In this document: positions 1-64,000 of the stretch, in pieces | Position numbering within the stretch: the stretch's first letter is position 1 | Layout: every line of letters starts with the position of its first letter | Assembly: GCA_035505375.1 (NCBI GenBank) | Contig: DATJQV010000075.1 | Coordinates: forward strand, 10,673 to 74,672 | Direction: 5' to 3' | DNA from: a bacterium | GTDB lineage: Bacteria > Hydrothermota > Tepidihabitantia > Tepidihabitantales > Tepidihabitantaceae | DNA: 64,000 nt | Program-made: the position numbers and the translations under genes | Notes under the pieces: model-generated | Database searches by the model: none | What the model was told of the DNA's origin: nothing | What the model saw: only the letters and a program-made list of their open reading frames with translations

Positions 1-2
1 GC

Positions 3-533
3 GGCAACACGCTCATCAGCAACGGTACGAACGGCGCAATGACTGAAGTGACCGCCGGCGCTGACGTCGTCTGGCGCTACATCAACCCGGTCGTCGACCC
101 GGGACCCCTTTACCAGGGCGAGACAACCGGCGTACCGAACGTGGTGTTCCGGGCGACACGTTACTCTCCTGACTACCCGGGACTGACGGGCCGATCACTA
201 GCGCCGGGCTATCCCATTGAGTTGTATCAGACCCCGCGCTCCGGAATCAGCGAGTCCCGAGGCGCATCGACGCGGTTCGCCGGCCTTCACGCCAGTCCGA
301 ACCCATTTGGCCGGCAGACCACGATTCGCCTGAGCCCGTCGCACTCGGCATCGGTCGCGCTCGGCATCTACTCGGTGGCTGGTCGACTCATTCGAACGCT
401 ACCGGTGAACGGCAAAGAGGTCGTCTGGGACGGCGCAGACCAGGCAGGCACGCCGGTTGGCCGCGGTATCTACTGCTGTCGGCTGCAAGGCCCGGGTCTC
501 AGCGAGTCGATGAAACTGGTTAAGGCCGAGTGA
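3..533 (+). CDS. 3'-terminal part of a secreted lectin/beta-propeller protein (5' end cut by window edge); paralog of 762..2921 and 6156..8333; ends in a Por/T9SS C-terminal sorting domain
   Basis: The frame is open from nt 3 (GNTLISNGTNGAMTEV...). Its last ~170 aa align with the tails of the two full-length paralogs (VVWRYxNPV..., RYxPDYPGL, GYPIELY). The tail ...NPFGRQTTIRLSPS...GIYSVAGRLIRTL...VVWDGADQAGTPVGRGIYCCRL...KLVKAE matches the T9SS CTD pattern. Confidence 0.6.
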   Translation, partial: GNTLISNGTNGAMTEVTAGADVVWRYINPVVDPGPLYQGETTGVPNVVFRATRYSPDYPGLTGRSLAPGYPIELYQTPRSGISESRGASTRFAGLHASPNPFGRQTTIRLSPSHSASVALGIYSVAGRLIRTLPVNGKEVVWDGADQAGTPVGRGIYCCRLQGPGLSESMKLVKAE

Positions 534-588
534 CCCCGACCGCCGGATGACCCGATGATTCTATCTACGTCCAAACCGGCCAGGCGGC

Positions 589-616
589 TTGACGCGGCAG
601 AGCACATTGCTAGAAT
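589..616 (+). promoter_or_regulatory. sigma70-like promoter TTGACG-N16-TAGAAT; predicted TSS near 623 gives a ~140-nt leader for the 762 gene
   Basis: -35 TTGACG at 589-594 and -10 TAGAAT at 611-616, with a 16-nt spacer. The same architecture recurs upstream of several other genes in the window. Confidence 0.4.
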
Positions 617-761
617 CTCTCACGCCGAGCCGGAAGACAATCTGCCGTTAGGGTCTGTGAGCGGCTTGCAGGCCGCCGAGTCCGGCCGCGCTCGAAGTCC
701 GGCACTGCCGGGCAGTAGACCCCACGCCGAATTGCACGCACGACAAGCTAAGGAGTACGTC

Positions 762-2921
762 ATGACGATACGAAGGTATTCATGGTCCTTCGCGGCCCTT
801 CTAGTCGGGGTCGCGCTTATCGCCGGCCTCGCCGGCGCAGCCCCCGAGCCATGGGTCCACCCGGACGGGAGCATCCACTACTATGATGCGATAAACACGC
901 CGTCAGGCATCAATTGGAACGTCGCCTGGGATTCGGCGCTCGGTCACGGCGGCTACCTCGCGACCATCACGTCGCAGGCCGAAAACAACTTCGTATTCAG
1001 TCTGATTGACTCGGCCCGCTACTGGTATCAGCGGTTCGGCACCAACAAACTGGCCGGCCCGTGGCTCGGCGGCTCGAAGTACTTCGGCTACTCTGACCCG
1101 GACAGCGGCTGGCACTGGGTCACGAATGAGAGCATGGGTTATCGCAACTGGTCCATGGGCCAGCCGGACAACCAGGGTGGTAGTGAGAACGCATTGCACT
1201 TCGGCGAGTCGGTCGGGGTACGGTCACCGCACTGGGACGACCTGAGCAGCCTCGACGACTCGATTCGTGGCTTCGTGCGCGAGCTCTCGGCCGATTCGAC
1301 CACGGTCGGGCTTCGGTACTGGGACACCTCGGCCTATGCGGGCTACACGCTGTTCGGCAACAACAACGGCCACGACATCTACTTGATCGACAATAATGGC
1401 CGCAGCATCCACCGCTGGCGCGCCGCCGACAAGACTGTGGGAGCGCTCTACCTGCTCCCCAACGGGCTGCTGTCCCAGATCGGCAACCTGAGCAACCCCA
1501 GCTTCCTCAACGGCGGACGCGTGTCGCTCCTCGACTGGAACGCCAATAAGGCCTGGTCCTTCGACTATTCCGACAGCACCCACTGTCTACACCACGACGC
1601 CATCTGGCTGCCCAACGGACACGTGGCGGCGATTGCCTGGGAGCTGAAGACAAAGGCGCAGGCGATCGCGGCGGGACGCGACACGACCAAGCTGACGCAG
1701 GGCAAGCTCTGGTCCGAGGAGGTAATCGAGGTCGACACTGCGACCGACAGCATCATCTGGCAATGGCACATCTGGGACCACCTTGTCCAGGACTACGACT
1801 CGACCAAGCTGAACTACGGCGTCGTTGGTAACCACCCGGAGCTCATCGACCTGAACTGGACCACCAACTACTCACCGCAGGCGGCCGACTGGATTCACGC
1901 GAACGCCCTTGACTATGACTCGGCGTTCGACCAGATTATGTTCAGCGCCCGCGGGTTCAACGAAATCTGGGTCCTCGACCACGGCACGACAACCAAACAG
2001 GCAGCCACTCACACCGGCGGCCGCTATGGCCACGGCGGCGACCTGCTCTACCGGTGGGGCAACCCCCAAGCCTACCGCCGTGGCGACAGCAGCAACATGC
2101 TGTTCCACGCCCAGCACAACTGTCAGTGGATTCGGTCCGGCCTGCGGGGCGCGGGCGACATCATGGTCGTAGACAACGGCCTGCAGCGCAGGGACTCGCT
2201 CTACACGACGATTATCGAGTTCACCCCGCCGGTGGACTCTACCGGCCATTACCCGACGCTGGGACCCGGCCAGCGGTACGGCCCTACGGGTCCGAGCTGG
2301 CAGTACATCGCCACGCCGCCAACGTCCTTCTACACGCCGCAGGTGGGCAGCGCCCAGCGGCTGCCGAATGGCCACACACTGATTTGCGAGGGCACCAAGG
2401 GCCGGTTCTTTGAGATCGGCGCGGACAGTGTCCTGACCTGGTGGTATAGAAGTCCGGTCATCGATACTACACCGCTGAATCAGGGCGATACGATTGCTCA
2501 CACCGACCAATGGACGTTGAAGACCATCGTCCACCGATCGCCTCGCTACCCGCTAAACTACGCCGGGCTGCAGGGCCACGACCTGACGCCCGGCTACCCG
2601 ATCGAGGTCTATCAGACCAAGCAGTACACTGGCCTGGCGCAAGCACCGGTCGCGGGCCGAGTTCGCGTCGGGCTGGCCGCGAGACCAAACCCCTTTGGCC
2701 GGCGCACCGCAATCCGCTTCAGTCTGCCGCAGAAGACGCTGGCCGCCATCGGCATCTACTCGGTTGACGGACGGCTGATTCGAAGCTTCTCGACCACGGG
2801 CGATCAGGTAGTTTGGGACGGCGCTGACAATGCCGGAAGGCAGGTCGCGCGCGGCATCTATTACTGCCGGCTCCATGGTCCAGCTTCCAGCGCCGCGACG
2901 AAGCTGGTCAAGACGGAATAG
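762..2921 (+). CDS. secreted multidomain protein: signal peptide, C-type lectin-like domain (QPD motif), ASST-like (arylsulfotransferase-like) beta-propeller, T9SS C-terminal sorting domain
   Basis: The supplied ORF spans 555..2921, but AAGGAG at 750-755 lies 7 nt before ATG 762, and MTIRRYSWSFAALLVGVALIAGLAGA is a signal peptide. The CTLD is supported by WDSALGHGGYLATITSQAENNFVFSLID...WLGG...GWHWV...YRNWSMGQPDNQGGSENALHFGE...HWDDLSS. Propeller-type motifs are IYLIDNNGRSIHRW, HHDAIWLPNGHV and IIWQWHIWDHL. The C-terminus ...NPFGRRTAIRFSLP...GIYSVDGRLIRSF...VVWDGADNAGRQVARGIYYCRL...KLVKTE is a Por_Secre_tail-like domain. Confidence 0.75.
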   Translation: MTIRRYSWSFAALLVGVALIAGLAGAAPEPWVHPDGSIHYYDAINTPSGINWNVAWDSALGHGGYLATITSQAENNFVFSLIDSARYWYQRFGTNKLAGPWLGGSKYFGYSDPDSGWHWVTNESMGYRNWSMGQPDNQGGSENALHFGESVGVRSPHWDDLSSLDDSIRGFVRELSADSTTVGLRYWDTSAYAGYTLFGNNNGHDIYLIDNNGRSIHRWRAADKTVGALYLLPNGLLSQIGNLSNPSFLNGGRVSLLDWNANKAWSFDYSDSTHCLHHDAIWLPNGHVAAIAWELKTKAQAIAAGRDTTKLTQGKLWSEEVIEVDTATDSIIWQWHIWDHLVQDYDSTKLNYGVVGNHPELIDLNWTTNYSPQAADWIHANALDYDSAFDQIMFSARGFNEIWVLDHGTTTKQAATHTGGRYGHGGDLLYRWGNPQAYRRGDSSNMLFHAQHNCQWIRSGLRGAGDIMVVDNGLQRRDSLYTTIIEFTPPVDSTGHYPTLGPGQRYGPTGPSWQYIATPPTSFYTPQVGSAQRLPNGHTLICEGTKGRFFEIGADSVLTWWYRSPVIDTTPLNQGDTIAHTDQWTLKTIVHRSPRYPLNYAGLQGHDLTPGYPIEVYQTKQYTGLAQAPVAGRVRVGLAARPNPFGRRTAIRFSLPQKTLAAIGIYSVDGRLIRSFSTTGDQVVWDGADNAGRQVARGIYYCRLHGPASSAATKLVKTE

Positions 2922-2946
2922 CGCTTGCGTCGCTAGCGAACCTTAG

Positions 2947-4362
2947 ATGGTCGCTGCCGGCCGGGTAGCCAGAGCATTGCTTGTGCTCGCGCTGCCTGCG
3001 CTGGCAGCGACGACTTTTCACCGGCAGTGGCACTGGTACAAGGCCGACGACGGCCGCTCAGCCGCGCAGCTCAACGACAGCGGGTATATCACCAGCGGGG
3101 TGGTGCAGGAATCTTCCGGTCTCTACGGCGTGGTGCTCGCCCGCATCGACCATCTCGGCGATACGACCTCGGTGCAGCGCTTCCTCAATCTGGATTCAAT
3201 CGGCGGCTTCTCATGCCGCCTGCCGGACGGTGGCTACGCGCTGCTGGCTGAGTCCGCGACGAAGATTCTGGTACGCAGGTACGGTGCGGCAGGTGATTCA
3301 GCCTGGGAGTACCGGTCTGCGTGGGGCGGCCCGATTTCTGCTCTCATGCCGACCTTCGACGGCGGCTGCCTTGTGGCCGGTCGGATTCCTGACACGGCCT
3401 ACTCCATGGGCGCCATCAAGCTGGCAGCGGATGGCCACGAGGAATGGAGGCACTGCTATTACGACCCAACGGTTTCCGCGTCCTCTGCCTACGGCGCTTC
3501 CCAGACCCGCGATTCAGGTTACATCCTCTGCGGTGACGCGAATGACTATATGGGGTCCTATCTGCGACTGGTCCGGCTGACGCCGGGCGGCGATACGGTC
3601 TGGGCCAGAATCTACGCTGGCACGGTCGGCCCGATGCTCAGCGACGTGCGGGAGATGTCCGACAGCGGCTTCCTTGCCGTCGGGTACGTGTTCGACACCT
3701 CGGGCCGCAATGCCTTCTACATGATGCGCACAGCCGGGGCCGGCGACACGGTCTGGACCCGCCGCCTCGCGCCCGCGGGTGCGGCTGCTCAGGCAGCGGC
3801 CATGTGCGCAACCAGCGACGGCGGCTTTGCCGTCATCGGCGTCGCGGACTGGGGTGACTCAGCTCGCGCCTGGCTGGTCAAGACCAACGCCTTGGGCGAC
3901 ACGGTCTGGACCGCGGTCCTGCCCGGCTCCGGACATGAGGTAGGCAATGATGTCGAGCAGACCGCCGACGGTGGCTACGTGATTGCCGGCACATCGGACG
4001 CAGGCGGCGGCAGCATGCTGCTGATCAAGACTGACTCGCTGGGCTATGTGGCATATGGCATTGCTGAGGACAAGCCACTCGCGGTCTCCGGTCGCATCGT
4101 CCTGTCAGTCGAGCCAAACCCCGCGAGCAGTCTCGTCCGCATCGCCTGCTCCCTGCCCGGCAACGATGCGTCCCGCATCACCCTGACGATGTACGATGCC
4201 CTCGGCCGGAAGGTATTCGCATCATCCGGTCTCCGGTCTTCGGTCTCCGGTTCCCGCACTTCGTCCTTCGTCCTTCGAACTTCGTCCTTTCCCCCGGGTG
4301 TCTACCTGCTCCGGCTCGCGTCCGGCGGTAGCTCCGCAGTCCGGAAACTGGTCCTCCAGTAA
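2947..4362 (+). CDS. secreted beta-propeller-repeat protein (recurrent GDTVW[TA]R blades) with T9SS C-terminal sorting domain
   Basis: N-terminal signal-like MVAAGRVARALLVLALPALAAT. Blade-like motifs recur about 45 aa apart (AAGDSAWEYRS, GGDTVWARIY, AGDTVWTRRL, LGDTVWTAVL). The C-terminus is VEPNPASSLVRIACSLPGNDASRITLTMYDALGRKVF...GVYLLRL...RKLVLQ. Confidence 0.7.
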   Translation: MVAAGRVARALLVLALPALAATTFHRQWHWYKADDGRSAAQLNDSGYITSGVVQESSGLYGVVLARIDHLGDTTSVQRFLNLDSIGGFSCRLPDGGYALLAESATKILVRRYGAAGDSAWEYRSAWGGPISALMPTFDGGCLVAGRIPDTAYSMGAIKLAADGHEEWRHCYYDPTVSASSAYGASQTRDSGYILCGDANDYMGSYLRLVRLTPGGDTVWARIYAGTVGPMLSDVREMSDSGFLAVGYVFDTSGRNAFYMMRTAGAGDTVWTRRLAPAGAAAQAAAMCATSDGGFAVIGVADWGDSARAWLVKTNALGDTVWTAVLPGSGHEVGNDVEQTADGGYVIAGTSDAGGGSMLLIKTDSLGYVAYGIAEDKPLAVSGRIVLSVEPNPASSLVRIACSLPGNDASRITLTMYDALGRKVFASSGLRSSVSGSRTSSFVLRTSSFPPGVYLLRLASGGSSAVRKLVLQ

Positions 4363-4420
4363 CCGGCCCCGCTTCCCGTTGCCGGCTTGACGCCATGGCC
4401 GCGCCAGCTAGACTCTAACT

Positions 4421-5845
4421 GTGCGTATAGGCGCTATCACTGGAATCGCAATAGCCCTGCTCCTGCTGCCCGGGCCGGCACAGGCAACGGTCACCTTCCA
4501 CCGCCAGTGGCACTGGTACACACAGGATGCGGGCCGCTCCGTAGCCCAGCTCACAGACAGCGGGTACGTCATCAGCGGCGGCTTGCAGGAATCCACCAGC
4601 ATCTTCGGTGTCGTGCTCGCCCGCACTGATTACCGCGGCGACACGACCTCAGTGAAGCGCATCCTCAATCTGGACGCAAATGGCGGTCTCTCCTGCCGGC
4701 TGTCGGACGGCGGCTACGCGCTGCTGGCCGAGTCCGGCGCGAAAATCCTGGTACGCAAGTACAATGCGTCAGGTGACTCGGTCTGGGAGTACCGGTCTGC
4801 CTGGGGCGGCCAGCTTTCTGCATTCACGCCGACCTTCGACGGCGGTTGCCTTGTGGCCGGCCGGATTCCGGATTCGTCCCCGTACAACATGGGCGCCATC
4901 AAGCTGTCGGCGGACGGCAACCAGCAATGGGCGCGCCACTACCACGAACCGACCATGTCCATGTCATGGGCCTTTGGCGCTGCCCAGACCAGCGACTCGG
5001 GCTACATCCTCTGCGGTGAAGCGACCAACTACTCTACGACCGACGTGCGCCTGGTCCGACTCAAGCCCGGCGGCGACACGGTCTGGACCAGGCTGTACAA
5101 CGGCCCGGTCGGCCCGATGCTCAACGACGTGCGGGAGATGGCGGACAGCGGCTTTCTTGCAGTCGGGTACATGTTCGACACCTTGACCGGCAACCGCGCC
5201 CTCTACATGCTGCGCACGAACTCCCGCGGCGACACGGTCTGGACGCGACACGTCGCGGACACGTTTGCGGCTCGTCAGGCAACAGCCATGTGTGCGACCA
5301 GAGACGGCGGCTTTGCGATCGCCGGGCAGATTGGCTGGACTGACTCCACTCGGGCCTGGCTGGTAAAAACCAACGCCCAAGGCGACACGGTCTGGACCTC
5401 GGTCCTGCCCGGCTCGGGAGATGAGGTCGGCGTTGATGTCGAGCAGACCGCCGATGGCGGCTACGTGGTCGCCGGCACGTGCGACTCGGCCGGCACGCCC
5501 GACAGCCTTCTGCTGATTAAGACCGACTCCCTTGGCCACGTGACGTCCGGAATAGCCGAGGGAAGCCGGCCTTCGCCCGACCACATCGCTTTCCGGGTGG
5601 CGCCCAGCCCGGCGGGCGGGATCGCACGCATCGAATACTCGCTGCCGGGCGGCGCTTCGGCCACCCTGAAAATGTATGATGCCCTCGGCCGGCAGGTGTT
5701 CTCATCGTCCGCCCTCCCGTCTGCGGTCTCCGATTCCCACGCTTCGTCATTCGTCCTTCGAACTTCGTCCTTCTCCCCGGGTGTCTACCTGCTCCGGCTC
5801 GAGTCGAGTCGCGGCTCGGCAGAACGCAAGCTCGTCATCGAGTGA
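4421..5845 (+). CDS. tandem paralog of 2947..4362: secreted beta-propeller-repeat protein with T9SS CTD (apparent GTG start)
   Basis: About 60 % identical in arrangement (TFHRQWHWY, GDTVWTR repeats, ...MYDALGRQVF...GVYLLRL...RKLVIE). The upstream element TTGACG 4387-4392 / TAGACT 4409-4414 would make the mRNA nearly leaderless, so the start assignment is uncertain. Confidence 0.7.
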   Translation: MRIGAITGIAIALLLLPGPAQATVTFHRQWHWYTQDAGRSVAQLTDSGYVISGGLQESTSIFGVVLARTDYRGDTTSVKRILNLDANGGLSCRLSDGGYALLAESGAKILVRKYNASGDSVWEYRSAWGGQLSAFTPTFDGGCLVAGRIPDSSPYNMGAIKLSADGNQQWARHYHEPTMSMSWAFGAAQTSDSGYILCGEATNYSTTDVRLVRLKPGGDTVWTRLYNGPVGPMLNDVREMADSGFLAVGYMFDTLTGNRALYMLRTNSRGDTVWTRHVADTFAARQATAMCATRDGGFAIAGQIGWTDSTRAWLVKTNAQGDTVWTSVLPGSGDEVGVDVEQTADGGYVVAGTCDSAGTPDSLLLIKTDSLGHVTSGIAEGSRPSPDHIAFRVAPSPAGGIARIEYSLPGGASATLKMYDALGRQVFSSSALPSAVSDSHASSFVLRTSSFSPGVYLLRLESSRGSAERKLVIE

Positions 5846-5906
5846 CTTGGCCGCCGGTCTGCCGTCGAAGCGCGCCAGTTAGACATGCCTCACCAGCCCG
5901 CAAGTT

Positions 5907-5924
5907 CCGGCCCTGAGGGGCCGG
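5907..5924 (+). terminator. weak hairpin CCGGCCC-TGAG-GGGCCGG downstream of the 4421..5845 gene
   Basis: 7-bp GC stem found by eye. The following tract (CTTCAATTCC) is only weakly U-rich. Confidence 0.3.
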
Positions 5925-5985
5925 CTTCAATTCCAGTCACTTCCGGCCTCGGCCAGCACCGCCCCGGACACCGCCCCGGACGAGC

Positions 5986-6013
5986 TTGACAGGGCTGCGC
6001 CCGAAGTTAGAAT
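5986..6013 (+). promoter_or_regulatory. sigma70-like promoter TTGACA-N16-TAGAAT for the 6156 gene (leader about 135 nt)
   Basis: TTGACA at 5986-5991 and TAGAAT at 6008-6013. The architecture matches the promoter at 589-616 in front of the paralogous gene. Confidence 0.4.
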
Positions 6014-6155
6014 CGGTTGTCTCTACGAGACTCGGTTTCATGTCAAGGCCTATCGGCACTTGTCGTTCTTCGGGGCCGGTCGTTTCCCAACGCCCGACCC
6101 TGCTGTCGCGCGGAGCGGCGCGGCCGCTGACGCGCACGGGGCTGCGTAGCCGGTC

Positions 6156-8333
6156 ATGACGAAACTGGTTCCCGGCAAGCTCGTACCGGCCTGGGTCGTT
6201 TTGTCCGCGCTTCTTGCCGGCCCTGCCCTCGCTCAACCGGAACCATGGCTGAATCCCGACGGTACAATCCACTATTACGAGGCAGTGGCCGTGCCCGGCG
6301 GCATCACGTGGGACGGCGCCCGCATCCAGGCGCAGAATGACGGCGGCTACCTCGCGACCCTGACCTCCCAGGATGAAAACGACTTCGTCTTCTCTCTGCT
6401 TGATTCGAGTGCGTACTGGTACCGGAGACCCGGGTCCGGCACGCTGGCCGGACCGTGGCTTGGCGGCTACCAGCCGTCCGGTTCGCATGAGCCGGACAGC
6501 GGCTGGCGGTGGGTCACGCCCGAACCCTTCGGCTTTCGCAACTGGTCCACGGGCCAGCCGGACAACGAAGGCAACGAGAACGCGCTCCATTTCGGCGAGT
6601 CGGTCGGCGTGCGGGTTCCAACCTGGAACGACCTGATAAGTACCGATGACTCCATCCGCGGCTACGTGCGCGAGCTCTCGGCCGAAAGGACAACCATCGG
6701 CCTGCTGCAGGACGACAGCGCGGCATCTGCCGGCTACACTATCTTTGCTCCGTGCCTGTCGAATCATACCTACCTGGTCGACGACAAGGGACGCCTCGTC
6801 CACTCGTGGCGGAGCTGGTTCATGCCCGGGCTTGCGGCTTACTTGCTTGAGAATGGCGACTTGCTGCGCTCTGCGAACGTCGGTAACCAGTATTTTTGCA
6901 CTCCCGGCGCCGGCGGTCGTGTCGAGGAGTTCGACTGGAACGGCAACCTCGTCTGGTCCTTCCCGTACTCCGACAGCGTGCACTGCCTGCACCACGACAT
7001 CAAGCGGCTCCCGAACGGCCACGTGCTGATGATTGCCTGGGAACGCAAGACCCGGAACGAAGCCATCGCTGCGGGCCGCAACCCGGCCAGGCTCTGGCAG
7101 GGCATGCTCTGGCCGGACCACATCATCGAAGTGGACCCGTCCACCGACAGCATTGTCTGGGAATGGCACATCTGGGATCACCTGGTACAGGACTACGACC
7201 ATACCAAGGCGAACTACGGGGTCGTGGCCGACCATCCGGAGTTGGTGGACATAAACGCTCTTGCCGCCTGTGACCGCTGGGGCTCGGCCGACTGGAACCA
7301 CACCAACGCGGTTGACTACAATCCGCAGTTCGACCAGATACTCATCAGCGTGCGCCAGCTCTGCGAGGTGATGGTCATCGACCACAGCACGACGACCGAA
7401 GAGGCGCACGGGCACTCAGGCGGCAGACAGGGCATGGGCGGAGATATCCTCTACCGCTGGGGCAACCCCCGGAACTACGACGCCGGGGACGCTTCCGACC
7501 AGAAGTTCTACTACCAGCACAACGCTCGCTGGATCGAGCCCGGTCTGCCCGGTGCCGGGCACATCATGGTTTTCAACAATGGCCGGGATCGTCCCTGCTA
7601 CTTCACCGGCGGACGCCATCCTGAAGACAGCAGCTACTCCACGGTCGAGGAGTTCATCCCCGCCTGCGACAGCGCCGGCGCCTATCCGCGGCCGTCGCCG
7701 TACGAGCCGTTCGGCCCGACCGCACAGAGCTGGATCTACCGCGCCAGCCCGCCGAGCAGCTTCTACACGCCGTACATGGGAGGCGCGCAGAGGCTGCCCA
7801 ATGGCAACACGCTGACCAGCCTTGGTCAACTGGGCACGCTGGCCGAAGTCACCGCCGACACCCACGTTGTCTGGCGCTACGTGAACCCGGTCACGGGATG
7901 TGGCCCCCAGCGCCAAGGCTACGTGCCGAAAGACAGCACGAACTCCGTATTCCGGGCTGAACGTTACGCACCCGACTACCCGGGACTGGCGGGGCGGGAC
8001 CTGACGTCCGGCTATCCTATTGAGCTGTACGGACCGCTGTCCGCCGGTACGAAAGACTCTGAACGTGTCGTAGCCAACGCCCTCCTTCGTGTGAGCCCGA
8101 ACCCGCTTGGTGCCCAAACCACAATCCGCCTCAGCCTGCCGCACGCAGCTCCGGCCGAGCTCGGCATCTACTCGGTAGACGGTCGACTGGTCCGAACGCT
8201 GCCGGCAACCTCCAATCAGGTTGTCTGGAACGGCACCGACAACTCCGGGCAGCGTGTCGGTCGCGGCGTCTACTACTGCCGGCTGCAGTGCGCTGGTTAC
8301 ATTAAGTCGGTGAAGCTAGTCAAGGCCGACTAG
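6156..8333 (+). CDS. secreted protein: signal peptide, C-type lectin-like domain (QPD motif), ASST-like beta-propeller, T9SS C-terminal sorting domain (paralog of 762..2921)
   Basis: Signal peptide MTKLVPGKLVPAWVVLSALLAGPALAQPEPW. CTLD motifs GGYLATLTSQDENDFVFSLLD...WLGG...GWRWV...FRNWSTGQPDNEGNENALHFGE. Propeller motifs HHDIKRLPNGHV and IVWEWHIWDHL. C-terminus ...NPLGAQTTIRLSLP...GIYSVDGRLVRTL...VVWNGTDNSGQRVGRGVYYCRL...KLVKAD. The 492-aa antisense ORF 5937..7415 is rejected. Confidence 0.8.
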   Translation: MTKLVPGKLVPAWVVLSALLAGPALAQPEPWLNPDGTIHYYEAVAVPGGITWDGARIQAQNDGGYLATLTSQDENDFVFSLLDSSAYWYRRPGSGTLAGPWLGGYQPSGSHEPDSGWRWVTPEPFGFRNWSTGQPDNEGNENALHFGESVGVRVPTWNDLISTDDSIRGYVRELSAERTTIGLLQDDSAASAGYTIFAPCLSNHTYLVDDKGRLVHSWRSWFMPGLAAYLLENGDLLRSANVGNQYFCTPGAGGRVEEFDWNGNLVWSFPYSDSVHCLHHDIKRLPNGHVLMIAWERKTRNEAIAAGRNPARLWQGMLWPDHIIEVDPSTDSIVWEWHIWDHLVQDYDHTKANYGVVADHPELVDINALAACDRWGSADWNHTNAVDYNPQFDQILISVRQLCEVMVIDHSTTTEEAHGHSGGRQGMGGDILYRWGNPRNYDAGDASDQKFYYQHNARWIEPGLPGAGHIMVFNNGRDRPCYFTGGRHPEDSSYSTVEEFIPACDSAGAYPRPSPYEPFGPTAQSWIYRASPPSSFYTPYMGGAQRLPNGNTLTSLGQLGTLAEVTADTHVVWRYVNPVTGCGPQRQGYVPKDSTNSVFRAERYAPDYPGLAGRDLTSGYPIELYGPLSAGTKDSERVVANALLRVSPNPLGAQTTIRLSLPHAAPAELGIYSVDGRLVRTLPATSNQVVWNGTDNSGQRVGRGVYYCRLQCAGYIKSVKLVKAD

Positions 8334-8984
8334 CCGCGGCGACGCGACAACAACCACAAAGCTCGCCCCGCGCACGAAGCCGGGGCGAGTTTCTTCCATG
8401 GCGAGGGTCTCGCCCGGGCCTCGAAACAGGGTCGATACCGTGTTCAATATCTCAAACCCGGCCTGTTCGGTCAGGCGCGCCACATCCTCGTACCGATCGA
8501 AATGGGCGTGGCTGAACAAAGGATGGCCCTGCCGGCCCCGTTCGAGGTAGCTCGATCCCCACTTCCCGTCACGGTCGAGATACGCGTTGACCAGCCGGCC
8601 TTCGGGCCTGAGCACTCGCCGGCATTGCCGCAACACCCTTAGCGGGTCTGAAAGAAACTCCCACGTCGTGAGCAGGAATACAGTGCCGAAGCTGGCGGCG
8701 CGGAACACCAGCTCCTCTCCCTCGCCGTACAGCACCTCAATCCCGCGCTGACGCGCCAGGGCGAGCAGGGCCGGGGACGGGTCGATGCCGAACGGGATAC
8801 CCAGGGCTTGAGCAAACCGGCCGGTGCCGACCCCGACCTCGAGCCAGGGCCTGGGGAGATCAGCCATCAGCGGCCGTAGTGCGGCCAGCTCGATCTCGAA
8901 CGCCAGCCGGCCCTTGCCGTCGTACCAGGCGTCGTATCCGGCGGCCAGCGTTTCGAACGGGTCCGATGGTGGAATGACGCTCAT
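8316..8984 (-). CDS. class I SAM-dependent methyltransferase (Methyltransf_11-like)
   Basis: Motif I LEVGVGTGRF and the overall approximately 220-aa Rossmann methyltransferase layout. It is convergent with the 6156 gene and overlaps it by 18 nt. Confidence 0.7.
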   Translation of the reverse strand: MSVIPPSDPFETLAAGYDAWYDGKGRLAFEIELAALRPLMADLPRPWLEVGVGTGRFAQALGIPFGIDPSPALLALARQRGIEVLYGEGEELVFRAASFGTVFLLTTWEFLSDPLRVLRQCRRVLRPEGRLVNAYLDRDGKWGSSYLERGRQGHPLFSHAHFDRYEDVARLTEQAGFEILNTVSTLFRGPGETLAMEETRPGFVRGASFVVVVASPRLVGLD

Positions 8985-9053
8985 GATGTCGGTGCCTTCG
9001 GTTCAAGTATGCGCAGCCGCGTGCAACAGTCAAGCGGCCGTTTCCGCCATCGA

Positions 9054-9081
9054 TTGACCCTCGTGAGACCTGCGCTATATT
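9054..9081 (+). promoter_or_regulatory. sigma70-like promoter TTGACC-N16-TATATT upstream of the 9106 gene
   Basis: TTGACC at 9054-9059 and TATATT at 9076-9081. Confidence 0.4.
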
Positions 9082-9105
9082 GGCCTGTGCCTGCCGGCTC
9101 GGACT

Positions 9106-10314
9106 ATGCGCAACGCTTCTGAACACATGGTGAAGAAAGACCCCCGACCGCTCGAACGTGCAGGCAGAATCGCTGCCGCACTGCTGTTGCTTGCCGGCAC
9201 AGTCGCGGCCGCGCCCGAATTGACCGTGGCCTATCACCTCGATGACCACGCGGCGCCGCTGTTCGACGCCTGCCTGTACCCGAAGGACTTCAGCGCCCGC
9301 TACGGCCTGTTCCTGAGGCAAGCCGAGCCACGGCTGAGTTACTCGCTGATAGACGGGAAGAGCAACACTCTCAAGTTACGCCTGGCCTACTGCGGCAGCG
9401 ATTCGGCGGTCCTTGCCGCGCTGCTATCCGGCCGCGCGCAGGTCGGGATCCTGGCATCCGAGGACGTGCTCGCGGCAGTCATCCAGGGGCAGCCGGTAAG
9501 AATCATAGCTCCACTTCAACGCGCCAGCGACGTGCTTGTCGTCAATCGTTCTGTTCCAGCCAGGAACTGGAAAGAGTTCGCCGCGTGGGCCAAGGCGCAG
9601 AACCGGCCGGTGCTAATCGGCTACCTGGGCCAGTACTCGATGGCAGCACTGGGATTCGCGCAGGCGCTCGAATGCGATGGCATAATCTACTCAACAACCC
9701 TACCCGGCAGCACTCCACACTCAAGCAGGCAGGGGTTTGGCGTCGGGGAACTGGGAACGAAAGACGTCCAGCTCATTCAGGCAGATGACCGTGCTGAGCT
9801 GGCAACGGAGCTCTCGTATGGCAGATTCGACGCGGCCTTACTTCAGGAGCCGGCGGCAACCTGGGTAAGCTCGCTCCGCGGGTGTCCGGCCATCGGCCGC
9901 ACCGACATCCTGCCGCCGGGTCGGTTCGAAGACCGCCCTGGCACTGTCGTTGCCGCGACCGAATCAACCATCGCCACGCGAGGCGATGACGTAGGCCGCT
10001 TCCTTGAACTGATGGCCGTTGCGACCCACTACGCGAACAACCACACTCGGAATACGCTTGCGGCGGTCAACTTGTGGCTAGGACTTTCACCAGAGCTGGA
10101 GAGCATTCCGCTCCGCAGCATGGGCTTCTCCTCGCGGCCGGACTTCTCCTTCACCGACGGCATCTGGAACTGGTACTTCGCCCTGCGCCTGAGAAACGCC
10201 CTGCCGCAGAACCTGGCTGGATACATGGAGGAGAAAGACTGGCTGGGTGTGCCCTATGACTCGCTGCTGCTCATTCCGGCGCTCGACCGCGCCGGCGCGA
10301 GAATCATACGCTAG
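9106..10314 (+). CDS. putative periplasmic substrate-binding protein (NMT1/SsuA/TauA-like fold, tentative)
   Basis: Signal-like N-terminus (AAALLLLAGTVAAAPELTVAYHLDDHAAPLF) and an alternating beta-alpha pattern typical of type-II periplasmic binding proteins. There is no diagnostic motif, so the product call is weak. Confidence 0.5.
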   Translation: MRNASEHMVKKDPRPLERAGRIAAALLLLAGTVAAAPELTVAYHLDDHAAPLFDACLYPKDFSARYGLFLRQAEPRLSYSLIDGKSNTLKLRLAYCGSDSAVLAALLSGRAQVGILASEDVLAAVIQGQPVRIIAPLQRASDVLVVNRSVPARNWKEFAAWAKAQNRPVLIGYLGQYSMAALGFAQALECDGIIYSTTLPGSTPHSSRQGFGVGELGTKDVQLIQADDRAELATELSYGRFDAALLQEPAATWVSSLRGCPAIGRTDILPPGRFEDRPGTVVAATESTIATRGDDVGRFLELMAVATHYANNHTRNTLAAVNLWLGLSPELESIPLRSMGFSSRPDFSFTDGIWNWYFALRLRNALPQNLAGYMEEKDWLGVPYDSLLLIPALDRAGARIIR

Positions 10315-10320
10315 CGGTTC

Positions 10321-10490
10321 GGACAAAGCAGAATTCAGAGATCAGAAACCAGAATGCAGAATGATGGAACCGAGAAGCGAAGCTGCAGCCCGGTCGGCAA
10401 TTCTGATTTCTGGTTTCAGTATTCTGATTTCACTATTGTCCGATGCATTGCTGGTTCTGACTTCTGGCTTCTGAATCCTGAGTTGTCGGA
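10321..10490. repeat. intergenic inverted-repeat element of the GGACAAACCAGAA...TTCTGGTTTGTCC family (REP/MITE-like)
   Basis: GGACAAAGCAGAATTCAGAGATCAGAAACCAGAATGCAGAATG ... CATTCTGATTTCTGGTTTCAGTATTCTGATTTCACTATTGTCC. More than 12 copies of the same family occur elsewhere in the window. Confidence 0.65.
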
Positions 10491-10494
10491 CCGG

Positions 10495-11736
10495 CTACGC
10501 TCTGCGTAACTCGCCAGCGTCTGCAACTAGTTCTGTCGGTCGTCCCCGGCTCATGAAATCGAGCAGGCTCATCGTATAGCCATATGCGCCCGCGTTGAGC
10601 AGGCCCACGAGGTCGCCGGGTTTCGGCATCGGCAGGTGTTCATCCTTGGCGATGCAATCCAGCGGCGTGCAAATCGGGCCGCACACGTCCACCCGCCTCA
10701 ACCCTCGTCCCTCGTCCCCCGCCCCTCGTCCCTCATCTAGCCGGTTGAGAAGTCGGGCCGGATGCCTGATGCGCATGAACACCGGCCGCGAAAACGCGTT
10801 CATGCCGCCGTCGCAGATTGCGAACACCCGGCCCCGTGACTCTTTCACCCGCACCACGCGGGTGACAAACACGCCTGCCTCGGCCACGAGAAATCGCCCG
10901 CTCTCGAAGAGCAACCGGCAGTTTGGATTCTCAGCACGAAACGCCGCCAGCGACGCGGACACGGCCTCGGCCAGCCCGGCCAGGTCCAGCTCCGTGTCGC
11001 CCTCGTTCTGCGGCACGCCGAACCCGCCTCCGAAGTCAACGGTCTCCAGCTTGAACCCGATTTCCAGGCTCAGCCGCCGCGCCAGCTTGAACACGTATTC
11101 GATGTGCGTCCCGAGCCACACCTTGTCCAGCACCTGGCTTGCCGAGTAGACCTGGATTCCCGCGATTCTGGCGTTTTCCAGCTTTGCTCCGGTCACGTCC
11201 GTCACGACGCGCTCCTCGTCGAACCCGAACTTGCTCGGGCCGCCGACCATCACTTCCTTGGCTTCGGGCTGCGACTCCTTCGTGTTGATACGAAGGAGCA
11301 CTCGGGGCCTCACCGCCAAGCTGCGTGCGGCAGCCTCGATCAGTTCGAGGTCTGAGGCCGAATCGGCGACGATTGCGTGAACGCCGGCCCGCAGCACCTG
11401 CTCGACGTCGGCCGCACTCTTGGCCGGCGCCACATAGACGATATTCTCGGGAGTGAACCCTGCGGCAAGTGCCGTCGCGAGCTCCTTCGGCGAGCTGACC
11501 TCGGCGCCGGAACCGGAACGCCTCAGGATGTCGCAGACCGACGGGTTTGGATTTGACTTAAGTGAATAGCAGATGTCGAACGCGGGGAAGCTCTGCTTCA
11601 GCAGCCGTAGCTTCGTCCTGATCGCCGTGGCTGAGTAGAGGTAGAGCGGAGTCTGGTATTTGGCCGCAATCTCCTCCAGCGTCACGCCATCCGCCACGAA
11701 CCGGCCATCCTTCACGAAGAAATCATCAAAGCGCAT
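10495..11736 (-). CDS. PLP-dependent decarboxylase of the Orn/DAP/Arg decarboxylase family (fold type III); most likely diaminopimelate decarboxylase
   Basis: PLP-lysine motif YSLKSNPN (compare YAVKAN). The C-terminal motif VCGPICTPLD resembles the LysA CGPLCESGD motif. The GGGFG glycine loop is present and the length is 413 aa. Confidence 0.75.
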   Translation of the reverse strand: MRFDDFFVKDGRFVADGVTLEEIAAKYQTPLYLYSATAIRTKLRLLKQSFPAFDICYSLKSNPNPSVCDILRRSGSGAEVSSPKELATALAAGFTPENIVYVAPAKSAADVEQVLRAGVHAIVADSASDLELIEAAARSLAVRPRVLLRINTKESQPEAKEVMVGGPSKFGFDEERVVTDVTGAKLENARIAGIQVYSASQVLDKVWLGTHIEYVFKLARRLSLEIGFKLETVDFGGGFGVPQNEGDTELDLAGLAEAVSASLAAFRAENPNCRLLFESGRFLVAEAGVFVTRVVRVKESRGRVFAICDGGMNAFSRPVFMRIRHPARLLNRLDEGRGAGDEGRGLRRVDVCGPICTPLDCIAKDEHLPMPKPGDLVGLLNAGAYGYTMSLLDFMSRGRPTELVADAGELRRA

Positions 11737-11747
11737 ACGCTGCCTCG

Positions 11748-11923
11748 GACAATAGTGAATTCAGAATACTGAAACCAGAAACTAGAACTACCGGCCCCAA
11801 TTCTCTCAGCATGTCGTTGCGGGCATTCTGAATTCTGGTCACTGGCTTCTGACTTCTGCTTTCTCCATCCGCGTTCCTAGAATTCTGCATTGTGGTTTCT
11901 GATTTCTGAATTCTGGTTTGTCC
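11748..11923. repeat. GGACAAACCAGAA-family inverted-repeat element filling the intergenic gap
   Basis: GGACAATAGTGAATTCAGAATACTGAAACCAGAAACTAGAA ... TTCTGCATTGTGGTTTCTGATTTCTGAATTCTGGTTTGTCC. It abuts the stop codon of the DUF364-like gene. Confidence 0.6.
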
Positions 11924-12732
11924 TATGCCCTGCGGTATACCTCGATTGTGCTCGTCCCCTGGAAGATATAGAACGGGAACAATTCGGACACGACCGCATC
12001 CACGCCGATGCTCCGGCAGTACTCCTCGCCGAAGTTGGCGCCGGTCTCGGCGAATACGAGCAGCTTGGTCCCGGCCTTCTTTGCCTCTTCCACGATGAGC
12101 TCAAGCGAATCGGTAGCGATGGTCATGCCGGTGACGATAGCGAGGTCGGACTCACGCACAAGGTCATACGTCCTGGTGCCGTCCTCGACCAGCACGCCGT
12201 GAACCTTGGTGCCGACCGTGTCGCGCTCCATGTCGCTCGCCCGCACGTCGTAGCCGCGCGCCACCAGGTCCCGCACGATGTTCCCCACCAGTCCGACATT
12301 CACCACCCGCGCCGGGCGCGAGCAGATGCCCGAGACCAGTCGCTCGGCCTCATGCAGGATGATCTCGGTCCGCGCGTCAGTCTTCTGTATCGGTGTCCCG
12401 ACCAACTGGAAGCTGGCCGCCGGCCTGCGCTCCATGGTTGCGTAGAGCGAATCCAATGCCGCGATGGAAATGCACGTCTTCTCTCCGACCAGTTCCCGCA
12501 CGTCGTGTCCTACCAGCTCGCGGCCCCGCTGGTCGTCGCCGGTGCAGTAGCAGCAGCCCTGCCCGCGCGTCATCGCCAGCCAGAACGTGTACTTGAATGT
12601 CCGCTCGGCCGGATTGGGCTTGAACGCCAGTTCCACCCTCCATATGCCCCTGACCAGGAAATCCTCTGCTGGCGCCTTCTCCATCCTCTCAAACGCCCGC
12701 TCCCGCAATACGGCAAATATGTCGGTCATCAC
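11923..12732 (-). CDS. DUF364/DUF4213-like Rossmann-fold protein (putative; function unknown)
   Basis: 269 aa with ordinary protein composition, whereas the overlapping plus-strand ORF 11890..12771 is R/H/P-rich. Central VGLVGNIVRDLVARGYDVRASD is a Rossmann-like segment. The family assignment is from memory and is weak. Confidence 0.6.
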   Translation of the reverse strand: MMTDIFAVLRERAFERMEKAPAEDFLVRGIWRVELAFKPNPAERTFKYTFWLAMTRGQGCCYCTGDDQRGRELVGHDVRELVGEKTCISIAALDSLYATMERRPAASFQLVGTPIQKTDARTEIILHEAERLVSGICSRPARVVNVGLVGNIVRDLVARGYDVRASDMERDTVGTKVHGVLVEDGTRTYDLVRESDLAIVTGMTIATDSLELIVEEAKKAGTKLLVFAETGANFGEEYCRSIGVDAVVSELFPFYIFQGTSTIEVYRRA

Positions 12733-12930
12733 TCAGCTCCTGACAATAGTAAACTCAGAATGCAGAATTAAGGAGGACGGGGGTCGAGGATTCAAGGAAT
12801 CTAGGGGTCTAGTGACCGGAAGCGAAGGTCCGCATCCATCTGTGTTCATCCGTGTTAATCCGTGGTCGGCAACTTCGGCCCCGACCCTGAACTCCGATCT
12901 CCCGTTTCTGGTTTGTCCATCCATGGCGGT

Positions 12931-14259
12931 CTATCGCTCTGCCATCCTCTGCCTCAGCCAATCTCCGAGTTCGGCCGCCAAAGCCTGCTCATGCTCAAGA
13001 TAATTGTGCGGCGCGCCCTCGATGACGACACCGGAAAACGACAGGCAGTTATCAAGGCACTCGGCAATCCCCTCGACGAAGCCTTGCGCCGGGCCGACAA
13101 AGTACTCCTCGACCGTACCGACCGCGAGGAATACGGGCACCTCGACCGCCGCGAGTTCCGGAAACTCCTCCTGGTCGGTGCGGCTGATGTTGAAGATGCC
13201 GGTCAGCGACTTCGGGCCATAGGCTTCAACGAAAGTCCGCGCGGAAACCGGGCCCTCATAGAACCGCGGAGGCATCAACTCCGTCTCCCGCCCCTGCCGA
13301 ACCAATCGTTTGGCATAGGCAAGCGCCTTGGGGAACGTCGCGCCCAACTTCTCATGAATCCAGCCCTGCGTATCAGCCGGAGAAAGCAGGATGAGCCCGG
13401 CGACGCGAGGGTCGCGCGTCCTGGCAAGGTAATGGACGACCTTCATCGCGCCAAGGCTGTGCCCCTGCAGAAACACCTTCCGGCAGCCGCGCGACTCAGC
13501 GAAGTCCACCGCCGCCTTCACATCCGGCAAGCAGTCGCCAAAACGCTCAAACATCCCTCCCACCTGCACATAGTCCAGCCGCTCCGCCACCTTTGGCTTT
13601 TGGCTTTTGGCCTTTGCCTTTTGACTTGAGCCGTCTCCCTCTTTTGTCTCCAGTTCTACATTCTGGTTTCTGGTTTCTGACTTCTGGTTTCTCCGACTCC
13701 GCAGCATGTCTGCAACTTCTGTCTGAGGAAAGTCGAGCTCCGGTTCCCGCTCGCGCAATTCTGAATTCTGGTTTCTGGTTTCTGATATCTGGTTTCTCCG
13801 ACTCCTCAGTACGTCTGCAATATAGTCGTGTCCGCGGTTATTGAACGCCGCAAATGAGATGCCGCTCCGTCGGCATGCGTCCGCCGCGTAGTCTATGAAC
13901 CGATTCTCATAGAAGTTCCCATCCCACCCGTGAACATGAACCAGGCAGAAGGGACTAGGGGCTAGGGGCTGGGGATTAGGGCCCGAAAACCTCGTCTCTT
14001 GTCCCTCGTCCCTCGTCCCAGCGGGTTGGTACATCCCACTGAGTTCCAAGCCATCGTCGGTCACGATGCGACACAGCTCGCCGGGTATGCTGCGAAAACG
14101 GGGACTGTACCGCGCCGTGTTTGATGCAGGCGCTCCGAGGGACTGTCCCCGCTTTCGAAGTAAGCTTCTCGCGTCGCTCCGTGGACGTGTCCCCTCCCTG
14201 GGACTGTCCCCATTTTCGCGGTGCCGGGACTGTCCCCGCTTTGGAATTGGTGTCTTCAC
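12931..14259 (-). CDS. alpha/beta-hydrolase-fold protein (GHSLGA nucleophile elbow) interrupted in-frame by a ~200-bp repeat-element insertion; true start probably downstream of the annotated M
   Basis: N-terminal hydrolase segment LVHVHGWDGNFYEN (HG oxyanion motif) and C-terminal segment VFLQGHSLGAMKVVHYL (GxSxG). Between them lies LRSRRNQISETRNQNSELRE...LRSRRNQKSETRNQNVELETKEGDGSSQKAKAKSQKPKVAE, which is the translation of two GGACAAACCAGAA-family repeat copies plus AAGCCAAA repeats. The extreme N-terminus runs through GGGACTGTCCC repeats. Confidence 0.55.
   Translation of the reverse strand: MKTPIPKRGQSRHRENGDSPREGTRPRSDARSLLRKRGQSLGAPASNTARYSPRFRSIPGELCRIVTDDGLELSGMYQPAGTRDEGQETRFSGPNPQPLAPSPFCLVHVHGWDGNFYENRFIDYAADACRRSGISFAAFNNRGHDYIADVLRSRRNQISETRNQNSELREREPELDFPQTEVADMLRSRRNQKSETRNQNVELETKEGDGSSQKAKAKSQKPKVAERLDYVQVGGMFERFGDCLPDVKAAVDFAESRGCRKVFLQGHSLGAMKVVHYLARTRDPRVAGLILLSPADTQGWIHEKLGATFPKALAYAKRLVRQGRETELMPPRFYEGPVSARTFVEAYGPKSLTGIFNISRTDQEEFPELAAVEVPVFLAVGTVEEYFVGPAQGFVEGIAECLDNCLSFSGVVIEGAPHNYLEHEQALAAELGDWLRQRMAER
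13625..13830. repeat. two tandem copies of the CAGAAACCAGAA repeat element plus AAGCCAAAAGCC microsatellite, embedded in-frame in the hydrolase CDS
   Basis: TTCTGGTTTCTGGTTTCTGACTTCTGGTTTCTCCGACTCCGCAGCATGTCTGCAA occurs twice about 95 bp apart. It is preceded by GGCTTTTGGCTTTTGGCCTTTGCC. Confidence 0.6.
14064..14235. repeat. cluster of GGGACTGTCCC(CGCTTT) repeats plus a CTCGCGTCGCTCCGTGGACGTGTCCC unit; the same family reappears at 61300..61495
   Basis: GGGACTGTACCGCG, GGGACTGTCCCCGCTTTCG, GGGACTGTCCCCATTTTCG, GGGACTGTCCCCGCTTTGG and CTTCTCGCGTCGCTCCGTGGACGTGTCCCCTCC. Compare CGTTCTCGCGTCGCCCCGTGGACGTGTCCCTTCG at 61455-61490. Confidence 0.55.
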
Positions 14260-14394
14260 GGCTACGATTTTACCCTTCCCTGCCTGCTCTGCAATCGGTG
14301 CGGCCCTGCCCGCGCCGAGCGCCAGGGATTACCTGTGTCGTTACCGGGACTTCGCCGCGCCGACCTTCTGCAGGAACTCCGGAATGCTGCCGAC

Positions 14395-14525
14395 CCAGAA
14401 ACGGCGGAATCCCTGTGTGCTGTATCCTGTCTACTGTCTACTTCGGGCAGTATGCAGCATACAGCACGCAGCATGCAGGTCGTATCCCTGAATGCTGTAT
14501 TCTGTCTACTGTCTACTTCGGCAAG
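14395..14525. repeat. direct repeat of GCTGTATYCTGTCTACTGTCTACTTCGG (2 copies) flanking CAGCATACAGCA-type motifs; family shared with 25445..25560, 25990..26075 and 39218..39245
   Basis: tgctgtatcctgtctactgtctacttcgg ... cagtatgcagcatacagcacgcagcatgcag ... tgctgtattctgtctactgtctacttcgg. Confidence 0.5.
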
Positions 14526-14543
14526 CATCCCGATTCGTGCCCA

Positions 14544-14861
14544 TCACTCGGTCGTCGAAGTTCGTTGCTCGGCGGATTCGTTCATCGCTTCCGGCCACGA
14601 ACAACGTTGTACGAACCAACGATGAACGATGTCTGCCTGCGCGTCATCCTGAATCTGCCCATAGACGCCTTTCGCAAGCAGCCCGGCGTTGTTGAGGAAC
14701 TTCAGCCGCTGGCGTCGCCCTTGAAGCGGCTCAATCCTCACGCCCCGGCCGACCGATTGCAGGATAAACTTCCGGGCGTCCGTGCCGACTCCTATGTTGA
14801 TGAAGTTGGCGACATTCGGCCGGTTCGAGTCCCAGCCCTCATAGAAGCTACGCGACCCCAT
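14544..14861 (-). pseudogene. remnant resembling the C-terminal helicase motifs V-VI of a restriction/defence helicase
   Basis: ORF MGSRSFYEGWDSNRPNVANFINIGVGTDARKFILQSVGRGVRIEP... carries a QxxGRGxR-type motif preceded by PNV...hhhh, as in SF2 helicase C-domains. There is no upstream helicase N-domain. Repeat-dense DNA lies on one side and the defence operon on the other. Confidence 0.3.
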
Positions 14862-15091
14862 GAGGAAAGGCTAAGGTTAAGGCTTAGGCCGAGCCGGTCT
14901 CAACCTCAACCTTGACCTCAACCTGGCTCATCGTGGCGCTCGTTCACCTCGTACCCGACCAGCTCGTCCTTGAGCCAGCCCGAGACGTCGCCGATTCTAG
15001 TCAGGGCGACTTAGCCAGCGACCGGATAATGGGGGAGTTTCCCTCGCGGGTTCTAAAGAACGGTGTTTATCAACCAGCCCACTGTCCATCA

Positions 15092-15718
15092 TTACCCCGA
15101 AAGGAGTTGGCCAGATGCCTTCCCGACCGGTTCTCCCGCAGAGTGGATTAGCACAGTCGGACCTAGTTCCACAGCTTCCCTGCCTGTGGTAAAGGCAAGC
15201 CCGTACGCAGTGCCGAATGAACCCGCGGGATCACCGCGACCTGGCTCCTTCACGATGACCGCCAGAAGTTCCTGGTCTTCATCCAGAGGGTAGTTCCTCA
15301 CGTCACTCTTGAGTGCCTCCAACCTGGGCCTCACGCTCCTCTCATAGGTCGTCCCTGCAAACCCAACGAAGATGAGTTTGGGGCTCTTCGACGCCAGGAG
15401 TTTCTGAAAGTCGTATCGTATCGCAGGGAGGCTGGCTTGGCATTCGTATTCACACGCAAGTTCTACTGACTGGAAACCGTCGGCACCAACTTTTCCCTTA
15501 GTGAGAAGGAAGTCCCACAGCCATTCATGGCTGTTGGTCTCGGGTCGCGGGCAGTTGGCCGTAGTCGGTCCGGTTTGGCATTGCATGTCCTCGGATCGAC
15601 CGAGCGCGTACAGGTACTCGGCGACTGTAGGTTCCCATGTCCCCTCCCACACACTGTGCTTGGCCATGATGGCTCCACACAACCCAACGTACAGCGCTTG
15701 CGCATCAGGAAGCGCCAC
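15092..15718 (-). CDS. hypothetical protein (208 aa), last gene of the SIR2-HerA-GIY-YIG operon
   Basis: Follows the GIY-YIG gene after a 27-nt gap on the same strand. Amino-acid composition is ordinary. No recognisable motif was found. Confidence 0.5.
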   Translation of the reverse strand: MALPDAQALYVGLCGAIMAKHSVWEGTWEPTVAEYLYALGRSEDMQCQTGPTTANCPRPETNSHEWLWDFLLTKGKVGADGFQSVELACEYECQASLPAIRYDFQKLLASKSPKLIFVGFAGTTYERSVRPRLEALKSDVRNYPLDEDQELLAVIVKEPGRGDPAGSFGTAYGLAFTTGREAVELGPTVLIHSAGEPVGKASGQLLSG

Positions 15719-15745
15719 CGAATCCTCCAGTCATGGTCCTTTGAC

Positions 15746-16228
15746 TCAATGCTCCTTACCCTTGTAGATAGAGAACTCCGGTCGTAGCGCTGCTATGGCA
15801 AAGGCCTCTTTAACTTGGCGCTCCTTCTCGTTCGTGTCCTCGAAGAAACGGTACCCACAGCTCTCTCTCATGAAGCGCTTGGCTTCATCGTGGTCATACG
15901 CGCAGTCAAAGTGCACCAAGGCATTGCGAAGCTGCGAAGCGTGCTTGTCTCCCATCAGGTGATTCTGGTACAGGCGTTGGCGCAAGTTCTTGGTTGTCCC
16001 GACATACACGATTCCTGCGTAAGGCCCACGCGTGATAGAGATGGCATAAATCCCACCGGTCGTGGGTAGCTTGCTTGGCACAAGCGTTCTGAACGGCCGC
16101 GCCCGCGACGCCAAGAAGTCGTCAAGCCATCGGCCAAGGGCTGCGAGTTGGGTCCTTGCGCGATCCCGGACGGGGCCGTTCAGTATTGAGTTGGTGGACA
16201 TGATGTGCGTCTCCTCATCCTGCTTCAC
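15746..16228 (-). CDS. GIY-YIG nuclease family protein
   Basis: GGIYAISITRGPYAGIVYVGTTKNLRQRLYQNH contains the GIY ... YVG ... R ... N signature. The start overlaps the HerA stop by 14 nt, suggesting translational coupling. Confidence 0.75.
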   Translation of the reverse strand: MKQDEETHIMSTNSILNGPVRDRARTQLAALGRWLDDFLASRARPFRTLVPSKLPTTGGIYAISITRGPYAGIVYVGTTKNLRQRLYQNHLMGDKHASQLRNALVHFDCAYDHDEAKRFMRESCGYRFFEDTNEKERQVKEAFAIAALRPEFSIYKGKEH

Positions 16229-17945
16229 TCCATTCCTTCACGAAGCGCGGGTCGTCCGATTTGGGTTCTGGGTCAGGCCGCACTACCGAGACTCGTTGAG
16301 GGAACGGAACTGCGTTGCCCATCACGACTGCCTGCCCTCTCGGCAGACCAGGTATCTCCTTGAGTGTCAGCTTGTCCGCAACTTCGGCACCCGAGGACAC
16401 CGCTTTCTGGTCTGCTTCATTCGTAAGCCTGAATACGAACCAAGTGCCACATTGAGCCAAGACAGTCGGCGACAGCTCGCCTGGCCTCTGCGTACATACC
16501 ATCAGCGAGAGTCCGAACTTCCGTCCTTCCTTGGCCAGCCGTTCGTAGGCCAGCGCCTGACGGACGCCCTCCTCTTCGCCGGGCAACTCCCTTAGGTAAT
16601 GGTGTGCCTCCTCTAGGATGAGCAGCGTGGGATGCGTCTTTCCAGGACCTCGCTTGAATATCTCGGATGCATACGCTTCCAAGAGTGAGCCTAGGACAAA
16701 TGGCATCAAGTCCTTTGTGACTGAGCTTAGGTCCACGAGGTGTACACGCCACCCCCTCTTGCCGCTCCTTTTCTTTCCGAAGAACTTCTCTACCATCATG
16801 CGGCTCTCACATGTCCAGTCGAGCTGCGCGTCACAGGGCTCACCTCCCTCAACGTCGACCACATCGAGGAACCTGGGGTCCTCCGTGAGTCCACGTATGC
16901 GATTGACTAGCGAGCAGACGTGTCCATAGAGAAAGGCATCCCGTGTCGGGACGTTGTTTCTGTCTCTCTTGAGTACGTACCACTCAGCCGCAAGACAGGA
17001 CAGCGCCCGCATGTGAGGCCATTGATCCGCCTTCTTGGCCTTGTTGGACCTGATGTCTTCGAGTGCCTTCAGCGCGAGGTCCGCGCCAGAGTTCCGGCAG
17101 TCGTCAAAGAGCTCGTTGGAGTCACGATCAGTGAGTCGCGCTCCTTCTTTGTCCGCTACAACGTATTGCAGATGCTCGACCGCAAACCGGAAAGCAGGCA
17201 TCTGTGCCCGGTCGCTGGGCAGCACCAGCCGCGCAAGACCATTGCGGCCAAGTGCGTAGTAGGGAATCCGATAGCCGCTTCCGAGTTTGGTTACCTTAAC
17301 ACGTACCCCTAGTCCAGATACCGCAGGCGCGTACTCACCATTCACGTCGAATATGATAATGCGCGAACGCGGGAGAGTGAACAGCTGTTGGGCTAGAGCT
17401 GCCACGAAGTGCGTCTTGCCTTGGCCAGTACCGCCCAGTACGGCCGAGTGCCGCGAGAGCAGTGAGTTGATGCCGACGACGACCTCTGCAGTTCCAGAGC
17501 GAGCATCCCATCCGAGGCTGAGCGGCCTGTCGTTCGCTGGCAGTGCATGTAGGGCCACGTGCAGTTCTGCGTCGGACAAAGGGAACGCCTCCGCGCCGAG
17601 CGCTGGCAGCTTCCATGATTCGGCCACGAAGTGCAGCGCTCCATTCTCTCTTTGGATATACCCAATAGACGCCGTGCTCATTTGTCTTAGAGGCTCGTCG
17701 AACGACTCTGTTGTACCGACACCGCGCGTGTGTGCTTCGCGCGGCTCCATGAACTCGACGGACTGCACCTTCACGATGACTAGAAGGGCACCCGTCGGGA
17801 TGCCCAGGTAATCTCCTGGTTGGGCTACCGAAGAAACGCCGCCCTCGTGCGCGGCCACCTGCCCTTTGTGTGTTTCAAGCAGATTGAGGACTATGGTGGC
17901 CCCGTCGACTTTCACAACGTAGCCTACGGCCGACCTGCCTCTCAT
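16215..17945 (-). CDS. herA: HerA-like (DUF87/FtsK-HerA superfamily) ATPase/helicase of a SIR2-HerA defence system
   Basis: Walker A LGGTGQGKT and Walker B TLLILEEAHHY. The HerA-typical MVCTQRPGELSPTVLAQCGTWFVFRLTNEADQKAV is present. The start overlaps the SIR2 stop by 4 nt. Confidence 0.85.
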   Translation of the reverse strand: MRGRSAVGYVVKVDGATIVLNLLETHKGQVAAHEGGVSSVAQPGDYLGIPTGALLVIVKVQSVEFMEPREAHTRGVGTTESFDEPLRQMSTASIGYIQRENGALHFVAESWKLPALGAEAFPLSDAELHVALHALPANDRPLSLGWDARSGTAEVVVGINSLLSRHSAVLGGTGQGKTHFVAALAQQLFTLPRSRIIIFDVNGEYAPAVSGLGVRVKVTKLGSGYRIPYYALGRNGLARLVLPSDRAQMPAFRFAVEHLQYVVADKEGARLTDRDSNELFDDCRNSGADLALKALEDIRSNKAKKADQWPHMRALSCLAAEWYVLKRDRNNVPTRDAFLYGHVCSLVNRIRGLTEDPRFLDVVDVEGGEPCDAQLDWTCESRMMVEKFFGKKRSGKRGWRVHLVDLSSVTKDLMPFVLGSLLEAYASEIFKRGPGKTHPTLLILEEAHHYLRELPGEEEGVRQALAYERLAKEGRKFGLSLMVCTQRPGELSPTVLAQCGTWFVFRLTNEADQKAVSSGAEVADKLTLKEIPGLPRGQAVVMGNAVPFPQRVSVVRPDPEPKSDDPRFVKEWSEAG

Positions 17946-19261
17946 AAGTCGATGCGTCCCCGCCGTACCTCTTGTGGCCCGATGCCGTTCTCCATCTCAT
18001 CGTCGTCTGTGGTCTCGTTGACGGCTGACAACTTCAGAAGTGGAGCTAGCAAGGCCCTAGCTCGTTCGCTGAACTCATCGAGGAGGGTCGGTTCAGGGAG
18101 GTCGCGGACGAACTCCTCGAAATGCGCGCGATCAGCGTTACCCACCACAGTCACCTGCGGCGATTGGAGCTTGACGAACTTGCTGAGCTCTGAGCCTGCC
18201 TTATCCAGGGACACTTCGTCTATCTTGGCAGCCTTATCAAACGAAACCTCAGGTGCGTAGATGATCATCTGTAGCGTCGGGTTCTGCAGCGCGCTTAGCA
18301 ACACTCGGTTGACGTGAACGTCACCAAAACCATAGCCGTTTATCAAGATCGTTGTCTGTGGTCTGGCTAGGAAGTCGCCGAGGCGTCTGAACAACTCGCC
18401 GAAGAGGTAGTCTGTGGTCTGCATGTACTTTGACGTCCCCGGCATGACTACGAGATCCGGCCATTCCGCACCGACCTCGTTGTCTACCAGCTTCTTCAAC
18501 TTTCCCCATATAGCATTGCATGCTACCTCGCGCACGTGGCCCTCCTGGTTCAGCCTCCATGTTAGAGAGCCGTGCAGCTTAGCCAGATAGAAGTGATAAG
18601 AACCGAACCTTGCTTCGCCGCGGGCAAGGACGTTCCTATAGGCAAGGTCGAAGTTGTGCGGTGCGAATGTCCGATTGTGAAGTCCGCTGAAGCCGTTAAT
18701 CGCCATGAGACGCATCGACTCGGCTGCCCACTCCAAGGCCAAGTCATAGTTGAGGGTGAAAGCCCACGGGGCGGGTTGCCCTGGCTGTCTCGATGCGACC
18801 AGTCGACCCAGGAGCTTGCGGTGCGTGGATAATGACTCTGCGTCGTCGCAACGCGTCGGATGCCCAAATAGCTTCCTGTCGAGCAGTGTAGCCGAGACCA
18901 GAGTCCTCAAGAGCGCCAACCTATGCAACCTGAGCTTGTCTAGACCTTTGGCCTTCTGCCTCTCCCACTCGGCCTCGGCAGTCCTCAATGTGTCCAGCAA
19001 AGTCTCGACGTTCACGCCGGCAGCGTCGCCATCCGACTTGGTCACGAACCCCTCGGCTATCAGCCATTGAAGGCCGTCGGGACTGGATTGCTCGAAGTCA
19101 GTCCACACTTCTGACATCGTCTTACCGCCGACCTCATGGGAGGCACCGGCTCCCAGCAGTACGCCCACATTCTGAAGCCTCATCGCAGCAGCAATGTGCG
19201 ACCGTAGCTCTCTCGTGGTCATCATTCTCTCGCCTCTTAGCGCGACGTTAGACTCAGCCAT
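17942..19261 (-). CDS. SIR2-like (SIR2_2 family) NAD+-binding/NADase protein, partner of HerA
   Basis: GVLLGAGASHEVGG matches the GAGxS Rossmann motif, FTLNYDLALEW matches TxNYD, and KLHGSLTW matches the HG motif. Its position immediately upstream of herA matches the known SIR2-HerA gene order. Confidence 0.8.
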   Translation of the reverse strand: MAESNVALRGERMMTTRELRSHIAAAMRLQNVGVLLGAGASHEVGGKTMSEVWTDFEQSSPDGLQWLIAEGFVTKSDGDAAGVNVETLLDTLRTAEAEWERQKAKGLDKLRLHRLALLRTLVSATLLDRKLFGHPTRCDDAESLSTHRKLLGRLVASRQPGQPAPWAFTLNYDLALEWAAESMRLMAINGFSGLHNRTFAPHNFDLAYRNVLARGEARFGSYHFYLAKLHGSLTWRLNQEGHVREVACNAIWGKLKKLVDNEVGAEWPDLVVMPGTSKYMQTTDYLFGELFRRLGDFLARPQTTILINGYGFGDVHVNRVLLSALQNPTLQMIIYAPEVSFDKAAKIDEVSLDKAGSELSKFVKLQSPQVTVVGNADRAHFEEFVRDLPEPTLLDEFSERARALLAPLLKLSAVNETTDDDEMENGIGPQEVRRGRIDL

Positions 19262-19549
19262 AGTGTCCTCCTAGAAAAAGAAACAGAACGCTACTCGCAT
19301 ACACAACCCTGTCATCTGCGGCTCAGTTCTGGGGGCTGGCTTGCCTGCATGGTAGAGCTCACACAGGGCAGGGCCAAGCTGGCTCGGATAGGACTGACTC
19401 CAGAGTGACGGCACGACCTTCCAATCACTTCCGCTCCAGGAACTGCCGGATGGCGGGGATGCAGGCGGCGAGACCGGCTCCGGTTCGCGGGCGGGCTTCC
19501 GTCACTTCCCTTCTGATGCGCTTCTGGAATCGCCCCGTAGCACACACCG

Positions 19550-22500
19550 TCATGGGTTATGCCTGAAGCCCAGTGCTTCAGCAGCCTCCCAAAGAACGCG
19601 AGCAGTTTCCTCAAGCTCTGCGGGGAGCTTCCTGGCGCTCTCGTGGTATTGTCCAATCGTGAAGGCTAAGTTCCGAGCTTTCGGAGTCAGGTGATCATCC
19701 ATCTTCGCCCATCTGGCCAGCGCGTACCAGGCGGCAGCCTCCGCGGAGGCCTTTGGGCTTGTGGTCTGACGGATAGCTGGGGCGGGTCTGAGCCGAGACC
19801 TGACTTGTGGCCTAACTTCCTTGGCGACAGCCTCTACGGCCGTCGGGGCGACTTCCCACTCGAATGGCGTCTGCGTGGGTGCCTGGCGCGCGGGACTCAC
19901 TTGAGCGTGGTAGCTTGGGGCCGGTAACTCCGCCAGGACACGGACAACCTGCTCAATGCACTGGTCGCGGCTGTGCCAGTACTTACGTGAGGGCACACGG
20001 AAGACATGCCACCCCGCTCTTTCTAGGATGTGCTGGCGCTCGATGTCCTCGATCCTCAACTCGCCGGCGTCATCGTAGTGAAACCGCCCGTCACACTCAA
20101 CTGCCAAGCGCCGTCCGCTTGCGTCGGTCACAACAAGGTCGATGCGGAATCCGCAGGCGGGATATTGGGGTATTACGTTCAGGCCCCGCCGCTCAAGGAG
20201 CATGCACACATCCTCTTCGAACGGGCTGTCATGCACGCTCAGCGCTGGGATGGGACCGCAGTTCGGGTTCTTACAGTGAATCAAGAAGTCTCGAACTAAA
20301 CCCGCAGGGAACTCGCTGACGTCCATGCTTGTGTAGCAGATCACTTTCTTGCGCGCTCGGGTGAAGGCGACATTCATGCGGCTTTCACCTCGATTCGCCT
20401 GCTGAATGGCTAGTACGACGCCTGGGTGCGAGTTTGGGGCGTACCTGAAAGAGTAGAAGATCACATCCCGTTCATCACCCTGGAAGCCATCGACCGTGGA
20501 CGCGATTAGTGGTTCGCGCGCAGACCTCGTCGCTAACGTGCTGTCATCAATTAGGATATCTTCAAGCTTGGCCCTTATGTAGGCTGCCTGCTCCCTGTAG
20601 AGCGATAGCACGCCGAATGACATGTTTTCGTACGCCGGGTCACGCATCCGGCGCGTCAAATCAGCGATGAGCAGATCAGCTTCCTTCTGGTTCACTGAGT
20701 TCTCATCTTCGAGTGCCCCTTGCACGTGAATGACCTCAAAGGCGCCACCCACCGGTGCGGCGGCACCATGGGTCATTATCCTGAGCTGATTGGAATAGAA
20801 CCTCGAGTTGGAGAAGGCGATGATCTCCGGCAGGCTGCGGTAATGCTCATTGAGAAACACCTTCCTTTCGCGCCACAGGGCGACTAGATCCAGCAAGGAT
20901 GATTCCAACACGTCAAAGGCAAACGCCTTTGGGAGGGCGTCTATGCCATATCGACGCTTGATAAGGGCGTTGGTAGGCACTGGAAAGAACATGAGGTCTG
21001 AGTTCGGAAGCTGCTTCTCGTCACCGACCACGATTGCCGACTTCGCCCTGTACAAGAGCGGCAGTGCTCCCATAAGGTGGCATTGCGACGCCTCGTCGAC
21101 TATCACCACGTCGAATAGTCCCGGTTCGAGAGGGAACACCCTGCAGACGTCATTCACATTCATGACCCAGCAAGGCAGCACGTCAAGGATTCTGCTGAAA
21201 TTGACGTCGTTCTTGAGCCGTTCGAAGCTCTCGAAGTTCCTCCTGCTCCTTCTCAGTGCCTTGCGCAACGTGGCAACATCACGCCCCACATCGCGAGACG
21301 CGTACTGCCGGCCGAGGTTTGTGTCGACGCGCCGACGCAGGAGTTTTGCCGTGTTTTCGGCGAGATCGTGCTCGTTCTTCTTAATGGCGACCGCAACGCT
21401 CGCAGTGTCGTGCGGATGAGAGCACAAGTCCGCTTGGACGGCCTCGTTGAAGCGACGCGCTCTCACGAGCCGAAGCAACTGGTCGCGGCCCAACGGTTGC
21501 TGCAGCACTCGTGGCGTCGCGGTCTCATCGCGGAGCCACGCGGCCAAGTGCGGGCCCAACGCAGGTTCCGCCTGCCTGAGCGCAGCAAACTGCTCGATTG
21601 AGAGGGCGAGCCTCCGCATAACCTCAGCAGTTTCCCGCAGTTTCTTGTATTTGTTACCCTCCGTCAACTGAAGCACCTCGTATGCCGAGGCGATCGGCTT
21701 CATGTTCGCGCATGCCGCTACGAGTTCGTCACCCTTCACCAACGCAGACAGAGCCTTCGTGACGATATCAATATGCTCCTTGGCGGATGCGACGGAGAGT
21801 AGGTCGTCAATGGACAGGCAATCAAAAGGTTGTTCTCGCAAGGCCAGCTCGACAGCGGATTGGAGATCAGAAAGGGCTAAGACGTCGAGCAGCCTCCGTG
21901 ACTGCTTCAATAGGGTTGTTGTGTCTCCAGCGCGCGCGGCCAACACGAAACTGTTCTGGCAGAGTTCCACGGGGAGACGACGTGCTAGGTCGGTTATCTC
22001 GGCGCGTGCTCGCATCCTCTGCCAACGTCTCCGCATGTGGTACCAACGGCAATCACGGTTGGCCCTTACTTTCTCTGCAATACTGATCATCCGCGTGAGG
22101 TCATCGCGAGCTGTGCTGCGCATGTCATCATCATATACGCTGAGCGCGGCGGCCTGCTCCCGCAATAGCCCGACATCATCGTATCTTTGTCGCATCAGTT
22201 CCAGGCACTGAGCGAATTGTATAGCGTGCGGCTCGACCTTTCCTATTGCCTGAAGTATGCGACTGGCAAGACTAGGCGAGAACGCCTGGTCAGCAAGCAG
22301 GTCTGTCTTCGTCTGCACTACGCCATCGGCAGCCAGCAGTTCTCCCAGGGTGGCGAGTATGCCGGCAAGCGAAAGCATGCCATTCGCAACCGTCGTGGGT
22401 TCCTCGTTGAGGAGAGGCATCGACTGAGCCCAGGAGGATAACACTCTCCACCAACTGCTGGGCTCGAATCCCGCACTTCCCGACGCGAACCTCCGCAAGT

Positions 22501-23938
22501 AATCCTGCATACGTTGCACGAGCTGCTCGTCCTCCATGTCAGGTAATCTGATGTCGGACGGCATGACGTCATCAGATCGAGTCGCGTGGTATGACCTGAA
22601 CAGCGGTTCGCTTTGGTGCTCCTGCTGTCTGGCGGCAGAGAAACTGTTCGACAACTCAGCAGCATTGTGTCTGAGGCCGACTCGTTCCATCTCAAGGCTC
22701 GACAACGACCTGCTCAGCAATTCCGCTCTGCTGGTTTGCAGGTGAGCGTCAATGGCCTGCAGTTTCTGCTGCAGAAGGCGTTTGGACTCTGCGTCATCCC
22801 TCAGGAGGGTCATTGACAGGTATTCCACGCCGAGCTCGTTCAGTTTGTCGGAGACGACCTCCAGGGCTTTGTTCTTCTGGCTCGTCACAAGCACGGACTT
22901 TCCTTCCGCTACCAGATGGCACACGAGGTTACAGATGGTCTGAGATTTCCCGGTGCCCGGCGGCCCTTGGACTTCCACTAGTCGATGGCTATCTACACAC
23001 GAAAGAACACTGCGTTGCGGCGGATTACTTGCGAAGGGGAAGATGCAGTCCACTGTCTCCTCGCCGCTAGGCGACTCCTCTGCAGCAGCGTCTACCGGCT
23101 GCGAGGCGTCGCCGAACATTGATGCCAACACTGAGCCCTCTACTGACAAGTCTGGATCCGCCAGAGCTGCAAGGTTGCTCTGGAGGTAATACTGCGGATT
23201 CGCGACTAGCAGTAATGCTGCACAGGGCATGACGTCCAGCCGTGGACCAGCTGCTGCCCGCCCCCGGGTTAGTTTTTCTAGTGTCCACTCCCAGTCGAGT
23301 GGAGGTGCGAAGGCGGATGTTGCGTTCGCCACTGTTCTCACGAATTCAGTGAAGTCGGCATCCGCGAGGGGAAGCGATGGCACTCTGAGGTCCCTTACGG
23401 ACAACTCGAAGTAGTGTTGTTGCTGCTCAGTCAGGAGCTTTGGCCAAACCTGGGAGTTGAAAGTCAGACTATCATTGACTAGACGGATCTTCACCGCCGA
23501 AGTCGGTAGGTCGACTGTAACCGCGCAGCGAACGGTAAAGAGTGGCGCGCATATCCGGACGTCTCGCGGGCCGACTCCGACTAGGAAGGGGTAGCCGTAA
23601 ACGATCTCGCGTTCATATGGGTTCAGTACCTGTCTCTGGTGGAGTCGCTTAAGTCGGTCGAATGCGACGGCCGGATCGTTGTTCGCCGGACCTTCGGACG
23701 AGTGTAGCTCAGCAGCCGCTGGGATGTCGAATAGCTCTTCGCGCGCGCTCGGCGGCCTGATGGTAGCCTGTCCTGTACCCTTGAAGAGCGTCTCGGCGTT
23801 TTGCAGAAACGACATGTCAACATAGTCATGCACGCCCGCTTGGAACACATCCGTCAGGTGTTTGTTGGCAGCGTCATAGGTGAGTTTTGTTACGGCTTGG
23901 TAGTACTGGGCGAGTCGGCTTATATCGGAACTAGTCAT
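19550..23938 (-). CDS. giant SF1 (Upf1/DNA2-like) helicase with N-terminal DUF4011-like region and C-terminal DUF559/Vsr-like endonuclease domain; architecture of the single-gene Hhe defence system
   Basis: Walker A VQGPPGTGKSQTICNL and motif II FDVVIVDEASQ. The AAA_12-like motifs NEHYRSLPEIIAFSNSRFYSN and STVDGFQGDERDVIFYS are present. The C-terminal IDLVVTDASGRRLAVECDGRFHYDDAGELRIEDIERQHILERAGWHVFRVPSRKYW is DUF559-like. The protein is 1462 aa long. Confidence 0.85.
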   Translation of the reverse strand: MTSSDISRLAQYYQAVTKLTYDAANKHLTDVFQAGVHDYVDMSFLQNAETLFKGTGQATIRPPSAREELFDIPAAAELHSSEGPANNDPAVAFDRLKRLHQRQVLNPYEREIVYGYPFLVGVGPRDVRICAPLFTVRCAVTVDLPTSAVKIRLVNDSLTFNSQVWPKLLTEQQQHYFELSVRDLRVPSLPLADADFTEFVRTVANATSAFAPPLDWEWTLEKLTRGRAAAGPRLDVMPCAALLLVANPQYYLQSNLAALADPDLSVEGSVLASMFGDASQPVDAAAEESPSGEETVDCIFPFASNPPQRSVLSCVDSHRLVEVQGPPGTGKSQTICNLVCHLVAEGKSVLVTSQKNKALEVVSDKLNELGVEYLSMTLLRDDAESKRLLQQKLQAIDAHLQTSRAELLSRSLSSLEMERVGLRHNAAELSNSFSAARQQEHQSEPLFRSYHATRSDDVMPSDIRLPDMEDEQLVQRMQDYLRRFASGSAGFEPSSWWRVLSSWAQSMPLLNEEPTTVANGMLSLAGILATLGELLAADGVVQTKTDLLADQAFSPSLASRILQAIGKVEPHAIQFAQCLELMRQRYDDVGLLREQAAALSVYDDDMRSTARDDLTRMISIAEKVRANRDCRWYHMRRRWQRMRARAEITDLARRLPVELCQNSFVLAARAGDTTTLLKQSRRLLDVLALSDLQSAVELALREQPFDCLSIDDLLSVASAKEHIDIVTKALSALVKGDELVAACANMKPIASAYEVLQLTEGNKYKKLRETAEVMRRLALSIEQFAALRQAEPALGPHLAAWLRDETATPRVLQQPLGRDQLLRLVRARRFNEAVQADLCSHPHDTASVAVAIKKNEHDLAENTAKLLRRRVDTNLGRQYASRDVGRDVATLRKALRRSRRNFESFERLKNDVNFSRILDVLPCWVMNVNDVCRVFPLEPGLFDVVIVDEASQCHLMGALPLLYRAKSAIVVGDEKQLPNSDLMFFPVPTNALIKRRYGIDALPKAFAFDVLESSLLDLVALWRERKVFLNEHYRSLPEIIAFSNSRFYSNQLRIMTHGAAAPVGGAFEVIHVQGALEDENSVNQKEADLLIADLTRRMRDPAYENMSFGVLSLYREQAAYIRAKLEDILIDDSTLATRSAREPLIASTVDGFQGDERDVIFYSFRYAPNSHPGVVLAIQQANRGESRMNVAFTRARKKVICYTSMDVSEFPAGLVRDFLIHCKNPNCGPIPALSVHDSPFEEDVCMLLERRGLNVIPQYPACGFRIDLVVTDASGRRLAVECDGRFHYDDAGELRIEDIERQHILERAGWHVFRVPSRKYWHSRDQCIEQVVRVLAELPAPSYHAQVSPARQAPTQTPFEWEVAPTAVEAVAKEVRPQVRSRLRPAPAIRQTTSPKASAEAAAWYALARWAKMDDHLTPKARNLAFTIGQYHESARKLPAELEETARVLWEAAEALGFRHNP

Positions 23939-24034
23939 GGAAGCTCAATGGAACACTCCCGGCATTCCGAGCCTCCATCGGGGGTTTGGCGAAGCTAAGT
24001 CTTTGAGGGCAAGGTCTTTGAGGACCTGCAGTTG

Positions 24035-24271
24035 CTAGATGCGCTGCTCGGTCCATTCGCTCTCGCCCGAGAAGACGTACTGGAAGAGCCAGAGGTCGAA
24101 CTGCTCGCGGAGGAAGGCCTTGGCATTCTTGTTGATGAAGTAGTCAACCTCGCTCTGCCGCTCGAACACGCGGAACGCCCGCTCGACCGCTTCTTCCTTC
24201 ACCTCGACGCCGAGCTTGTGCAACTGGCGCATGATGTCGTCCATGGTTCGGCGGATTCGTTCTTCGTTCAT
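24035..24271 (-). CDS. small hypothetical protein (78 aa) downstream of fic
   Basis: ORF with balanced composition: MNEERIRRTMDDIMRQLHKLGVEVKEEAVERAF...LWLFQYVFSGESEWTEQRI. No family assignment could be made. Confidence 0.35.
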   Translation of the reverse strand: MNEERIRRTMDDIMRQLHKLGVEVKEEAVERAFRVFERQSEVDYFINKNAKAFLREQFDLWLFQYVFSGESEWTEQRI

Positions 24272-24385
24272 CGTTCTTCGTTAATCGGCCACACCGCACT
24301 TGCCGGTATCAGGCATGAGAGTCTACGGCGTCAGCGCATATAGGTACTGAAAGCCGGTTCAGTACACAATAATTGCGCATCGTAC

Positions 24386-25432
24386 CTATACCCGCTTCCA
24401 CTTCGCGTCCGGGCCGCGTCCGAGGCATCCGAGTCTTCCCGCCTTGCGTTCGTTGCGCAGGATGCGGCGGATAAGGTCAATGCCGACGTTGGGGCAGCGC
24501 TCAAGGACGTCGCGGGCCGAGAAATCGCCGGATATGTGCTCAAGCATGTCCAGCACGAGGGCGGTCTTGCTGCCGCGTCCGGTCGCGACCAGGCCGACCC
24601 GGCGTTCAAATTCCTGGTACGCCCCGACCAGCATCACGCCGAGGAAGTACTCAAGCCACGGCGTCAGATCGTGTTTGGCCTGATGCCAGCGCTGGGAGGA
24701 ACGGTAGAGCGTGTCGTAGTAGCCGGGTTTCGTGTCTTCGACAACCCGCTCCAGGCTGACGTACCTGCCGACTTCGTAGCCGGCACGGTAGAGAAGTTGC
24801 AGCGTGAGCAGGCGTGCCAGTCTGCCGTTGCCGTCGCTGAATGGGTGAATACACAGGAAGTCGAGGACGTAGGCGGCAATGAGGAACAGCGGTTCAATGT
24901 CGCCTTGGTCCCAGCGAAGGTCGAACCGCTCGTGCAGCGTCGCCATGGCCGCAGGCGTCTGGCGTACGCCGACCGGGACGAACTGCACGACCCGGATTCC
25001 CTCAGGCATGACCGCAACGATCTTGTTGTTCTTTCGCTTCCAGTGCCCGCCTTGTCCCGGGACCAGCCGAAACACCTGCCCGTGCAGGGCCAGCACCGAT
25101 GGCGCGTTGAACGCCATCCGGACGTGGTTGGCGTGAATCGAGTTGAGCGCGTCGCGGTAGCCCGCAATCTCCTGCTCCGACCGGTCCCGCGGCCTGGTTC
25201 TCCTCGCAACCAGCTCGCGAATCCTCTCCGGGGACGCGGTAACGCCCTCTATCCGGTTCGACGATTCAGTGCTCTGGATGATGGCCACTTGTCTCAGCGT
25301 TTCGAGAACCTGCGGTGCTTGCTCTTTGAACAGGTCCTGCCTGCCCTTGTATTCGCCCAGCAGTCTGACGGTCTTGAGCAGGTTCTGACTGACCGGCACG
25401 CGCTCCAGGTAGCCGGTCTTGAACGAGTTCAC
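24386..25432 (-). CDS. fic: Fic family protein (Fic_N + Fic + C-terminal wHTH)
   Basis: Fic motif HPFSDGNGRLARLL. The N-terminal Fic_N-type motif STESSNRIEGVTASPERI (SxxxEG inhibitory-helix pattern) is present. The length is 348 aa. Confidence 0.85.
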   Translation of the reverse strand: MNSFKTGYLERVPVSQNLLKTVRLLGEYKGRQDLFKEQAPQVLETLRQVAIIQSTESSNRIEGVTASPERIRELVARRTRPRDRSEQEIAGYRDALNSIHANHVRMAFNAPSVLALHGQVFRLVPGQGGHWKRKNNKIVAVMPEGIRVVQFVPVGVRQTPAAMATLHERFDLRWDQGDIEPLFLIAAYVLDFLCIHPFSDGNGRLARLLTLQLLYRAGYEVGRYVSLERVVEDTKPGYYDTLYRSSQRWHQAKHDLTPWLEYFLGVMLVGAYQEFERRVGLVATGRGSKTALVLDMLEHISGDFSARDVLERCPNVGIDLIRRILRNERKAGRLGCLGRGPDAKWKRV

Positions 25433-25444
25433 TCAGTGCCCCGC

Positions 25445-25560
25445 AGGTAGTCGCACGGCCTTGAGGCAGCATGCAGTAGGCAGTACACAGCACACAGGCA
25501 TCAAGACGACGGTCCTTTCACGCCGGCGATAGACGCTATCAGGCCATGAAGCATCCCAGA
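25445..25560. repeat. CAGCATACAGCA / GCAGTAGGCAGTACACAGCA repeat block (same family as 14395..14525 and 25990..26075)
   Basis: gcagcatgcagtaggcagtacacagcacacagg ... cagcatgcagcagacagcatacagtatacgg. Confidence 0.45.
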
Positions 25561-25604
25561 GCAGCATGCAGCAGACAGCATACAGTATACGGGGAAGAGA
25601 GTCG

Positions 25605-25985
25605 TCACTGTGACGTGATCCTCGTCCCGTTTGCGACTGATCTTGTCAAACCGTGGAGCATTCTGGCGATCTCTTCGGTACTCTCGACCATCTCGCGGTT
25701 GTCAGGCATGTATCCCAAGTCCTTTGAGAGAATCAGGTAGTAGCGCAGCTCTTCGAGCGAGCCTTGCGCGATATTGTAGAAGTTGAGCTTGTCCCGGACC
25801 CCGCGCTTCTTGAAGCCTTCCGCCAGATTGGCCGGCACCGAGACTGCGGCTCGTCTCATCTGCGAAGTCAGTCCGAACCGCTCCTCAGCCGGGAAGCTCC
25901 CTGTGATTCGATAGACCTGCAGCACCATCTGGTGGGCCTTCTGCCACACCGTCAAGTCCCCGAATTGCCTTATCTTCTCAGCCAT
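25605..25985 (-). CDS. four-helix-bundle protein (23S rRNA intervening-sequence protein family, PF05635-like)
   Basis: MAEKIRQFGDLTVWQKAHQMVLQVYRITGSFPAEERFGLTSQMRRAAVSVPANLAEGFKKR...NIAQGSLEELRYYLILSKDLGY matches the family consensus. The ORF track extends it to 26066 through a repeat, so an internal start at 25985 is preferred. Confidence 0.6.
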   Translation of the reverse strand: MAEKIRQFGDLTVWQKAHQMVLQVYRITGSFPAEERFGLTSQMRRAAVSVPANLAEGFKKRGVRDKLNFYNIAQGSLEELRYYLILSKDLGYMPDNREMVESTEEIARMLHGLTRSVANGTRITSQ

Positions 25986-25989
25986 GCTA

Positions 25990-26075
25990 GCCAGTATACA
26001 GTATGTAGCATACAGCATCCAAGAGCCGCTCCCTGCATACTGCATACTGTATGCTGTATGCTGCAAGGAAACGCT
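25990..26075. repeat. ATACAGTATGTAGCATACAGCA ... TGCATACTGCATACTGTATGCTGTATGCTGCA palindromic repeat block
   Basis: Internal inverted symmetry (CAGTATACAGTATG / CATACTGTATGCTG). Related to the blocks at 14395 and 25445. Confidence 0.45.
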
Positions 26076-26200
26076 CCTGGCTCTTGTCTGCTTTGGCTGT
26101 CGCGTTCACAGCCACGGCAAACCTCCAACACGGTGCATCGACATGCGTCAGAATGTTAGTCTCGTGCCGTACATAGTCAAGCCCGCGCGCGACTGGGCGG

Positions 26201-26590
26201 TCAGTCGGAATCGTCCGTGCTCCCGGCCAGGGGCAGGGCACGGATGCGGACTCGGGCCTGCTCGAAAACAACGACGCTGCCCGATTCGAGCGCCTCAGCG
26301 ACGCCAGGCAGGTTCTTCAGCAGCAGCGCGACCTGACGTTCGGGCCGCCGTTCGGTCCGACGCCGGAACAGGATGACCGACGGCTGTTTGAGAGCCCGGT
26401 GCGCGAGAATCTGTCCGAAGTCGGTGTCCGCAGAAATGAGGATTCGCCCTTCGCGGGCGGCGCAGGCAAAGACTGTCTCGTCGTCGGCGTCACGGATTCC
26501 TTTGTCCCGGACGTGCGACGCATCGTGTCCGGCCCGACGCAACGCCGCGGCCACGTCGGGCGAGAGGGCATTGTCGACGAGGAACTTCCA
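26201..26590 (-). CDS. DUF5615 (PIN-like, Mut7-C-like) putative toxin; the reading frame has no in-frame start codon (possible frameshift or pseudogene)
   Basis: The frame translates [61 protein letters not shown], matching the DUF5615 consensus (xLLLDENLSPRL...AGHDA). A TGA lies immediately 5' of the W codon, and the first ATG is only at 26554. Confidence 0.5.
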
Positions 26591-26817
26591 TCAGCGACCA
26601 GCAGCGGCAGCTCGCGCTCGCGCACTGCTTCTGCGGCATAGCGCATGGCCTCGCGGATGTCCTCGGTCTCGAGGTCCGGGTAGGCCTTGAGTATTTCCAC
26701 CTCGGCCATGCCATCCGCGAACATACCCACGATGGTGGCGACCGGAATCCTCAAGCCCCGAATGCAGGGCACGCCGCCCATCTGGAGCGGGTCAATCGTG
26801 ATGCGTGTGAATTTCAT
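26317..26817 (-). CDS. DUF433 antitoxin-like protein (first ~80 aa) whose frame reads through ~85 low-complexity codons over the DUF5615 gene; probable junction frameshift
   Basis: [65 protein letters not shown] matches DUF433. The remainder ([21 protein letters not shown]...) is an out-of-frame translation of the DUF5615 gene. Confidence 0.5.
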
Positions 26818-27036
26818 GTTCTCACCTCTGGCTTTCGTCAGTCATACTATGCCACATGCAACAGCGGATGTCAACCTGCTCACGCTGCGGAGTCGCATTG
26901 ATTGCGGCGGCGCGACGCTGGCGACGGAGGCGTCGGGTTCGGCCGGATCTGGCCTTGCATCAGTAGGGATGTTATGCGCGCGCCGGCTAGAGTCAAGGCC
27001 AGCGCGGGCCGGAGCGATGGAAAGAAGGGGTCTGGC

Positions 27037-27366
27037 GCAGGCCTGGGTGCCGTTGCAGAAGCAGGAACGGCGGCCGTTGCGTCTGCGGGAACGTGGGCCG
27101 GAACGGACGCTGTTTCGGTGTCTGGAACAGATGCTGTTGCGGGCGCAGGCACGAGAGCCGTTGCGGCAGCAGGGCCGGTAGCCGTTGCGATACGAGGACC
27201 GGGTGCGGTTCAGGGCGCAGGTGCAGTGCCGGAACCAAGTGCTGTTGGGGTGAGAGTTCCGGAGGCCGGTGCGATGCCAGACCATGAGGCCGGAGCGGTT
27301 TCCGTTGCAGCGGCCGGAACGGCTGCTGTTTCCGGGGTTGGGCCGGCCGCAGGAACGAGGGCCGGA
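27037..27366. repeat. array of ~27 degenerate 12-nt units (24-nt super-period GCAGGAACGGCG-GCCGTTGCGNNN) with internal inverted symmetry; open in most frames
   Basis: gcaggcctgggt gccgttgcagaa gcaggaacggcg gccgttgcgtct gcgggaacgtgg gccggaacggac ... gccggaacggct gctgtttccggg. Plus-strand translation gives AGTxAV tetrapeptide repeats. Several overlapping ORFs are open on both strands. Confidence 0.6.
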
Positions 27367-27409
27367 TAGGGGGCAGGAACTCCCCCAGCCGTCTAGGGGA
27401 TAGAGAGAA

Positions 27410-27458
27410 CCGGACAAAGCAGAAACCAGAATTCAGAGACCAGAAACCAGAAATGCCC
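27410..27458. repeat. GGACAAAGCAGAAACCAGAATTCAGAGACCAGAAACCAGAA copy of the intergenic element family
   Basis: Direct match to the family core. Confidence 0.55.
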
Positions 27459-27692
27459 GAACGGGAAAGACTTAGGACACGACGGCGGGGACGAAGTCAA
27501 AAGGCAGCAGCCAAGAGCCAAGAGTCAAGACCGGAGATCTGGAACGATGAACGGGCGAACTCCGGGTTCACCGAGAGGACGAAAAGAACTGAGGGCTTAG
27601 TGACTCTCTCCGGCTGGGCATAACTTCTTCACACTCAGTCGGTTAAGCGTTATCGCGTTGCGGATAATCCGCATATAGGGGTCGCCTGGGGG

Positions 27693-27970
27693 CTAGCCTT
27701 TGAGGAAGCGTTCAGAGGAGCCATGAAACAAGCCTTGAAGTGAGCTTTGAGTTGAGCTTTCAGAGGAGCTTTGCCGCGAGCTTTCGACTGAGCTTTGCCG
27801 CGAGCGATGCGAGGAGCGATGCGCCGAGCTTTGAGATGAGCAATGCACGAAGCGATGAAGCGAGCTTTGCAGTGAGCCATTGAAGAAGCTATGAAGTGAG
27901 CTTTCGAGTTTGCTTTCTAAGGTACTTTCCGGCGAACTCTGAAACGAGCTTTCGGACGAGCTTTGTGGCG
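27693..27970. repeat. array of ~23 tandem 12-nt units NGAGCTTTGNNN (8 conserved + 4 variable nt), immediately upstream of der
   Basis: ... caagccttgaag tgagctttgagt tgagctttcaga ggagctttgccg cgagctttcgac tgagctttgccg cgagcgatgcga ggagcgatgcgc cgagctttgaga tgagcaatgcac gaagcgatgaag cgagctttgcag ... cgagctttcgga cgagctttgtgg. The only long ORF through it (27693..28424 on the minus strand) starts inside der on the antisense strand. Confidence 0.65.
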
Positions 27971-28062
27971 AAGAATTAGACAAGAATTGACGCGCCACCT
28001 CACGAGTCCGCGCCGCCCTCGGAATCCTCGAAAGCGCGGTGCTTTCTGCTATAATACCACCC

Positions 28063-29334
28063 ATGGTCGTCATCGTCGGCCGGCCGAATACCGGTAAGTC
28101 AACGCTCTTCAACCGCCTCGTCGGCGGCCGCGTCGCCATCACGTTGCAGCAATCCGGCATTACGCGCGACCGGATCATCCGCGATGCCGAGTGGCTGGGG
28201 CGCCGATTCAAGGTCGTGGACACCGGTGGTCTGGTCCCGAACTCGAAAGAGGAGATGAACCGCGAGGTCGAGCGCCAGGTGCAGATTGCGCTGGACGAAG
28301 CCAAGGTCATCGTGCTCGTGGTTGACGGCTCGGTCGGGCTGCAGCCGCTGGACGCGGAGATCGCCACGCGCCTGCGCCGGGCCGGCCGGGAGTTCATCGT
28401 CGCGGTGAACAAGCTCGACATCAAGCGGAAGTTCGAGGAGGCCGACTATCACAAGCTGGGCGGGGCAGCGCTCATCCCGATTTCGGCCGAAGCCGGGACC
28501 GGCGTAGACGAGCTGCTGGAAGCAGTCCTGTCCCGGTTGCCCGAGGTTGTGCGGGCGAAGCGGGCCGACGTGTTGTCGCTTGCCATCGTCGGCCGCCCGA
28601 ACGTCGGGAAGTCCTCGTTGATGAACTATCTGCTCGGCCACTCCCGCTCGATTGTCACGGCCACGCCCGGCACCACGCGCGACGTCATCGAGGAGTCGTT
28701 CGAGCTGGAGGGACACGCCTATCGTCTGCTCGACACCGCCGGCATCCGCCGCAAGCCGCGCGTGAGCGAGCCGGTCGAGTACTATTCGGTCACGCGCGCG
28801 ATTGAGCAGATTAAGCACTGCGACGTCGCCCTGGTCATGTTCGACGCCCACGACGGGCCGAACAACCAGGATAAGCGTATCGTCAACCTGGCCGTGGAAC
28901 GGAGCCGGGGGCTGGTCGTCATCGCCAACAAGATGGACACTGTGCCGGACAAGCTCAAAGACAAGGTGCGTGACTGGGTAAAGAAGGAGCTGAGTTTCGC
29001 GGACTACGCGCCGGTCCTGTTCACGTCGGTGCTGCAGGGCCTGGGTGCAACCGAGGCAGTGCACGAGGCCCGCCGGGTCTGGGAGAACGGCGGACAGCAG
29101 ATACCCGGGCCGAAGCTCCGCGAGAAGATTCTGCCGTTGCTCGAGAAGAACCAGCCGCGGTTCGACTGTCGCGTAGTCGCGATCAGCCAGGTGAGCACGC
29201 GGCCGCCGACTTTCCGGCTACGGGTGACCAGGCCCAACGTTCTCGCGCCCGCGTACGAGCGATTCGTTATCGCTGAAATCCGGAAGCGGTTCAAGTTCAT
29301 CGGGTACCCGATACGGATCAAGACCACACGCTGA
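28063..29334 (+). CDS. der: ribosome-assembly GTPase Der (EngA), two tandem GTPase domains plus KH-like C-terminal domain
   Basis: G1 motifs GRPNTGKST and GRPNVGKSS. DTGG/DTAG and NKxD (NKLD, NKMD) motifs are present twice. The supplied ORF starts at GTG 28039, but ATG 28063 (MVVIVGRPNTGKS) lies 8 nt after a TATAAT hexamer. Confidence 0.9.
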   Translation: MVVIVGRPNTGKSTLFNRLVGGRVAITLQQSGITRDRIIRDAEWLGRRFKVVDTGGLVPNSKEEMNREVERQVQIALDEAKVIVLVVDGSVGLQPLDAEIATRLRRAGREFIVAVNKLDIKRKFEEADYHKLGGAALIPISAEAGTGVDELLEAVLSRLPEVVRAKRADVLSLAIVGRPNVGKSSLMNYLLGHSRSIVTATPGTTRDVIEESFELEGHAYRLLDTAGIRRKPRVSEPVEYYSVTRAIEQIKHCDVALVMFDAHDGPNNQDKRIVNLAVERSRGLVVIANKMDTVPDKLKDKVRDWVKKELSFADYAPVLFTSVLQGLGATEAVHEARRVWENGGQQIPGPKLREKILPLLEKNQPRFDCRVVAISQVSTRPPTFRLRVTRPNVLAPAYERFVIAEIRKRFKFIGYPIRIKTTR

Positions 29335-29478
29335 GGCGGACGCGGAGAAACCAGAAATCAGATATCAGAGAACTGAAAGCAGAATTGACCGAGGCTCGGA
29401 CAGAACGCAGTGAGGGCGGACGCGGAGAAACCAGAAATCAGATATCAGAGAACTGAAAGCAGATTCGGGTGTGCCCGG
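29335..29478. repeat. two direct copies (~78 bp period) of GGCGGACGCGGAGAAACCAGAAATCAGATATCAGAGAACTGAAAGCAGA
   Basis: Near-identical copies start at 29335 and 29413. The core belongs to the CAGAAACCAGAA family. Confidence 0.65.
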
Positions 29479-29517
29479 ACTGAGAAGTAGAATGCTGAAC
29501 CGCGCACGGCGGGGCGA

Positions 29518-29937
29518 GTGGATACGCTAGACAGACTGGATGACAGGCTGGACATGGACAGCAGGCTGCTGCACTTCGCGGCAGATGTGATCGCGCTGGC
29601 TCCTCGTCTTCAGCGGTCGCCGACTGGAAGGTACCTTGTGGGACAGATGGTACGCGCGGGCACTTCAGCCGGGGCCAACTTCCAGGAGGCGCGCGGGGCC
29701 GAGAGTCGGGCTGACTTCGTGCACAAGATGCAAGTCGTACTCAAGGAGCTGCGCGAGACCGAATACTGGCTCAGGCTCCTCAGAGAGGCCAAGCTGATGC
29801 CATCGGATCTTCTAGCGGGCCCGCTCGCGGAAGTGGACGAACTGATTCGGATCGTCGTCAAGTCGGTGGTAACGGCGAAGACAAGACATTACAATGCGGG
29901 CGGCGGAGAAACCAGAAATCAGATATCAGAGAACTGA
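29518..29937 (+). CDS. four-helix-bundle protein (23S rRNA intervening-sequence protein family), second copy
   Basis: GQMVRAGTSAGANFQEARGAESRADFVHKMQVVLKELRETEYWLRLL matches the family pattern. The C-terminal 12 aa (GGETRNQISEN) are the translation of the adjacent repeat element. Confidence 0.6.
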   Translation: MDTLDRLDDRLDMDSRLLHFAADVIALAPRLQRSPTGRYLVGQMVRAGTSAGANFQEARGAESRADFVHKMQVVLKELRETEYWLRLLREAKLMPSDLLAGPLAEVDELIRIVVKSVVTAKTRHYNAGGGETRNQISEN

Positions 29938-30046
29938 AACCAGAAATGTCCGAAGCCGGCTTTCTGATTTCTGGTATCTGATTTCTGACTTCACCTTTGT
30001 CCGTGTTTGCATTTCTGGTATCTGGTTTCTGAATTCTGGTTTGTCC
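29899..30046. repeat. inverted-repeat element GGCGGAGAAACCAGAAATCAGATATCAGAGAACTGAAACCAGAA ... TTCTGGTATCTGGTTTCTGAATTCTGGTTTGTCC
   Basis: Overlaps the 3' end of the four-helix-bundle gene and the annotated 5' end of the LCP ORF. Confidence 0.6.
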
Positions 30047-30057
30047 GTTCCGCTGCT

Positions 30058-31296
30058 ATGTCCCGCCGTCTGAATTCTGCCTGGTTCATCGTCGCCGGTG
30101 TCGTCGTAGTTGTCTTCCTCATCGGCTTCTACCTGCTCGGGCCGCGGCCGCGCCGGGCCGCGCCGACAACACTCCAGCCGACCCCTGCCGGCACGCTGAA
30201 CATCCTGATCATCGGCAAGGACGCCCGCGCGATCGGCCCGGTCGTGAACGAAGGCCGGCAGCGCAATAAGCGTGAGGAGCAGTCCCACTCCGACATTATC
30301 ATCATCTGCCACATCAACTTCGGCATTCCTGCGGTCAACCTGGTGGCGATTCCTCGCGACCTGCTGGTCGAGGTGCCGGGCATCACCACTTCGGCCCAAT
30401 CGAACACCGACTTCACGCACATGGAGAAGATCACCCACGTCTACGCCATCGGCGGGGACAAGCTGCTGCGCAAGACCATCACGAACCTCCTGGGCATCCC
30501 CATCCACCGCTCGATCGCGTTCGATTTCGACACCTTCCGGATGGCGTTCGATATCCTCCGGCCGTTCATCGGCGTGCTGAGCATCGGCGGGGTGACCCTG
30601 ACCGAACGCGACCAGGCGCTCATGTTCGCGCGCAAGCGCTACGGACTTTTGTACGATGACGCGGACCGCTGCCGCCACGCGCTCCAGCTTGTAAGCGGCG
30701 TCATGGCACGGACCTGGCGGCTGGGCGGAACCCGGCTTGGCGACATGCTCATCAATCGGCTGCTCGCGATCGTCGGCGAGGATACGGACCTGACCGCAGA
30801 CGAGATCCACGAGGTTATCGATGGCCTGCGGCGGACCGGGTTCAGACCGGCGAGAACGGAGACCGCCGTGCTGGTCAGCGAAGGCGCGGACGTGACGCTG
30901 ACTCGCTACAACCAGACGCTATCCTGCTATCTGCCCGTGTATCGCGAGATCGAGAAGCAGACCCGTCGCTACCTGCTCGATCAGAAGGATGTGGACGCGC
31001 TCGACTTCATGACTCAGGAGAACTTTCGCGTGCCCGCCTACTTCGACTCGAGCTACGTTCTGCCGGTGAGCGCGACGGATACGCTGCGGCCGCTGCCGTT
31101 CGATACGGCCGGCATGGACACGCAGCTCAAGTCGACGCGGCTGAAGGAACTGAGCCAGGAGAACAAAACGAAAGCGGCCGGTGATACGGCGGCCGCCGAC
31201 TCTTTGCACAGTCATCGCCCCCACAAGCCGAAGCCAAAGACACCAACGCCGGCCGACACGCAAAAGACAAAGACCCCCGCCCCAAAGAAAACCTAG
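30058..31296 (+). CDS. LytR-CpsA-Psr (LCP) family cell-envelope phosphotransferase with K/P/T-rich C-terminal tail
   Basis: TM anchor FIVAGVVVVVFLIGFYLL. The LCP core motif is SDIIIICHINFGIPAVNLVAIPRDLLVEVPG. ATG 30058 is preferred over the supplied 30007 start, which lies in repeat DNA. Confidence 0.75.
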   Translation: MSRRLNSAWFIVAGVVVVVFLIGFYLLGPRPRRAAPTTLQPTPAGTLNILIIGKDARAIGPVVNEGRQRNKREEQSHSDIIIICHINFGIPAVNLVAIPRDLLVEVPGITTSAQSNTDFTHMEKITHVYAIGGDKLLRKTITNLLGIPIHRSIAFDFDTFRMAFDILRPFIGVLSIGGVTLTERDQALMFARKRYGLLYDDADRCRHALQLVSGVMARTWRLGGTRLGDMLINRLLAIVGEDTDLTADEIHEVIDGLRRTGFRPARTETAVLVSEGADVTLTRYNQTLSCYLPVYREIEKQTRRYLLDQKDVDALDFMTQENFRVPAYFDSSYVLPVSATDTLRPLPFDTAGMDTQLKSTRLKELSQENKTKAAGDTAAADSLHSHRPHKPKPKTPTPADTQKTKTPAPKKT

Positions 31297-31313
31297 TTCA
31301 CGCGACCCGAGCA

Positions 31314-31411
31314 GGACAATTCAGAAGTCAGATATCAGAGACCAGAAACCAGAGAGCCGGCTCCGGGCATTTCTGATTTCACTTTTCTGGTTTCTGACTT
31401 CTGGTTTGTCC
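31314..31411. repeat. GGACAATTCAGAAGTCAGATATCAGAGACCAGAAACCAGA ... TTTCTGGTTTCTGACTTCTGGTTTGTCC inverted-repeat element between the LCP gene and alaS
   Basis: Family core with inverted arms. Confidence 0.6.
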
Positions 31412-31422
31412 GGACCCGCAGG

Positions 31423-34146
31423 CTAGGCCTGCGCAGATGCGAGCGCTTTGACCGCGCTCCGGAACGCTTCCTGCCCCGCGCCGAGCTTGTCGAGCTGGCC
31501 ACCGCCTTCGGCCAGGTCCGGCTTGCCGCCACCGCCGCCGCCCATTGCCGGGCCGACCGTCTTGGCCAACTTGCCCGCGGGAAGTGATGCCTGCAGGTCC
31601 GGGCTGACGAATACGACGTAGCGGATGCGCGGTCCCTCACCACCGGTGAGCAGTCCCGCGTACTTCTCTTTCAGCAGTTCGCGCACGCGGTCGGATACGA
31701 GCCTGAGCTCGCCGGTCTCGAACCTGGCGAAGTGGCTCACGACGGCCTTGAAGCCGCCGACGTCCTCGGGCTTGGCCGCCAGCTCGTCGCCGGCGACGCG
31801 CGCCAGTTGTGCTGACAGGCCGGCCAGCCTCTCGCCCTGTCGCTTCAGTTCCTCGCCCAGCCCTTCGACCTTCTTGACCAGCGTCTCCTCGGTCCCGCCC
31901 AGATGCTCAGTGAGCTGGGTCACGATGGCGCGCTCGGACGCCGCGTTCTCAAACGCCGCCCTGCCGACCAGCGCCTCGATGCGCCGGATGCCGGCGGCCA
32001 CGCCGGTTTCCGAGATGATGCGGAAAAGCCCGATCTGGCCCGTGCTCTTCAGGTGCGTACCGCCGCAGAGTTCCATCGAGAAGTCACCGACCTTCACGAC
32101 CGTCACCTTCTCGCCATACTGGTCACCGAAGAACGCCAGCGCGCCCATCGCCCGCGCCTCGTCCAGCGGCGTGTTGCGCAGGGCCTGGACATGCCGGTCG
32201 GCCACGACCTGCTCGTACACCGCCCGCTCCACGGCCAAGACTTGCGCCCGCGCCATCGGCTCGAACGCCGCGAAGTCGAAGCGCAGCCGTCCGGGCTCGA
32301 CCAGCGAACCTTCCTGTTTCACATAATCGCCAAGCGTCTTCCGCAGTGCTGCATGCAACAGGTGGGTGGCGGTGTGCGCCCGCTCGATTTCGCGCCTTCG
32401 CTCCGTGTCCACCGCCGCGAAGACCTTGCCGAGGGACATGACCGAACCGTCCGACGGTTCGGATCGTGTCCCGAGGTCCCCCAAGCTCCCCCGCACCAGC
32501 TTCGCCTTGCAGGCAGGCACGCCCTGCTTGTAGTAGGTATTCAGCACTTCGAGCTCGAATCCCTCGCCGATAATCTTCCCGGTGTCGCCGACCTGCCCGC
32601 CCATCTCGGCGTAGAACGGGCTCTTCTTGAGAACGACTTCATACAAGCGCGGGACATGACCGAAATCCTCCTGGGATTTCGGATCGTGTCCCAAGCCGTC
32701 CAACGGTGCGAAGCTCACTATCTCGGTGTCGACCTCGTCGCTGTCGTAGCCGACGAACTCCCAGTCGGCGGCACCTTCGTGCGCCGGACCGGTCGTGCTG
32801 ATGAATGTCTCTTTGCGGCTGCGCTCGCGCTGTTCCTGCATCGCCCGGTCGAATCCGGCCGTGTCGAGCTTCACTCCGGCATCTTCGGCCAGTTCCTTCA
32901 CGAGCTCGATGTGGAACCCGAAGGTGTCGTGCAGCTTGAACAGGTCGTCGCCGGGAATGAGTCCGTCGCGCCTGTGCGCGTCCAGCACGTTCTGCCAGCG
33001 CTCCAGCCCGGCATCGAGGGTACGCAGGAACCGCTCCTCTTCCGACTTGATGATAAGCGCCGCCTGCTCGCGCTTGGCCACGACTTCCGGGTACCACTGC
33101 CGCATCAACTCGACGACCTCGCCCGAGACCTTGTAGAGGAACGGCTCAGCTACGCCCTGCCGGTGGGCGAAGAGCAGCGCCCGACGCAGGATGCTGCGCA
33201 GAACGTAGCCCCGTGCCTCATTTGAGGGAATCACGCCATCGGCGATGGCGAAGGTCAGGGCGCGCGCGTGGTCCGCCGCGACGTATAGCATCGAAGGGAC
33301 ATGACCGAAATCCGCCGGGGATTTCGGATCGTGTCCCGAGACGCCTCGCCCTTCGCCCTTCGCATCCATATTGAGCATCTTTGCCGTCGCCTTCACGATA
33401 GGGGCGAAGAGGTCAGTCTCGAATATCGTCTTCTTCTTCTGGGAGACCATGGCCAACCGTTCCATGCCCATGCCGGTATCGATGCCGCGGTTCTTCAGCG
33501 GCTCGCGCTTACCGTCGGGCAACTGGTTGTACTGAGGGAAGACGATATTGTAGACTTCGCTGAAACGGTCGCAGTCGCAGCCCGGCGCGCAGTCCGCCTT
33601 GCCGCAGCCGAACTCGGCCCCGAGGTCCACGTAGATTTCCGAGCAGGGACCGCAGGCTCCGCCGCCCCCGACCGGGCCCCAGAAGTTGTCCTTGGCGCCG
33701 AGGCGGACGACCCTGTTGGCCGGCAGGCCGACCTTGGTGCGCCAGACGTTGTAGGCCTCATCGTCCTCGGTGAAGACCGAAGCGTACAAGCGCTCCGCGT
33801 CGAGCTTCACGACCTGGGTCAGGTATTCCCACGCCCAGGGAATCGCCTCGTGCTTGAAGTAGTCGCCGAACGAGAAGTTACCAAGCATCTCGAAGAATGT
33901 GCCGTGGCGCGGAGTCTTGCCGACCTGGTCGAGGTCGGACGCGCGCAGGCACTTCTGGATGGAAGTCGCCCGGCGATAGGGCAGTTCGACCGTTCCCGCC
34001 CAGTACGGCTTGAACTGGACCATGCCCGCGCTGGTAAAAAGCATGGTCGGGTCGTCCCTCGGAATCAGGGACGAACTCGGTACGACCCGGTGGTCCCGCT
34101 GGCCGTAAAACTCAAGGAACGTCCGACGCAGCTCGCGGTGATTCAT
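31423..34146 (-). CDS. alaS: alanine--tRNA ligase (AlaRS) carrying three in-frame 40-42-bp palindromic insertions
   Basis: N-terminal RDDPTMLFTSAGMVQFKPYW, with FGDYFKHEAIPWAWE and HTATHLLHAAL (editing domain). C-terminal DHHA1-like region is present. The length is 907 aa. Inserted peptides are GHDPKSPADFGHVP, GHDPKSQEDFGHVP and GTRSEPSDGSVMSL. Confidence 0.9.
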   Translation of the reverse strand: MNHRELRRTFLEFYGQRDHRVVPSSSLIPRDDPTMLFTSAGMVQFKPYWAGTVELPYRRATSIQKCLRASDLDQVGKTPRHGTFFEMLGNFSFGDYFKHEAIPWAWEYLTQVVKLDAERLYASVFTEDDEAYNVWRTKVGLPANRVVRLGAKDNFWGPVGGGGACGPCSEIYVDLGAEFGCGKADCAPGCDCDRFSEVYNIVFPQYNQLPDGKREPLKNRGIDTGMGMERLAMVSQKKKTIFETDLFAPIVKATAKMLNMDAKGEGRGVSGHDPKSPADFGHVPSMLYVAADHARALTFAIADGVIPSNEARGYVLRSILRRALLFAHRQGVAEPFLYKVSGEVVELMRQWYPEVVAKREQAALIIKSEEERFLRTLDAGLERWQNVLDAHRRDGLIPGDDLFKLHDTFGFHIELVKELAEDAGVKLDTAGFDRAMQEQRERSRKETFISTTGPAHEGAADWEFVGYDSDEVDTEIVSFAPLDGLGHDPKSQEDFGHVPRLYEVVLKKSPFYAEMGGQVGDTGKIIGEGFELEVLNTYYKQGVPACKAKLVRGSLGDLGTRSEPSDGSVMSLGKVFAAVDTERRREIERAHTATHLLHAALRKTLGDYVKQEGSLVEPGRLRFDFAAFEPMARAQVLAVERAVYEQVVADRHVQALRNTPLDEARAMGALAFFGDQYGEKVTVVKVGDFSMELCGGTHLKSTGQIGLFRIISETGVAAGIRRIEALVGRAAFENAASERAIVTQLTEHLGGTEETLVKKVEGLGEELKRQGERLAGLSAQLARVAGDELAAKPEDVGGFKAVVSHFARFETGELRLVSDRVRELLKEKYAGLLTGGEGPRIRYVVFVSPDLQASLPAGKLAKTVGPAMGGGGGGKPDLAEGGGQLDKLGAGQEAFRSAVKALASAQA
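32433..32472. repeat. palindromic element GGGACATGACCGAACCGTC-CGACGGTTCGGATCGTGTCCC inside alaS (copy 1)
   Basis: Perfect or near-perfect hairpin with GGGACA/TGTCCC termini. Translated in-frame on the minus strand. Confidence 0.6.
32651..32692. repeat. palindromic element GGGACATGACCGAAATCC-TCCT-GGGATTTCGGATCGTGTCCC inside alaS (copy 2)
   Basis: 42 bp (14 codons), in-frame. Confidence 0.6.
33295..33336. repeat. palindromic element GGGACATGACCGAAATCC-GCCG-GGGATTTCGGATCGTGTCCC inside alaS (copy 3)
   Basis: 42 bp, in-frame. It adds about 14 aa relative to the alignment expectation before the conserved VAADHxRA segment. Confidence 0.6.
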
Positions 34147-34206
34147 TGCGGTTATTTTATAGAGAAACTCAGGCTACGCAACAGGGCACACCGCGTCATG
34201 CGGAAT

Positions 34207-34290
34207 GGGACAAACCAGAAGTCAGAAACCAGAAGAGTGAAACCAGAAATGTCCTGAACCGAATTCCTTGTTTCTGGTCTCTGCGCTCTG
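34207..34290. repeat. GGGACAAACCAGAAGTCAGAAACCAGAAGAGTGAAACCAGAAATGTCC ... TTGTTTCTGGTCTCTG element between alaS and recX
   Basis: Family core. Confidence 0.55.
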
Positions 34291-34308
34291 CGCTAGCCGA
34301 GCCGATTA

Positions 34309-34932
34309 TCAGGTCGATTCGGACTCGTCGAGGTCGATGACGTGCCGAATCGTGTCCGGCGAGAAGCCGCGCCGGGCAAGGAAGGCAAACAGGCGTCGCT
34401 TGAGCACGCCCGGCTCAAGCCGGCGGTTGCGGGACAGGTACTTTTCCGCCACTTCGCGCGCCGCTGCTTTCTCGTCCGGCGCCGAGGCTAGCGCGTCTTC
34501 GATGTGCTCCCTGGCCACCCCACGTTTAAGCAGTTCGCCGCGTATCCGCCACTTCCCTTTGTGCCCGATGGAAATACGGTCCTCGGCAAACCGCCGCGCG
34601 AACCCGGCGTCGTCGATCATCTTCAGCTCCGCCAGCCGCTGCAGGGTCGCGGCGACGATGTCCGGCGAGAAGCCTTTGCGCGTGAGCCGCTGCGTCAGTT
34701 CGCTGGTGGTCCTCGCCTTGTACGTAAGGAGAAGGAATGCATACTGGCGGGATTCGTACAGTTGTTCTTCGCGGGCGATACGGTCGAGTACGGTTCGGTC
34801 TACCTCCTGCCCGACATGCAGGCCGAGCGCGCCGACCGTGTCGCTGGACAGGCCAAACAGAAAGTTGCCGTCGAGGAAAACCGATACCCGCCGCTTGTGT
34901 CTCTTCTGCGGCTCAAGCGCGGTTATCCGCAC
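34309..34932 (-). CDS. recX: RecX recombination regulator (apparent GTG start)
   Basis: 207 aa with three tandem helical repeats (LTYKARTTSELTQRLTRKGF, AEDRISIGHKGKWRIRGELLKRGV, LFAFLARRGFSPD) and a position directly downstream of recA. Confidence 0.75.
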   Translation of the reverse strand: MRITALEPQKRHKRRVSVFLDGNFLFGLSSDTVGALGLHVGQEVDRTVLDRIAREEQLYESRQYAFLLLTYKARTTSELTQRLTRKGFSPDIVAATLQRLAELKMIDDAGFARRFAEDRISIGHKGKWRIRGELLKRGVAREHIEDALASAPDEKAAAREVAEKYLSRNRRLEPGVLKRRLFAFLARRGFSPDTIRHVIDLDESEST

Positions 34933-34944
34933 GGAGTCAGACCA

Positions 34945-35041
34945 GACAAATCAGAAATCAGAAACCAGAAAAGTGAAATCGGGATCAGCAGGAGCCGGCT
35001 TTCTGGTTTCTGGTATCTGGTTTCTGGTTTCACTATTGTCC
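34945..35041. repeat. GACAAATCAGAAATCAGAAACCAGAAAAGTGAAATC ... TTCTGGTTTCTGGTATCTGGTTTCTGGTTTCACTATTGTCC element between recX and recA
   Basis: Family core with inverted arms. Confidence 0.6.
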
Positions 35042-35049
35042 GAGACCGC

Positions 35050-36126
35050 CTAGCTCTTCGCCTTTCGTGCCTTCGTGGCGTCTGCTTCGACCTCCGCGCC
35101 GGTTTCGCGCTGCACTATCTTGCTGACCTTTGGTATCTTGAGCTTTCCATAGAGCTCTGCCTCGGCCTTGGCCTGAACCTGGGCATTCTCGGTCAGGAAA
35201 TCAACCGCCGCATCCCGGCCCTGGCCGATACGCATTTCACCGTACGTGTACCAGCTACCGGACTTGCCGAACACACCCTGCTCGACGCCGATGTCAACGA
35301 GTTCTCCGGCGCGCGAGATGCCCTTGCCGTATATCAGGTCGAACTCTGCCTCGCGGAACGGCGGCGCGACCTTGTTCTTCACGACCTTCACGCGCGTGCG
35401 GCTGCCGATGACGGTTTCCTCCTTCTTGATGGCGGCGATCCGCCGAATGTCGAACCGCATCGTCGCGTAGAACTTCAACGCAAGTCCCCCGGTCGTGGTT
35501 TCGGGGTTCCCGAACATCACTCCGATCTTCTGGCGGATCTGGTTGGTGAAAATGGCGCAGGTCTTGGAGCGAGCGGCCACGCCCGAGAGCTTGCGCATCG
35601 CCTGTGACATCAGCCGCGCCTGCACCCCGACGAACGCATCGCCCATCTCGCCCTCGATTTCGGCCCGCGGCACCAGCGCCGCGACCGAGTCCACGACGAA
35701 CAGGTCGAGCCCGCCGGAGCGGGTCAGCATCTCGGCGATTTCCAGCGCCTGCTCGCCGGAGTCGGGCTGCGACACCAGCAGGTTGTCGAGGTCGACACCT
35801 AACGCCTTGGCGTAGTTCGGGTCGAGAGCGTTCTCGGCGTCGATGAACGCTGCGGTCCCGCCGAGTTTCTGGCATTGGGCAATGATGTTGAGGACGAGCG
35901 TCGTCTTGCCCGACCCCTCGGGCCCGTAGATTTCCACAATCCGTCCGCGCGGCACGCCGCCCACGCCGAGCACCGCGTCCAAGCCGATGGAGCCGGTCGG
36001 AATCGCCTCGACGCTCACCGCCGGCGTGTCCTGGCCGAGGCGCATCACCGCGCCTTTGCCGAACTGCTTCTCTATCTGCCCAAGGGCACTGCCAAGAGCC
36101 CTGATTTTCTCGTCATCTTTTGCCAT
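35050..36126 (-). CDS. recA: recombinase RecA
   Basis: Walker [11 protein letters not shown], followed by [10 protein letters not shown] and [20 protein letters not shown]. The length is 358 aa. Confidence 0.95.
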
Positions 36127-36163
36127 CTTGCCTCCTACGTTCGGGAATCATCAATGCTGGCAG

Positions 36164-36191
36164 AGTATAGATTTCGCTGTCGCCAAGTCAA
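36164..36191 (-). promoter_or_regulatory. recA promoter TTGACT-N16-TATACT (minus strand) followed by GGAGG SD 5 nt before ATG
   Basis: On the minus strand, TTGACT at 36191-36186 and TATACT at 36169-36164. GGAGG lies at 36135-36131. Confidence 0.45.
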
Positions 36192-36229
36192 GCCGACTGC
36201 CGGCCAAAGCCCGAATTGGACATTCCGCT

Positions 36230-36676
36230 TCATTCGGGTTTCAATCGAGCTTCGTGCTTCGTCATTCGAGCTTCGCCTTTGGACACGGCTTCTCGTTCAA
36301 GGTCGTACAGCCTGAATCGCGCTGCCTTGAACTTGCCGGATGAGTCCGGTTCCACGACCTTTAGAACTTCTTCGAGCACACGTGCCGACTCTTCGGCCCG
36401 CTTGAAGTTGGCGAGCAGCACATCCTCGATATTCTTCCGCTTCGTCCGGTCGAAACGGTCGCCGCGCCCGAGGTCGGTTTCACTTCGCCGGCTTGAAATG
36501 ACGCTTCTGCGCAAGACCCGCGCGTCGCGGCCGACCTGGGTTCTGAGCTTCCTGACGCCGGCGAGCAGCCGTCGGTCCTCAAGGCCGAGACGCACGACGT
36601 CCTCGACGACCCGCAGGCCTTCGGTCAGTCGGTTGAGATTGACGTCGATGATGCGGGCGGCGCGGTAATCGGTCAC
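36230..36676 (-). CDS. conserved hypothetical protein (148 aa; IIDVNLNRLTEGLRVVEDVVRL N-terminal motif)
   Basis: ORF with typical protein composition. The family is not confidently recognised. Confidence 0.5.
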   Translation of the reverse strand: MTDYRAARIIDVNLNRLTEGLRVVEDVVRLGLEDRRLLAGVRKLRTQVGRDARVLRRSVISSRRSETDLGRGDRFDRTKRKNIEDVLLANFKRAEESARVLEEVLKVVEPDSSGKFKAARFRLYDLEREAVSKGEARMTKHEARLKPE

Positions 36677-36721
36677 GCTGCCAGCTTAGGATACGCCCGG
36701 CCGGAAGTCAAGACAACGACA

Positions 36722-36746
36722 GCGGCCCGGCTTGACGCCGGGCCGC
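36722..36746 (-). terminator. GC-rich hairpin GCGGCCCGGC-TTGAC-GCCGGGCCGC downstream of the small desulforedoxin-like gene
   Basis: 10-bp perfect stem. On the minus strand it is followed by CUGUCGUUGUCUUG. Confidence 0.45.
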
Positions 36747-36761
36747 GTTTGAGTTCTCTGG

Positions 36762-36917
36762 CTAACGCTTCTTGGCTTTCTTGGTCGTCTTCGCCTTCTT
36801 GACCTTCATCTGCTCGCCGCAGCAGACCGGGCCGCAATCGGCACAGTCGCAGGCATCGCTCACGACCAGCACCAGACCGCATGAATCGCATACGTACTTG
36901 TCGCCTTTTTTCATCAT
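36762..36917 (-). CDS. desulforedoxin-like small Cys-rich protein (51 aa), missing from the ORF track because it is under 60 aa
   Basis: MMKKGDKYVCDSCGLVLVVSDACDCADCGPVCCGEQMKVKKAKTTKKAKKR contains the CxxC ... CC-GE metal-site pattern of desulforedoxin. A strong SD (AAGGAGGAT) sits immediately upstream of the ATG, and a hairpin terminator follows downstream. Confidence 0.6.
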   Translation of the reverse strand: MMKKGDKYVCDSCGLVLVVSDACDCADCGPVCCGEQMKVKKAKTTKKAKKR

Positions 36918-36959
36918 ATCCTCCTTACTCCTGAGACTCTAGGAGAGCCTTAGCGATTC

Positions 36960-37817
36960 TCAGGGCACGTAGACCCAGACGTCAAGACCGCCGGACCAGT
37001 TGGCCAGCGTGCCACCCTCGGAGATGGGCGTCAGCGGGAGGCCCACCTTGGGTCGGATGGTCAGTATTGAGATCGGCTTCCAAATCACCAGCACGTTGGC
37101 CGTGTGCTGGCTGACCTGCGTATGGGGGACCCAAGTCGCGCCCCACACGGTATTGTCACGCATGGACCCCACGAAGGCCAGTTCAGGCGTTATTGTCTTG
37201 GTTACGGAGTAGTCGAAGGTAAGGTTGTACTCGAACATGTCGCCGACTTTGGTCTGGGAGTCGGCTACGGAATCCGGGAGATAGCCGTTGTACCAATACG
37301 CTGCCCGGATGTGGGCGAGGAAATTGCCGAGCTTCTTCGTGGTCGCGGAGAAACCGAACGCGACGTCGGTCGTCCGGTCGCTCAGCGCCGGGTCCGCGGT
37401 CTTGCTCGTGGTCGGGAAGTTGGCGCCGAATATGAGCGCGGCCTTGAGCGGCTTATCCGGGTCCTGGAGCACGCCCCAGCGCGCGTACACCATCAGGTCG
37501 CCCAGCCCCTGCGACTTGAACGTATCCTTCTGCTTCATCGCCAGCGGGAACACCGCGTCGATGTCGAAGTTGTTGGCCAACCCGTACGCCAGCGTCAGGT
37601 CGCAGGAAATCGTCTTGGTCGGCACGAAACCATCCGGAGTCTCGTACTTGCCCGACGACCAGTTGTAGCTTGTCGCTGTCTGGTTGTACCCGAAGTTGGT
37701 CCAGCCGAAGAACTGGTTCTGCTTGTTCATGGTGGACGAGCGGCCGAGGAACGAAGTCGCCATCCCGGTCCCGGCCAGCACCGCCAGAGTCAGCACCATC
37801 ACCGTCAGTCTCTTCAC
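36960..37817 (-). CDS. putative outer-membrane beta-barrel protein
   Basis: Signal peptide MKRLTVMVLTLAVLAGTGMA. Alternating amphipathic beta-strand pattern with an aromatic-rich C-terminus (LDVWVYVP). Confidence 0.6.
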   Translation of the reverse strand: MKRLTVMVLTLAVLAGTGMATSFLGRSSTMNKQNQFFGWTNFGYNQTATSYNWSSGKYETPDGFVPTKTISCDLTLAYGLANNFDIDAVFPLAMKQKDTFKSQGLGDLMVYARWGVLQDPDKPLKAALIFGANFPTTSKTADPALSDRTTDVAFGFSATTKKLGNFLAHIRAAYWYNGYLPDSVADSQTKVGDMFEYNLTFDYSVTKTITPELAFVGSMRDNTVWGATWVPHTQVSQHTANVLVIWKPISILTIRPKVGLPLTPISEGGTLANWSGGLDVWVYVP

Positions 37818-37965
37818 TATCTGCCTCCTTTTAGCTTCTCGCTCAATACCCGTTCACTGCCCCCGCTCCCTGCCATTCGCCCAGTCAGCGTAGCCAAGAC
37901 AAGGGCCGAGTCAAGCGGGAAAGGATGATGTTGACCGGCGTCGAGCTTCACTCTATTCTCACCCG

Positions 37966-38712
37966 ATGAAAACGACGCTGCGCACCCGGAAGCTGGAAGA
38001 ACTGAACTGGATGGAGTTCAAACGCATCGTGCCGGAAACGACCGACGTTGTGCTTCTGCCGGTCGGCACCGTCGAAGCCCACGGCGTGACCGGGCTCGGC
38101 ACCGACAATCAGGTCCCGGCGTCAATCTGCAACCGTATCGCGGCCGACGTGAACGCGCTCATCGCGCCCGGGGTAAACTACGGCATCACCCGGTCGCTCC
38201 TGCCCTATCCCGGCTCGGTCACGGTGCTGCCCGAGACGTTCGAACGCTACGTGTTCGAGGCCGCTTCCGGACTGGCTGATGCCGGCTTTCGCAGAATCGT
38301 CATCATGAACGGCCATGGCGGCAACACCGAGGCGCTCAAAGCCGTCTCCGCCCGGCTCTACTGCGAGAAGGAGGTTTACAGCGCGGTACTCGATTGGTGG
38401 ATTCTCTGCGCCGATGAAATCAAGCGGGTCTACGGCCATGCGGGCGGGCACGCGGGCACCGACGAGACGGCGATGGTGCAGGTTGACCACCCCGAGCAAG
38501 TGAGGAAACAGGACTATCGCAAGGAGATGGCCTTCCTCACCCGGCCCGGCCTGGCTGCGACCCCATTCCCCGGTTCCATCATCCTCTACAAGCAGAACGA
38601 AGGCTATCCTGACTTCGACCCGGCAAAGGCCGAAAAGCTCATGGACGCAGTCTGCGCCAAGATTCGAGCGACCATCCTCGACGTTTTCCGCCGCTGGCAG
38701 ACCATCCGCTGA
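37966..38712 (+). CDS. creatininase-family amidohydrolase
   Basis: LLPVGTVEAHGVTGLGTDN and IVIMNGHGGN motifs of the creatinine amidohydrolase family. Confidence 0.8.
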   Translation: MKTTLRTRKLEELNWMEFKRIVPETTDVVLLPVGTVEAHGVTGLGTDNQVPASICNRIAADVNALIAPGVNYGITRSLLPYPGSVTVLPETFERYVFEAASGLADAGFRRIVIMNGHGGNTEALKAVSARLYCEKEVYSAVLDWWILCADEIKRVYGHAGGHAGTDETAMVQVDHPEQVRKQDYRKEMAFLTRPGLAATPFPGSIILYKQNEGYPDFDPAKAEKLMDAVCAKIRATILDVFRRWQTIR

Positions 38713-38879
38713 GAGCGGCCCAAAGTCGGTATCGCCTCAGTCGTCCACAGCAAACTGCCAACTGGGCAGACTGTGACATCTGGCGCTGAAAGCGCCCGTC
38801 AACGGCCACTGAAAAGCTCACCGGAAAGCGCCTCCTGCAGCAGCTCTAATCGTGAGCATCGTCGTATCTCGGGTTGTGT

Positions 38880-39215
38880 ACTGCATCTTGTCTTCGACTG
38901 TATCTTGAACTGCATCTCAACTTCCACCTTGAGCTGGATTCTCAACTGTTCCCGCCATTGGAGTTGTAGGGCAGTGGGAGGAACAATCCGGGAAGCAGCT
39001 CTCCGAGCAAACCGGAGACCAACGGTCGGAGCTACCTCGGGACCAACGAGGAGAGCAACCCGCGGAGTTAGCCGGGCCGCAACGCTCCGACCAACCCGGA
39101 GAGGAACCGGTGGAGTTACGGATAGACTAACCGGGAAAGCTAACCGGAGAGGAACCGGTAGAGCAACCCGGGGAGTTGCGGTGGAGGTTCATCCGGGAAT
39201 TACGGTGGAGATAAC
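38880..39215. repeat. third 12-nt-periodic degenerate array (units like ACCGGAGAGGAA / ACCGGTGGAGTT; proximal part TTGAACTGCATC-type)
   Basis: aaccggagacca acggtcggagct acctcgggacca acgaggagagca acccgcggagtt agccgggccgca ... accggtagagca acccggggagtt. Translation in one frame gives TRRxTGGV-type tetrapeptide repeats. Confidence 0.55.
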
Positions 39216-39426
39216 TCCCCTGTCTACTGTCTACTGAATCTACTATCCCCCGGGCGGGGGAGGTGACTTAGCGGACCATGGCCTAACGCTTCCCACCACA
39301 AGCAGATAGGCCCGAAATCCGGCCCGGCGTCTTGTAGCCAAAGACATATACAAGCCCGCCCAATCTCCAATCGACAATCTTCAACCGAGAACTTAGATTG
39401 CAGGTTGTGGATTGGCGCGGCGCGGG

Positions 39427-40476
39427 CTAGGACCGGTCGGAGGCGGGGACGCGGAGTTTGGCGCAGCGGGCCAGCGACCAGGCATACCAGTCGCAGACGT
39501 CGCCGATGCAGCGGCCGGTTGACTGGCAAAGCGGCTTGACCCGTGCCGGGTCGACCCCGATCTTCACCAGCTCGGCAATCCGTTCGAGGCTGAGTCTGGT
39601 CGCCGGCACGTCCGCCTGGGTAAGGCTGCCGTTGAGGAGCATCTGCCCCTGTTTGTGGTAGAACCACTCTTCCGCTCCGGGTGAATAGCCCTCTTCGAGC
39701 AACTTCGGGTCGTCGGCTGCGGGATCGAGACCCTTTGCCTCCCGCTCGGCCAGGCGTATCAGCTTGGCGGCTTCGCGCAGGTCCACGCCCGCCTGTTTGT
39801 TCCCGAAGATCGCGACGCTGCCGGACGCCCTCCGCTGAATGACGATTGCCGCCCGGGCCCCGAACTCCGACCGGGCGTACTTGTGGATTCCCTCCTCGTC
39901 CGAGTCGATGGTCACGATTCGCAGCCGCTTCTGCCCCATCGTGATCTCTTCGACTCTGGCCCTGGCGTCGAACTCAGGCTTGACCACGGTGAAGAAGCGC
40001 AACTGCTCCTGGTACTTGGCTTCGATGGCGACGAGCGACCATTCGATTGCCCGTTGCGGGTCGGCCGGGTACTGGCCGTGCAGCAGTTTGACCACGTAGG
40101 AGATGTCGAACGGCGAGGCGTTCCCATCGACGTCCGCGGCCTTGACGAACTTTAGTATCTTGGCAAGTGAAGGGTCGTCGCCGACGCCGAGCTCTTTGGC
40201 GACGAGGGTCGTCGCGCATTCATCCGGCTTCCGGCCTCCCTCCGCGGTCGGGTGCTCGTCGAACCGTCCGCCGCCGATGCCGAGCAGCAAGGTCCCCCGT
40301 GCCTCGTAGTCTTCCGGCTTGAGGCCGGTTTCGGCCAGTTTGCGGATGGAGGTGAAGGAAACGGCCGCCGCACCGATGCCGGGAAACCGCGTCTCGCCGA
40401 ACTTGCGGAGCAGCCAGATGGCCACGATTTCGTCGAGGTGCGGCCGCTCGTGGGTCAGGATGGTATTGAAGGCCAC
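39427..40476 (-). CDS. MYG1/UPF0160-family metal-dependent hydrolase
   Basis: N-terminal ILTHERPHLDEIVAIWLL aligns with the MYG1 signature THxGxFHxDEAxAxxLL. The length is 349 aa. Confidence 0.55.
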   Translation of the reverse strand: MAFNTILTHERPHLDEIVAIWLLRKFGETRFPGIGAAAVSFTSIRKLAETGLKPEDYEARGTLLLGIGGGRFDEHPTAEGGRKPDECATTLVAKELGVGDDPSLAKILKFVKAADVDGNASPFDISYVVKLLHGQYPADPQRAIEWSLVAIEAKYQEQLRFFTVVKPEFDARARVEEITMGQKRLRIVTIDSDEEGIHKYARSEFGARAAIVIQRRASGSVAIFGNKQAGVDLREAAKLIRLAEREAKGLDPAADDPKLLEEGYSPGAEEWFYHKQGQMLLNGSLTQADVPATRLSLERIAELVKIGVDPARVKPLCQSTGRCIGDVCDWYAWSLARCAKLRVPASDRS

Positions 40477-40675
40477 TTCGTGCCAGAGTAGCGGAAAGAA
40501 GACGGGGGGTCAAGGAGACGGACGAGCGAAGTAAGAAGCTAGAGGTCAGAAGTGCCGGAGAGAAAGTCGAGATTCTGCATTCTGCGCCCCGATTTCTGCC
40601 TTCTGACTTCGGCTGGCCTGAAGACAGTACGGGCGGGCCTTCGCCCGCCCTGTGTCAGACCGAGCCTCTGTCCGG

Positions 40676-41038
40676 CTAGCCGCGGTCGCCGCCGCGGCCG
40701 TGTTCATGCCCGCCGTCTCGCGGCCCTTGCCAACCGTGGCGGTCCGGGTGGCGCTGGTCGTTTCTATCCCAGCCTTCGTGACGGCCAAACCACCAGCCCC
40801 AGCGCCAGCCGAGGCCGCGATTCTCTCTATCCCAGTGCTGGGGCGGCCGGGCGTGCTCGCACGGGCGCTCCATCCGCATCTCATGCTGGTGATGCCCCAT
40901 CTCCAACCAGACCAGAACCGGACCCCAGAACCAGGCGTGACGACGTTCCATCCGCCGCTCGTGCCGCGCCGTACTCGCGTAGGTCGCGCTCGACAGGAAC
41001 AGCAGCAGTGCTGCCACGGCAAGGATGCTTCGCTTCAT
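40676..41038 (-). CDS. small secreted His/Arg/Trp-rich protein (possible periplasmic metal-binding or stress protein)
   Basis: Signal peptide MKRSILAVAALLLFLSSATYAST. The mature part is rich in H, R, W, E and G (HERRMERRHAWFW...HHQHEMRMERP...GGHEHGRGGDRG). Confidence 0.45.
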   Translation of the reverse strand: MKRSILAVAALLLFLSSATYASTARHERRMERRHAWFWGPVLVWLEMGHHQHEMRMERPCEHARPPQHWDRENRGLGWRWGWWFGRHEGWDRNDQRHPDRHGWQGPRDGGHEHGRGGDRG

Positions 41039-41113
41039 GCTATCTCCTTTTGGACGGTTGCCATACGACCATATCTACCGAGGGATGGCCGATTCTATTC
41101 CGGTGAGGAGATA

Positions 41114-44100
41114 CTACGCGGGGAGAACGATGGCCGAGGTCGAGTACTCCGGGACCATCTGGAATCCGTCGCTGAGCGTAATCCCGATGCGCTCGGGCCG
41201 GAGCAGGGCGAATACCTTCTGTTGTTCCGAGAGGTCCGGCCAGACCGGGTAGCCCGGGCTGAAGCGAGCGGTCTTTTGCCAGCCCGGTAGTTTCGGCAAC
41301 CGGCGCTGGCTGAATTCCGCCAGGGCCTCGGTCAGTTCGGCGCTCAGGCCGTGCAGGAGAAACTGGTCGTGAACCCGGCCCTGTTCGGCCAGCCTGCGAC
41401 CTTCTGCAGCCGCCTGGGCGCCGGTCGACACAACCTGGAGCGCGACGTGGATACGTGCCGTCCCGTGGCGGCGTTGCAGGCGGCGCGCAAAGGCGGGTGC
41501 AAACCGCAACCGAGTCAGTTCCTGCCCGGTCCCGGGATGAAGGACACGCAACTCGCTGCCGCTGACCTCGGCGGCGAACAGGCCGTAGACAATTGCTCCG
41601 TGCCACAGCACTCGCCGTTGCGCGGTGGCGAGCAGTTGGTCGAGCGTGTACTCGGCATCACGCCAGGCCACCCGGTCCGCTTTGGGCCCGAGCATGCGCC
41701 AGCGTTTCCGAAACAGCGCGTCAAGGTCGAGCAGCGGCGCATAGTTGCGGATTTCGACGTGGACCAGCTTGGTCAGGGCGCGCGCGTAGGCGCCGGATAT
41801 GCGGGGCAGGTTCCTTGCCACCGGCGCTGACGCGTCCGGACTTGTGGAGGCAGGGACCTCTTTGTGTGTCGCGACTTGCGCCTGCTGGACGGCGTCCGTC
41901 CCTTGACTACCGTCTCGGCCACAAATGGCCTGCATGATGCTCAGGCCCTGGATCGCGTCTTTCGCGTAGTACACCTTACCCGGGTACGCCGGCCGCAGCT
42001 CGCGGTCGACGTAGGCGCGGTTCAGGGCCGCGCCGCCGCAAATCACCGGCGTCGAGAGGCCGGCCCCGGCAAAGACTTCCACGTACTCCCTCATGGCGCG
42101 CGCGGATTCGACCAGCAGCCCGGAGAGGCCGATGGCGTCCGGCCGGTGTTCGCGCGCCGCCGCCAGGATATCTTCCGGCGTCTGCCGCACACCGAGGTTT
42201 ACTACCTTGAATCCATTGCTGGACAGGATCATGTCCACAAGGTTCTTGCCGATGTCGTGCACGTCGCCGCGAACCGTCGCGATCAGCAACGTACCGCGTC
42301 CCTTGTCGCCACCCGCCGGCAGGTGCGACTTCAGGATATCGAACGCCGCCCGCACCGCCTCCGCCGACCTGAGCACGAACGGCAACTGCATTTCGCCGGA
42401 CTCGAACCTTCGACCCACCTCGGCCATTGCCGGCAACAACTGCTTTGAAATGACTTCGGTTGCGGGCGTGGTCTTGAGCAGCTCGGCGATGGCGGCAGCG
42501 ATCCCGGCGCGGTCTCCGGCGAGCACGCAGGCCTGTGCCGATAGCGGAGCGTGCGCACTGGACGGTACCCGACGACCGGTGCTCGGCGGCTGGCCCAGGG
42601 CGAGCAACGCTTCGAGGGGCGTTCCCTGCCCGCGTCGGCGGTTGAAGATCACGTCCTCGCAACGCCTGACCGTTTCGGCGTCAAGCGAAGACAGGGGCGC
42701 GATTCCCCCGGCGTGAACGATGGCTGCGTCAAGCCCGTGTGCGACCGCCTGGTGCAGGAAGACGCTGTTCAGCGCCCGGCGCAGCCCCGGCGCGAGGCCG
42801 TAGGAGATATTGCTGATTCCGAGCAGAGTCAAACTCTTGGGGAAACGGCGGCGGGCTTCCCGAATCGCCTTCAAGGTCTCGGCGCCGGCCTCGCGCAGCG
42901 ACTCGTCCCCGCTGGCAAGCGTGAAGGTCAGAAAGTCGAAGAAGACGTCCTGCGGGGCAAGGCCGCCGCGCCGGACCGCCAGGTCGTACAGCCGCCCTGC
43001 GACCTCGAGCTTTCGTCCGCAGGTCATCGCCATGCCCTGGTCGTCGATCGTCATCAGCACGAGCGCGGCCCCCATTCGGCGACAGAGACCTACTGTCTTC
43101 CCGGCCCTTTGCGGGTCTTCGAGGTTGACCGAGTTGACGATGCAGCGCCCGGCCAGGCGCTCAAGCGCCGCCTCCACTGCTTCGTAACGGGTGGAGTCAA
43201 CCATCACCGGGAGGTCGACGTGCGAGTTCAGGCGAACCGCAAGCTCCTTCATGTCTGCCACCTCGTCCCCGCCCGCAGCCGCGACTGAGAGGTCCATGAC
43301 CTGCGCGCCATCGGATTTCTGTTCCTGCGCCACCGCGACCATGCCGTCGAAATCGCGGGCCAGCAGTCGTTCGCGGAACCGCTTGCTGCCGCTCGCGTTC
43401 GTCCGCTCGCCGACGAAGAGCGGGCGCGGTTCAACCTTCAGGTCCTGGGCGCTGAAGAGTGACGAGACGCGCGGTGCCGGGTCAGCCGGCTTGAGCGGCG
43501 CGACACCGTCAAGGGCAGCTCGAAGCTGTCGGATGTGCTCAGGCGTGGTCCCGCAGCAACCGCCGGCGATGGCGAGGCCCGGCCCTTCCGCAAGCCGCTT
43601 CATCTGCTCGGAAAACTCCTCAGGCGAGAGGTCGTAGACCGCCTTCCCGGCCTCGATTCGCGGCAGACCGGCGTTAGGCATGGCCGATAGTAGCTTCGAC
43701 GAGTGGCCGGCGAGGTAGCGCACGGCTGCCGCCATGCCTGCCGGGCCAAGACTGCAGTTAACCCCGATCGCAGTGACCGGGTATGGTTCGATTGCCGCAA
43801 GCACGGAGGCAATGTCGGAACCGGTCAGCGTCCGGCCGTGCTCATTCAAGGTGACCTGGGCTATGACCGGGACGCTGCGAGCAGCCGACGCAAAGGCACC
43901 GAGCACGGCTGCCAGCGCCGCCTTCAGCTGCAACAGGTCCTGGCTGGTCTCAAGTATCAGGCAGTCGACACCACCCGCGAGCAGTCCGTCGATCTGCGGC
44001 CGGAAGCTCGACAACAACTCGGCAAATGTGATCTGCCCGAGGCTGGGCAGCTTCGAGCCCGGGCCGACCGAGCCGGCCACGAACCGCGGTTCGGACGGCG

Positions 44101-44422
44101 TGGCGTAGCTCCGCGCGGCGCGGCAGGCGATCGCGGCCGCGCGGCGGTTGAGTTCGAAGCACCTCTCCCCCAGCCCGCGCTCCGCCAGTGTATGCTGCGC
44201 GCCGCCGAAACTGTTCGTCTCGACGACGTCGGCGCCCGCGGCCAGAAATTGTTCGTGCACTCGGCGCACCAGCTCCGGCTCGGTTTCGACGAGCAGCTCG
44301 TCGCCGCCGGCGGGCGCGCCCAGAGCCTGAAGCGCGGTGCCAAGGCCGCCGTCGAAAACGACGATGCGCTCTTGACCGAACTTTGCAAGCCAGTGCGTCC
44401 CGGCCGCCTGCCGTCGCTTCAA
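41114..44422 (-). CDS. metH: cobalamin-dependent methionine synthase MetH
   Basis: Hcy-methyltransferase domain (GGLGTAL...GGCCGTTPEHI) and pterin-binding domain. B12-binding motif DVHDIGKNLV. C-terminal AdoMet activation domain is present. The length is 1102 aa. Confidence 0.9.
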   Translation of the reverse strand: MKRRQAAGTHWLAKFGQERIVVFDGGLGTALQALGAPAGGDELLVETEPELVRRVHEQFLAAGADVVETNSFGGAQHTLAERGLGERCFELNRRAAAIACRAARSYATPSEPRFVAGSVGPGSKLPSLGQITFAELLSSFRPQIDGLLAGGVDCLILETSQDLLQLKAALAAVLGAFASAARSVPVIAQVTLNEHGRTLTGSDIASVLAAIEPYPVTAIGVNCSLGPAGMAAAVRYLAGHSSKLLSAMPNAGLPRIEAGKAVYDLSPEEFSEQMKRLAEGPGLAIAGGCCGTTPEHIRQLRAALDGVAPLKPADPAPRVSSLFSAQDLKVEPRPLFVGERTNASGSKRFRERLLARDFDGMVAVAQEQKSDGAQVMDLSVAAAGGDEVADMKELAVRLNSHVDLPVMVDSTRYEAVEAALERLAGRCIVNSVNLEDPQRAGKTVGLCRRMGAALVLMTIDDQGMAMTCGRKLEVAGRLYDLAVRRGGLAPQDVFFDFLTFTLASGDESLREAGAETLKAIREARRRFPKSLTLLGISNISYGLAPGLRRALNSVFLHQAVAHGLDAAIVHAGGIAPLSSLDAETVRRCEDVIFNRRRGQGTPLEALLALGQPPSTGRRVPSSAHAPLSAQACVLAGDRAGIAAAIAELLKTTPATEVISKQLLPAMAEVGRRFESGEMQLPFVLRSAEAVRAAFDILKSHLPAGGDKGRGTLLIATVRGDVHDIGKNLVDMILSSNGFKVVNLGVRQTPEDILAAAREHRPDAIGLSGLLVESARAMREYVEVFAGAGLSTPVICGGAALNRAYVDRELRPAYPGKVYYAKDAIQGLSIMQAICGRDGSQGTDAVQQAQVATHKEVPASTSPDASAPVARNLPRISGAYARALTKLVHVEIRNYAPLLDLDALFRKRWRMLGPKADRVAWRDAEYTLDQLLATAQRRVLWHGAIVYGLFAAEVSGSELRVLHPGTGQELTRLRFAPAFARRLQRRHGTARIHVALQVVSTGAQAAAEGRRLAEQGRVHDQFLLHGLSAELTEALAEFSQRRLPKLPGWQKTARFSPGYPVWPDLSEQQKVFALLRPERIGITLSDGFQMVPEYSTSAIVLPA

Positions 44423-45459
44423 CTGAAGGTCGCCTTCAGGACCTCGGCGGTGGCCCGGCTCCGGCCCATGGTGTAGAAATGCAGGCCGGGCACGTCCTGC
44501 CGGAGCAGGTCGCGACAGAGCCGCGTGGTGAACTCGACGCCGGCGCGGGCGGCTTCGGCCGGGGTGGCCGCGCTGGTGATACGGCTCACCAATTCCTCGG
44601 GCAGGTCAACGTGGAATTCGCGTGGTATCGAGACGAGCTGCTTCGCGTTCGTGACCGGCTTGATGCCGGGGATGATAGGCACCTTGATGCCGATGGCGCG
44701 CGCCCGATCGACAAACTCGAGGTACGGCCTGGCGGCGAAGATCATCTGGGTGATGACGTAGTCGGCGCCCGCGTCGACTTTGTCCTTCAGGTGGCGCAGG
44801 TCGTCGGCGAGGTTCGGCGCCTCGTAGTGCTTCTCCGGATAGCCGGCGGCGCCGACGCAGAAGTCGGTCGGCACCGCGTTGTCCAGCTCCTCCAGATACC
44901 GGCCCCGGTTCATGGCCGCAATCTGGGCGGCAAGTTCCGACGCAAACCGGTGGCCGTCGGGCTCGGGGATAAACTCTTTGAAGCCCGGCGCCGGGTCGCC
45001 GCGGATTACGAACAGGTTGGTGAACCCAAGGTACTGCAGGTCGATGAGCGCGTCCTCGGTTTCGTAGCGGTCGAACCCTCCACAGATGATGTGCGGGACC
45101 GTCTCAATCTTGTAGCGGTTGGCAATGGCAGCGCAGATGCCGACCGTACCGGGGTTCTTGCGGCGCGGGATCTTTCTGATAAGACCGGCGCCCACGTCCT
45201 CGTAGACGATCCGCTGCTGGTGATAGGTGACGGTGATGAACGTCGGGCGGAACGGCAGCAACTGATCCACCGAGCTGAACAGCTCGGCGATCGACCTCCC
45301 CTTTTCGGGCGGGGTGATTTCGATTGAGACCAGCGGCTGTTTCCGCCGCGCGATAAGCTCGGTAATGTGCAAAGACCTCTCCTTGCGCGCAAAATAAAGA
45401 ACCGCCCCTACATCAGGCGGCTTGCCGGCAGAAAGGTACTTTTGCCACGTCGGCCGCAT
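44419..45459 (-). CDS. metF: 5,10-methylenetetrahydrofolate reductase MetF
   Basis: PLVSIEITPPEKG (compare SFEFFPPRT), then KIETVPHIICGGF and GADYVITQMIF. It overlaps metH by 4 nt. The start may instead be an internal TTG. Confidence 0.85.
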   Translation of the reverse strand: MRPTWQKYLSAGKPPDVGAVLYFARKERSLHITELIARRKQPLVSIEITPPEKGRSIAELFSSVDQLLPFRPTFITVTYHQQRIVYEDVGAGLIRKIPRRKNPGTVGICAAIANRYKIETVPHIICGGFDRYETEDALIDLQYLGFTNLFVIRGDPAPGFKEFIPEPDGHRFASELAAQIAAMNRGRYLEELDNAVPTDFCVGAAGYPEKHYEAPNLADDLRHLKDKVDAGADYVITQMIFAARPYLEFVDRARAIGIKVPIIPGIKPVTNAKQLVSIPREFHVDLPEELVSRITSAATPAEAARAGVEFTTRLCRDLLRQDVPGLHFYTMGRSRATAEVLKATFS

Positions 45460-45546
45460 CGGACCGCGTTCGGCCCGGGCACCGTAGCGCCTTCAAGCTC
45501 GGTTGCCGTGCCGGCGCCCGAACCGGGCCGCCGGCCGCTCCTGATG
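45457..45546 (-). ncRNA. candidate SAM-I (S-box)-like riboswitch in the metF-metH leader
   Basis: Leader CAUCAGGAGCGGCC...CGGCAACCGAGCUUGAAGGCGCUACGGUGCCCGGGCCGAACGCGGUCCGAUG contains AUCAGGAG (compare AUCAAGAG), GCAACC, GGUGCC, a P3-like helix ACCGAGC/GCGCU-CGGU, a P4-like helix CGGGCC/GGUCCG, and a closing GAUG that includes the metF AUG. The match to the consensus is only partial. Confidence 0.35.
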
Positions 45547-45553
45547 CAGCGGG

Positions 45554-45582
45554 ATTATAACGCCCGGCCGTCACGGGTGCAA
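45554..45582 (-). promoter_or_regulatory. metF-metH promoter TTGCAC-N17-TATAAT (minus strand); TSS predicted at the first nucleotides of the riboswitch candidate
   Basis: On the minus strand, TTGCAC at 45582-45577 and TATAAT at 45559-45554. Confidence 0.45.
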
Positions 45583-46026
45583 GACCCGACGCGGCGCTTG
45601 GCGACGTAGAAGCATGTCGTATCCGGGCACAGAGTCCTTCTTGGCCGGCGGCGAATATTGACACGCCTCGCAAAGGGCGCACGTCTCCCGATGGGGTGCC
45701 TCGGGCAGACGCTCCCCAACCCCGGGCCGAACAGCGACTGGACACCGCGAGCGGTCCGCGATTCCACCTTGACAAGAAGGTCGCGGTGAATAGCATAACA
45801 GTGTGCAGAACCGTCGTCTGCGCGGGTTCTCGCTCCCCTGCCGTCCGCCCGTGGACGGCGCCCAGCGTGACCGCGTGCGACCATCGTCTCTGCCCCCGGG
45901 CAGCGGCGCCGACAGCTGTTCGCCTGACCCGGGCAGAGAGTCATGCTACGCATCCCGGTGTCACGTCGGAAGCATGAAGCTTTCCCCGCCCGGCCGGGCT
46001 GTGACCGGCCAAAAAGGAGTCTCTCG

Positions 46027-47214
46027 ATGACCAAACTTCACTGGGGCTACAAAGACGTCTTTCGCGCCCTGCGACTCGGCTTTTCGGCAAAGAAAGTCTG
46101 GATGATGTCCCTCGGCCTGCTGATCGGTATTGCCGGGTATACGCTGCTGACCTACGTCGCCTACGCCGCTGCCGGCACTGACCTGCTGACCGTGTGGCAG
46201 ACATTCCGGCTGCTGCCGTTCCCGTCGCCGATCGACTACGGATTCCCCTGGTACGCGTGGGTCGTGTTCGCGGTCGGGGTCGCGTGGTTCATCGGTGTGC
46301 TGCTGATAACCGGTACGGCCGTATCCAAGGTCGCCTACGAGCAGTTGCGCGGCGACGAGTTCTACGAGTCGAAGGAGGCGTTCCGGTTCGCGCTGGGAAA
46401 CGGCGCGGCGGTGCTGGCCAGTCCGCTCTTGATCCTAGCGTTTGTCGCCCTGATCGGTGTCTTCGGGCTCATCTATAGCCTGGTCGGCGCGATCCCGGCG
46501 GTCGGCGAAATAGTGGTTGCACTGCTGGCGATTCTCGGGTTCATTGCTTCGCTTTTCATCGTCTACCTGCTCGTAGTCTTCGCCTGTTCGTTAGTGCTCG
46601 GTCCCAGCGTCGTAGGCACCACGCACTCCGACACCTTCGACACCCTGTTCGAGGTGTTCTCCTGCGTCAACGAACAGCCCGCCCGACTCCTCTGGTACAC
46701 GGCGACCACCGCCTGCCTGGCCAAGCTCGGCTCGTTCCTGCTGGGGCTCGCCGCCAGCGCCGCCGGGAGAATCGGCTACGCCCTCACGGGTGCCTTCATG
46801 GGCGGCAAGCTGGCAGACGTCATGGCAAATGCGGCGTACTACTTCAAACTGGCGGTCCCGGACTGGTGCCCGATTCCGTTCCACCAGACTCTTATCGCCG
46901 AGCTGAACCTCTACGGCCTCCCGCAGGTCTACCTTCCCGGCAGCTACACGTCGCTCGGCTGGAGCCAGGATATCGCATCCCTGCTGCTGGGCGTCCTCTT
47001 CTACCTCATCGCAATCATGGTCGTTGCCTACGGCCTGTCGGTCTGGTTCACGGGCATGACGCTCAACTTCGCGGTTCTCGACTACAAGAAGGACGACAAG
47101 AATATCCTGGAACTCCCGGAGGACGAAGAAGAGTTGATCGAGCCGGTGCCGAACCCGGAACTGAAGGACCTGGAGCCCAAGCCGGCCTCGGAACAACCCG
47201 CCAAAGAGGGATAG
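46027..47214 (+). CDS. polytopic membrane protein of unknown function with acidic C-terminal tail
   Basis: About 8 predicted hydrophobic helices (LIGIAGYTLLTYVAYAAAG, WVVFAVGVAWFIGVLLITG, and others). ATG 46027 (MTKLHWGY) is preferred over the supplied 45943. Confidence 0.6.
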   Translation: MTKLHWGYKDVFRALRLGFSAKKVWMMSLGLLIGIAGYTLLTYVAYAAAGTDLLTVWQTFRLLPFPSPIDYGFPWYAWVVFAVGVAWFIGVLLITGTAVSKVAYEQLRGDEFYESKEAFRFALGNGAAVLASPLLILAFVALIGVFGLIYSLVGAIPAVGEIVVALLAILGFIASLFIVYLLVVFACSLVLGPSVVGTTHSDTFDTLFEVFSCVNEQPARLLWYTATTACLAKLGSFLLGLAASAAGRIGYALTGAFMGGKLADVMANAAYYFKLAVPDWCPIPFHQTLIAELNLYGLPQVYLPGSYTSLGWSQDIASLLLGVLFYLIAIMVVAYGLSVWFTGMTLNFAVLDYKKDDKNILELPEDEEELIEPVPNPELKDLEPKPASEQPAKEG

Positions 47215-47267
47215 ACTCGACCAGGAACGGGGCGTAACCACAGTCTGTTCAATAACTTAGCCGGTAG

Positions 47268-49562
47268 ATGGGGCTTCTGTTGGTCAACGGCTACCGGGCT
47301 GTAGTCCGAGGCCAGGTCCAAGGGTTAGGATTCCGGCCCTTCGTCTATCGCTTGGCCGCAGATCTCGGCGTGCGCGGGTTCGTTCGCAACTCTAGCCGCG
47401 GAGTAGTCATCTTGGCGCAGGGCAGGAACGCTCGTCGGTTCCTCGACCAGATTAGGCAGGATCCACCACCGCTGGCCGTCATCACGTCGTTCAGCATTGC
47501 ACGCTCACGGACTCGACCGTTCAGAGGCTTCTCCATCCGGACGAGTCGCACCGAGGACGGCACCGGCGTGGACGTCATACCCGACCTCGCCGTCTGCCCG
47601 GACTGCCTTCGCGAGGCCAGGGATCCGCATGACCGCCGCTACCGATATCCTTTCACCAACTGCACGCAATGCGGCCCGCGCTACACGATCATCCAGCGTC
47701 TTCCCTATGATCGGCCAAACACCACGATGGCGGGCTTCAGGATGTGCGCGCAGTGTCTAGGGGAATACACCGACCCGTCCAGCCGGCGCTACCACGCGCA
47801 GCCCATCGCCTGCCCAAACTGCGGACCCACGCTCGCCGTTCGTGCAGCCCGAAGTAGAGAGGCGTCTCGCCCCCCCATAGAGGCGGCGGCGTGCGCCCTG
47901 CTGGATGGCAGGATCGTGGCCATCAAGAGCCTGGGCGGGTTCCAGCTTGCATGCGACGCGACGAACGGCCGCTCGGTAGAACTGCTGCGCGCGAGGAAGC
48001 GGCGGCCCGCCAAGCCGTTCGCGTTGATGTGCGAGAACGTGGTCGTTGCCCGCCGGTTCTGCCGCGTGTCTCGGTCAGCCGAGGAAGTCATGGTTTCAGC
48101 CGCTGCGCCGATTGCGCTGCTGCCGAAGTCGCCCCGCCCGACGGTTATCATCGCGAACGCCGTGGCCCCAGGCAACCGTCGCCTCGGTGTGATGCTGCCG
48201 TACACGCCGCTCCACGTGCTCCTGTTCGAGCAACTCCGCCGTGAGTCGGGCAAGCCGGCTGTGCTCGTGATGACCAGCGCCAATCATAAGGAAGACCCCA
48301 TCATCGCCGACGACGCGCAATTGGCAAGTGAGCTGGGCGCCGTACCCGACATGGTCCTGACGCACGACCGGCCGATAGCCAACCGCTGCGACGACTCGGT
48401 GGTGCTCACCGACATGGGCGTGCCTTCGCCGGTCGTTTCGGTCAGACGCGCGCGTGGCTACGCGCCGCAGCCTGTCCGGCTGGGTCGGCTGTTTCACGTG
48501 AAACATCCGGTCCTCGCGGTCGGGGCAGAATACAAGAACGCTTTCGCGCTGGCCCGTGGTGGCCAGGTATTCCTAGGCCCCCATATCGGGACGGTCACGA
48601 CCGCAGCCGGCACGCGTTTCTGGCTCGACACGTTTGCGCGTTATACCGAGTGGACCCGGGTACAACCGGAGGTCGTGGCAGCCGACTTGCACCCGGACTA
48701 CGCGGCAGCAAGGCTGGCTGAGCAGTTGAGCAGCGACCTCGGGGTGCCTTTGGTGCGGGTTCAGCATCATCACGCACACGTTCTGTCTGCCATGGCGGAA
48801 CACGACATAGCATACCCCGTTCTCGGCATCGCCTTCGACGGAACCGGCTACGGGACAGATGGCGCAATCTGGGGAGGAGAATTTCTGCTCGTTCGCGACA
48901 GAGCTAACTGGCAGCGTGTTGGACACTTAGGCTACCTCAGCCTTGCGAACGCGGGCGATGAGGTGGCTGACCCAGCCCGCGTAGCGCGCACCTATCTGAT
49001 TCAGGCTCGCGCGTGGGAACGGAGCGGTGTCAGTTCCACCAGTGCGATTGGGGTGCTTCTGACGTCGTCCATGGGACGTCTGTTCGATGCCGCCGCCGCA
49101 ATGACCGGCGCCTGCCGCTCCGCGTCCTTTGACGGACAAGCGCCGACTGCGCTGGAGGCGCTGGCCGAGTCAAGCGAACGCGGACATTGGTACTCGCCCG
49201 ACCTGCTCGACCTGTCGGCCTCCCCCGCTCTGCTCCGGCCTGAGCCCATCCTTCTACATGTTGCACGTGAAACATCCGCCGGTGTGCGCCCGGCGACAGT
49301 CGCAGCGCGGTTCCACAACACGCTGTCCCAGGCCGCGGTCGCCCTCGCCGGCTTCCTCTGCGATCGCCATGGGATCGCGGCCGTCTGCCTGTCCGGCGGT
49401 TCCTTTCAGAACTCGCTGCTCCTTCGCGGCGTAGTAACCGGTTTGCGCTCTCTCGGCAAGCGGGTGTACTGGAATCAAGCCGTTCCGCTCAACGACGGCG
49501 GCATCGCGCTCGGTCAGGCTGTCGCCGCTGCCGCCTGCCTCTCGCAGCGCCACTCCTCCTGA
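47268..49562 (+). CDS. hypF: [NiFe]-hydrogenase maturation carbamoyltransferase HypF
   Basis: Acylphosphatase domain VQGLGFRPFVYRLA. Two Zn-finger pairs (CPDCLRE...CTQCGPRYT, CAQCLGEY...CPNCGP). YrdC-like and Kae1-like domains are present. The length is 764 aa. Confidence 0.9.
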   Translation: MGLLLVNGYRAVVRGQVQGLGFRPFVYRLAADLGVRGFVRNSSRGVVILAQGRNARRFLDQIRQDPPPLAVITSFSIARSRTRPFRGFSIRTSRTEDGTGVDVIPDLAVCPDCLREARDPHDRRYRYPFTNCTQCGPRYTIIQRLPYDRPNTTMAGFRMCAQCLGEYTDPSSRRYHAQPIACPNCGPTLAVRAARSREASRPPIEAAACALLDGRIVAIKSLGGFQLACDATNGRSVELLRARKRRPAKPFALMCENVVVARRFCRVSRSAEEVMVSAAAPIALLPKSPRPTVIIANAVAPGNRRLGVMLPYTPLHVLLFEQLRRESGKPAVLVMTSANHKEDPIIADDAQLASELGAVPDMVLTHDRPIANRCDDSVVLTDMGVPSPVVSVRRARGYAPQPVRLGRLFHVKHPVLAVGAEYKNAFALARGGQVFLGPHIGTVTTAAGTRFWLDTFARYTEWTRVQPEVVAADLHPDYAAARLAEQLSSDLGVPLVRVQHHHAHVLSAMAEHDIAYPVLGIAFDGTGYGTDGAIWGGEFLLVRDRANWQRVGHLGYLSLANAGDEVADPARVARTYLIQARAWERSGVSSTSAIGVLLTSSMGRLFDAAAAMTGACRSASFDGQAPTALEALAESSERGHWYSPDLLDLSASPALLRPEPILLHVARETSAGVRPATVAARFHNTLSQAAVALAGFLCDRHGIAAVCLSGGSFQNSLLLRGVVTGLRSLGKRVYWNQAVPLNDGGIALGQAVAAAACLSQRHSS

Positions 49563-49612
49563 CGTTCGTCTCTATGCGCTCCCGCTTTTTCAGCTGCGTC
49601 ACGAGACCGTGC

Positions 49613-49640
49613 TTGACACGGGGCACCGAGGGTCTAGAAT
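49613..49640 (+). promoter_or_regulatory. sigma70-like promoter TTGACA-N16-TAGAAT upstream of dnaA
   Basis: TTGACA at 49613-49618 and TAGAAT at 49635-49640. Confidence 0.4.
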
Positions 49641-49746
49641 CCTCGTCGGCAGACTAGCGACCCTACAATCAGTCCCTTGTGCCTCCTAACGCGCCAGCGG
49701 CGTGTTGCGTTTTGGCGCCGGCGCGGTCTCTGGTAGGAATGTGGAC

Positions 49747-49768
49747 TGATTGGTGGACAACCGGACGA
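49747..49768. promoter_or_regulatory. pair of DnaA-box-like 9-mers (ATGTGGACT; TTGTCCACC on the minus strand) about 70 nt upstream of dnaA
   Basis: TGTGGAC / GTCCACA cores match TTATCCACA at 7-8 of 9 positions. Confidence 0.4.
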
Positions 49769-49832
49769 CGTGTAGTACTCGCCCGTGGTCGCCTGAGCTT
49801 GTATAGGCGCGAACCTCCGAAAGGGGCTGCAG

Positions 49833-51218
49833 ATGGGTGTGGCTGAAAGCGACATACGACCGCCCGCCGAGCAAGAAGTCCAGATCGACGCGGGAAAACT
49901 ATGGACCGACATCATCGACTACGTGCGGCCACGGGTAAGTCGAGAAGGCTTCGATACTTGGCTTGCTCCGACGAGGGGGCGCACGGTGTCGGGCGGTACT
50001 CTCGAAGTGGAGGTTCCCAACTCTTTCTTCGCCGACTGGTTGAGCCAGCACTATTCGGCTGAGATCCGCGCCGCGCTCGCCAGCATATCGCCATTGGAAT
50101 TGTCCGTGTCATTCCGCCCGCTGGGGGCAGACAACCCCGAGGTTCTGATTCGCCGCGCTCCGGCACGACGCCCGATCATGAGGCAGAGCGGGAACCGGCT
50201 CCAGCCTCATCTCTCCTTCGCGAACTTTGTCGTCGGTGAGTCCAATCGCCTGGCGGTGGCGGCGGCGCGCAGCGTTGCTGAGCAGCCCGGCGCCAGCTAC
50301 AATCCGCTCTTCATCTACGGCGGCGTAGGCTTGGGCAAGACCCACCTGGCTCAGGCCATCGGCAACCAGGCGCTGGGTTCAAAGCCTAACCTCAAGGTCT
50401 ACTACACTGCCGCCGATGACCTCTTCCTCGAGCTCATCCTTGCCATAGAGAAGAACACACGGCTGGAGTTCAAGAACAAATACCGCGGCCTTGATCTCCT
50501 TGTGCTCGACGACATTCACTATCTTGTAGGTAAGGAGCGGCTGCAGGAGGAGGTTTTCTACATCTTCAACTCGCTCCACGACACGGGCAGCCAGATAGTG
50601 TTCACCAGCGACCGTCCGCCACAGGACATCTCGACACTCGAGGGACGGTTGGCCTCCAGGCTTGGTTCGGGACTTGTTGTCGACATTCAGCCGCCCGAAC
50701 TGGAGACGCGCATTGCCATCCTAAAACAAAAGGCGGCGCTGGATCGGGCCGAGTTACCTGACGAGGTGGCCTACTTCATCGCGGCGCGCATAAGGACGAG
50801 CGTCCGCGCGCTCGAGGGGAGTTGGATTCGGCTGCTGGCGCTTGCCTCGCTGGATGGCCGACCCATCACCGTCAACCTTGCCGAGGAGGCGCTAAAGGAC
50901 TTGGTAAGAGAGGAAGAGCCGCCGGACCAAAACCACATCATCAAGGCATGCGCGGAACAATTCGGGGTCACGGTCAAGGACATTACTAACGGCGGCCGGA
51001 CCAAACAACTGGCTCTCGCCCGCCAAGTGGCGATGTACGCGCTGCGGTCGAAGCTCAGCCTGTCTCTGAAGGAAATCGGTGGGCTCTTCGACAACAAAGA
51101 CCATACCACTGTCATGCACGCGATCAAGCGCGTGGCTGATCTCAAGGTAAAGGACCCGGCTTTTTCTGCCAGGCTGGATAAGCTGCTGAAGGAGACAAGT
51201 CGTGGAGAACCACGTTGA
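49833..51218 (+). CDS. dnaA: chromosomal replication initiator DnaA
   Basis: Walker A GGVGLGKTHL and Walker B LLVLDDIHYL. The sensor motifs and the C-terminal DNA-binding domain (KEIGGLFDNKDHTTVMHAIKRV) are present. Confidence 0.9.
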   Translation: MGVAESDIRPPAEQEVQIDAGKLWTDIIDYVRPRVSREGFDTWLAPTRGRTVSGGTLEVEVPNSFFADWLSQHYSAEIRAALASISPLELSVSFRPLGADNPEVLIRRAPARRPIMRQSGNRLQPHLSFANFVVGESNRLAVAAARSVAEQPGASYNPLFIYGGVGLGKTHLAQAIGNQALGSKPNLKVYYTAADDLFLELILAIEKNTRLEFKNKYRGLDLLVLDDIHYLVGKERLQEEVFYIFNSLHDTGSQIVFTSDRPPQDISTLEGRLASRLGSGLVVDIQPPELETRIAILKQKAALDRAELPDEVAYFIAARIRTSVRALEGSWIRLLALASLDGRPITVNLAEEALKDLVREEEPPDQNHIIKACAEQFGVTVKDITNGGRTKQLALARQVAMYALRSKLSLSLKEIGGLFDNKDHTTVMHAIKRVADLKVKDPAFSARLDKLLKETSRGEPR

Positions 51219-51692
51219 TAGAGATGTTGAACTACTCTGTCAGTATTTTCCTGAACCACGTTTCAACATACGTCTCAACACCACAAGGTGACATAGCGCA
51301 TTGTAGATTTGCTACTTGTGTTGATTGCACCGATATCAACAACCCAACATCAGCAGCATCTTCTTTGATACATAGTAATCTTGATGATCTGAACCGTTCG
51401 TTGCGTACCATGTAGGTTATAATAATAATACACTCAACACAATGCGATACTCGGACTATTCTGTGGCAGACTAATGCCAGATAGTGGCGGCGTTGAACTT
51501 AACCAACAGACAACTGTTTACAAAGAGCGACAGTACATCTTGCTTGATAGTAGCGGCCAGTTGGTTCAAACAGCAACAATGCCCGCGCGGCAGAATTGCC
51601 TCACTTGGAGTGATTGAACTAGAAACGACTTGTGCCCAAGACACCACCAGGCAAGGTGGGTCGTAGGGCTGCCCACATTCTGGGTCTAGGAC
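51219..51692. other. AT-rich (about 40 % GC) non-coding region directly downstream of dnaA; candidate oriC/DNA-unwinding element
   Basis: Sharp local GC drop relative to the ~65 % background, with runs such as GGTTATAATAATAATACAC. Weak DnaA-box-like 9-mers are present (ATATCAACA, CAATCAACA). Confidence 0.45.
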
Positions 51693-52388
51693 GTGGCCAA
51701 CGTCAATTATCACGCCGTTCTTTTCGACCTTGACGGGACCCTCGTCGACTCGGGCCGTGACATCATCGATTCGATCCGGTTCACCTTGGACCAGGTCTTT
51801 CCCGGTCGCAACAAACCGAGCGACGAAGAGATACTGCTCATGGTCGGCCGTCCGCTGGAGTCGATCGTCTGTGAGCTAGGCTATCCGGTAGACGACGAGA
51901 ACACGCGCCGTTTCGTAGACACTTACCGTTGCTACTACGCACAACACTACAACGACAGCACAAAGCCATACCCGGGTGTGGAGGCGATGCTTCAAGACCT
52001 GAAGAGCGCAGGTGTCAAACTGGGGCTGGTCACCACGAAACACCAGACGCAGGCCGAATTAACGTTGGCAGGCCTCGGTCTGGCGGGCTACTTCAACGAC
52101 GTCTATGGCTGGGATGAGGGTCGCAAACACAAGCCCGATCCTGAACCGGTTCGGGTCTCACTGAGCAGAATACAGGTAGCGCCGGAACTCGCGCTCATGG
52201 TTGGAGACGCCGAACTGGACATCCAATCCGCCACGGCCGCGGGGGTCGACACGTGTGCCGTTACGTACGGATTCAGGCCGGCTTGGTTTCTCAAGTCCTT
52301 CAACCCCTGCTTCCTGGTTGCCCGCTCCGCCGACATAGTACCGATAGTGATCTCCGTGGGGAGAGATGAGCCACGGTTTGTCGCATGA
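51693..52388 (+). CDS. HAD-superfamily hydrolase (phosphoglycolate phosphatase-like), GTG start
   Basis: Motif I VLFDLDGTLVDS, motif II LVTTK, motif IV MVGDAELDIQSA. Confidence 0.8.
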   Translation: MANVNYHAVLFDLDGTLVDSGRDIIDSIRFTLDQVFPGRNKPSDEEILLMVGRPLESIVCELGYPVDDENTRRFVDTYRCYYAQHYNDSTKPYPGVEAMLQDLKSAGVKLGLVTTKHQTQAELTLAGLGLAGYFNDVYGWDEGRKHKPDPEPVRVSLSRIQVAPELALMVGDAELDIQSATAAGVDTCAVTYGFRPAWFLKSFNPCFLVARSADIVPIVISVGRDEPRFVA

Positions 52389-52472
52389 TGCGCAGACAGC
52401 GACCAACTGAGCAACAACCGAACCGGCGTCGGCGTAAAGACAGGGGATGACGGCCCAAGACGATGCTCATGG

Positions 52473-54752
52473 TTGCTTTGCAACTCACCGCTCGGCGGCC
52501 AGACGTCCATCACTAGGCACATGATTCCGAAACAACCAGACAACACTTTTCCCTTTGATGTCGACGTTGATTTCCAAACCGGCGACATCGTCTTTGCCGT
52601 AGACCGGCTGGGGAGCGTCGTATACTGGAATGGGGTGGCGGAATCGACCTCCGGGTTCAGAGCAGACGAAGTGCTCGGGAAGCACTACGTGTCTGCCTGC
52701 GGGTTTGAACGGGGCGTCGTGGACTTGGCGGCCATACTCGATGGACGCGACTTCACCGGAGGCGTCCGGTGCCACGTGCGGGGTGGAGGAGACGCGATGC
52801 TGTACCTGTTCGCGACGGTCGGGCGCGACCGGACAGGTAGACCGGCCGGCGTCGTCTTCGTCGGGCGCGACGTGACCGGCCTCTGGCGCGCCGAGGAGAT
52901 AGCTCAGGCAGCCGCCGACAAGTACCGCCTGCTATTCGAGAACACACCTGACGCGGTGGCGATTGCGGATATGGAAGGGCACGTGCTTGAAGCCAACCCC
53001 GCGTGCCTCCGGCTGTACGGCTACGCTGCGGCGGATGTTAAGGGTGTGGAACTCGCCGACGTGGTAGTACCCGAGGATCGCCGCGAGGCCGCCAAGGCGA
53101 TGGCGAGCCTGGCCGCTGGCATGCCGGCGACCAGGACGATCCGCGTGCGCAGGAGGGACGGCGGCCAATTCGTGGCTGAGCTCGCGGCGTCAGTTGTAGT
53201 ACTCGGCGGTGAGCGCCGGATAGTGTTAGTCACGCGCGACGTCACCGATCGGGTTCGCGCCGAAGCAGCGCGCAACCAGTCGGAGCGGATGTACCGCGCG
53301 GTCTTCGAGGCGGCGAACGACGCGGTCTTCATCGAGTCAGTGGACGGGCGGATCCTCGACGTAAATCGGAACGGCTGCGAGCTGCTGGGCTACCGAAGGA
53401 ATGAGCTCGTCAATATGAGCGTATCGGACCTGGTTCCGGTCGAGGCGCGGGCCTGGCTGTCGCTGGTCACCGACACGATCCTCCGCGTCCGTGCCTTCCG
53501 GGCCGAGGCCGTGAACCTGCACAAGAGCGGGCGTCATATCCCGGTAGAGGTGAGCGCGTCGGCGATGGAACTGGACGGCAGGACGGTGGTGCTGGCCATC
53601 GTCCGCGACATCTCCCAGCGCAGGCAGGCGGAGCAGGTGCTGCGCGAGAGCGAAGAGAAATTCCGCATCGTCGCCGAGCAGTCACCCAACATGATTTTCA
53701 TCAATCGCCAGGGTCGTGTGGCGTATGTCAACCAGAAGGGCGCGGATGTCATGGGGTACACTCGGGAAGAGTTCTACGCCCCGGGGTTCGACTTCACGGG
53801 CCTGATTGCGCCCGAGTCCGTGGCACAGGTCCGGAAGGTCTACGCCCGGCATGCCAGCGGCGAGGACGTGGGGCCGTATGAACACACGCTGGTTACGAAA
53901 GAAGGTCAGCGCATCGAGTCAATCATCACGACCAAGCTCATCGACTATGAAGGCGCCAAGGCGATACTCGGCATTGTCACCGACATCACGGATCGGAAGC
54001 GGATTGAGCGGCGGCTGCGAGATTCGGAGGAGCAATTCCGAAGGTTGGTCGAGTTGTCGCCGGACGGTGTCGCGGTGCACCAGGACGGCCAGGTCGTGCT
54101 GGCCAACCCGGCTGGCGCTAGAATCCTGGGCTATGAGCGGCCGGACCAGATGATCGGCCGGGAGGTACTCGATTTCCTGCATCCGGAGGAACGTCCCGCT
54201 ATGCTCGATCGGATGGCGAGAGCTTTGGCGGACGGCCAGGCGCCGAGTGCGTCCGAGGCCCATTTCCGTCGACGGGATGGGAGCTACGTGCAGCTTGAAG
54301 TAGCCAACGCACGCATCGAATGGAAAGGAAGCCCCGCGGTACAGGTCGTTTTCCGCGACGTGACCGAACGGAAGCGAGCGGAACAGGCCCTCGCCGCCTC
54401 TGAGGAACGCTACCGCAACCTGGTTGAATCGTCGCCGGACGGTATTGCCGTGTATCAGGACGGGGTCGTCGTCCTGGCAAACCGTGCCAGCGCCAAGCTG
54501 CTCGGTTATCACAACGGGGCAGACTTGGTTGGGCGGCGGGCCGAGAGCTTTGTCGTAGCTGAGGATCTGCCGCGGGTCGACGAACAGGGCGAGCTACTCA
54601 GAGGCGGTGCCGCGACCGTCTCCTTGAAAGTAAGATTCCTATGCCGCAGCGGAGACGTACTCCTGACCGACGTGGCTGGCGCAATCACTACTTGGCGCGG
54701 ACAGCCGGCAGTACAGATCATGGTGCGGCCGCTGTCGAATCGACCTGGATAG
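52473..54752 (+). CDS. multi-PAS-domain sensor protein with at least five PAS repeats and no recognisable output domain
   Basis: Repeated PAS-core patterns recur about 120 aa apart (for example PDAVAIADMEGHVLEANPACLRLYGY and PDGVAVHQDGQVVLANPAGARILGY). No HisKA, GGDEF or HTH segment was seen. The start may be M17 at 52521. Confidence 0.7.
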   Translation: MLCNSPLGGQTSITRHMIPKQPDNTFPFDVDVDFQTGDIVFAVDRLGSVVYWNGVAESTSGFRADEVLGKHYVSACGFERGVVDLAAILDGRDFTGGVRCHVRGGGDAMLYLFATVGRDRTGRPAGVVFVGRDVTGLWRAEEIAQAAADKYRLLFENTPDAVAIADMEGHVLEANPACLRLYGYAAADVKGVELADVVVPEDRREAAKAMASLAAGMPATRTIRVRRRDGGQFVAELAASVVVLGGERRIVLVTRDVTDRVRAEAARNQSERMYRAVFEAANDAVFIESVDGRILDVNRNGCELLGYRRNELVNMSVSDLVPVEARAWLSLVTDTILRVRAFRAEAVNLHKSGRHIPVEVSASAMELDGRTVVLAIVRDISQRRQAEQVLRESEEKFRIVAEQSPNMIFINRQGRVAYVNQKGADVMGYTREEFYAPGFDFTGLIAPESVAQVRKVYARHASGEDVGPYEHTLVTKEGQRIESIITTKLIDYEGAKAILGIVTDITDRKRIERRLRDSEEQFRRLVELSPDGVAVHQDGQVVLANPAGARILGYERPDQMIGREVLDFLHPEERPAMLDRMARALADGQAPSASEAHFRRRDGSYVQLEVANARIEWKGSPAVQVVFRDVTERKRAEQALAASEERYRNLVESSPDGIAVYQDGVVVLANRASAKLLGYHNGADLVGRRAESFVVAEDLPRVDEQGELLRGGAATVSLKVRFLCRSGDVLLTDVAGAITTWRGQPAVQIMVRPLSNRPG

Positions 54753-55258
54753 CCGTCCCTGTCCTGCAGTCGTCGGGTTCGCAGCAGCTTCGGAAGAACA
54801 GCGGTCCAGTGATCCAGTGGGGGATGAAGGGTAGAAGGAATCTGTGACGTCTGCGCAATCTGCGGTTCACGTCAGCTTCTAGTTCCTGTTTCTTTGTCCC
54901 TGGTCAACTCTGAATTCTGGATTATCCGGTTCCTGAATCTGTAATACAAGTGTGCAGGGTCGTCGTTTCCGCGACGTTGTTTCTCTCCGCCGCCCGTCCT
55001 GAGGTCGCCGAGGTCCCGGCAACCGTAGGCAAATGCCGCCCGCGATGACGCCAGATACGGGTTCATTTCTGACAGAAGACCGGAGGCTCCGACTCGGGAT
55101 CCATGAATAGTCTGTGTAATCTGCGATATCTGTGGATAGGTCTCCGGGTTCTGGTCCTTGTCCGGGCCATCTGCGACATCTGCGGTTAGATCCGGCTTGG
55201 TTGCGGTGTCGGGGCGTTTTGAACTCAGGCTCTTGACTTGCCCGCCCTGCGCGCTGGT

Positions 55259-55286
55259 TTGACATTATCCCCGGCCTCCCTATTCT
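55259..55286 (+). promoter_or_regulatory. promoter TTGACA-N16-TATTCT placed so that the 55293 ATG would be at or near the TSS (leaderless)
   Basis: TTGACA at 55259-55264 and TATTCT at 55281-55286. ATG at 55293. Confidence 0.3.
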
Positions 55287-55292
55287 GAATCA

Positions 55293-55922
55293 ATGTTCGT
55301 TTCGTCTGAAATCGCCGGCGATGCCTTCCGCGAACAACTTGCGCGCGCGGCCCGCTCGACCTTCTACCTGAGAATTGTATTCTCGAGTGCTTTGCTGGCG
55401 CTCGCCGGATTCGGGCCAGGGCTGTTACTCCGGTTTCCAATCGCCGGCAGCTTCGCGGCTGAGCCTTTGGTGCAGTTCTACGCAGTGCGGCCGGTTATCT
55501 ACGCACTATTGCTGGTTGCGGTGGTCTGCGTGCTGGCCGTGCTCTGCCGGAGGGCGGTCAATCTGTTCGAGGCAGAGTTTGCCCCCTGCACGGCTCAGCC
55601 CGGCAGCAGCGAGCGCGAGCGGGTCCTGCGACTCTTGCGCCCGAGCCCGTGCCCCTTCGTTCTTTCGGGCAACGTCTATGTCGACCTGGTAATCTTCGGC
55701 GCCGCCCTGCTGGCATACTCTTTCTGGGTCGTCATTCTGGCTGAGACTGCGCCGCCGGAGGTGCCCGGTAATCAGGCCATCAGTATCACCCTCGGTTCGT
55801 ACGGGCTTTTCGCGTCGGTAATCGTCGCCGGAGTCGTCTGGATGGGCTCGTCGCGCCGGCTCCGGCAGCTTGTCCCGGAGCATCCAACTTCCGGCCCCGA
55901 GCGTGGAGCCCGAGAGTCCTGA
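55293..55922 (+). CDS. hypothetical membrane protein (about 4 TM helices)
   Basis: Hydrophobic segments LLALAGFGPGLLL, VIYALLLVAVVCVLAVL, LVIFGAALLAYSFWVVILA and ITLGSYGLFASVIVAGVVW. Confidence 0.5.
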   Translation: MFVSSEIAGDAFREQLARAARSTFYLRIVFSSALLALAGFGPGLLLRFPIAGSFAAEPLVQFYAVRPVIYALLLVAVVCVLAVLCRRAVNLFEAEFAPCTAQPGSSERERVLRLLRPSPCPFVLSGNVYVDLVIFGAALLAYSFWVVILAETAPPEVPGNQAISITLGSYGLFASVIVAGVVWMGSSRRLRQLVPEHPTSGPERGARES

Positions 55923-55937
55923 CCGGGGCGGTTGCCC

Positions 55938-57428
55938 CTATCTTAGCCGGTAGAGTCTGAAGGACCAGGGCGCTCGTGTCTGGGTGATAAGGGTGCGCTC
56001 AGGGAATCTGGCGAGCAGGGCATCGAACAGCGTCAACTCCACCAGGTCGTCGTCCCCGTGCTTGCCCGCAAGGGCAGCGTAGAGCGGTCGACTGCCGGCG
56101 AGCGCCGTGTCCAGCGGGACCGGGACCCCGAACTCGGAGATGTGGCGGTAGTCACGCCAGCCCCACGCATAGCCTGCCAGCTCGGACACGTCTTTATTGC
56201 AGAGCAGTAGTGCGGAATCGGGGACATTGTCCAGCAGTAGACGTTGGTAGGCCGCCTGCACCTTCAGGTGGCGGTCGTGACTTTTCTGGATGGCGACGCT
56301 CAGGAGCGCCATCCCGGCCACGGCGGCGTACACGAGCCGGCGCGCGTGGAGTCGCCCGAGCATGCGATCCGCAGCCAGCACGTATGCGAGGAGGAAGAAC
56401 GGCACCGCGGGCAGGAGGTAGCGTATCCCGACGGTGAGCCGCGCCGCCAGGCTGGGGACGTCGTAGGTGTATGAGAAGAAGCAGTAGAGCGCAACCAGCG
56501 TATATGCGGGCAGGCCAAGTAGCAGCCTGCGACCTTTGCCAGCGGCGATCGGCGCAAGGAGCATGAGCGGGTAGAGTGTCAGGAGCGCGGTCCCGTAGTA
56601 CCAGGCGTTGTGCGGGAAGTAGACAGGGGAGAAGTTGCCGGTGAGATACATCGGAAAGGATAGGGGAGAGCCGTAGGCGAATGCGTTGTATGCGGCTATC
56701 AACGCGGCGAACGGGACAATCCCGGCAAGCATGAACAGGGCCGACCGCAGCCGCGATCCTGCCCGCTGCAGGGCGAGGACCAGAAATACGAGCACGAAGA
56801 TGGCGTTCGAGTACCGCACTAGACAGGCAAGGCCAAGCGCCAGCCCCGAAGCGAATAGCCAGCGTCCCCGGCGCAGTAGGCAGTAGAACGCGGCTAGCAC
56901 GAGGGTGGCGGCCAGTAGGTCGCTCATCACCGTCCGCGACATCAGCACGACTGCAGGGTAGAACAGGTAGAGCAATGCGGCGGCCGGGTCGGCTTCGGGC
57001 TCAAGCCGCCGCAACGTCAGCGAGAAGATCGCTGTCCCGAGGAGAGCGAGCAGCATCCCCGAGACGAATACGCCACGCCAGCCCAGGAGCGTGAATGGCA
57101 TCAGGAAGAGCGAGTTGCCCGGCGGGTACTTGCTCGTGAGGTGGCCGCCCGACTCGACCGTCATGTGCGGGGCAGGGATGGGCGAGCCGTCGTAGAAGAG
57201 ATGGCCGGAGCGGAACAGCAGCGCTTCGGTCAGATAGGCGTCCTCGTCAACGACCGCCGTCGTACGCGGGTAAAGGGCCAGAAAAGCTGCAACATACAGG
57301 GCGGCGCCCGCAAGCGGCAGCCAAATCGTGTGGCCGGTCCGAAGTCTCACGCGCAGGATGATAAGACCGCGTGAAACCAAGTCAAGGAGGCGCGGTCGGA
57401 CAACCGTTGACTTCTGAGGCAATGTCAA
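55938..57428 (-). CDS. GT-C fold membrane glycosyltransferase (PMT_2/ArnT-like, GT39/GT83-type)
   Basis: About 11 TM helices with the N-terminal periplasmic-loop motif VVDEDAYLTE (DE motif of GT-C enzymes). The length is 496 aa. Confidence 0.65.
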   Translation of the reverse strand: MTLPQKSTVVRPRLLDLVSRGLIILRVRLRTGHTIWLPLAGAALYVAAFLALYPRTTAVVDEDAYLTEALLFRSGHLFYDGSPIPAPHMTVESGGHLTSKYPPGNSLFLMPFTLLGWRGVFVSGMLLALLGTAIFSLTLRRLEPEADPAAALLYLFYPAVVLMSRTVMSDLLAATLVLAAFYCLLRRGRWLFASGLALGLACLVRYSNAIFVLVFLVLALQRAGSRLRSALFMLAGIVPFAALIAAYNAFAYGSPLSFPMYLTGNFSPVYFPHNAWYYGTALLTLYPLMLLAPIAAGKGRRLLLGLPAYTLVALYCFFSYTYDVPSLAARLTVGIRYLLPAVPFFLLAYVLAADRMLGRLHARRLVYAAVAGMALLSVAIQKSHDRHLKVQAAYQRLLLDNVPDSALLLCNKDVSELAGYAWGWRDYRHISEFGVPVPLDTALAGSRPLYAALAGKHGDDDLVELTLFDALLARFPERTLITQTRAPWSFRLYRLR

Positions 57429-59221
57429 TAGAATTCACCCCTATGCTAAGCGATATGCGCAAGCAGATCCGTGTCGTCATGTTCATTGTGGCCGCGGCCT
57501 TCATCGCCGGCTTCCTGATGAGCGAGCTCTGGAAGATGATCGGCACCCGCGGCTCGATCCGTCACTCCCAGAACCCCGAGGGCTACGTCGGCAAGATCGG
57601 CGACCACAACGTTACCACTGATGAGTGGCGGGCAGCGGTCAGCTACATGACCGATCAGTACAAGAGCCAGAACCGCTTGCGCGACTTGGACAACGATGAC
57701 TACAAGACGGTCGACGATCAGGCGTGGCGGTACCTTGTCAGTCAGTTGACCTGGGCCAAGGTGCTCAAGGCCGAGAATATCCAGGTCACCCAGGACGAGG
57801 TGATGGAAATCATGCGCGCTAATCCGCCGGCCGACCTGCGCGATCGCCCCGACTTGATGACCGACGGGAAGTTCGACCGCGACAAGTACGACCAGCTCAT
57901 GAAGTCGCCGGACAATCGCGAGTACTTCACCAGGTATTTCCAGCAGATTGCGGAAATGCTGCCCAAAGAGAAATTCCGCATCGATGTGCTCAGCGCCTAT
58001 CGTACCACGAGCCCCGAAATCCAGGACGGGCTCACCGCCGCCAATACGACCTGGAAGACAACCTCGCTCTACTTCGGACCGCAAGCTCTGAAGGAGAAGT
58101 CCGAGCCGACCGAGGCCGAGGCCAGAGCCTGGTACGATGCCCACAAGGAGACGTTCCGCAGCAAGCAGTCGAGGCAGCTCAGCTACGTCTTCTTCCCGCT
58201 GGCAATAACCCGCGATGACTCGGACGCTGCCAGGCAATCCATCGACCACGCCTATGCCGGGCTCATGAAGGGCGACACGTTCAGCAACGCGGCGCTCGAC
58301 GTCAGCGACTTCGAGTACGACTCAGCGGCTGCCTGGGTTGCGCGCGCCCAGCTCGACAAGACGACCGATAGCGCCCTGGCCAAGCTGAAGCCGCGCCAGT
58401 TCAGCCCGCCCTTCCTGGCCACGTACGGGTGGCAGATCGTCCAGCTCGACAGCCTGAAGAAGGATTCGGTCATGTTCCACCGCATCGTGGTCCGGGTAAA
58501 GATGGGCAGCGAGGCGCTCGCCACCGCCCGCGATTCCGTGCGCACCTTCATCGAGAAAGCCGCCGCGGGGAAGTTCGACTCGGTCGCCACTCAGTTCGGC
58601 CTGACCGTGCAAAAGACGAAACCGCTGGTCGGCGACCAGAAAGAGCTGCCCGGTCTCGAAGTCGAGAGCCCGTCCCAGCTCCTTCTCTGGGCCAAAACGG
58701 CCAAACCCGGCCAGGTTTTTGACCAGCCGCAGGGCGGGGCGAACGGCTACTATGTATTCGCGCTCGCCGACGTGAAGCCGGCCGGGATTCAGGAATTTGA
58801 CAAGGTCAAACAGGCCGCCACCTGGCACGCACGTCAGGACAAGGAGAAGCAGGCCTGGCTGACCATGGCCAAGCAGGCGCTCGCGGCGATTAAGGCCGGA
58901 AAGACCCTTGAGCAGTATGCTCAGGAGAATCCGGGCGTGGAGTTGCAGAACGACTCGTTCAGCGGGATTGAAGACTGCCGCGGCAAGAAAGGCCCCGAGT
59001 TTGCCGGCGTTTTGGCCGCGCTCAACCCCGGCGACAAGTACGGGGTGGTCGACGCCGACTGGGGAGCTTTCATAATTCGCTGCGACCAGCGGAGCTCAGC
59101 CGGGACCCTGGCTGCATCCGACTATGTCGACCAACGCCGATCGAAGGTAGGTCAGGATCTGATGCAAGCGGAGCTCACTGCGCCGGAGATCAAAGACTTT
59201 CGGGACGCACTGGCGGATTGA
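57422..59221 (+). CDS. membrane-anchored periplasmic chaperone of the PpiD/SurA-like family
   Basis: N-terminal TM anchor IRVVMFIVAAAFIAGFLMSELW. The ~600-aa architecture includes SurA_N-like and parvulin-like segments. The start codon is uncertain (M at 57371, 57422, 57443 or 57455). Confidence 0.55.
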   Translation: MSIEFTPMLSDMRKQIRVVMFIVAAAFIAGFLMSELWKMIGTRGSIRHSQNPEGYVGKIGDHNVTTDEWRAAVSYMTDQYKSQNRLRDLDNDDYKTVDDQAWRYLVSQLTWAKVLKAENIQVTQDEVMEIMRANPPADLRDRPDLMTDGKFDRDKYDQLMKSPDNREYFTRYFQQIAEMLPKEKFRIDVLSAYRTTSPEIQDGLTAANTTWKTTSLYFGPQALKEKSEPTEAEARAWYDAHKETFRSKQSRQLSYVFFPLAITRDDSDAARQSIDHAYAGLMKGDTFSNAALDVSDFEYDSAAAWVARAQLDKTTDSALAKLKPRQFSPPFLATYGWQIVQLDSLKKDSVMFHRIVVRVKMGSEALATARDSVRTFIEKAAAGKFDSVATQFGLTVQKTKPLVGDQKELPGLEVESPSQLLLWAKTAKPGQVFDQPQGGANGYYVFALADVKPAGIQEFDKVKQAATWHARQDKEKQAWLTMAKQALAAIKAGKTLEQYAQENPGVELQNDSFSGIEDCRGKKGPEFAGVLAALNPGDKYGVVDADWGAFIIRCDQRSSAGTLAASDYVDQRRSKVGQDLMQAELTAPEIKDFRDALAD

Positions 59222-59324
59222 CAACCCGCTGCGGCGGGATAGATTTAACCTGGAGTCGGGCGGGTGTCGGGAGCCTGACGCGTTAGCTGAAGCGTGATGC
59301 CTGAGGCGTCATGCCGGCCAGATT

Positions 59325-59397
59325 GGCCCCATCGTCTAGCGGTTCAGGACATCACTCTTTCAAGGTGAAGACATGGGTTCGACTCCCATTGGGGCCG
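59325..59397 (+). tRNA. tRNA-Glu (anticodon TTC)
   Basis: GGCCCCATCGTCTAGCGGTTCAGGACATCACTCTTTCAAGGTGAAGACATGGGTTCGACTCCCATTGGGGCCG folds as a cloverleaf. The anticodon loop is CTTTCAA. CCA is not encoded. Confidence 0.85.
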
Positions 59398-59500
59398 GAT
59401 AGCTCAGGGGAAATGGTGAGGGGAGAACAGTGAACTGTGAAACGGGAATCGGGACTCATTTCACCCTTCACTGTCTTCAATTCACCTTTGCCCGGTTGAT

Positions 59501-59573
59501 GCGGGAGTAGCTCAGTTGGTAGAGCACTACCTTGCCAAGGTAGGGGTCGCGGGTTCAAATCCCGTCTCCCGCT
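59501..59573 (+). tRNA. tRNA-Gly (anticodon GCC)
   Basis: GCGGGAGTAGCTCAGTTGGTAGAGCACTACCTTGCCAAGGTAGGGGTCGCGGGTTCAAATCCCGTCTCCCGCT. The anticodon loop is TTGCCAA. It is close to E. coli tRNA-Gly(GCC). Confidence 0.9.
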
Positions 59574-59665
59574 CTTAGAATTGCCGAGTGCCGACTGACG
59601 AATGTCGAATATGGGGCGAATCATCCATTCGGCAATCGCCACTCGCAAAGCGTCATTTCCCTTCT

Positions 59666-59737
59666 GGCGGCTTAGCCAAGCAGCAAGGCGACGGTCTGCA
59701 AAACCGTTATACTCGGGTGCGAATCCCGAAGCCGCCT
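59666..59737 (+). tRNA. tRNA-Cys (anticodon GCA)
   Basis: GGCGGCTTAGCCAAGCAGCAAGGCGACGGTCTGCAAAACCGTTATACTCGGGTGCGAATCCCGAAGCCGCCT. The anticodon loop is CTGCAAA, with a 7-bp acceptor stem and a T-arm. The D-arm is short. Confidence 0.7.
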
Positions 59738-59901
59738 CTTTCCATTGTCGATTTTAGATTGACGATTTTCGATTGCTCGGCCGGGCAACCGTCCCTCGAC
59801 TTCTCTGATCGACATACTACGATCACCAAACTGGCGGCTCTAACGATTCGGATTTGCATTCCGCAATCTCCAATCTACAATCTTGAATCTTCAATGGTCT
59901 T

Positions 59902-59989
59902 GCCGGGGTGGCGGAATTGGCAGACGCCAGGGACTTAAAATCCCTTGACCCGGATTCGGGTCGTGCCGGTTCGACTCCGGCCCCCGGCA
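59902..59989 (+). tRNA. tRNA-Leu (anticodon TAA), type II with long variable arm
   Basis: GCCGGGGTGGCGGAATTGGCAGACGCCAGGGACTTAAAATCCCTTGACCCGGATTCGGGTCGTGCCGGTTCGACTCCGGCCCCCGGCA. The anticodon loop is CTTAAAA. Confidence 0.85.
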
Positions 59990-60051
59990 GTTCACGCCAC
60001 CGGCGGGCGACCGGCGGTTTTCGTTTCTTCCCGGCGGGTTCCGGGAATAAA

Positions 60052-60075
60052 GGCGGCGGCCTTTGGGCCGCCGCT
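60052..60075 (-). terminator. hairpin GGCGGCGGCC-TTTG-GGCCGCCGC followed on the minus strand by UUUAUU; terminator for the 60094..61212 gene
   Basis: 9-10-bp GC stem. The T-tract is on the minus-strand side. Confidence 0.45.
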
Positions 60076-60093
60076 GCGGTGTCGGATTGCGAG

Positions 60094-61212
60094 CTAACGC
60101 TGGACGACGAGCTTGCGGCTCAGGGTCGTGCAGCCTGAAGTCAGCTTGCAGAAATAGACGCCGTTCGCCACCGGGCGGCCGCTATCATCGTCGAGGTTCC
60201 ACGTCGCGTGCCGATGGGCCGGGCCGGCCGCGGCCGACCGGACCGAGCGGACCTGCCGGCCATTGACGTCGAACATCGCCAGCGTAGCGCTTGATGCCTC
60301 ATGCATGATGCCGGGCAGAGAGTATTCGATTAGGACCGCCCCGGTCGCCGGGTTCGGCCCGACCGAGAACGCGAAGGCCTGAGCCAAGGCATGCGGCTCT
60401 TCGATTCCGGTCTGCGGCGCGTGCACCCTGAACCGATAGATCCACGACAGCGAGATTGAACTGACGTAGACGCAGCCGCCGTCAACCGAATCGTTTCGGA
60501 ACCCGATTCCCGACATGTAGGACGACAGCCCGGTCGGAAACGTGTCCAGCGGCGTGAACGTGTTGGCGCTGGTATCGAACGCGACGTACATCAGCTTGTT
60601 CGGCGAGCCGGTGGAGGGCGACGTCCAGAGTCGGTTGGGGAACATCAGGTCGAGCTTGAGGTCCCGGGCGATCGTCGACGGGAATCCGCCCGAGCGGCTC
60701 AAGGTCTTCGTCACTGTGCCGTCCGGCGTCATCAGATAGATACTGAGGTCGCTGCTGAACGACGTAGCCCAGAAATGCGACCCGTCCCAGTCCAGGCCGC
60801 GTACCTCCACGCCGCCGGTCGGGTAGAAGCTGCGCACGTACGTCCCGTCCAGCGTGTACACCTCGCAGAACTCGGGGCTGGCAATGCGCGACACGCAGAT
60901 CGAGTCGCCGAACGGGCAGATCGCGATAACCGAAGCGCCCGACTGCGTCGGGAACGAATCGATTACGGCCCCGGTCAACCGGTCCCGGTAATAGACCATG
61001 TACCCCTGCAACGCGCAGAACACCGTGTCATTACGCACGGCGATGCACTGGTACTGGACTTGAGACGGGATGGAATCGAGCTTGACGAGCATCGAATCGC
61101 AGGGACTGCACTCAGGCCGCGCGGGCACACCGACCCGGCTCGCAAAAGGAGCGGCACTGACGAGCGCGGCCGCTAGAACTGGCACGAGCGGAACAAAGAT
61201 ACTCTTCCGCAT
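60094..61212 (-). CDS. secreted protein with T9SS C-terminal sorting domain (function unknown)
   Basis: Signal peptide MRKSIFVPLVPVLAAALVSAAPFAS, taking the internal start at 61212. C-terminus NPATGAVLIEYSLPG...ATLAMFDVNGRQVRSV...ATWNLDDDSGRPVANGVYFCKL...RKLVVQR. Confidence 0.65.
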   Translation of the reverse strand: MRKSIFVPLVPVLAAALVSAAPFASRVGVPARPECSPCDSMLVKLDSIPSQVQYQCIAVRNDTVFCALQGYMVYYRDRLTGAVIDSFPTQSGASVIAICPFGDSICVSRIASPEFCEVYTLDGTYVRSFYPTGGVEVRGLDWDGSHFWATSFSSDLSIYLMTPDGTVTKTLSRSGGFPSTIARDLKLDLMFPNRLWTSPSTGSPNKLMYVAFDTSANTFTPLDTFPTGLSSYMSGIGFRNDSVDGGCVYVSSISLSWIYRFRVHAPQTGIEEPHALAQAFAFSVGPNPATGAVLIEYSLPGIMHEASSATLAMFDVNGRQVRSVRSAAAGPAHRHATWNLDDDSGRPVANGVYFCKLTSGCTTLSRKLVVQR

Positions 61213-61299
61213 TATTACCTCCCGCGCGCTTATGGCGCGCCTCATCATAGTCCGCGTCCTGCCCGTGTCAACGACCATGGGGTAGGCGACACGTCCATG

Positions 61300-61495
61300 C
61301 GGGAAACAGGGACTGTCCCGCGCTGAGTACGACGCAAGCGCTCCGAGAAACTGCGCTCGTTTTCCGCCATCTCAGCGACAGTCCCCATTTCCCAAGACGC
61401 AGAGGGCGGCCGTAGCCGCCCTCTCGAAGCTCGGATTGGGGCCACTCCCGCGACGCGTTCTCGCGTCGCCCCGTGGACGTGTCCCTTCGTACTAC
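61300..61495. repeat. second locus of the GGGACTGTCCC / CTCGCGTCGCYCCGTGGACGTGTCCC repeat family (compare 14064..14235)
   Basis: GGGACTGTCCCGCGCTGAG...GCGCTCCGAGAAACTG...CAGCGACAGTCCCCATTTCCC...CGTTCTCGCGTCGCCCCGTGGACGTGTCCCTTCG. Confidence 0.5.
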
Positions 61496-63234
61496 TGAAT
61501 AACTACGGGCCTCGTGGTTGTACGCGTGCCGGTGGTGGTGAGGCACACGAGGTACGTGCCGGCCGCGACCTTGCCATCCCAGACGAACGAACCGCCCGCC
61601 GGGGCCGCAATGCTCCGCACGATTCTGCCGGCGACGTCGGTGATCGCCAGCCTGGTCGCGCTGCCGCTCCAGCTCACTCGCACCGGCCCGCGCGCCACGC
61701 TCGGCGCAACCCGGAATGCCGCCGCCGGCCGTTCCGGTTGTGCAGGACTCTCGATCGCGCCGTTGAACCACGGTGCGTTGAAGTAGCCATTCACGTCATT
61801 CGGGTACGTATAGCCGGGGAATATGAGCCCGCCGCCGGAGCCCGGTCCGCCCGGCGAGTAGACTATCCTTGGGAACGCGGTCAAGCCGTAGCCGGGATAG
61901 CCCGATTTGTTGACCCACGTGTCGCTCAGGGCAGTCCAGGTAGTGGGTGCGGTGTTGACCGAATAGCCGAGCCAAACATTGTTGTGATGGTTGACCGTGT
62001 CTATCTTCACGTACGACAGGTTGACGTAGGCGTTGCCCGAGGACGCATAGTTCTTCAGGTCCACGTAAGCTTCCGGGGTTGTGGTGTTGGCGACGTGGGT
62101 GGGGCCGACCCAGGAGTCGCTGGCGCTCACGCCCGGATCTTTCATGTAGGCCGAATACACGTCCCAATCGTTGGTGCCATTGTAGTTGTGGGTGTAAGCG
62201 AGCCAGACGTTGGCGCTTTCCGGCGGGGTTGTGAAGGCCGGCGCTATGGCCGCGTCGTTAATCCGGAACGTATCCGGACGGAAATCCACCATGTACCACG
62301 TGCCCGGCGAGGACCAGTTATGTGTAAAGCCCGTAGCCACGGTGCCCTTGAAGTAGGCCTGGTTCGGCACGCAAGCCATGCAACCGCAGGAACCCGCCCC
62401 GAACGCCATGCGTGGCAGGGCCCGGTTGGGTATCGTGTCCGTCACCGCCCAAGTCTGTCCGAAGTCGAAGGACCGCAGGATGAAGCTCCGCGGAAAGTCG
62501 CCGGACTCGAGGCCGTTGTGTGCAATCGCGTAGAGATAGTACGAGGTGTACGAGTAATCGCGGCAGGCGGTGAAGTCGGTGATGGAGTCCGCCCCGGCGA
62601 GAACCGCCCAACCGGTCAGGCCGGAGCCGTCCTTGGCGCACCGCGCCACGTAGAGGTCGCCGTTGTTGGTGGGGACGTTCTCGAACACGTAGACAAACCC
62701 GGAGTCGCCCGAGCCGACCACCAGCTCGATCTTGTTGATGATGTGTTTCGGGGGCCACCAAATTTCCTGGACTGTGGCCCAGTGTGAACCGTGGTCGGTG
62801 GACTTGTAGACCCAGACCGTCGAGTCGCCGTACGAGGCGAAGGCGGCCCACATCGTGCCGTCCATCTCGTAGTCGGCCGACGAGGCGCTCACACGACCCG
62901 TGAAGATTTGCCGGTCGGCCACGAGGTTGCCCTCGGTTCGCGCCTGCGGGCGGGCGCACATCGGCGTGACCTCGTGCGGCACGGCGCCCTGCTGCCGAAT
63001 CAGTGCTGCCTGCACTTGGTTCTCTAGGTCACGGGCACCGGCCTCGTCCCCATTGGCGAGAGCGATGCGCTCCTGCGCCTGCAACGCAGCGATGTCCGGA
63101 CTCACCCGGGAGTGGTAGTTCCCTGACGTTACACTATTCCCGGTCGGCAACGTGGACCGCGCCGGCGGGGTATTGGCCATCACCATGCCTGCCATGCAGA
63201 GCAGCGCGATGGCAACGACGACTACGCTACGCAT
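61492..63234 (-). CDS. secreted BNR/Asp-box-repeat protein (sialidase/glycoside-hydrolase-like beta-propeller) with T9SS C-terminal sorting domain
   Basis: Signal peptide MRSVVVVAIALLCMAGMVMA. BNR motifs STDHGSHW and SFDFGQTW. C-terminus FRVAPSVARGPVRVSWSGSATRLAITDVAGRIVRSI...FVWDGKVAAGTYLVCL...RPVVIQ. Confidence 0.7.
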   Translation of the reverse strand: MRSVVVVAIALLCMAGMVMANTPPARSTLPTGNSVTSGNYHSRVSPDIAALQAQERIALANGDEAGARDLENQVQAALIRQQGAVPHEVTPMCARPQARTEGNLVADRQIFTGRVSASSADYEMDGTMWAAFASYGDSTVWVYKSTDHGSHWATVQEIWWPPKHIINKIELVVGSGDSGFVYVFENVPTNNGDLYVARCAKDGSGLTGWAVLAGADSITDFTACRDYSYTSYYLYAIAHNGLESGDFPRSFILRSFDFGQTWAVTDTIPNRALPRMAFGAGSCGCMACVPNQAYFKGTVATGFTHNWSSPGTWYMVDFRPDTFRINDAAIAPAFTTPPESANVWLAYTHNYNGTNDWDVYSAYMKDPGVSASDSWVGPTHVANTTTPEAYVDLKNYASSGNAYVNLSYVKIDTVNHHNNVWLGYSVNTAPTTWTALSDTWVNKSGYPGYGLTAFPRIVYSPGGPGSGGGLIFPGYTYPNDVNGYFNAPWFNGAIESPAQPERPAAAFRVAPSVARGPVRVSWSGSATRLAITDVAGRIVRSIAAPAGGSFVWDGKVAAGTYLVCLTTTGTRTTTRPVVIQ

Positions 63235-63404
63235 TCTTCCTCCTTATGAAAACTCTCACACGGATATTCCTGTGCCGTGATTCATAGTAGTGCAGAACTG
63301 ACTGGCGTGCAACAGTTTCGAGTCGACGACGGTCTGCGCCGGCCCGCGAAGCCTAAACTGCCGTAATGGTTCTTGTTAAGCGATAGCGCACATAGAAAAC
63401 GAAG

Positions 63405-63720
63405 CTTCCGGAATCGCCCCCGGAGCCGTTCCCGGGACGGTTCGGGGGGTGGTCCGCGGAGGGACTCTCAAGCCGGTTTCCCCGATGATTCTGACTCCGG
63501 TTTGCGGCGCGACAAGGATGGCGACTCACGACCTGACTTGCGAGGGTATGGGCGGGGTGAATTACCGGCCGATTCGGAGGGAGGCTTGCGGGCCGATTCC
63601 GAAAGGCACTGCGGACGTGACTGAGAAGGCGACCCGCGAGCTGGTCTGCCGCGGGGCTTGCAGGGCGAATCCCGCGGCGATTTGCGAGGCCTGGCTGATG
63701 GCGTCTTACCCTCCACGCCG
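63405..63720. repeat. fourth 12-nt-periodic degenerate array (units like CGAGGGTATGGG / CGGGCCGATTCC / CGAGCTGGTCTG)
   Basis: cgagggtatggg cggggtgaatta ccggccgattcg gagggaggcttg cgggccgattcc gaaaggcactgc ... cgagctggtctg ccgcggggcttg cagggcgaatcc cgcggcgatttg. Open in several frames on both strands. Confidence 0.5.
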
Positions 63721-63890
63721 CAGCCGCGCGCGACGCGGATGAGCACCTTCTGGAAGAGGACAACCCCCTTTTTGTCGCAGTCCCGGCTCTCCGCGTGCGC
63801 CTTGACACACCCGTCTATCAGGGCTATCGTCTGGCAATGAGAGTCCTGGATCCGAGCGGCAGGAAGCACAGGAACGCGGCCCCGGCTGAG

Positions 63891-64000
63891 ATGAAGGAGA
63901 TTGCCGTCGTCTTTGACCTGTTCCACACCCTCATCTCGCTCGAGGTGCCCAGAGCACCGGGCCGCCGCGTTTCTGAGATTCTCGGGGTCGACCCGGGCGA
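63891..64000 (+). CDS. 5' end of a HAD-like (haloacid-dehalogenase-type) hydrolase gene, truncated by the window edge
   Basis: MKEIAVVFDLFHTLISLEVPRAPGRRVSEILGVDP. hhhhDLxxTL matches HAD motif I (compare IAFDLYGTL). The antisense ORF 63468..63926 is low-complexity downstream of this region. Confidence 0.4.
   Translation, partial: MKEIAVVFDLFHTLISLEVPRAPGRRVSEILGVDPG

Follow-up and report, generated by a model that had tools for sequence, protein, structure and literature searches.

Gene content of the locus

The window analyzed here is a stretch of 64,000 nucleotides from an uncultured bacterium whose closest relatives belong to candidate division WOR-3. Positions 3-8333 are filled by five genes for exported proteins, all on the plus strand. 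Three of these are paralogs that combine a C-type lectin domain (CTLD) with a propeller resembling that of aryl-sulfotransferases (AST) and a C-terminal domain (CTD), and the two genes interleaved with them encode propeller-CTD proteins. The features are as follows.

3..533, plus strand: gene 1, 3′ fragment identified by translation, with the last propeller blade, a linker and a T9SS-type CTD (roughly 294-530)
589..616, plus strand: promoter-like site TTGACG-16-TAGAAT upstream of gene 2
762..2921, plus strand: gene 2 (719 aa, NCBI HTW92360.1), with signal peptide (aa 1-26), CTLD (aa 27-177, nt 840-1292), AST-like propeller (aa 178 to about 633) and CTD (aa 641-719, nt 2682-2918)
2947..4362, plus strand: p471 (NCBI HTW92361.1), with signal peptide, seven-bladed beta-propeller and T9SS type A CTD (aa 390-471)
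4421..5845, plus strand: p474, 67% identical to its paralog p471 and alike in architecture
5986..6013, plus strand: promoter-like site TTGACA-16-TAGAAT (11/12 matches) upstream of gene 3
6156..8333, plus strand: gene 3 (725 aa, NCBI HTW92363.1), with signal peptide (6156-6233), CTLD (6234-6683), AST-like six-bladed propeller (6684-8039), linker (8040-8090) and CTD (8091-8330)
7596..7625, plus strand: ten-residue insert CYFTGGRHPE, including C481, found by alignment in the gene 3 lineage only

The gene 2 reading frame can be extended to position 555, but this longer ORF was rejected and the start placed at 762, because the promoter-like site lies inside the extension and the public annotation gives a protein of 719 aa. 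A second assembly of this locus (L085) contains gene 1 intact; there it encodes 711 aa, is 100% identical to the fragment in the window, and has a signal peptide, a CTLD with QPDNEGDENALHFGE and NWDDL, and a propeller, as in its paralogs. The preliminary description of three paralogs of this architecture was thus correct (711, 719 and 725 aa), and the architecture is very probably as described. It also correctly noted the cysteine-containing insert in the third gene (aa 481-490), which has a pLDDT of about 60 in the AlphaFold model and is predicted to be a disordered loop. The two genes at 2947..4362 and 4421..5845 had been overlooked.

The CTD of p471 was recognized by both PF18962 (34.7 bits) and TIGR04183 (32.6 bits). 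Its AlphaFold model (pLDDT 90.1) matched the CylK propeller in Foldseek (1.9e-16) and, at about 1e-8 to 1e-7, the Photorhabdus lectins PLL and PHL. A p471 ortholog adjoins an AST-like array in the WOR-3 genome CP070680.1 and in a second locus (L076), and the two lists of 120 best clusters share 28 identical longest-contig sizes, 14 of them below 12 kb. Proteins of the p471 type are a conserved partner of the CTLD-AST genes in WOR-3 genomes.

The fusion had been thought unusual in bacteria, which overstates the case. Of the best 120 clusters formed at 90% identity, nearly all match the window proteins in length and architecture, and those with a named source are labeled WOR-3 or unclassified bacterium. 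At 50% identity, the best 150 clusters include at least nine full-length and three truncated representatives that combine the CTLD with the propeller. Clustered at this level, the propeller core of bacteria and archaea falls into about 2,000 groups (2,049 at E<=1e-30). The lectin-AST design is common in WOR-3 and is already loosely annotated: NCBI names the window proteins aryl-sulfate sulfotransferase and T9SS sorting-domain protein. The three copies are old paralogs; each has orthologs elsewhere (76-85% identity) that are closer to it than are the paralogs in its own genome.

Predicted calcium-ligand residues of the lectin domain

As judged from sequence, each of the three paralogs carries a cysteine-free, long-form CTLD with an intact set of Ca2+ site-2 ligands, and the pattern QPD...E...W(N/D)D is present in 3/3. 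The ligand residues are located as follows.

1161..1241, plus strand: gene 2 Ca2+-ligand segment, with Q134-P-D136, E142-N143 and W158-D159-D160
6555..6632, plus strand: gene 3 Ca2+-ligand segment, with Q134-P-D136 (6555-6563), E141-N142 (6576-6581) and W157-N158-D159 (6624-6632)

The QPD-motif strings reported earlier, QPDNQGGSENALHFGE in gene 2 and QPDNEGNENALHFGE in gene 3, were found exactly; the WND motif reported with them holds for gene 3, but genes 1 and 2 have WDD. Single sequences scored below the Pfam Lectin_C cut-off of 22.6 bits (gene 2, 20.7; gene 3, 17.0), which by the preliminary description's own criterion would speak against a CTLD, and it was only profile and fold evidence that rescued the assignment. 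Family profiles matched solved CTLDs at 8e-14 to 3e-9, among them codakine (8e-14), MGL (3.6e-13) and mannose receptor CRD4 (6.6e-12), and the gene 3 model superimposed on the MGL and CD23 CRDs with TM 0.74-0.76 (human MGL CRD, 0.74). The modeled domain contains two helices and a long loop region. The canonical CTLD disulfides are absent from the family, and, when aligned with Endo180 CTLD2, gene 3 has E141-N142-A143 where that domain has the canonical E-D-C.

In WOR-3 relatives, 83-100% have a residue with an oxygen donor (Asp, Asn, Glu or Gln only) at the five ligand positions, although E141 is A or S in about 14%. This pattern is consistent with Ca2+-dependent glycan binding by the CTLD, which we consider probable. 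The kind of sugar is less easily read from the motif. Galactose-type animal CTLDs have a stacking tryptophan in the loop after QPD, and inspection of the window sequences showed that this loop has no aromatic residue. Relatives switch among QPD (45), EPD (46), QPN (12) and EPN (5), and QPD is therefore a weak basis for the galactose-type specificity that was proposed. Nor was the suggested diversification of lectin specificity seen: the motif is unchanged, and the CTLD is the best-conserved domain between paralogs (67-79% identity versus 53-67% for the propeller).

The CTLD could instead be a structural or oligomerization module standing in for the N-terminal beta-sandwich of AssT, or could bind a ligand that is not a carbohydrate. 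The E. coli enzyme (EcAST) is a homodimer with its beta-sandwich at the equivalent position (PMC13426309), and in the window family the highly conserved junction RELSADSTTxGL, together with the pTM of 0.82 for the whole gene 3 model, suggests rigid packing. The sub-threshold Lectin_C scores, the lack of disulfides and the degenerate Ca2+ motifs in CTLD-propeller relatives of other phyla (KPD/WAD in L007, QPS/WNA in L047) point the same way. Against this, Q/E and D/N exchanges of the kind seen in WOR-3 are tolerated at Ca2+-ligand sites, and the stand-alone homologs with PEP-CTERM tails resemble surface lectins. Either of these roles is considered improbable, and the glycan-binding reading is preferred.

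The putative active site of the propeller and the C-terminal domain

On profile and model evidence, the propeller is assigned to the six-bladed, PAPS-independent aryl-sulfotransferase (AST/ASST) superfamily. PF05935 scored 58.1 bits in gene 2 and 80.3 bits in gene 3 (cut-off 24.2), and gene 3 also scored above the cut-off for PF14269 (55.9 bits). In the PDB, the gene 3 AlphaFold model (pLDDT 90.6) came closest in fold to Cpz4, a sulfotransferase from Streptomyces (2.9e-20), and to AssT of E. coli (1e-12). A profile alignment to the AssT references 3ELQ/4P04 placed AssT H252, H356, N358, R374 and H436 at gene 3 H280, H382, N384, R400 and H455; the catalytic position is known because the chain with the H436N mutation marks AssT H436. 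Positions in gene 2 (H278, H379, N381, R397 and H452) were transferred through the paralog alignment and motif positions.

2115..2117, plus strand: gene 2 H452 codon, equivalent of AssT H436 (sulfo-histidine)
6993..7520, plus strand: gene 3 AST-type active site, with H280 (6993-6995), H382 and N384 (7299-7307), R400 (7353-7355) and H455 (7518-7520)

These five AssT residues are exactly the EcAST active site given in a recent review (PMC13426309); the equivalent of EcAST T501 is ambiguous in the alignment of the window family. Counterparts of all five, the histidines included, are retained in each of the three paralogs, in agreement with the preliminary description of an enzyme-like propeller. 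Across 110 relatives, H280 and H455 are invariant (110/110), H382 is kept in 109 and N384 in 107, and position 400 is R or H in 95. Among propellers from many phyla, HHN(R/H)H is kept in 69/132 and HHNxH in 91/132, and in other phyla there are paralogs that retain none of the catalytic residues.

Such losses would fit a non-catalytic surface adhesin, with lectin and propeller both acting as binding modules for attachment to cells or substrates. Lectin-bearing T9SS cargo is known among adhesins (RemA), and the partner p471 is similar to propeller lectins. However, the catalytic histidines occur in 3/3 window paralogs and in nearly all WOR-3 relatives, which is hard to explain without catalysis, and the adhesin reading is very improbable.

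The chemistry itself is less secure. Sulfuryl transfer by the propeller has a chance only a little short of even. The window propeller is about 14% identical to EcAST, and many residues that are invariant in the family, among them H342, H360, D409-H410 and R434, have no AssT counterpart; the chemistry could therefore differ. An enzyme of another kind, for example a hydrolase, lyase or transferase, might have reused the fold and its histidines to act on a glycan or phenolic polymer, with the CTLD as its carbohydrate-binding module. The size of the family, its many accessory modules (in proteins of up to 3,548 aa) and its arrays of 5-7 tandem paralogs in Bacteroidales would suit such a role, the first two being typical of polymer-degrading enzymes, and the natural substrate of ASTs is not known (PMC13426309). 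Yet the full EcAST set is kept and strongly conserved, and both best fold matches are sulfotransferases. We regard this different chemistry as unlikely and retain sulfuryl transfer as the working assignment.

The CTD of the paralogs, an Ig-like domain of type A, had been assigned to T9SS, and TIGR04183 scored above its cut-off of 23 in all three (gene 1 fragment, 24.7 bits; gene 2, 25.7; gene 3, 28.2). The window has at least seven ORFs that match this model: p471, p474 and a sixth ORF outside the cluster are also above the cut-off, and a seventh is below it. The gene 3 model ends in seven predicted beta-strands. Export dependent on the CTD is likely.

The domain may instead serve another sorting or anchoring system, or be a plain FlgD-like Ig domain. 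PF18962 fell below its cut-off in the three paralogs, with FlgD_ig scoring higher (30.8 bits in gene 3), and CTLD-propeller relatives in a MAG labeled Brocadiaceae carry a different CTD. No T9SS core gene was seen in the 64-kb window, nor when 20-kb flanks were examined in two relatives from WOR-3, and no literature report of T9SS in WOR-3 was found. According to most reviews, T9SS is confined to Bacteroidota or to the FCB group, and WOR-3 stands outside the latter in NCBI taxonomy. On the other hand, tblastn matches in Bacteroidota and Ignavibacteriota extend through the gene 3 CTD (query residues about 175-723), and the maintenance of so many CTDs would be hard to explain unless some system reads them. 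Either alternative is distinctly unlikely, and a T9SS-like signal is preferred.

Proposed mechanism and comparison with known systems

We propose, tentatively and at slightly less than even confidence, that these proteins are lectin-targeted, exported sulfuryl transferases of the AST type. They would cross the inner membrane via Sec and then pass the outer membrane by a route that resembles T9SS and depends on the CTD, reaching the cell surface or the medium. There the lectin domain would anchor the enzyme to a glycan in a Ca2+-dependent manner, and the propeller would carry out ping-pong sulfuryl transfer, in which H455 (gene 3) would serve as the sulfo-histidine. Sulfate would be moved between extracellular sulfate esters, such as aryl sulfates, and hydroxyl acceptors, plausibly those of sugars. 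The lectin-AST fusion hints that such enzymes act on sugars, and DhAST sulfates sugars (PMC13426309); a glycan as the acceptor or donor is a possible but doubtful assignment.

AssT of E. coli CFT073 (EcAST; 3ELQ, 3ETS, 4P04) shares with the window proteins the six-bladed propeller, the five conserved active-site counterparts, export by a signal peptide and independence of PAPS, which makes sense outside the cytoplasm. In contrast to the window proteins, AssT is periplasmic, has a beta-sandwich in place of the CTLD, lacks a CTD and the many additional invariant residues, and requires a disulfide made by DsbL/DsbI. Cpz4 of caprazamycin biosynthesis (9KF4, 9KF6) was the best structural match (target TM 0.60), and this AST-type enzyme prefers sugar hydroxyls (PMC13426309), the kind of acceptor that a lectin fusion would suggest. 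It was not detected by sequence profile, and differs in consisting of a propeller only (453-463 aa), without lectin or CTD, and in belonging to an antibiotic gene cluster.

The window CTLDs resemble animal QPD-type CRDs (MGL/CLEC10A 6PY1, ASGPR, CL-P1 2OX9, codakine 2VUV) in the long-form fold, in the QPD motif, in a Glu-Asn/Asp pair ahead of beta3 and in the W-N-D ligand pattern. They differ in having no cysteine (A143 replaces the canonical Cys), a longer beta3-beta4 hairpin, WDD for WND in 2/3 copies, the non-aromatic loop and the variable motif. Close relatives are bacterial Lectin_C proteins that stand alone and end in a PEP-CTERM or MYXO-CTERM tail (e.g. P0129-P0202), many of which Pfam recognizes as PF00059. 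These are 45-50% identical to the window CTLD and share its cysteine-free pattern GGYLATITS...GPWLGGYQ...EPDGGWRWV...QP(D/N)N...E(D/N)xLHF...W(N/D)D, but they consist of a single domain (180-250 aa), lack an enzyme part and carry another kind of surface-sorting signal. Although the lectin domain of Flavobacterium johnsoniae RemA belongs to a different lectin family, and RemA is a mobile adhesin without an enzyme domain, it provides a precedent for a T9SS-secreted cell-surface protein that carries a sugar-binding lectin domain.

The five-gene cluster and its surroundings

Window positions 1-8333 hold five open reading frames, all on the + strand, and the unit is a five-gene cluster rather than three isolated genes. 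The preliminary description had accounted for three paralogues (genes 1-3), each encoding a C-type lectin-like domain (CTLD), a propeller resembling that of the PAPS-independent aryl sulfotransferases (ASTs) and a T9SS-type C-terminal domain (CTD), and had missed the two interleaved propeller-CTD genes, p471 and p474.

3..533, + strand: gene 1, 3′ fragment
589-616: promoter-like site TTGACG-16-TAGAAT, inside the longer gene 2 reading frame from 555
762..2921, + strand: gene 2, 719 aa, NCBI HTW92360.1
2947..4362, + strand: p471, 471 aa, NCBI HTW92361.1
4421..5845, + strand: p474, 474 aa
5986-6013: second promoter-like site, ahead of gene 3
6156..8333, + strand: gene 3, 725 aa, NCBI HTW92363.1

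A gene 2 start at 555, giving 788 aa, was rejected, since the promoter-like sequence at 589-616 would fall within it and the public call is 719 aa. The NCBI names are 'aryl-sulfate sulfotransferase' for HTW92360.1 and HTW92363.1 and 'T9SS type A sorting domain-containing protein' for HTW92361.1, and, of the closest relatives, those with a named source are assigned to candidate division WOR-3 or listed as unclassified bacterium.

Exact look-ups recovered this locus from three further assemblies. Gene 1 is intact in the ENA contig k141_2358164 (locus L085, 1655-3790), where its 711-aa product matches the window fragment at 100% identity and has the architecture of genes 2 and 3. The JGI contig Ga0335069_10005888 (locus L001) carries a frameshifting deletion at about 2620-2650, within GGDILYRWGNP, through which DILYRWGNP is lost. 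Because the frameshift is found in the JGI contig only and the ENA copy is intact, the lesion is specific to one assembly or strain, and the reading of gene 1 as a pseudogene was rejected; the frameshift reflects strain variation or else a misassembly of a conserved motif.

The p471 and p474 proteins share 67% identity. The AlphaFold model of p471 (pLDDT 90.1) is a seven-bladed propeller followed by a CTD, and in structure it came closest to the propeller of CylK (1.9e-16) and to the PLL/PHL propeller lectins of Photorhabdus (about 1e-8 to 1e-7). An orthologue of p471/p474 lies immediately after an array of AST-like paralogues in the complete WOR-3 genome CP070680.1 (44% identity) and immediately after a CTLD-AST gene at another locus, L076 (70-73% identity). 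When the top-120 cluster lists for the CTLD-AST protein and for p471 were compared, 28 of the values given for a cluster's longest contig occurred in both, 14 of them under 12 kb. The CTLD-AST gene and the p471-type gene are thus a conserved gene pair. A distant p471/p474 relative (27-30% identity) is also present in the Bathyarchaeota genome CP070683.1 (L060, 19885-21021), with a gene for an AST-like propeller about 8 kb away, and given this locus the propeller gene pairing may extend beyond WOR-3.

Clustering of the neighbourhoods of 80 loci from many phyla returned generic neighbours only (LytTR regulator, histidine kinase, ECF sigma factor, ABC ATPase) and no functional clue. Directly downstream of the cluster, 9106..10314 (+) encodes an NMT1/SsuA-type periplasmic binding protein; it was rejected as a link to sulfur metabolism because its TIGR01728 match, at 22.9 bits, is far below the cut-off of 163.5. 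Other features observed in the window are listed here.

15092-25432, - strand: defence island
16215..17945, - strand: HerA (PADLOC HerA 1.9e-243), overlapping SIR2
17942..19261, - strand: SIR2 (6.9e-157), with HerA a SIR2-HerA pair
19550..23938, - strand: fusion of SF1 helicase and MTES_1575/DUF559 nuclease, 1,462 aa (PDC-S37 2.6e-90, Hhe 1.8e-49)
24386..25432, - strand: Fic protein (SoFic 5.8e-33)
41114-45459, - strand: B12-dependent methionine synthase (1,102 aa) adjoining MTHFR
47268-49562, + strand: hydrogenase maturation factor HypF
49833..51218: dnaA
52473..54752: 759-aa protein with five PAS domains and no recognised output domain
59324-59990, + strand: four tRNA genes, Glu-TTC, Gly-GCC, Cys-GCA and Leu-TAA

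For the defence island, a weak GIY-YIG gene was called immediately upstream in locus L002. The G+C content dips to 0.558 at 50-52 kb, compared with about 0.62-0.65 around it, and a replication origin may lie near dnaA and this dip (49833-52000).

The lectin domain and the AST-like propeller

By the score threshold that the preliminary description had itself proposed for the lectin domain, the single sequences fail: PF00059 Lectin_C gave 20.7 bits for gene 2 and 17.0 bits for gene 3, below the gathering score of 22.6 bits. The identity of the CTLD is nevertheless secure, as it was upheld by profile matches, by the fold of the model, by stand-alone homologues that Pfam recognises and by alignment to CTLD2 of Endo180. 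A family profile (A4) matched the solved CTLDs of mosGCTL-1 (5.1e-14), codakine (8e-14), MGL (3.6e-13) and mannose receptor CRD4 (6.6e-12), and the profile of 110 aligned full-length relatives (A2) matched codakine at 2.8e-9. A precomputed PF00059 match is present in some close relatives (P0006, P0028, P0065) and in many stand-alone homologues; the latter are 180-250 aa long and 45-50% identical, and several end in PEP-CTERM or MYXO-CTERM tails.

The AlphaFold model of gene 3 has a mean pLDDT of 90.6 and a pTM of 0.82, with pLDDT values of 88-97 over residues 31-180. Its region 27-176 matches the CTLD fold (two helices, beta0-beta5 and a long loop), with helices at 52-61 and 72-80, an unstructured loop at 106-142, and strands at 143-150, 157-160 and 169-174. 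Foldseek placed it close to the CRD of MGL (TM 0.74) and to CD23 (TM 0.76), at 22-26% identity. A CTLD of the intimin, DGR or FGE type was rejected, since all the profile matches were canonical long-form animal-type CRDs with a Ca2+ ligand pattern.

In the profile alignment to Endo180 CTLD2, E141-N142-A143 of gene 3 falls on the canonical E-D-C and the WND on WND, so that the predicted Ca2+ site-2 ligands, at the level of sequence, are Q134, D136, E141, N158 and D159. One pairwise alignment had suggested E148 (in FGES) as the canonical Ca2+ glutamate; E141 was preferred on account of the profile alignment to E-D-C, the start of beta3 at 143 and the family pattern E-(D/N)-x-L-H-F. The preliminary description had assigned QPD and WND motifs to the paralogues. 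The Ca2+ ligand pattern holds in all three, but WND is limited to gene 3, with genes 1 and 2 having Asp where WND has Asn. Across the family the ligand positions are occupied by Asp, Asn, Glu or Gln alone in 83-100% of sequences, and the tripeptide alternates among relatives between QPD (45), EPD (46), QPN (12) and EPN (5). In two CTLD-propeller relatives outside WOR-3 (L007 and L047) the Ca2+ motifs are degenerate. The CTLDs of the three paralogues have no cysteines, as is the case in 81 of the 110 relatives, and the conserved canonical disulfides are therefore absent.

The assignment of an ASST-like propeller stood, as both Pfam models scored above their cut-offs: PF05935 (cut-off 24.2 bits) gave 58.1 bits for gene 2 and 80.3 bits for gene 3, and PF14269 (cut-off 27 bits) gave 30.6 and 55.9 bits. 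The propeller in the gene 3 model consists of 24 strands, four in each of six groups, and one strand that closes it, and the best PDB matches to the model were Streptomyces Cpz4 (2.9e-20) and E. coli AssT (EcAST; 1e-12). A single-sequence search of the PDB missed AssT, the match requiring a family profile. The propeller-only profile (A3) aligned to AssT over residues 177-527, with the catalytic position marked by the H436N mutant chain (4P04). The active site of EcAST consists of H252, H356, N358, R374 and H436 together with T501 (2026 review, PMC13426309).

Counterparts of EcAST active-site residues in gene 3 (A3 profile alignment) and their conservation among 110 relatives
AssT H252: gene 3 H280, 110 relatives
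AssT H356: gene 3 H382, 109 relatives
AssT N358: gene 3 N384, 107 relatives
AssT R374: gene 3 R400, 95 relatives (R or H)
AssT H436 (catalytic): gene 3 H455, 110 relatives

The equivalents of these five residues are kept in genes 1, 2 and 3, and the propeller active-site histidines that the preliminary description proposed to look for (counterparts of H252, H356 and H436) were found in all three paralogues. The counterpart of T501 is ambiguous: it falls on M541 in an alignment that may be off by one residue, and at the adjoining position 542 gene 3 has Gly where 70 of the 110 relatives have Ser. A main rival to sulfuryl transfer is that a different chemistry takes place on the same propeller fold. 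The retained set of three histidines, Asn and Arg argues for the AST reaction.

The C-terminal domain and proposed export

TIGR04183 exceeded its cut-off of 23 bits in genes 1-3 (24.7, 25.7 and 28.2 bits), which supports the earlier assignment of a T9SS CTD, and also in p471 (32.6) and p474 (30.7), so that all five proteins of the cluster score above it. Against PF18962 Por_Secre_tail (cut-off 27 bits), gene 1 (14.4 bits) and gene 3 (14.0 bits) were below the cut-off, gene 2 had no listed match, and p471 (34.7) and p474 (31.0 bits) passed; gene 3 passed FlgD_ig with 30.8 bits. The gene 3 model has seven beta-strands between residues 643 and 723, forming an Ig-like sandwich at the extreme C-terminus. 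At the other end, a hydrophobic helix at residues 10-20, followed by ALA/QPEPW, is a putative Sec signal peptide. Two further TIGR04183 matches, at 60094..61278 (-; 29.6 bits, exceeding the cut-off) and 61492..63234 (-; 18.8 bits, short of it), are in proteins with no other recognisable domain, which gives seven matching reading frames within 64 kb, six of them above the cut-off.

Pfam and NCBIfam scans found no T9SS core gene among 25 other large reading frames of the window, and the 20-kb flanks in two WOR-3 relatives likewise contained none. No report of a T9SS in WOR-3 was found in the literature, and in the NCBI taxonomy WOR-3 (Caldifarciminota) sits immediately below Pseudomonadati, outside the FCB group. 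For these reasons we infer the export route of the cluster proteins from the C-terminal signal alone. The main rival here is that the CTD is read by something other than a T9SS, which would agree with the results for core genes; the TIGR04183 scores of all five proteins favour a T9SS-like route.

Distribution, predicted mechanism and comparison with known systems

The preliminary description had called this architecture unusual in bacteria. Our data indicate that it is common in WOR-3: among the best 120 clusters (90% identity) found with gene 3, nearly all are 700-750 aa long, with 89-100% query cover. When 1.84 billion representatives (50% identity) were scanned in full with HMMER, 2,049 proteins had E<=1e-30. 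Among the best 150 of these, the alignment begins at the CTLD in at least nine full-length and three truncated proteins, and in several of them the C-terminal domain is a different one. In GTDB species genomes, the propeller core (residues about 175-625) was found at 40-58% identity in at least 598 loci, from Bacteroidota, Ignavibacteriota, KSB1, Calditrichota, Fibrobacterota, Marinimicrobia, Chloroflexota, Planctomycetota, Acidobacteriota, Thermoplasmatota and Bathyarchaeota. With tblastn, the alignment to gene 3 extends through its C-terminal domain in Bacteroidota and related groups.

Tandem arrays are usual, with two or more copies in 33 of 75 loci and up to seven in Bacteroidales; arrays of 5-7 AST-like propeller paralogues were seen in Bacteroidales/Bacteroidota MAGs (L032, L048, L052, L063, L081). 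The catalytic signature is HHN(R/H)H in 69 and HHNxH in 91 of the 132 propellers from all loci, and some array members have no AST catalytic residue at all (patterns such as NTGA- and SSYCS). Such signature-less propellers may have become pseudo-enzymes or taken on a new function. Within the window, identity between the paralogues is highest in the CTLD (67-79%), followed by the propeller (53-67%) and the CTD (53-61%). The suggestion that the paralogues had diversified in specificity is not borne out in the lectin motif, the CTLD being the best conserved domain. Each paralogue has relatives in other metagenomes (77%, 76% and 85%) that are closer to it than the copies in its own genome, which indicates that the copies are old retained lineages.

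In summary, the initial observation is confirmed, with corrections, and its interpretation is partly supported. The window proteins belong to a known enzyme superfamily, as a variant with a fused lectin and a CTD tag that is common in one candidate phylum; they are already deposited and automatically annotated, have never been studied experimentally, and are nothing categorically new. The finding is a domain-architecture observation, and a lead rather than a discovery. A literature search found nothing on a CTLD-AST fusion or on this AST-like propeller subfamily, which comprises about 2,000 clusters at 50% identity in bacteria and archaea and keeps the AST catalytic set. PAPS-independent ASTs serve as biocatalysts, with the natural donor unidentified and the natural acceptors unknown for most (PMC13426309). 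The WOR-3 fusion to a Ca2+-type lectin, with its linked second propeller, provides a testable hypothesis of carbohydrate acceptors, and the window adds evidence that T9SS-type sorting domains are heavily used outside Bacteroidota, in a phylum with no reported T9SS.

In the best-supported reading of the mechanism, the proteins would be exported by Sec and then cross the outer membrane in a CTD-dependent manner, the lectin domain would dock on a glycan in a Ca2+-dependent manner, and the propeller would carry out PAPS-independent ping-pong sulfuryl transfer via sulfo-H455. PAPS-independence would fit an extracellular site, where there is no nucleotide cofactor. We regard as improbable the full account of a very large family of extracellular PAPS-independent sulfotransferases with glycan acceptors or donors, a seven-bladed partner, sulfate shuttling and T9SS-like export. 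If it were true, the physiological substrates of AST-type enzymes, which have escaped identification for more than 40 years, would have their first clue in the lectin fusion; anaerobic bacteria would move sulfate esters between extracellular pools of phenolics and carbohydrates; and T9SS-like export would occur in a phylum in which none has been described.

In terms of known systems, the N-terminal beta-sandwich of EcAST is replaced by the CTLD in the window proteins. This exchange suits the remaining main rival, in which the CTLD is structural and not sugar-binding, standing in for the beta-sandwich; the conservation of the Ca2+ ligand positions within WOR-3 argues against it. Cpz4 is likewise without the N-terminal beta-sandwich, so that domain is not universal among ASTs. 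Cpz4 prefers sugar hydroxyls and DhAST sulfates sugars (PMC13426309), which makes a lectin-targeted AST acting on carbohydrates plausible by analogy. The sulfation of a sugar hydroxyl by Cpz4, the best structural match, agrees with the hypothesis of a carbohydrate acceptor for the window proteins.

What the first reader, a model, noticed from the sequence alone, without database searches (positions are those of the whole stretch)
12931..14259. Alpha/beta hydrolase gene carrying an in-frame ~200-bp insertion of the GGACAAACCAGAA repeat element
- Two copies of the element, plus an AAGCCAAA microsatellite, lie between the HG oxyanion segment and the GHSLGA nucleophile segment.
- They are translated in-frame as ...LRSRRNQISETRNQNSELRE...LRSRRNQKSETRNQNVELETKEGDGSSQKAKAKSQKPKVAE.
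- The same peptide motif (ETRNQxSE) forms the C-terminal tail of the four-helix-bundle protein at 29518..29937.
- With the alaS case, this suggests selection for frame preservation when these elements land in genes.
- Alternatively the gene is a decaying pseudogene.
Basis: seen in the sequence. Interest (0 to 1): 0.55.

Follow-up and report, generated by a model that had tools for sequence, protein, structure and literature searches.

The report
Repeat-derived in-frame loop insert in hydrolase
An apparently working esterase-type enzyme gene of an uncultured WOR-3 bacterium carries a 72-residue surface-loop insert copied from the genome's dispersed 7-base repeat elements, much like the "selfish DNA inside genes" known from Rickettsia.

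Summary
ORF 12931..14259 (-) is a 442-aa alpha/beta hydrolase. Between the HVHGWDGN and GHSLGA motifs it holds a 225-nt in-frame segment (13579..13803) built from two (GAAACCA)n arrays and an (AGCCAAA)n array.

Evidence for a live gene:
- All 31 invariant family residues are kept.
- dN/dS of the flanks is 0.11-0.29.
- The hydrolase-DUF364-decarboxylase gene order is conserved in relatives.

The AlphaFold2 model puts the insert at the tip of a beta-hairpin after strand beta4, with low confidence on a high-confidence core.

- The two copies are a 105-nt tandem duplication of the whole loop, including host codons on both sides. They are not two separate landings.
- The microsatellite unit is 7 nt, not 8.
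- The shared ETRNQ peptide is arithmetic. All three frames of a heptamer array encode the same cyclic heptapeptide, so only length (a multiple of 3) and strand can be selected.
- Two more in-frame repeat inserts were missed, one at the N-terminus and one in the beta1-beta2 hairpin.

Orthologues in a heptamer-rich WOR-3 subclade carry different arrays at the same sites. This is a new variant of a known kind, closest in behaviour to Rickettsia palindromic elements.

The parts
12931..14259 (-). Alpha/beta-hydrolase ORF, 442 aa, GTG start. This start is homologous to the start of the orthologues (..IVA-V-TK..).
   Evidence: No other in-frame start codon lies before codon 66, which is downstream of the conserved GELCRI strand.
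13579..13803 (-). Loop insert, residues 153-227 (SRRNQISETRNQN...KSQKPKVAER). It sits between the hairpin strands 148-153 and 228-233, after beta4.
   Evidence: Alignments. AlphaFold2 model: pLDDT 44-69 here against over 90 in the core.
13714..13818 (-). Unit 1 of the 105-nt tandem duplication (residues 148-182). It comprises host ADVLR, the array RRNQISETRNQNSEL, the spacer REREPE, and a decayed copy of the host 3' flank (LDFPQTEV, from LDYVQVGG).
   Evidence: It aligns end to end with the whole loop of L083.
13651..13713 (-). Start of unit 2 (residues 183-203): the duplicated host 5' flank ADMLR plus the array RRNQKSETRNQNVEL, whose units are GAAACCA GAAGTCA GAAACCA GAAACCA GAATGTA.
   Evidence: Identical at 44/45 nt to the L083 array and 42/45 to L084 array 1.
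13592..13627 (-). (AGCCAAA)x5 array encoding SQKAKAKSQKPK. This part is shared with the nearest relatives P0001, P0002 and P0017.
13951..14019 (-). Second in-frame repeat insert in the beta1-beta2 hairpin (residues 81-103). (GACGAGG)n encodes GTRDEGQETR and (CCCCTAG)n encodes PNPQPLAPSP.
   Evidence: The hairpin is 14-15 aa in basal homologues and 24-45 aa in the heptamer-rich clade. pLDDT is below 50 at residues 86-90.
14101..14244 (-). N-terminal extension made of GGGACWGTCCC palindromic elements, read in frame as KRGQS...YSPRFR.
   Evidence: The same element sits at the same place in L002, L006, P0013, P0016 and P0039.
13915..13938 (-). Oxyanion-hole segment HVHGWDGN (residues 108-115).
   Evidence: H108, H110, G111 and G114 are invariant in 109 homologues.
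13447..13464 (-). Nucleophile elbow GHSLGA (residues 266-271, Ser268).
   Evidence: G266, H267, S268 and G270 are invariant. Strand 261-267 followed by helix 269-281 in the model.
13006..13008 (-). Codon of the invariant His418 (GAPHNY), the presumed catalytic histidine.
12906..12918 (-). Canonical element terminus GGACAAACCAGAA, 13 nt downstream of the stop codon.
11923..12732 (-). Downstream DUF364 gene, a conserved operon partner.
   Evidence: The same gene order is seen in L082 and L084.
10495..11736 (-). Orn/DAP/Arg decarboxylase gene, a conserved operon partner. It also carries an in-frame (GACGAGG) array at 10702-10734.

Best explanation
This is an intact serine hydrolase gene under purifying selection, from a candidate-division WOR-3 bacterium. 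The genome is peppered with heptanucleotide-array repeat elements. In intergenic DNA these elements are palindromes of about 100 nt, GGACAA-(NNCAGAA)x5-loop-inverted array-TTGTCC.

Single arms of such elements occupy three permissive places in the protein: just after the start codon, the beta1-beta2 hairpin, and the tip of a beta-hairpin after beta4.

The large loop insert was built in steps (inferred):
1. An (AGCCAAA)-type array, shared with the nearest relatives.
2. Acquisition of a (GAAACCA)-type array.
3. A 105-nt tandem duplication spanning the whole loop and a few host codons on each side.

The insert is tolerated because it projects from the surface as a hydrophilic, probably disordered or loosely helical segment. 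These heptamer units have no stop codon in any of the three frames of the strand that is read. All three frames give the same heptapeptide, so the only requirements are a length that is a multiple of 3 and the purine-rich strand as sense strand.

The insert most likely has no specific function of its own.
For: Gene integrity:
- All 31 invariant columns of 109 homologues are present.
- dN/dS is 0.11-0.29 for both flanks against three relatives.
- The hydrolase-DUF364-decarboxylase order is conserved.

Position in the fold:
- AlphaFold2 gives a mean pLDDT of 80, with the core above 90 and the insert at 44-69, at the tip of strands 148-153 / 228-233.
- Foldseek matches feruloyl and cinnamoyl esterases and monoglyceride lipases, with TM-scores up to 0.79.

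Origin from the dispersed family:
- The first 27 nt of unit 2 match the intergenic elements at 31399 and 34208 except for one base.
- The exact 27-mer occurs in 11 metagenome contigs. None of the 11 shows the hydrolase's flanking motifs in any frame. Eight show an inverted array downstream, a palindromic layout.

Duplication.

Lineage pattern:
- The loop is 5-9 aa in basal homologues, 17-59 aa in the heptamer-rich clade, and 77 aa here, the longest of 109.
- Period-7 arrays occur at 6.6-9.9 per 10 kb in the window and in L001-L004, against 0.5 per 10 kb in 50 distant loci.

Composition and strand: inserts are 65% KRDEQNST and 8.5% hydrophobic. Forward-strand tripeptides number 115, 186 and 255, against 3, 0 and 3 for the reverse strand.

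RNA: the in-gene insert has no special structure (z = +0.7), whereas an intergenic element folds at -53.5 kcal/mol with z = -8.5.
Against: - No expression or protein data exist, and dN/dS averages over long branches, so a very recent inactivation cannot be excluded.
- G422, which is at least 90% conserved, is Glu in this protein.
- The unit-2 array is 44/45 nt identical to that of L083, although the gene cores are only 63-78% identical and third positions only 50-61%. Neutral passenger DNA inherited vertically would not behave this way. It requires gene conversion, re-insertion from consensus copies, lateral exchange, or selection on the nucleotide sequence.
- The order of the building steps is inferred, not shown.
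- Strand-bias counts come from one gene family and are not independent events.
Confidence: 0.72

Rival explanations
1. The insert is functional. The charged low-complexity segment could serve the enzyme as a flexible lid, tether or interaction arm. Alternatively its nucleotide sequence could be a binding site for a factor that recognises the heptamer arrays genome-wide. Either would explain why it is retained and kept close to consensus.
For: - Inserts at the same two sites persist throughout a large clade.
- The array is 44/45 and 42/45 nt identical between species whose gene cores are 60-78% identical.
- AlphaFold2 suggests two helices, 154-170 and 179-193.
Against: - Length and heptamer type change between close relatives. 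For example P0017 has QKAKAKSQK while its sister P0049 has QKSECRSQNAE.
- Close relatives P0006 and P0007 lack the loop insert altogether.
- The helices are low confidence.
- The insert RNA has no structure signal.
- The conserved 27-mer is simply the family consensus, found in unrelated contexts.
Confidence: 0.15
2. The gene is a phase-variable contingency locus. Slipped-strand gain or loss of single heptamer units would switch the hydrolase on and off.
For: Five period-7 arrays lie inside one ORF. Heptamer units shift the frame unless they change in threes.
Against: - No array has more than 2 identical adjacent units, far below what drives frequent slippage.
- 13 of 15 orthologous loci are in frame, and the one frameshift seen (L009) lies outside the arrays.
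- No population data are available.
Confidence: 0.05
3. The gene is a decaying pseudogene whose reading frame is still open by chance.
For: - The insert is the largest in the family.
- GC3 is 0.68 against about 0.8 for neighbouring genes.
- There is a G422E change.
- The heptamer arrays are stop-free in every frame of the sense strand, so an open frame is weaker evidence than usual.
Against: - All invariant residues are retained.
- dN/dS is 0.11-0.29.
- Three separate inserts all have lengths that are multiples of 3.
- The operon is conserved.
- The low GC3 is explained by the A-rich arrays.
Confidence: 0.05
4. The 105-nt duplication is an assembly artefact, a collapsed or expanded repeat in a metagenome assembly.
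For: The genome is probably a metagenome-assembled one (its relatives are all MAGs), and repeats are error-prone in assembly.
Against: - The two copies differ at 8 of 65 positions and have different right-hand flanks.
- The result is exactly in frame.
- L084 and several proteins (P0008, P0019, P0036, P0042) independently show two-array loops of 46-57 aa.
Confidence: 0.03

Closest known systems
[quoted passage not shown] 2000, 2002, as summarised in PMC10969869)
   Same: - Small dispersed repeats without a transposase gene sit in frame inside unrelated housekeeping genes.
- They add a peptide at positions judged compatible with fold and function.
- The same genome holds many copies, both intergenic and intragenic.
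- Here alaS, the decarboxylase and the hydrolase all carry such inserts.
   Different: - The lineage is unrelated (WOR-3) and I looked for no sequence relationship.
- The arms are heptanucleotide arrays rather than a unique sequence of about 150 bp.
- The in-gene copies in the hydrolase are single arms with no palindrome (z = +0.7).
- They grow by tandem duplication and unit turnover.
- The encoded peptide does not depend on the reading frame.
Intragenic MITEs and REP-like elements (ERIC, BOX, cyanobacterial MITEs, REPINs)
   Same: The intergenic copies are short palindromes with inverted termini GGACAA / TTGTCC that form strong hairpins and lie between genes.
   Different: - No target-site duplication or terminal-inverted-repeat pair is seen around the in-gene copies.
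- The duplicated flanks are 18 or more nt of host sequence on both sides, which is the signature of a tandem duplication.
- I did not look for a transposase or RAYT gene.
Long heptanucleotide simple-sequence repeats in bacteria (work summarised in PMC4679880), including the TAACTGA repeats of marine Beggiatoaceae
   Same: Period-7 arrays are the dominant repeat class and are mostly intergenic: 22 of 42 arrays in the window lie in about 15% of the sequence.
   Different: - Here the arrays are organised as inverted pairs with fixed termini.
- Several lie deep inside conserved genes and are read through in frame. That is unusual for units that are not multiples of three (PMC4679880, introduction).
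Contingency loci (phase variation by coding-region repeats)
   Same: Tandem repeats with a unit length that is not a multiple of three lie inside an ORF.
   Different: The arrays are short and imperfect, with at most 2 identical units. No on/off alleles were seen among 15 loci.

Membership tests
Alpha/beta-hydrolase fold (Pfam Hydrolase_4 / Abhydrolase_6 / DUF1749) | Profile match above the curated cut-off | tested here: met
   Hydrolase_4 scores 35.9 bits (cut-off 27), Abhydrolase_6 33.7 (26.3) and DUF1749 31.6 (24).
Alpha/beta-hydrolase fold (Pfam Hydrolase_4 / Abhydrolase_6 / DUF1749) | Nucleophile elbow G-x-S-x-G after a strand, an HG oxyanion motif, and a C-terminal catalytic His | tested here: met
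   GHSLGA 266-271, HVHGWDGN 108-115 and H418 are invariant in 109 homologues. The model has a strand at 261-267 and a helix at 269-281.
Alpha/beta-hydrolase fold (Pfam Hydrolase_4 / Abhydrolase_6 / DUF1749) | Three-dimensional fold similar to solved alpha/beta hydrolases | tested here: met
   Foldseek E-values of about 2e-10 and TM-scores (target-normalised) of 0.54-0.79 to esterases and lipases.
Alpha/beta-hydrolase fold (Pfam Hydrolase_4 / Abhydrolase_6 / DUF1749) | Hydrolytic activity and substrate | not testable with these tools
   The source label 'pimeloyl-ACP methyl ester carboxylesterase' is an automatic annotation.
RPE-like in-frame repeat insertion (behaviour, not sequence family) | A dispersed repeat family with both intergenic and intragenic copies in the same genome | tested here: met
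   18 matches to the terminus motif against 0.82 expected. Element copies are listed and in-gene arrays.
RPE-like in-frame repeat insertion (behaviour, not sequence family) | The insert keeps the host reading frame and the host gene stays under purifying selection | tested here: met
RPE-like in-frame repeat insertion (behaviour, not sequence family) | The insert lies at the protein surface or in a loop | tested here: met
   It lies at a hairpin tip with low pLDDT in a predicted model only. The loop is variable across homologues.
RPE-like in-frame repeat insertion (behaviour, not sequence family) | The inserted copy is itself a palindrome | tested here: not met
   The in-gene copies are direct single arms. 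RNA fold z = +0.7, against -8.5 for an intergenic element. The alaS inserts in the same window are palindromic.
Rickettsia RPE sequence families | Sequence similarity to RPE-1 to RPE-10 | not tested
   No RPE sequences were at hand. The lineage and composition make membership implausible.
MITE | Terminal inverted repeats and a target-site duplication flanking the copy | tested here: not met
   The in-gene copies have one GGAGA/GGACA terminus only. The flanking duplications are 18 or more nt of host sequence on both sides of a 105-nt unit. Intergenic copies do have inverted termini.
Phase-variable contingency locus | A long perfect tandem array prone to slippage | tested here: not met
   At most 2 perfect adjacent units in any array of the gene.
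Phase-variable contingency locus | Length polymorphism within a population | not testable with these tools
   No same-species sequence exists in the collections.

The most novel reading that the evidence does not exclude
The heptamer-array elements with GGGACA...TGTCCC-type termini may be an active, lineage-specific system in a WOR-3 subclade. On this reading they repeatedly colonise the same surface loops of conserved proteins. The in-gene arrays are kept near the family consensus by gene conversion or re-insertion, or are selected as nucleic-acid binding sites. That would create interchangeable 'coding microsatellite cassettes' whose peptide does not depend on the reading frame.

The following are compatible with this reading but do not prove it:
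- the patchy distribution of loop inserts on the core tree;
- the 44/45-nt identity across species;
- the 23S_rRNA_IVP genes flanked by these elements.
Probability: 0.2. Interest if true: 0.65.

Novelty: new variant of a known kind. Interest (0 to 1): 0.45.

Why it matters
- **Repeats inside genes beyond Rickettsia.** It extends the phenomenon of selfish repeats living inside genes from Rickettsia to an uncultured phylum.
- **A simple rule for non-triplet repeats.** Heptamer arrays without stop codons encode the same hydrophilic heptad in every frame. A non-triplet repeat can therefore persist in coding DNA if its length is a multiple of 3 and it lies on the right strand.
- **Annotation of WOR-3 MAGs.** Long low-complexity stretches in enzymes from these genomes need not indicate pseudogenes or misassemblies.
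- **A natural experiment on insert tolerance.** The family of about 100 orthologues with loop lengths from 5 to 77 residues shows how much insertion an alpha/beta-hydrolase fold can tolerate at one site.

Tried and rejected
- **Exact-protein look-up of the window ORF:** nothing on record. The nearest relative is 77% identical over aligned columns. Strain-level polymorphism therefore could not be tested.
- **Rfam scan of the window:** only four tRNAs, and nothing in or near the gene.
- **RNA fold of the insert:** no structure signal, so I dropped an RNA-element reading.
- **PDB sequence search with the family profile:** only weak hits with E-values of about 1e-4. The fold search was needed instead.
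- **The idea that the array is an orthologous, nucleotide-conserved feature of the hydrolase gene:**
  - It is weakened by the metagenome scan. The exact 27-mer occurs in 11 contigs, none of which shows the hydrolase motifs.
  - It is also weakened by the rapid turnover of array type among close relatives.
- **The exact 12-mer CAGAAACCAGAA:** almost absent from the related loci, with 1 match in 82. Relatives use other heptamer variants.
- **The similarity LDFPQTEV / LDYVQVGG inside the window:** on its own it is weak (13/24 nt, with the next-best in-frame match in the gene at 12). It became convincing only when unit 1 aligned end to end with the L083 loop.
- **PMC186582 (Ogata 2002):** not held. 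RPE features are therefore cited from the review PMC10969869.
- **Literature search for 'WOR-3' plus 'heptanucleotide':** no paper found.
Full report
**1. What is in the sequence**

ORF 12931..14259 on the minus strand encodes 442 aa from a GTG start. It passes the Pfam cut-offs for Hydrolase_4, Abhydrolase_6 and DUF1749, but only its C-terminal half aligns to the profiles.

Between the oxyanion segment HVHGWDGN (residues 108-115) and the nucleophile elbow GHSLGA (266-271) lies a repeat-rich stretch:
- A 65-nt direct repeat at 13651-13715 and 13756-13820, 88% identical and 105 nt apart. Each copy holds a (TTCTGGT)x4.6 array on the + strand.
- A (TTTGGCT)x5.1 array at 13592-13627.

GGACAAACCAGAA with up to 2 mismatches gives 18 matches against 0.82 expected. 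TTCTGGTTTCTG with up to 1 mismatch gives 34 against 0.18. The quoted peptides are exact, and ORF 29518..29937 ends in GGGETRNQISEN*. The microsatellite unit is 7 nt, not 8.

**2. The genome background**

The window holds 42 merged period-7/14/21 arrays (6.6 per 10 kb). About half lie in the roughly 15% of sequence that is intergenic.

The intergenic elements have a clear anatomy: GGACAA, about five NNCAGAA heptamers, a short GC-rich loop, the inverted array, then TTGTCC. One example, 31310-31415, folds at -53.5 kcal/mol with z = -8.5.

The nearest genomic relatives of the gene are all candidate-division WOR-3 MAGs. Period-7 arrays are as dense in the closest loci (L001-L004 and L081, 8-10 per 10 kb). 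They are nearly absent from 50 more distant loci (15 arrays in 300 kb). Heptamer richness is therefore a trait of a WOR-3 subclade.

**3. Homologues and the position of the insert**

I found 349 homologues, of which the best 120 were listed. Basal members are about 300 aa and read straight across the site, for example ...DYVADLLRPAKRDYLQVGG....

Between the anchor residues R152 and Y230:
- The loop is 5-9 aa in 44 of 109 sequences.
- It is 17-59 aa in the heptamer-rich clade.
- It is 77 aa in the window, the longest of all.

A second site, the beta1-beta2 hairpin, is 14-15 aa in basal members and 24-45 aa in the clade. The window has GTRDEGQETRFSGPNPQPLAPSP there, encoded by (GACGAGG) and (CCCCTAG) arrays at 13951-14019.

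A third site lies after the start codon. The window and several orthologues (L002, L006, P0013, P0016, P0039) carry KRGQS...SPRFR, encoded by GGGACWGTCCC palindromes. No alternative start codon exists before codon 66, which is downstream of the conserved GELCRI strand. The N-terminal extension is therefore most likely translated.

**4. Structure**

AlphaFold2 with the 109-sequence alignment gives a mean pLDDT of 80 and pTM of 0.77. The core (61-78, 104-150, 228-440) is mostly above 90.

Residues 148-153 and 228-233 form a beta-hairpin after beta4, and the insert is its tip. The insert has pLDDT 44-69, with two low-confidence helices (154-170, 179-193) and a coil.

Foldseek against the PDB returns feruloyl and cinnamoyl esterases, Est1E and monoglyceride lipases, with E-values of about 2e-10 and TM-scores up to 0.79. 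I did not compute the distance of the insert from the active site.

**5. Is the gene alive?**

- All 31 invariant columns of the family are present, including H108, H110, G111, S268, D296, E385 and H418.
- Nei-Gojobori dN/dS is 0.11-0.29 for the N-terminal flank and 0.13-0.17 for the C-terminal flank, against L081, L082 and L005.
- The order hydrolase, DUF364, Orn/DAP decarboxylase is the same in the window, L082 and L084.
- Of 15 orthologous loci, 13 read as uninterrupted frames across the whole match. One is interrupted by masked N, and one has a frameshift outside the arrays.

A pseudogene is therefore unlikely, although a very recent inactivation cannot be excluded.

**6. How the insert was built**

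At the DNA level, unit 1 (residues 148-182, 105 nt) aligns end to end with the entire loop of L083, the gene for P0028. The aligned parts are host ADxLR, the array, the spacer CGG/CGC-GAGCGGGAACCGGAGCT, and then GACTTTCCTCAG against host GACTATGTGCAG (LDFPQ against LDYVQ).

Unit 2 starts with a second copy of the host codons GCAGACATGCTGCGGAGT (ADMLRS). Host sequence is thus duplicated on both sides of a 105-nt unit. That is the signature of a tandem duplication of the whole loop, not of two transpositions.

The right-hand part of unit 2, SSQKAKAKSQKPKVAERLDYVQ, matches the loop of the nearest relatives (P0001 RSQKAKGKSQNAKVTARFDYVQ; P0017 RSQKAKAKSQKVKLAERLDYVQ). The order of events is inferred.

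**7. Why the same peptide recurs**

For a perfect heptamer array, a shift of one base equals a shift of one unit minus two codons. All three frames of a strand therefore give the same cyclic heptapeptide (AAACCAG gives KPETRNQ, AGCCAAA gives SQKPKAK, GACGAGG gives DEGRGTR).

The hydrolase reads CGG AGA AAC CAG, whereas the 29518 ORF reads GGA GAA ACC AGA. Both give ETRNQ. The shared motif says nothing about frame choice.

What can be filtered is length and strand:
- Inserts in 65 homologues are 65% KRDEQNST and 8.5% hydrophobic, against 37% and 36% in the core.
- Forward-strand tripeptides outnumber reverse-strand ones 115:3, 186:0 and 255:3.

These counts come from one gene family and are not independent events. 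Two T9SS C-terminal domains in the window do read CTTCGTC arrays in the other orientation.

**8. An unresolved point**

The 45-nt array of unit 2 is 44/45 identical to that of L083 and 42/45 to array 1 of L084. Yet the gene cores are 60-78% identical and third positions 43-67%. The best intergenic copy in the window reaches only 37/45.

Two observations weigh against simple orthologous conservation:
- The exact 27-mer core occurs in 11 metagenome contigs. None shows the hydrolase motifs, and eight show an inverted array downstream.
- On a neighbour-joining tree of 266 core columns, loop type and loop presence are patchy. P0006, P0007, P0009 and P0014 in the window's own GHSLGA clade have no insert, and sister sequences differ in heptamer type.

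The tree has no support values. The pattern suggests repeated gain, replacement or conversion of arrays at a permissive site, but I could not separate these possibilities.

**9. Rivals**

- **Phase variation** is unlikely. No array has more than two identical adjacent units.
- **An RNA element** is unlikely (z = +0.7, and no Rfam match).
- **An assembly artefact** is unlikely. The copies differ at 8 of 65 positions, and other species independently have two-array loops.
- **A functional role** for the charged segment, or for its nucleotide sequence, remains possible at low probability.

**10. Comparison with known systems**

The behaviour matches Rickettsia palindromic elements, which are small dispersed repeats found in frame inside unrelated genes at positions compatible with the fold (PMC10969869).

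It differs in four ways:
- The lineage is unrelated.
- The arms are heptamer arrays.
- The in-gene copies here are single arms.
- The inserts grow by duplication.

Heptanucleotide repeats as the dominant long simple repeat in bacteria, mostly intergenic, are known. So is the rule that only units that are multiples of three are common in coding regions (PMC4679880). I found no paper on heptanucleotide repeats in WOR-3.

The same window also shows a 48-nt palindrome twice in frame in alaS and a (GACGAGG) array in the decarboxylase. The phenomenon is therefore genome-wide.

**Verdict**

I rate it a new variant of a known kind, of moderate interest.

Noticed in passing
window 32651-32698, 33296-33343 (partial third copy 32458-32475), inside alaS 31423..34146 (-): A 48-nt palindromic element, GGGACATGACCGAAATCC..GGATTTCGGATCGTGTCCC, occurs twice (92% identical) in frame in the alanyl-tRNA synthetase gene, read as GHDPKSxxDFGHVP. 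Its GGGACA/TGTCCC termini resemble those of the heptamer elements and the GGGACWGTCCC palindromes.
   Followed up: partly
window 10702-10734, inside the decarboxylase gene 10495..11736 (-): A (GACGAGG)x4.7 array is read in frame as EGRGAGDEGRG, 69 aa before the stop of the Orn/DAP/Arg decarboxylase gene.
   Followed up: no
window 4225-4289 and 5742-5773: Two adjacent paralogous proteins (2947..4362 and 4421..5845) carry (TCCGGTC) and (CTTCGTC) arrays inside their T9SS C-terminal sorting domain. They are read from the pyrimidine-rich strand as SSFVLRT, the opposite orientation to the hydrolase inserts.
   Followed up: no
window 29346-29449, 29518-29937, 29907-30042; L084 8000-8510: The four-helix-bundle gene at 29518..29937 is flanked on both sides by heptamer elements. 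In L084 a gene with a Pfam 23S_rRNA_IVP hit (PF05635) is flanked the same way, and there it is an extra gene between DUF364 and the decarboxylase. It may be a mobile cassette. I did not run Pfam on the window ORF.
   Followed up: partly
window 16215-23938 (-); L084 1-5732: Directly upstream of the hydrolase lie a SIR2_2 plus HerA/DUF87 gene pair and a 1462-aa helicase with an MTES_1575 nuclease domain. L084 has a type I restriction-modification system plus AAA ATPases at the same position. This looks like a variable defence island next to a conserved operon.
   Followed up: no
window 13651-13695 compared with L083 and L084: The 45-nt in-gene array is 44/45 and 42/45 nt identical between species whose hydrolase cores are only 60-78% identical. 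Gene conversion, re-insertion, lateral exchange and nucleotide-level selection were not distinguished.
   Followed up: partly
window 59287-59989: A cluster of four tRNA genes (59325-59397, 59501-59573, 59666-59737, 59902-59989) is interleaved with period-7 and period-14 arrays.
   Followed up: no
window 61309-61385: Two more GGGACWGTCCC-type palindromes (the second with one mismatch) lie between genes 60094..61278 and 61492..63234. They belong to the same family as those in the hydrolase N-terminus.
   Followed up: no
L009 about 3880-3998: The orthologue in MAG SRP178699_co1_414 loses the frame just before the conserved CMVNCPSF...GAPHNY segment, outside any array. It is either a real pseudogene or an assembly error. 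The related protein P0056 is intact.
   Followed up: no

What the first reader, a model, noticed from the sequence alone, without database searches (positions are those of the whole stretch)
15092..19261. SIR2-HerA defence pair expanded into a tightly coupled four-gene operon with a GIY-YIG nuclease and an unknown 208-aa protein
- SIR2 (17942..19261) and HerA (16215..17945) overlap by 4 nt in the canonical SIR2-HerA order.
- HerA is followed, with a 14-nt overlap, by a GIY-YIG nuclease gene (15746..16228).
- After a 27-nt gap comes a 208-aa ORF (15092..15718) with no recognisable domain, on the same strand.
- Described SIR2-HerA systems are two-gene modules. HerA elsewhere pairs with a nuclease (NurA in archaea, DUF4297 in DUF4297-HerA).
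- A dedicated GIY-YIG nuclease plus an orphan protein, translationally coupled to SIR2-HerA, would be a previously undescribed variant.
- It could combine NAD+ depletion with DNA cleavage, or the fourth gene could be a sensor or regulator.
Basis: partly seen in the sequence, partly recalled or inferred. Interest (0 to 1): 0.8.

Follow-up and report, generated by a model that had tools for sequence, protein, structure and literature searches.

The report
SIR2-HerA defence pair with neighbouring nucleases
This is an ordinary two-gene SIR2-HerA anti-phage system in a defence island; the two small predicted nuclease genes packed behind it are found with SIR2-HerA only here, so they look like neighbours, not new parts of the system.

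Summary

In 97 other HerA loci (59 non-redundant SIR2-HerA loci with downstream sequence), none carries a relative of either extra gene. The only close GIY-YIG relative (70% identity) and seven other contexts of the 208-aa family lack SIR2-HerA. The two extra genes also never occur together elsewhere. Other SIR2-HerA loci have unrelated defence genes (HNH, Mrr, DrmMI-like) just as tightly packed after herA.

Most likely this is defence-island cargo co-transcribed with SIR2-HerA in one lineage. Interest is low to moderate. The small residue of novelty is the uncharacterised nuclease-like family.

The parts
17942..19261 (-). SIR2-family NADase gene (439 aa) of a canonical SIR2-HerA system
   Evidence: NCBIfam NF042942 SIR2_antiphage 504 bits, cutoff 500. 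PADLOC PDLC02186 E=6.7e-157. Agrees with 74 of 75 columns that are >=95% conserved among 62 SIR2 partners of HerA.
16215..17945 (-). HerA ATPase/helicase gene (576 aa), 4-nt ATGA overlap with sir2
   Evidence: PADLOC PDLC04100 E=3.4e-244. NCBIfam NF042943 792.3 bits, cutoff 800. Pfam DUF87. Walker A GGTGQGKT and Walker B LLILEEAHH are present and invariant in homologues.
15746..16201 (-). Small GIY-YIG nuclease gene (151 aa from ATG 16201; the longest ORF starts at GTG 16228)
   Evidence: Pfam PF01541 27.2 bits, cutoff 22.6, covering only the N-terminal half of the profile. GIY (GGIYAIS), YVG (IVYVGTT), Arg (LRQRLY) and Glu (EKERQVKEA) are conserved with P0004 at 70% identity. The weak best PDB sequence match is T4 endonuclease II, E=0.09.
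15092..15718 (-). 208-aa gene of an unnamed protein family with a predicted restriction-endonuclease-like fold
14868..14924 (-). Long imperfect hairpin about 170 nt downstream of ORF208; possible end of the transcription unit (no U tract)
   Evidence: RNA fold of 14862-15110, minus strand. Not reported by the consensus terminator scan. Inference only.
19550..23938 (-). Separate neighbouring defence gene: 1462-aa SF1 helicase fused to an MTES_1575 restriction-endonuclease domain, 288 nt upstream of sir2
   Evidence: Pfam AAA_11/AAA_12/MTES_1575. PADLOC PDC-S37 E=2e-90 and Hhe. NCBIfam ProA/Hhe, below cutoffs.
14544..14861 (-). 105-aa remnant resembling an internal piece of a Type III restriction enzyme (decayed island cargo)
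   Evidence: PADLOC REase_III E=3.4e-5, matching profile positions 606-664 of 1154.

Best explanation
The locus is a canonical two-gene SIR2-HerA abortive-infection system embedded in a horizontally acquired defence island of roughly 12.9-27.5 kb; only 12.9-24 kb is marked by lowered GC3, and the Fic/bAvd-like/DUF433 genes extend it to about 27 kb.

- Core system (inferred from published work, not tested here): HerA assembles with SIR2, and on phage infection the complex depletes NAD+. Published systems also show ATPase, helicase and nickase activities.
- Extra genes: directly behind herA lie two small genes that are independent island cargo. One is a GIY-YIG nuclease of 151 aa. The other is a 208-aa member of an unnamed family, predicted to have a BamHI/NucC-like restriction-endonuclease fold with a D-ExE-K type acidic site.
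- Transcription (inferred): in this genome they are packed so tightly (13-nt and 27-nt spacers, each with its own Shine-Dalgarno) that they are probably transcribed with sir2-herA from the promoter region in the 288-nt gap upstream of sir2.
- Role (inferred): they are not conserved components of SIR2-HerA. They most likely act as stand-alone nucleases, for defence or for maintenance of the element.
For: Shown:
- Canonical SIR2-HerA with intact motifs.
- Island genes at 12.9-24 kb have GC3 of 0.63-0.72, against 0.75-0.84 in flanking genes.
- Neighbours are other defence or mobile-type genes: PDC-S37/Hhe-like helicase-nuclease, Type III REase remnant, Fic, bAvd-like, DUF433.
- No relative of GIY-YIG or ORF208 in 97 other HerA loci, by tblastn or profile HMM at E<=1. 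59 non-redundant SIR2-HerA loci have >=700 nt downstream.
- The only close GIY-YIG relative (70% identity) lies after a BglII R-M and a GHKL-ATPase/DUF4145 pair, with no SIR2, HerA or ORF208 relative.
- ORF208-family members lie in seven other contexts, none with GIY-YIG or HerA: kelch-like genes; CARF6 plus ORC/CDC6-like; a TPR protein gene; convergent genes without clear family matches (L116); solitary beside IS21; beside IS66/AAA/WYL/Fic; and two uninformative short contigs.
- Downstream neighbours of herA elsewhere are mutually unrelated: HNH type II-like, Mrr type IV-like, DrmMI-like, unknowns. Some have apparent start/stop overlaps.
- Published descriptions treat SIR2-HerA as a two-gene system with its own nickase (PMC11472057, PMC13434337).
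Against: - The very short spacers, shared strand, shared composition and lack of a detectable terminator or promoter between the genes are what a true operon would also show.
- Both extra genes are so rare (one or two close relatives among 5.8 billion protein clusters) that absence elsewhere has limited power. The nearest SIR2-HerA relative is only 58% identical, so no near-isogenic locus could be compared.
- Three of 59 other loci also carry a recognisable nuclease (HNH twice, Mrr once) right after herA. This could hint at a recurrent accessory-nuclease slot.
Confidence: 0.62

Rival explanations
1. A lineage-specific four-gene system. The GIY-YIG and the REase-like 208-aa protein are true accessory effectors or regulators that work with the SIR2-HerA complex, for example by degrading DNA once HerA is activated.
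For: - 13-nt and 27-nt spacers with Shine-Dalgarno sequences, same strand, no terminator between the genes.
- Same composition as sir2/herA.
- HerA-family ATPases pair with nucleases in other systems (NurA, DUF4297; established knowledge).
- HNH or Mrr nucleases follow herA closely in L059, L061 and L052.
Against: - Zero co-occurrence in 97 HerA loci.
- Relatives of both genes live without SIR2-HerA.
- Equally tight downstream neighbours elsewhere belong to clearly different systems, e.g. DrmMI-like and type II/IV REases.
- The canonical complex already nicks DNA (PMC13434337).
Confidence: 0.12
2. GIY-YIG plus ORF208 form their own two-gene module, independent of SIR2-HerA. This could be a pair of nucleases, or a nuclease and its partner, that merely shares the transcript.
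For: - Only 27 nt separate them.
- Related small GIY-YIG genes sit just upstream of nuclease-type genes in other islands: a BsuBI/PstI-family REase on B. cereus plasmid pBCK802, and a 43-aa ORF plus DUF6998 in L002-L007.
Against: - The closest relative of each gene lacks the other: L001 has no GIY-YIG and L002-L007 have no ORF208-family gene.
- ORF208-family members are often solitary, with 200-350 nt upstream gaps.
- The three GIY-YIG contexts have three different partners.
Confidence: 0.16
3. The two small genes are decaying or functionless island remnants, like the adjacent Type III REase fragment. Alternatively, ORF208 is not a nuclease at all.
For: - A Type III REase remnant lies immediately downstream.
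Against: - Both ORFs are full length relative to their homologues, with conserved starts and conserved catalytic-type residues.
- ORF208 gives a confident model with pLDDT 88.5.
Confidence: 0.1

Closest known systems
SIR2-HerA anti-phage system (Gao et al. 2020 type, also called Nezha; PADLOC PDLC02186/PDLC02185; NCBIfam NF042942/NF042943)
   Same: sir2 lies directly upstream of herA with a 4-nt overlap. Both proteins match the family models over their full length, with Walker A/B and conserved SIR2 residues intact.
   Different: - Only 58% identical to the nearest HerA in public data.
- HerA scores 792 bits against an NCBIfam equivalog cutoff of 800.
- Two extra small nuclease-type genes follow herA here, and in no other sampled locus.
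DUF4297-HerA and archaeal HerA-NurA (HerA ATPase paired with a nuclease)
   Same: A HerA-family ATPase sits next to predicted nucleases, one of them with a PD-(D/E)xK-like fold.
   Different: - ORF208 has no DUF4297 or NurA match (Pfam at E<=10).
- HerA here belongs to the SIR2-partnered clade and keeps its SIR2 partner.
- The nucleases are downstream and not conserved with it.
BamHI/BglII/BstYI-type restriction endonucleases and the cyclic-oligonucleotide-activated nuclease NucC
   Same: - The D...ExE acidic signature recalls BamHI's D94/E111/E113 (established knowledge; the mapping was not verified by superposition here).
   Different: - No sequence or profile similarity.
- Foldseek is not significant.
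- No DNA methyltransferase gene was found among the ORFs scanned between 8.3 and 31.3 kb, and no cyclase or CARF gene was seen beside ORF208. One family member does lie near a CARF6-like gene.
Small stand-alone GIY-YIG nucleases (T4 endonuclease II, UvrC/Cho N-terminal domain type)
   Same: The GIY / Y(V/I)G / Arg / Glu motifs are present. The weak best solved match is T4 EndoII, and NCBIfam gives weak hits to UvrC-like GIY-YIG regions.
   Different: - A 48-aa N-terminal extension of unknown role.
- No DNA-binding domain of homing-endonuclease type.
- Only one close relative known.

Membership tests
SIR2-HerA defence system | SIR2-family protein matching the system-specific model | tested here: met
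   NCBIfam SIR2_antiphage 504 bits, cutoff 500. PADLOC PDLC02186 E=6.7e-157 over 5-408.
SIR2-HerA defence system | HerA-family ATPase matching the system-specific model, with Walker A/B | tested here: met
   PADLOC PDLC04100 E=3.4e-244 over the full length. NCBIfam HerA_antiphage 792.3 bits, just under the 800 equivalog cutoff. GQGKT and EEAHH are invariant.
SIR2-HerA defence system | sir2 and herA adjacent, co-directional, sir2 first | tested here: met
   4-nt ATGA overlap. Same order in 84 comparison loci.
SIR2-HerA defence system | Conserved SIR2 residues retained | tested here: met
   74 of 75 columns >=95% conserved among 62 homologues agree; the one deviation is E to Q near the N-terminus. 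These residues were not mapped onto published catalytic residues.
SIR2-HerA defence system | NAD+ depletion and phage protection | not testable with these tools
   Needs phage-challenge and NADase assays.
Proposed four-gene SIR2-HerA variant | GIY-YIG and/or ORF208 relatives recur next to SIR2-HerA in other genomes | tested here: not met
   0 of 97 HerA loci (59 non-redundant SIR2-HerA loci with >=700 nt downstream), by tblastn and HMM at E<=1. The only repeats of the arrangement are 100% identical contigs of the same organism.
Proposed four-gene SIR2-HerA variant | GIY-YIG and ORF208 relatives co-occur with each other | tested here: not met
   L001 (ORF208 homologue) has no GIY-YIG. L002-L007 (GIY-YIG homologue) have no ORF208-family gene. 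Six further family contexts are also negative.
Proposed four-gene SIR2-HerA variant | Single transcription unit | tested here: inconclusive
   Spacers of 13 and 27 nt, and no consensus promoter or terminator between the genes. The scan is at background level. Needs RNA-seq or RT-PCR.
GIY-YIG nuclease superfamily | GIY-YIG catalytic domain with GIY, YIG, Arg and Glu motifs | tested here: met
   Pfam PF01541 27.2 bits, cutoff 22.6, profile positions 2-43 of 78 only. The motifs are readable in the sequence and conserved in P0004.
PD-(D/E)xK restriction-endonuclease-like fold (BamHI/NucC type) for ORF208 | Alpha-beta-beta-beta-alpha-beta core with acidic residues on strands 2 and 3 | tested here: inconclusive
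   [not shown]
DUF4297-HerA system | DUF4297 nuclease partner of HerA | tested here: not met
   Neither extra protein has a DUF4297 hit in Pfam at E<=10. HerA best matches the SIR2-partnered PADLOC models.

The most novel reading that the evidence does not exclude
In this poorly sampled lineage, SIR2-HerA has recruited two dedicated nucleases, a GIY-YIG and a BamHI/NucC-like protein of a new family, into one operon as accessory effectors. It would be one example of a flexible 'nuclease slot' downstream of herA that is filled by HNH or Mrr nucleases in other lineages.
Probability: 0.12. Interest if true: 0.6.

Novelty: new member of a known kind. Interest (0 to 1): 0.3.

Why it matters
As it stands, this adds a divergent but canonical SIR2-HerA locus, and it shows that tight gene packing in defence islands should not be read as system membership.

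If the extra genes did turn out to cooperate with SIR2-HerA, that would show modular recruitment of nucleases by HerA-based systems.

Tried and rejected
- The first genome-contig scan with the single HerA protein returned only distant HerA relatives (23-35% identity) because its peptide patterns were too specific. A metagenome scan with an alignment gave the useful set.
- Single-sequence AlphaFold of ORF208 was useless, pLDDT 40. It was redone with the 55-sequence family alignment.
- Foldseek against PDB and BFVD gave no significant match. The afdb50 library was unavailable.
- The profile of the ORF208 family against PDB sequences gave 0 hits. hhalign against a BglII-family REase and against DUF6998 was negative. 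So I dropped the idea that DUF6998, the gene after the GIY-YIG homologue, is related to ORF208 or is a recognisable PD-(D/E)xK protein.
- No ORF208-family member was found in IMG/VR viral contigs, plasmids or, for GIY-YIG, phages.
- Composition does not separate the two extra genes from sir2/herA, so it cannot date a separate acquisition.
- Contigs from other samples carrying the same arrangement are 100% identical to the window. They give no independent or dN/dS information.
- Rfam found nothing in 13.8-19.8 kb.
Full report
**Observation**

The minus strand carries a run of ORFs:
- 19550-23938 (1462 aa)
- 17942-19261 (439 aa)
- 16215-17945 (576 aa)
- 15746-16228 (160 aa)
- 15092-15718 (208 aa)
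- 14544-14861 (105 aa)

The coordinates in the finding are correct.

sir2 and herA overlap by 4 nt (ATGA). The 576-aa HerA start is backed by N-terminal residues that are nearly invariant in homologues.

The claimed 14-nt herA/GIY-YIG overlap depends on the GTG at 16228. The only close homologue (P0004, 70% identity) and the public gene calls begin at the equivalent of ATG 16201 (MSTNS.../MSRNS...). That leaves a 13-nt spacer, with GAGGAG 9 nt before the ATG.

ORF208 starts at GTG 15718, 5 nt after GGAGGA. Its start is shared with homologue P0002 (MALP...).

**What the genes are**

*SIR2 and HerA.*
- SIR2 matches NCBIfam SIR2_antiphage at 504 bits (cutoff 500) and PADLOC SIR2 at E=7e-157.
- HerA matches PADLOC HerA at E=3e-244 over its full length. 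It matches NCBIfam HerA_antiphage at 792 bits, just under the 800 cutoff.
- HerA's Walker A (GQGKT) and Walker B (EEAHH) are present.
- SIR2 agrees with 74 of 75 columns that are at least 95% conserved among 62 SIR2 partners of HerA.
- So this is an intact, canonical SIR2-HerA pair. It is divergent: the best public HerA is 58% identical.

*The 151-aa protein.*
- It passes Pfam GIY-YIG at 27.2 bits against a cutoff of 22.6. The match covers only the first half of the profile.
- The GIY, YVG, Arg and Glu motifs can be read in the sequence.
- Its weak best solved relative is T4 endonuclease II.

*ORF208.*
- It has no hit in Pfam (E<=10), NCBIfam or PADLOC.
- The word-indexed search found only itself and one 43%-identical protein.
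- An exhaustive profile search of 1.84 billion representatives found 107 proteins at E<=1e-3. Most are 155-200 aa and align end to end.
- The family alignment shows invariant E90, E92 and D103. W66, L67, D69, F104, K106 and L107 are nearly invariant, giving the motifs EWLYD / LxxExE / IxYDFxKLL.
- No family member matches Pfam, PADLOC or PDB sequences meaningfully.
- With this alignment, AlphaFold gives pLDDT 88.5 and pTM 0.86.
- Foldseek against PDB and BFVD gives nothing significant. hhalign to a BglII-family enzyme is negative.
- I therefore treat "restriction-endonuclease-like nuclease with a D-ExE-K site" as a reasonable inference, not a demonstrated fact.

**Surroundings**

- Genes between about 12.9 and 24 kb have GC3 of 0.63-0.72. 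Flanking housekeeping genes have 0.75-0.84. The four genes cannot be told apart by composition.
- Upstream, after a 288-nt gap, lies a 1462-aa SF1 helicase fused to an MTES_1575 endonuclease domain (PADLOC PDC-S37 E=2e-90; Hhe/ProA-like).
- Downstream is a 105-aa remnant of a Type III restriction enzyme.
- Further along are Fic, bAvd-like and DUF433 genes, before the housekeeping GTPase Der.
- No DNA methyltransferase gene was found among the ORFs scanned between 8.3 and 31.3 kb.
- This is a typical defence island.

**Is the four-gene block a system?**

I collected 80 metagenomic loci encoding HerA 43-58% identical to this one, plus 17 more distant genomic HerA loci. 84 of them have SIR2 upstream.

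Neither tblastn nor profile HMMs of the GIY-YIG pair and the ORF208 family at E<=1 detect a relative of either extra gene in any of these loci.

Of 59 non-redundant SIR2-HerA loci with at least 700 nt downstream, 10 have a co-directional ORF of at least 100 aa starting within 60 nt of the herA stop. These ORFs are unrelated to one another, apart from one orthologous HNH pair:
- HNH_2 / type II-like: L059 (apparent 4-nt overlap) and L061.
- Mrr / type IV-like: L052.
- A DrmMI-like piece: L050 (apparent 31-nt overlap).
- Several ORFs with no family match.

So tight packing behind herA is common and involves genes of plainly different systems.

The extra genes' own relatives live elsewhere:
- The 70%-identical GIY-YIG (L002-L007) follows a BglII R-M and a GHKL-ATPase/DUF4145 pair. 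It precedes a 43-aa ORF and DUF6998.
- A more distant GIY-YIG relative on a Bacillus cereus plasmid precedes a BsuBI/PstI-family REase.
- ORF208-family members occur in the following contexts:
  - beside kelch-like genes (L001);
  - after a CARF6-like gene, an ORC/CDC6-like ATPase and a 271-aa unknown (L109);
  - after a TPR protein (L113);
  - followed by convergent genes with no family hit above cutoff, its upstream side lying off the contig (L116);
  - alone next to IS21 (L117-L119);
  - among IS66, AAA, WYL and Fic genes (L123-L124);
  - on two short contigs that show nothing more (L121, L122).
- None of these contexts has SIR2, HerA or a GIY-YIG gene.

The only other copies of the four-gene arrangement are 100% identical contigs of the same organism.

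**Mechanism**

The best-supported reading has four parts.
- SIR2-HerA works as the published two-gene system. Published descriptions report a HerA ATPase/helicase assembled with a SIR2 NADase, and NAD+ depletion on infection. For one E. coli type they also report an intrinsic HerA nickase (PMC11472057, PMC11514289, PMC13434337).
- Combining NAD+ depletion with DNA cleavage therefore needs no extra nuclease.
- The two small genes are probably co-transcribed passengers. The spacers are 13 and 27 nt, each gene has its own ribosome-binding site, and no terminator is detected until a long hairpin at 14868-14924.
- They most likely act as independent nucleases.

What is shown: the gene identities, the spacing, and the lack of conservation. 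What is inferred: co-transcription, nuclease activity of both small proteins, and their independence from SIR2-HerA.

**Limits**

- Both extra genes are extremely rare, and the lineage is poorly sampled. Absence elsewhere therefore cannot exclude a recent, lineage-specific recruitment. I give that reading about 12%.
- A separate GIY-YIG/ORF208 two-gene module gets about 16%.
- Three other SIR2-HerA loci with HNH or Mrr nucleases right after herA leave open a loose "nuclease slot" idea. Nucleases are so common in defence islands that this is weak.

**Verdict**

The identification of SIR2, HerA and GIY-YIG is correct. The claim of a new expanded SIR2-HerA system is not supported.

Novelty: a new, divergent member of a known kind. 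As a by-product, there is an unnamed family whose predicted fold resembles restriction endonucleases and which is worth cataloguing. Interest 0.3.

Noticed in passing
window 19550-23938 (-): 1462-aa SF1 helicase (AAA_11/AAA_12) fused to an MTES_1575 restriction-endonuclease domain. Best PADLOC match is the candidate system PDC-S37 (E=2e-90). It scores far below the NCBIfam cutoffs for ProA and Hhe, so it is a divergent single-gene helicase-nuclease defence candidate.
   Followed up: partly
window 14409-14528 and 14544-14861: A 105-aa remnant of a Type III restriction enzyme (internal profile positions only). It is followed by two 45-nt direct repeats (87% identical, 75 nt apart) containing an imperfect 24-nt inverted repeat. 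This looks like decayed island cargo or a small repeat element.
   Followed up: partly
window about 12900-24000, extending to about 27500: Low-GC3 island: 0.63-0.72 against 0.75-0.84 in flanking genes. Beyond the low-GC3 stretch it appears to continue with Fic (24386-25432), a 23S-rRNA-IVP/bAvd-like gene (25605-26066) and DUF433 (26317-26817), ending before the housekeeping GTPase Der (28039-29334). No integrase or flanking tRNA was found; the tRNA cluster lies far away at 59324-59990.
   Followed up: partly
[not shown]
   Followed up: no
L120 (B. cereus plasmid pBCK802, NZ_CP016597.1) 5926-10739; L002 4670-5851: Small GIY-YIG genes related to the window's sit directly upstream of other nuclease-type genes. 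On the plasmid these are a BsuBI/PstI-family REase followed by DUF262 + HEPN. In L002 they are a 43-aa ORF + DUF6998. Three contexts with three different partners; this could be chance in defence islands.
   Followed up: partly
L059 7773-8735, L061 7786-8742, L052 7902-8486, L050 7722-8867: Other SIR2-HerA loci have an HNH_2 endonuclease (two orthologous loci, 70% identity), an Mrr-type nuclease or a DrmMI-like ORF starting within -31 to +42 nt of the herA stop. This shows variable, tightly packed downstream neighbours.
   Followed up: partly
L002 6970-10449 and L109 1-3025: Both the GIY-YIG homologue's island and one ORF208-family member's island abut a 1159-aa Peptidase_C25 gene (with a Por_Secre_tail in L109). 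This suggests related host organisms and perhaps a shared variable region next to that gene.
   Followed up: no
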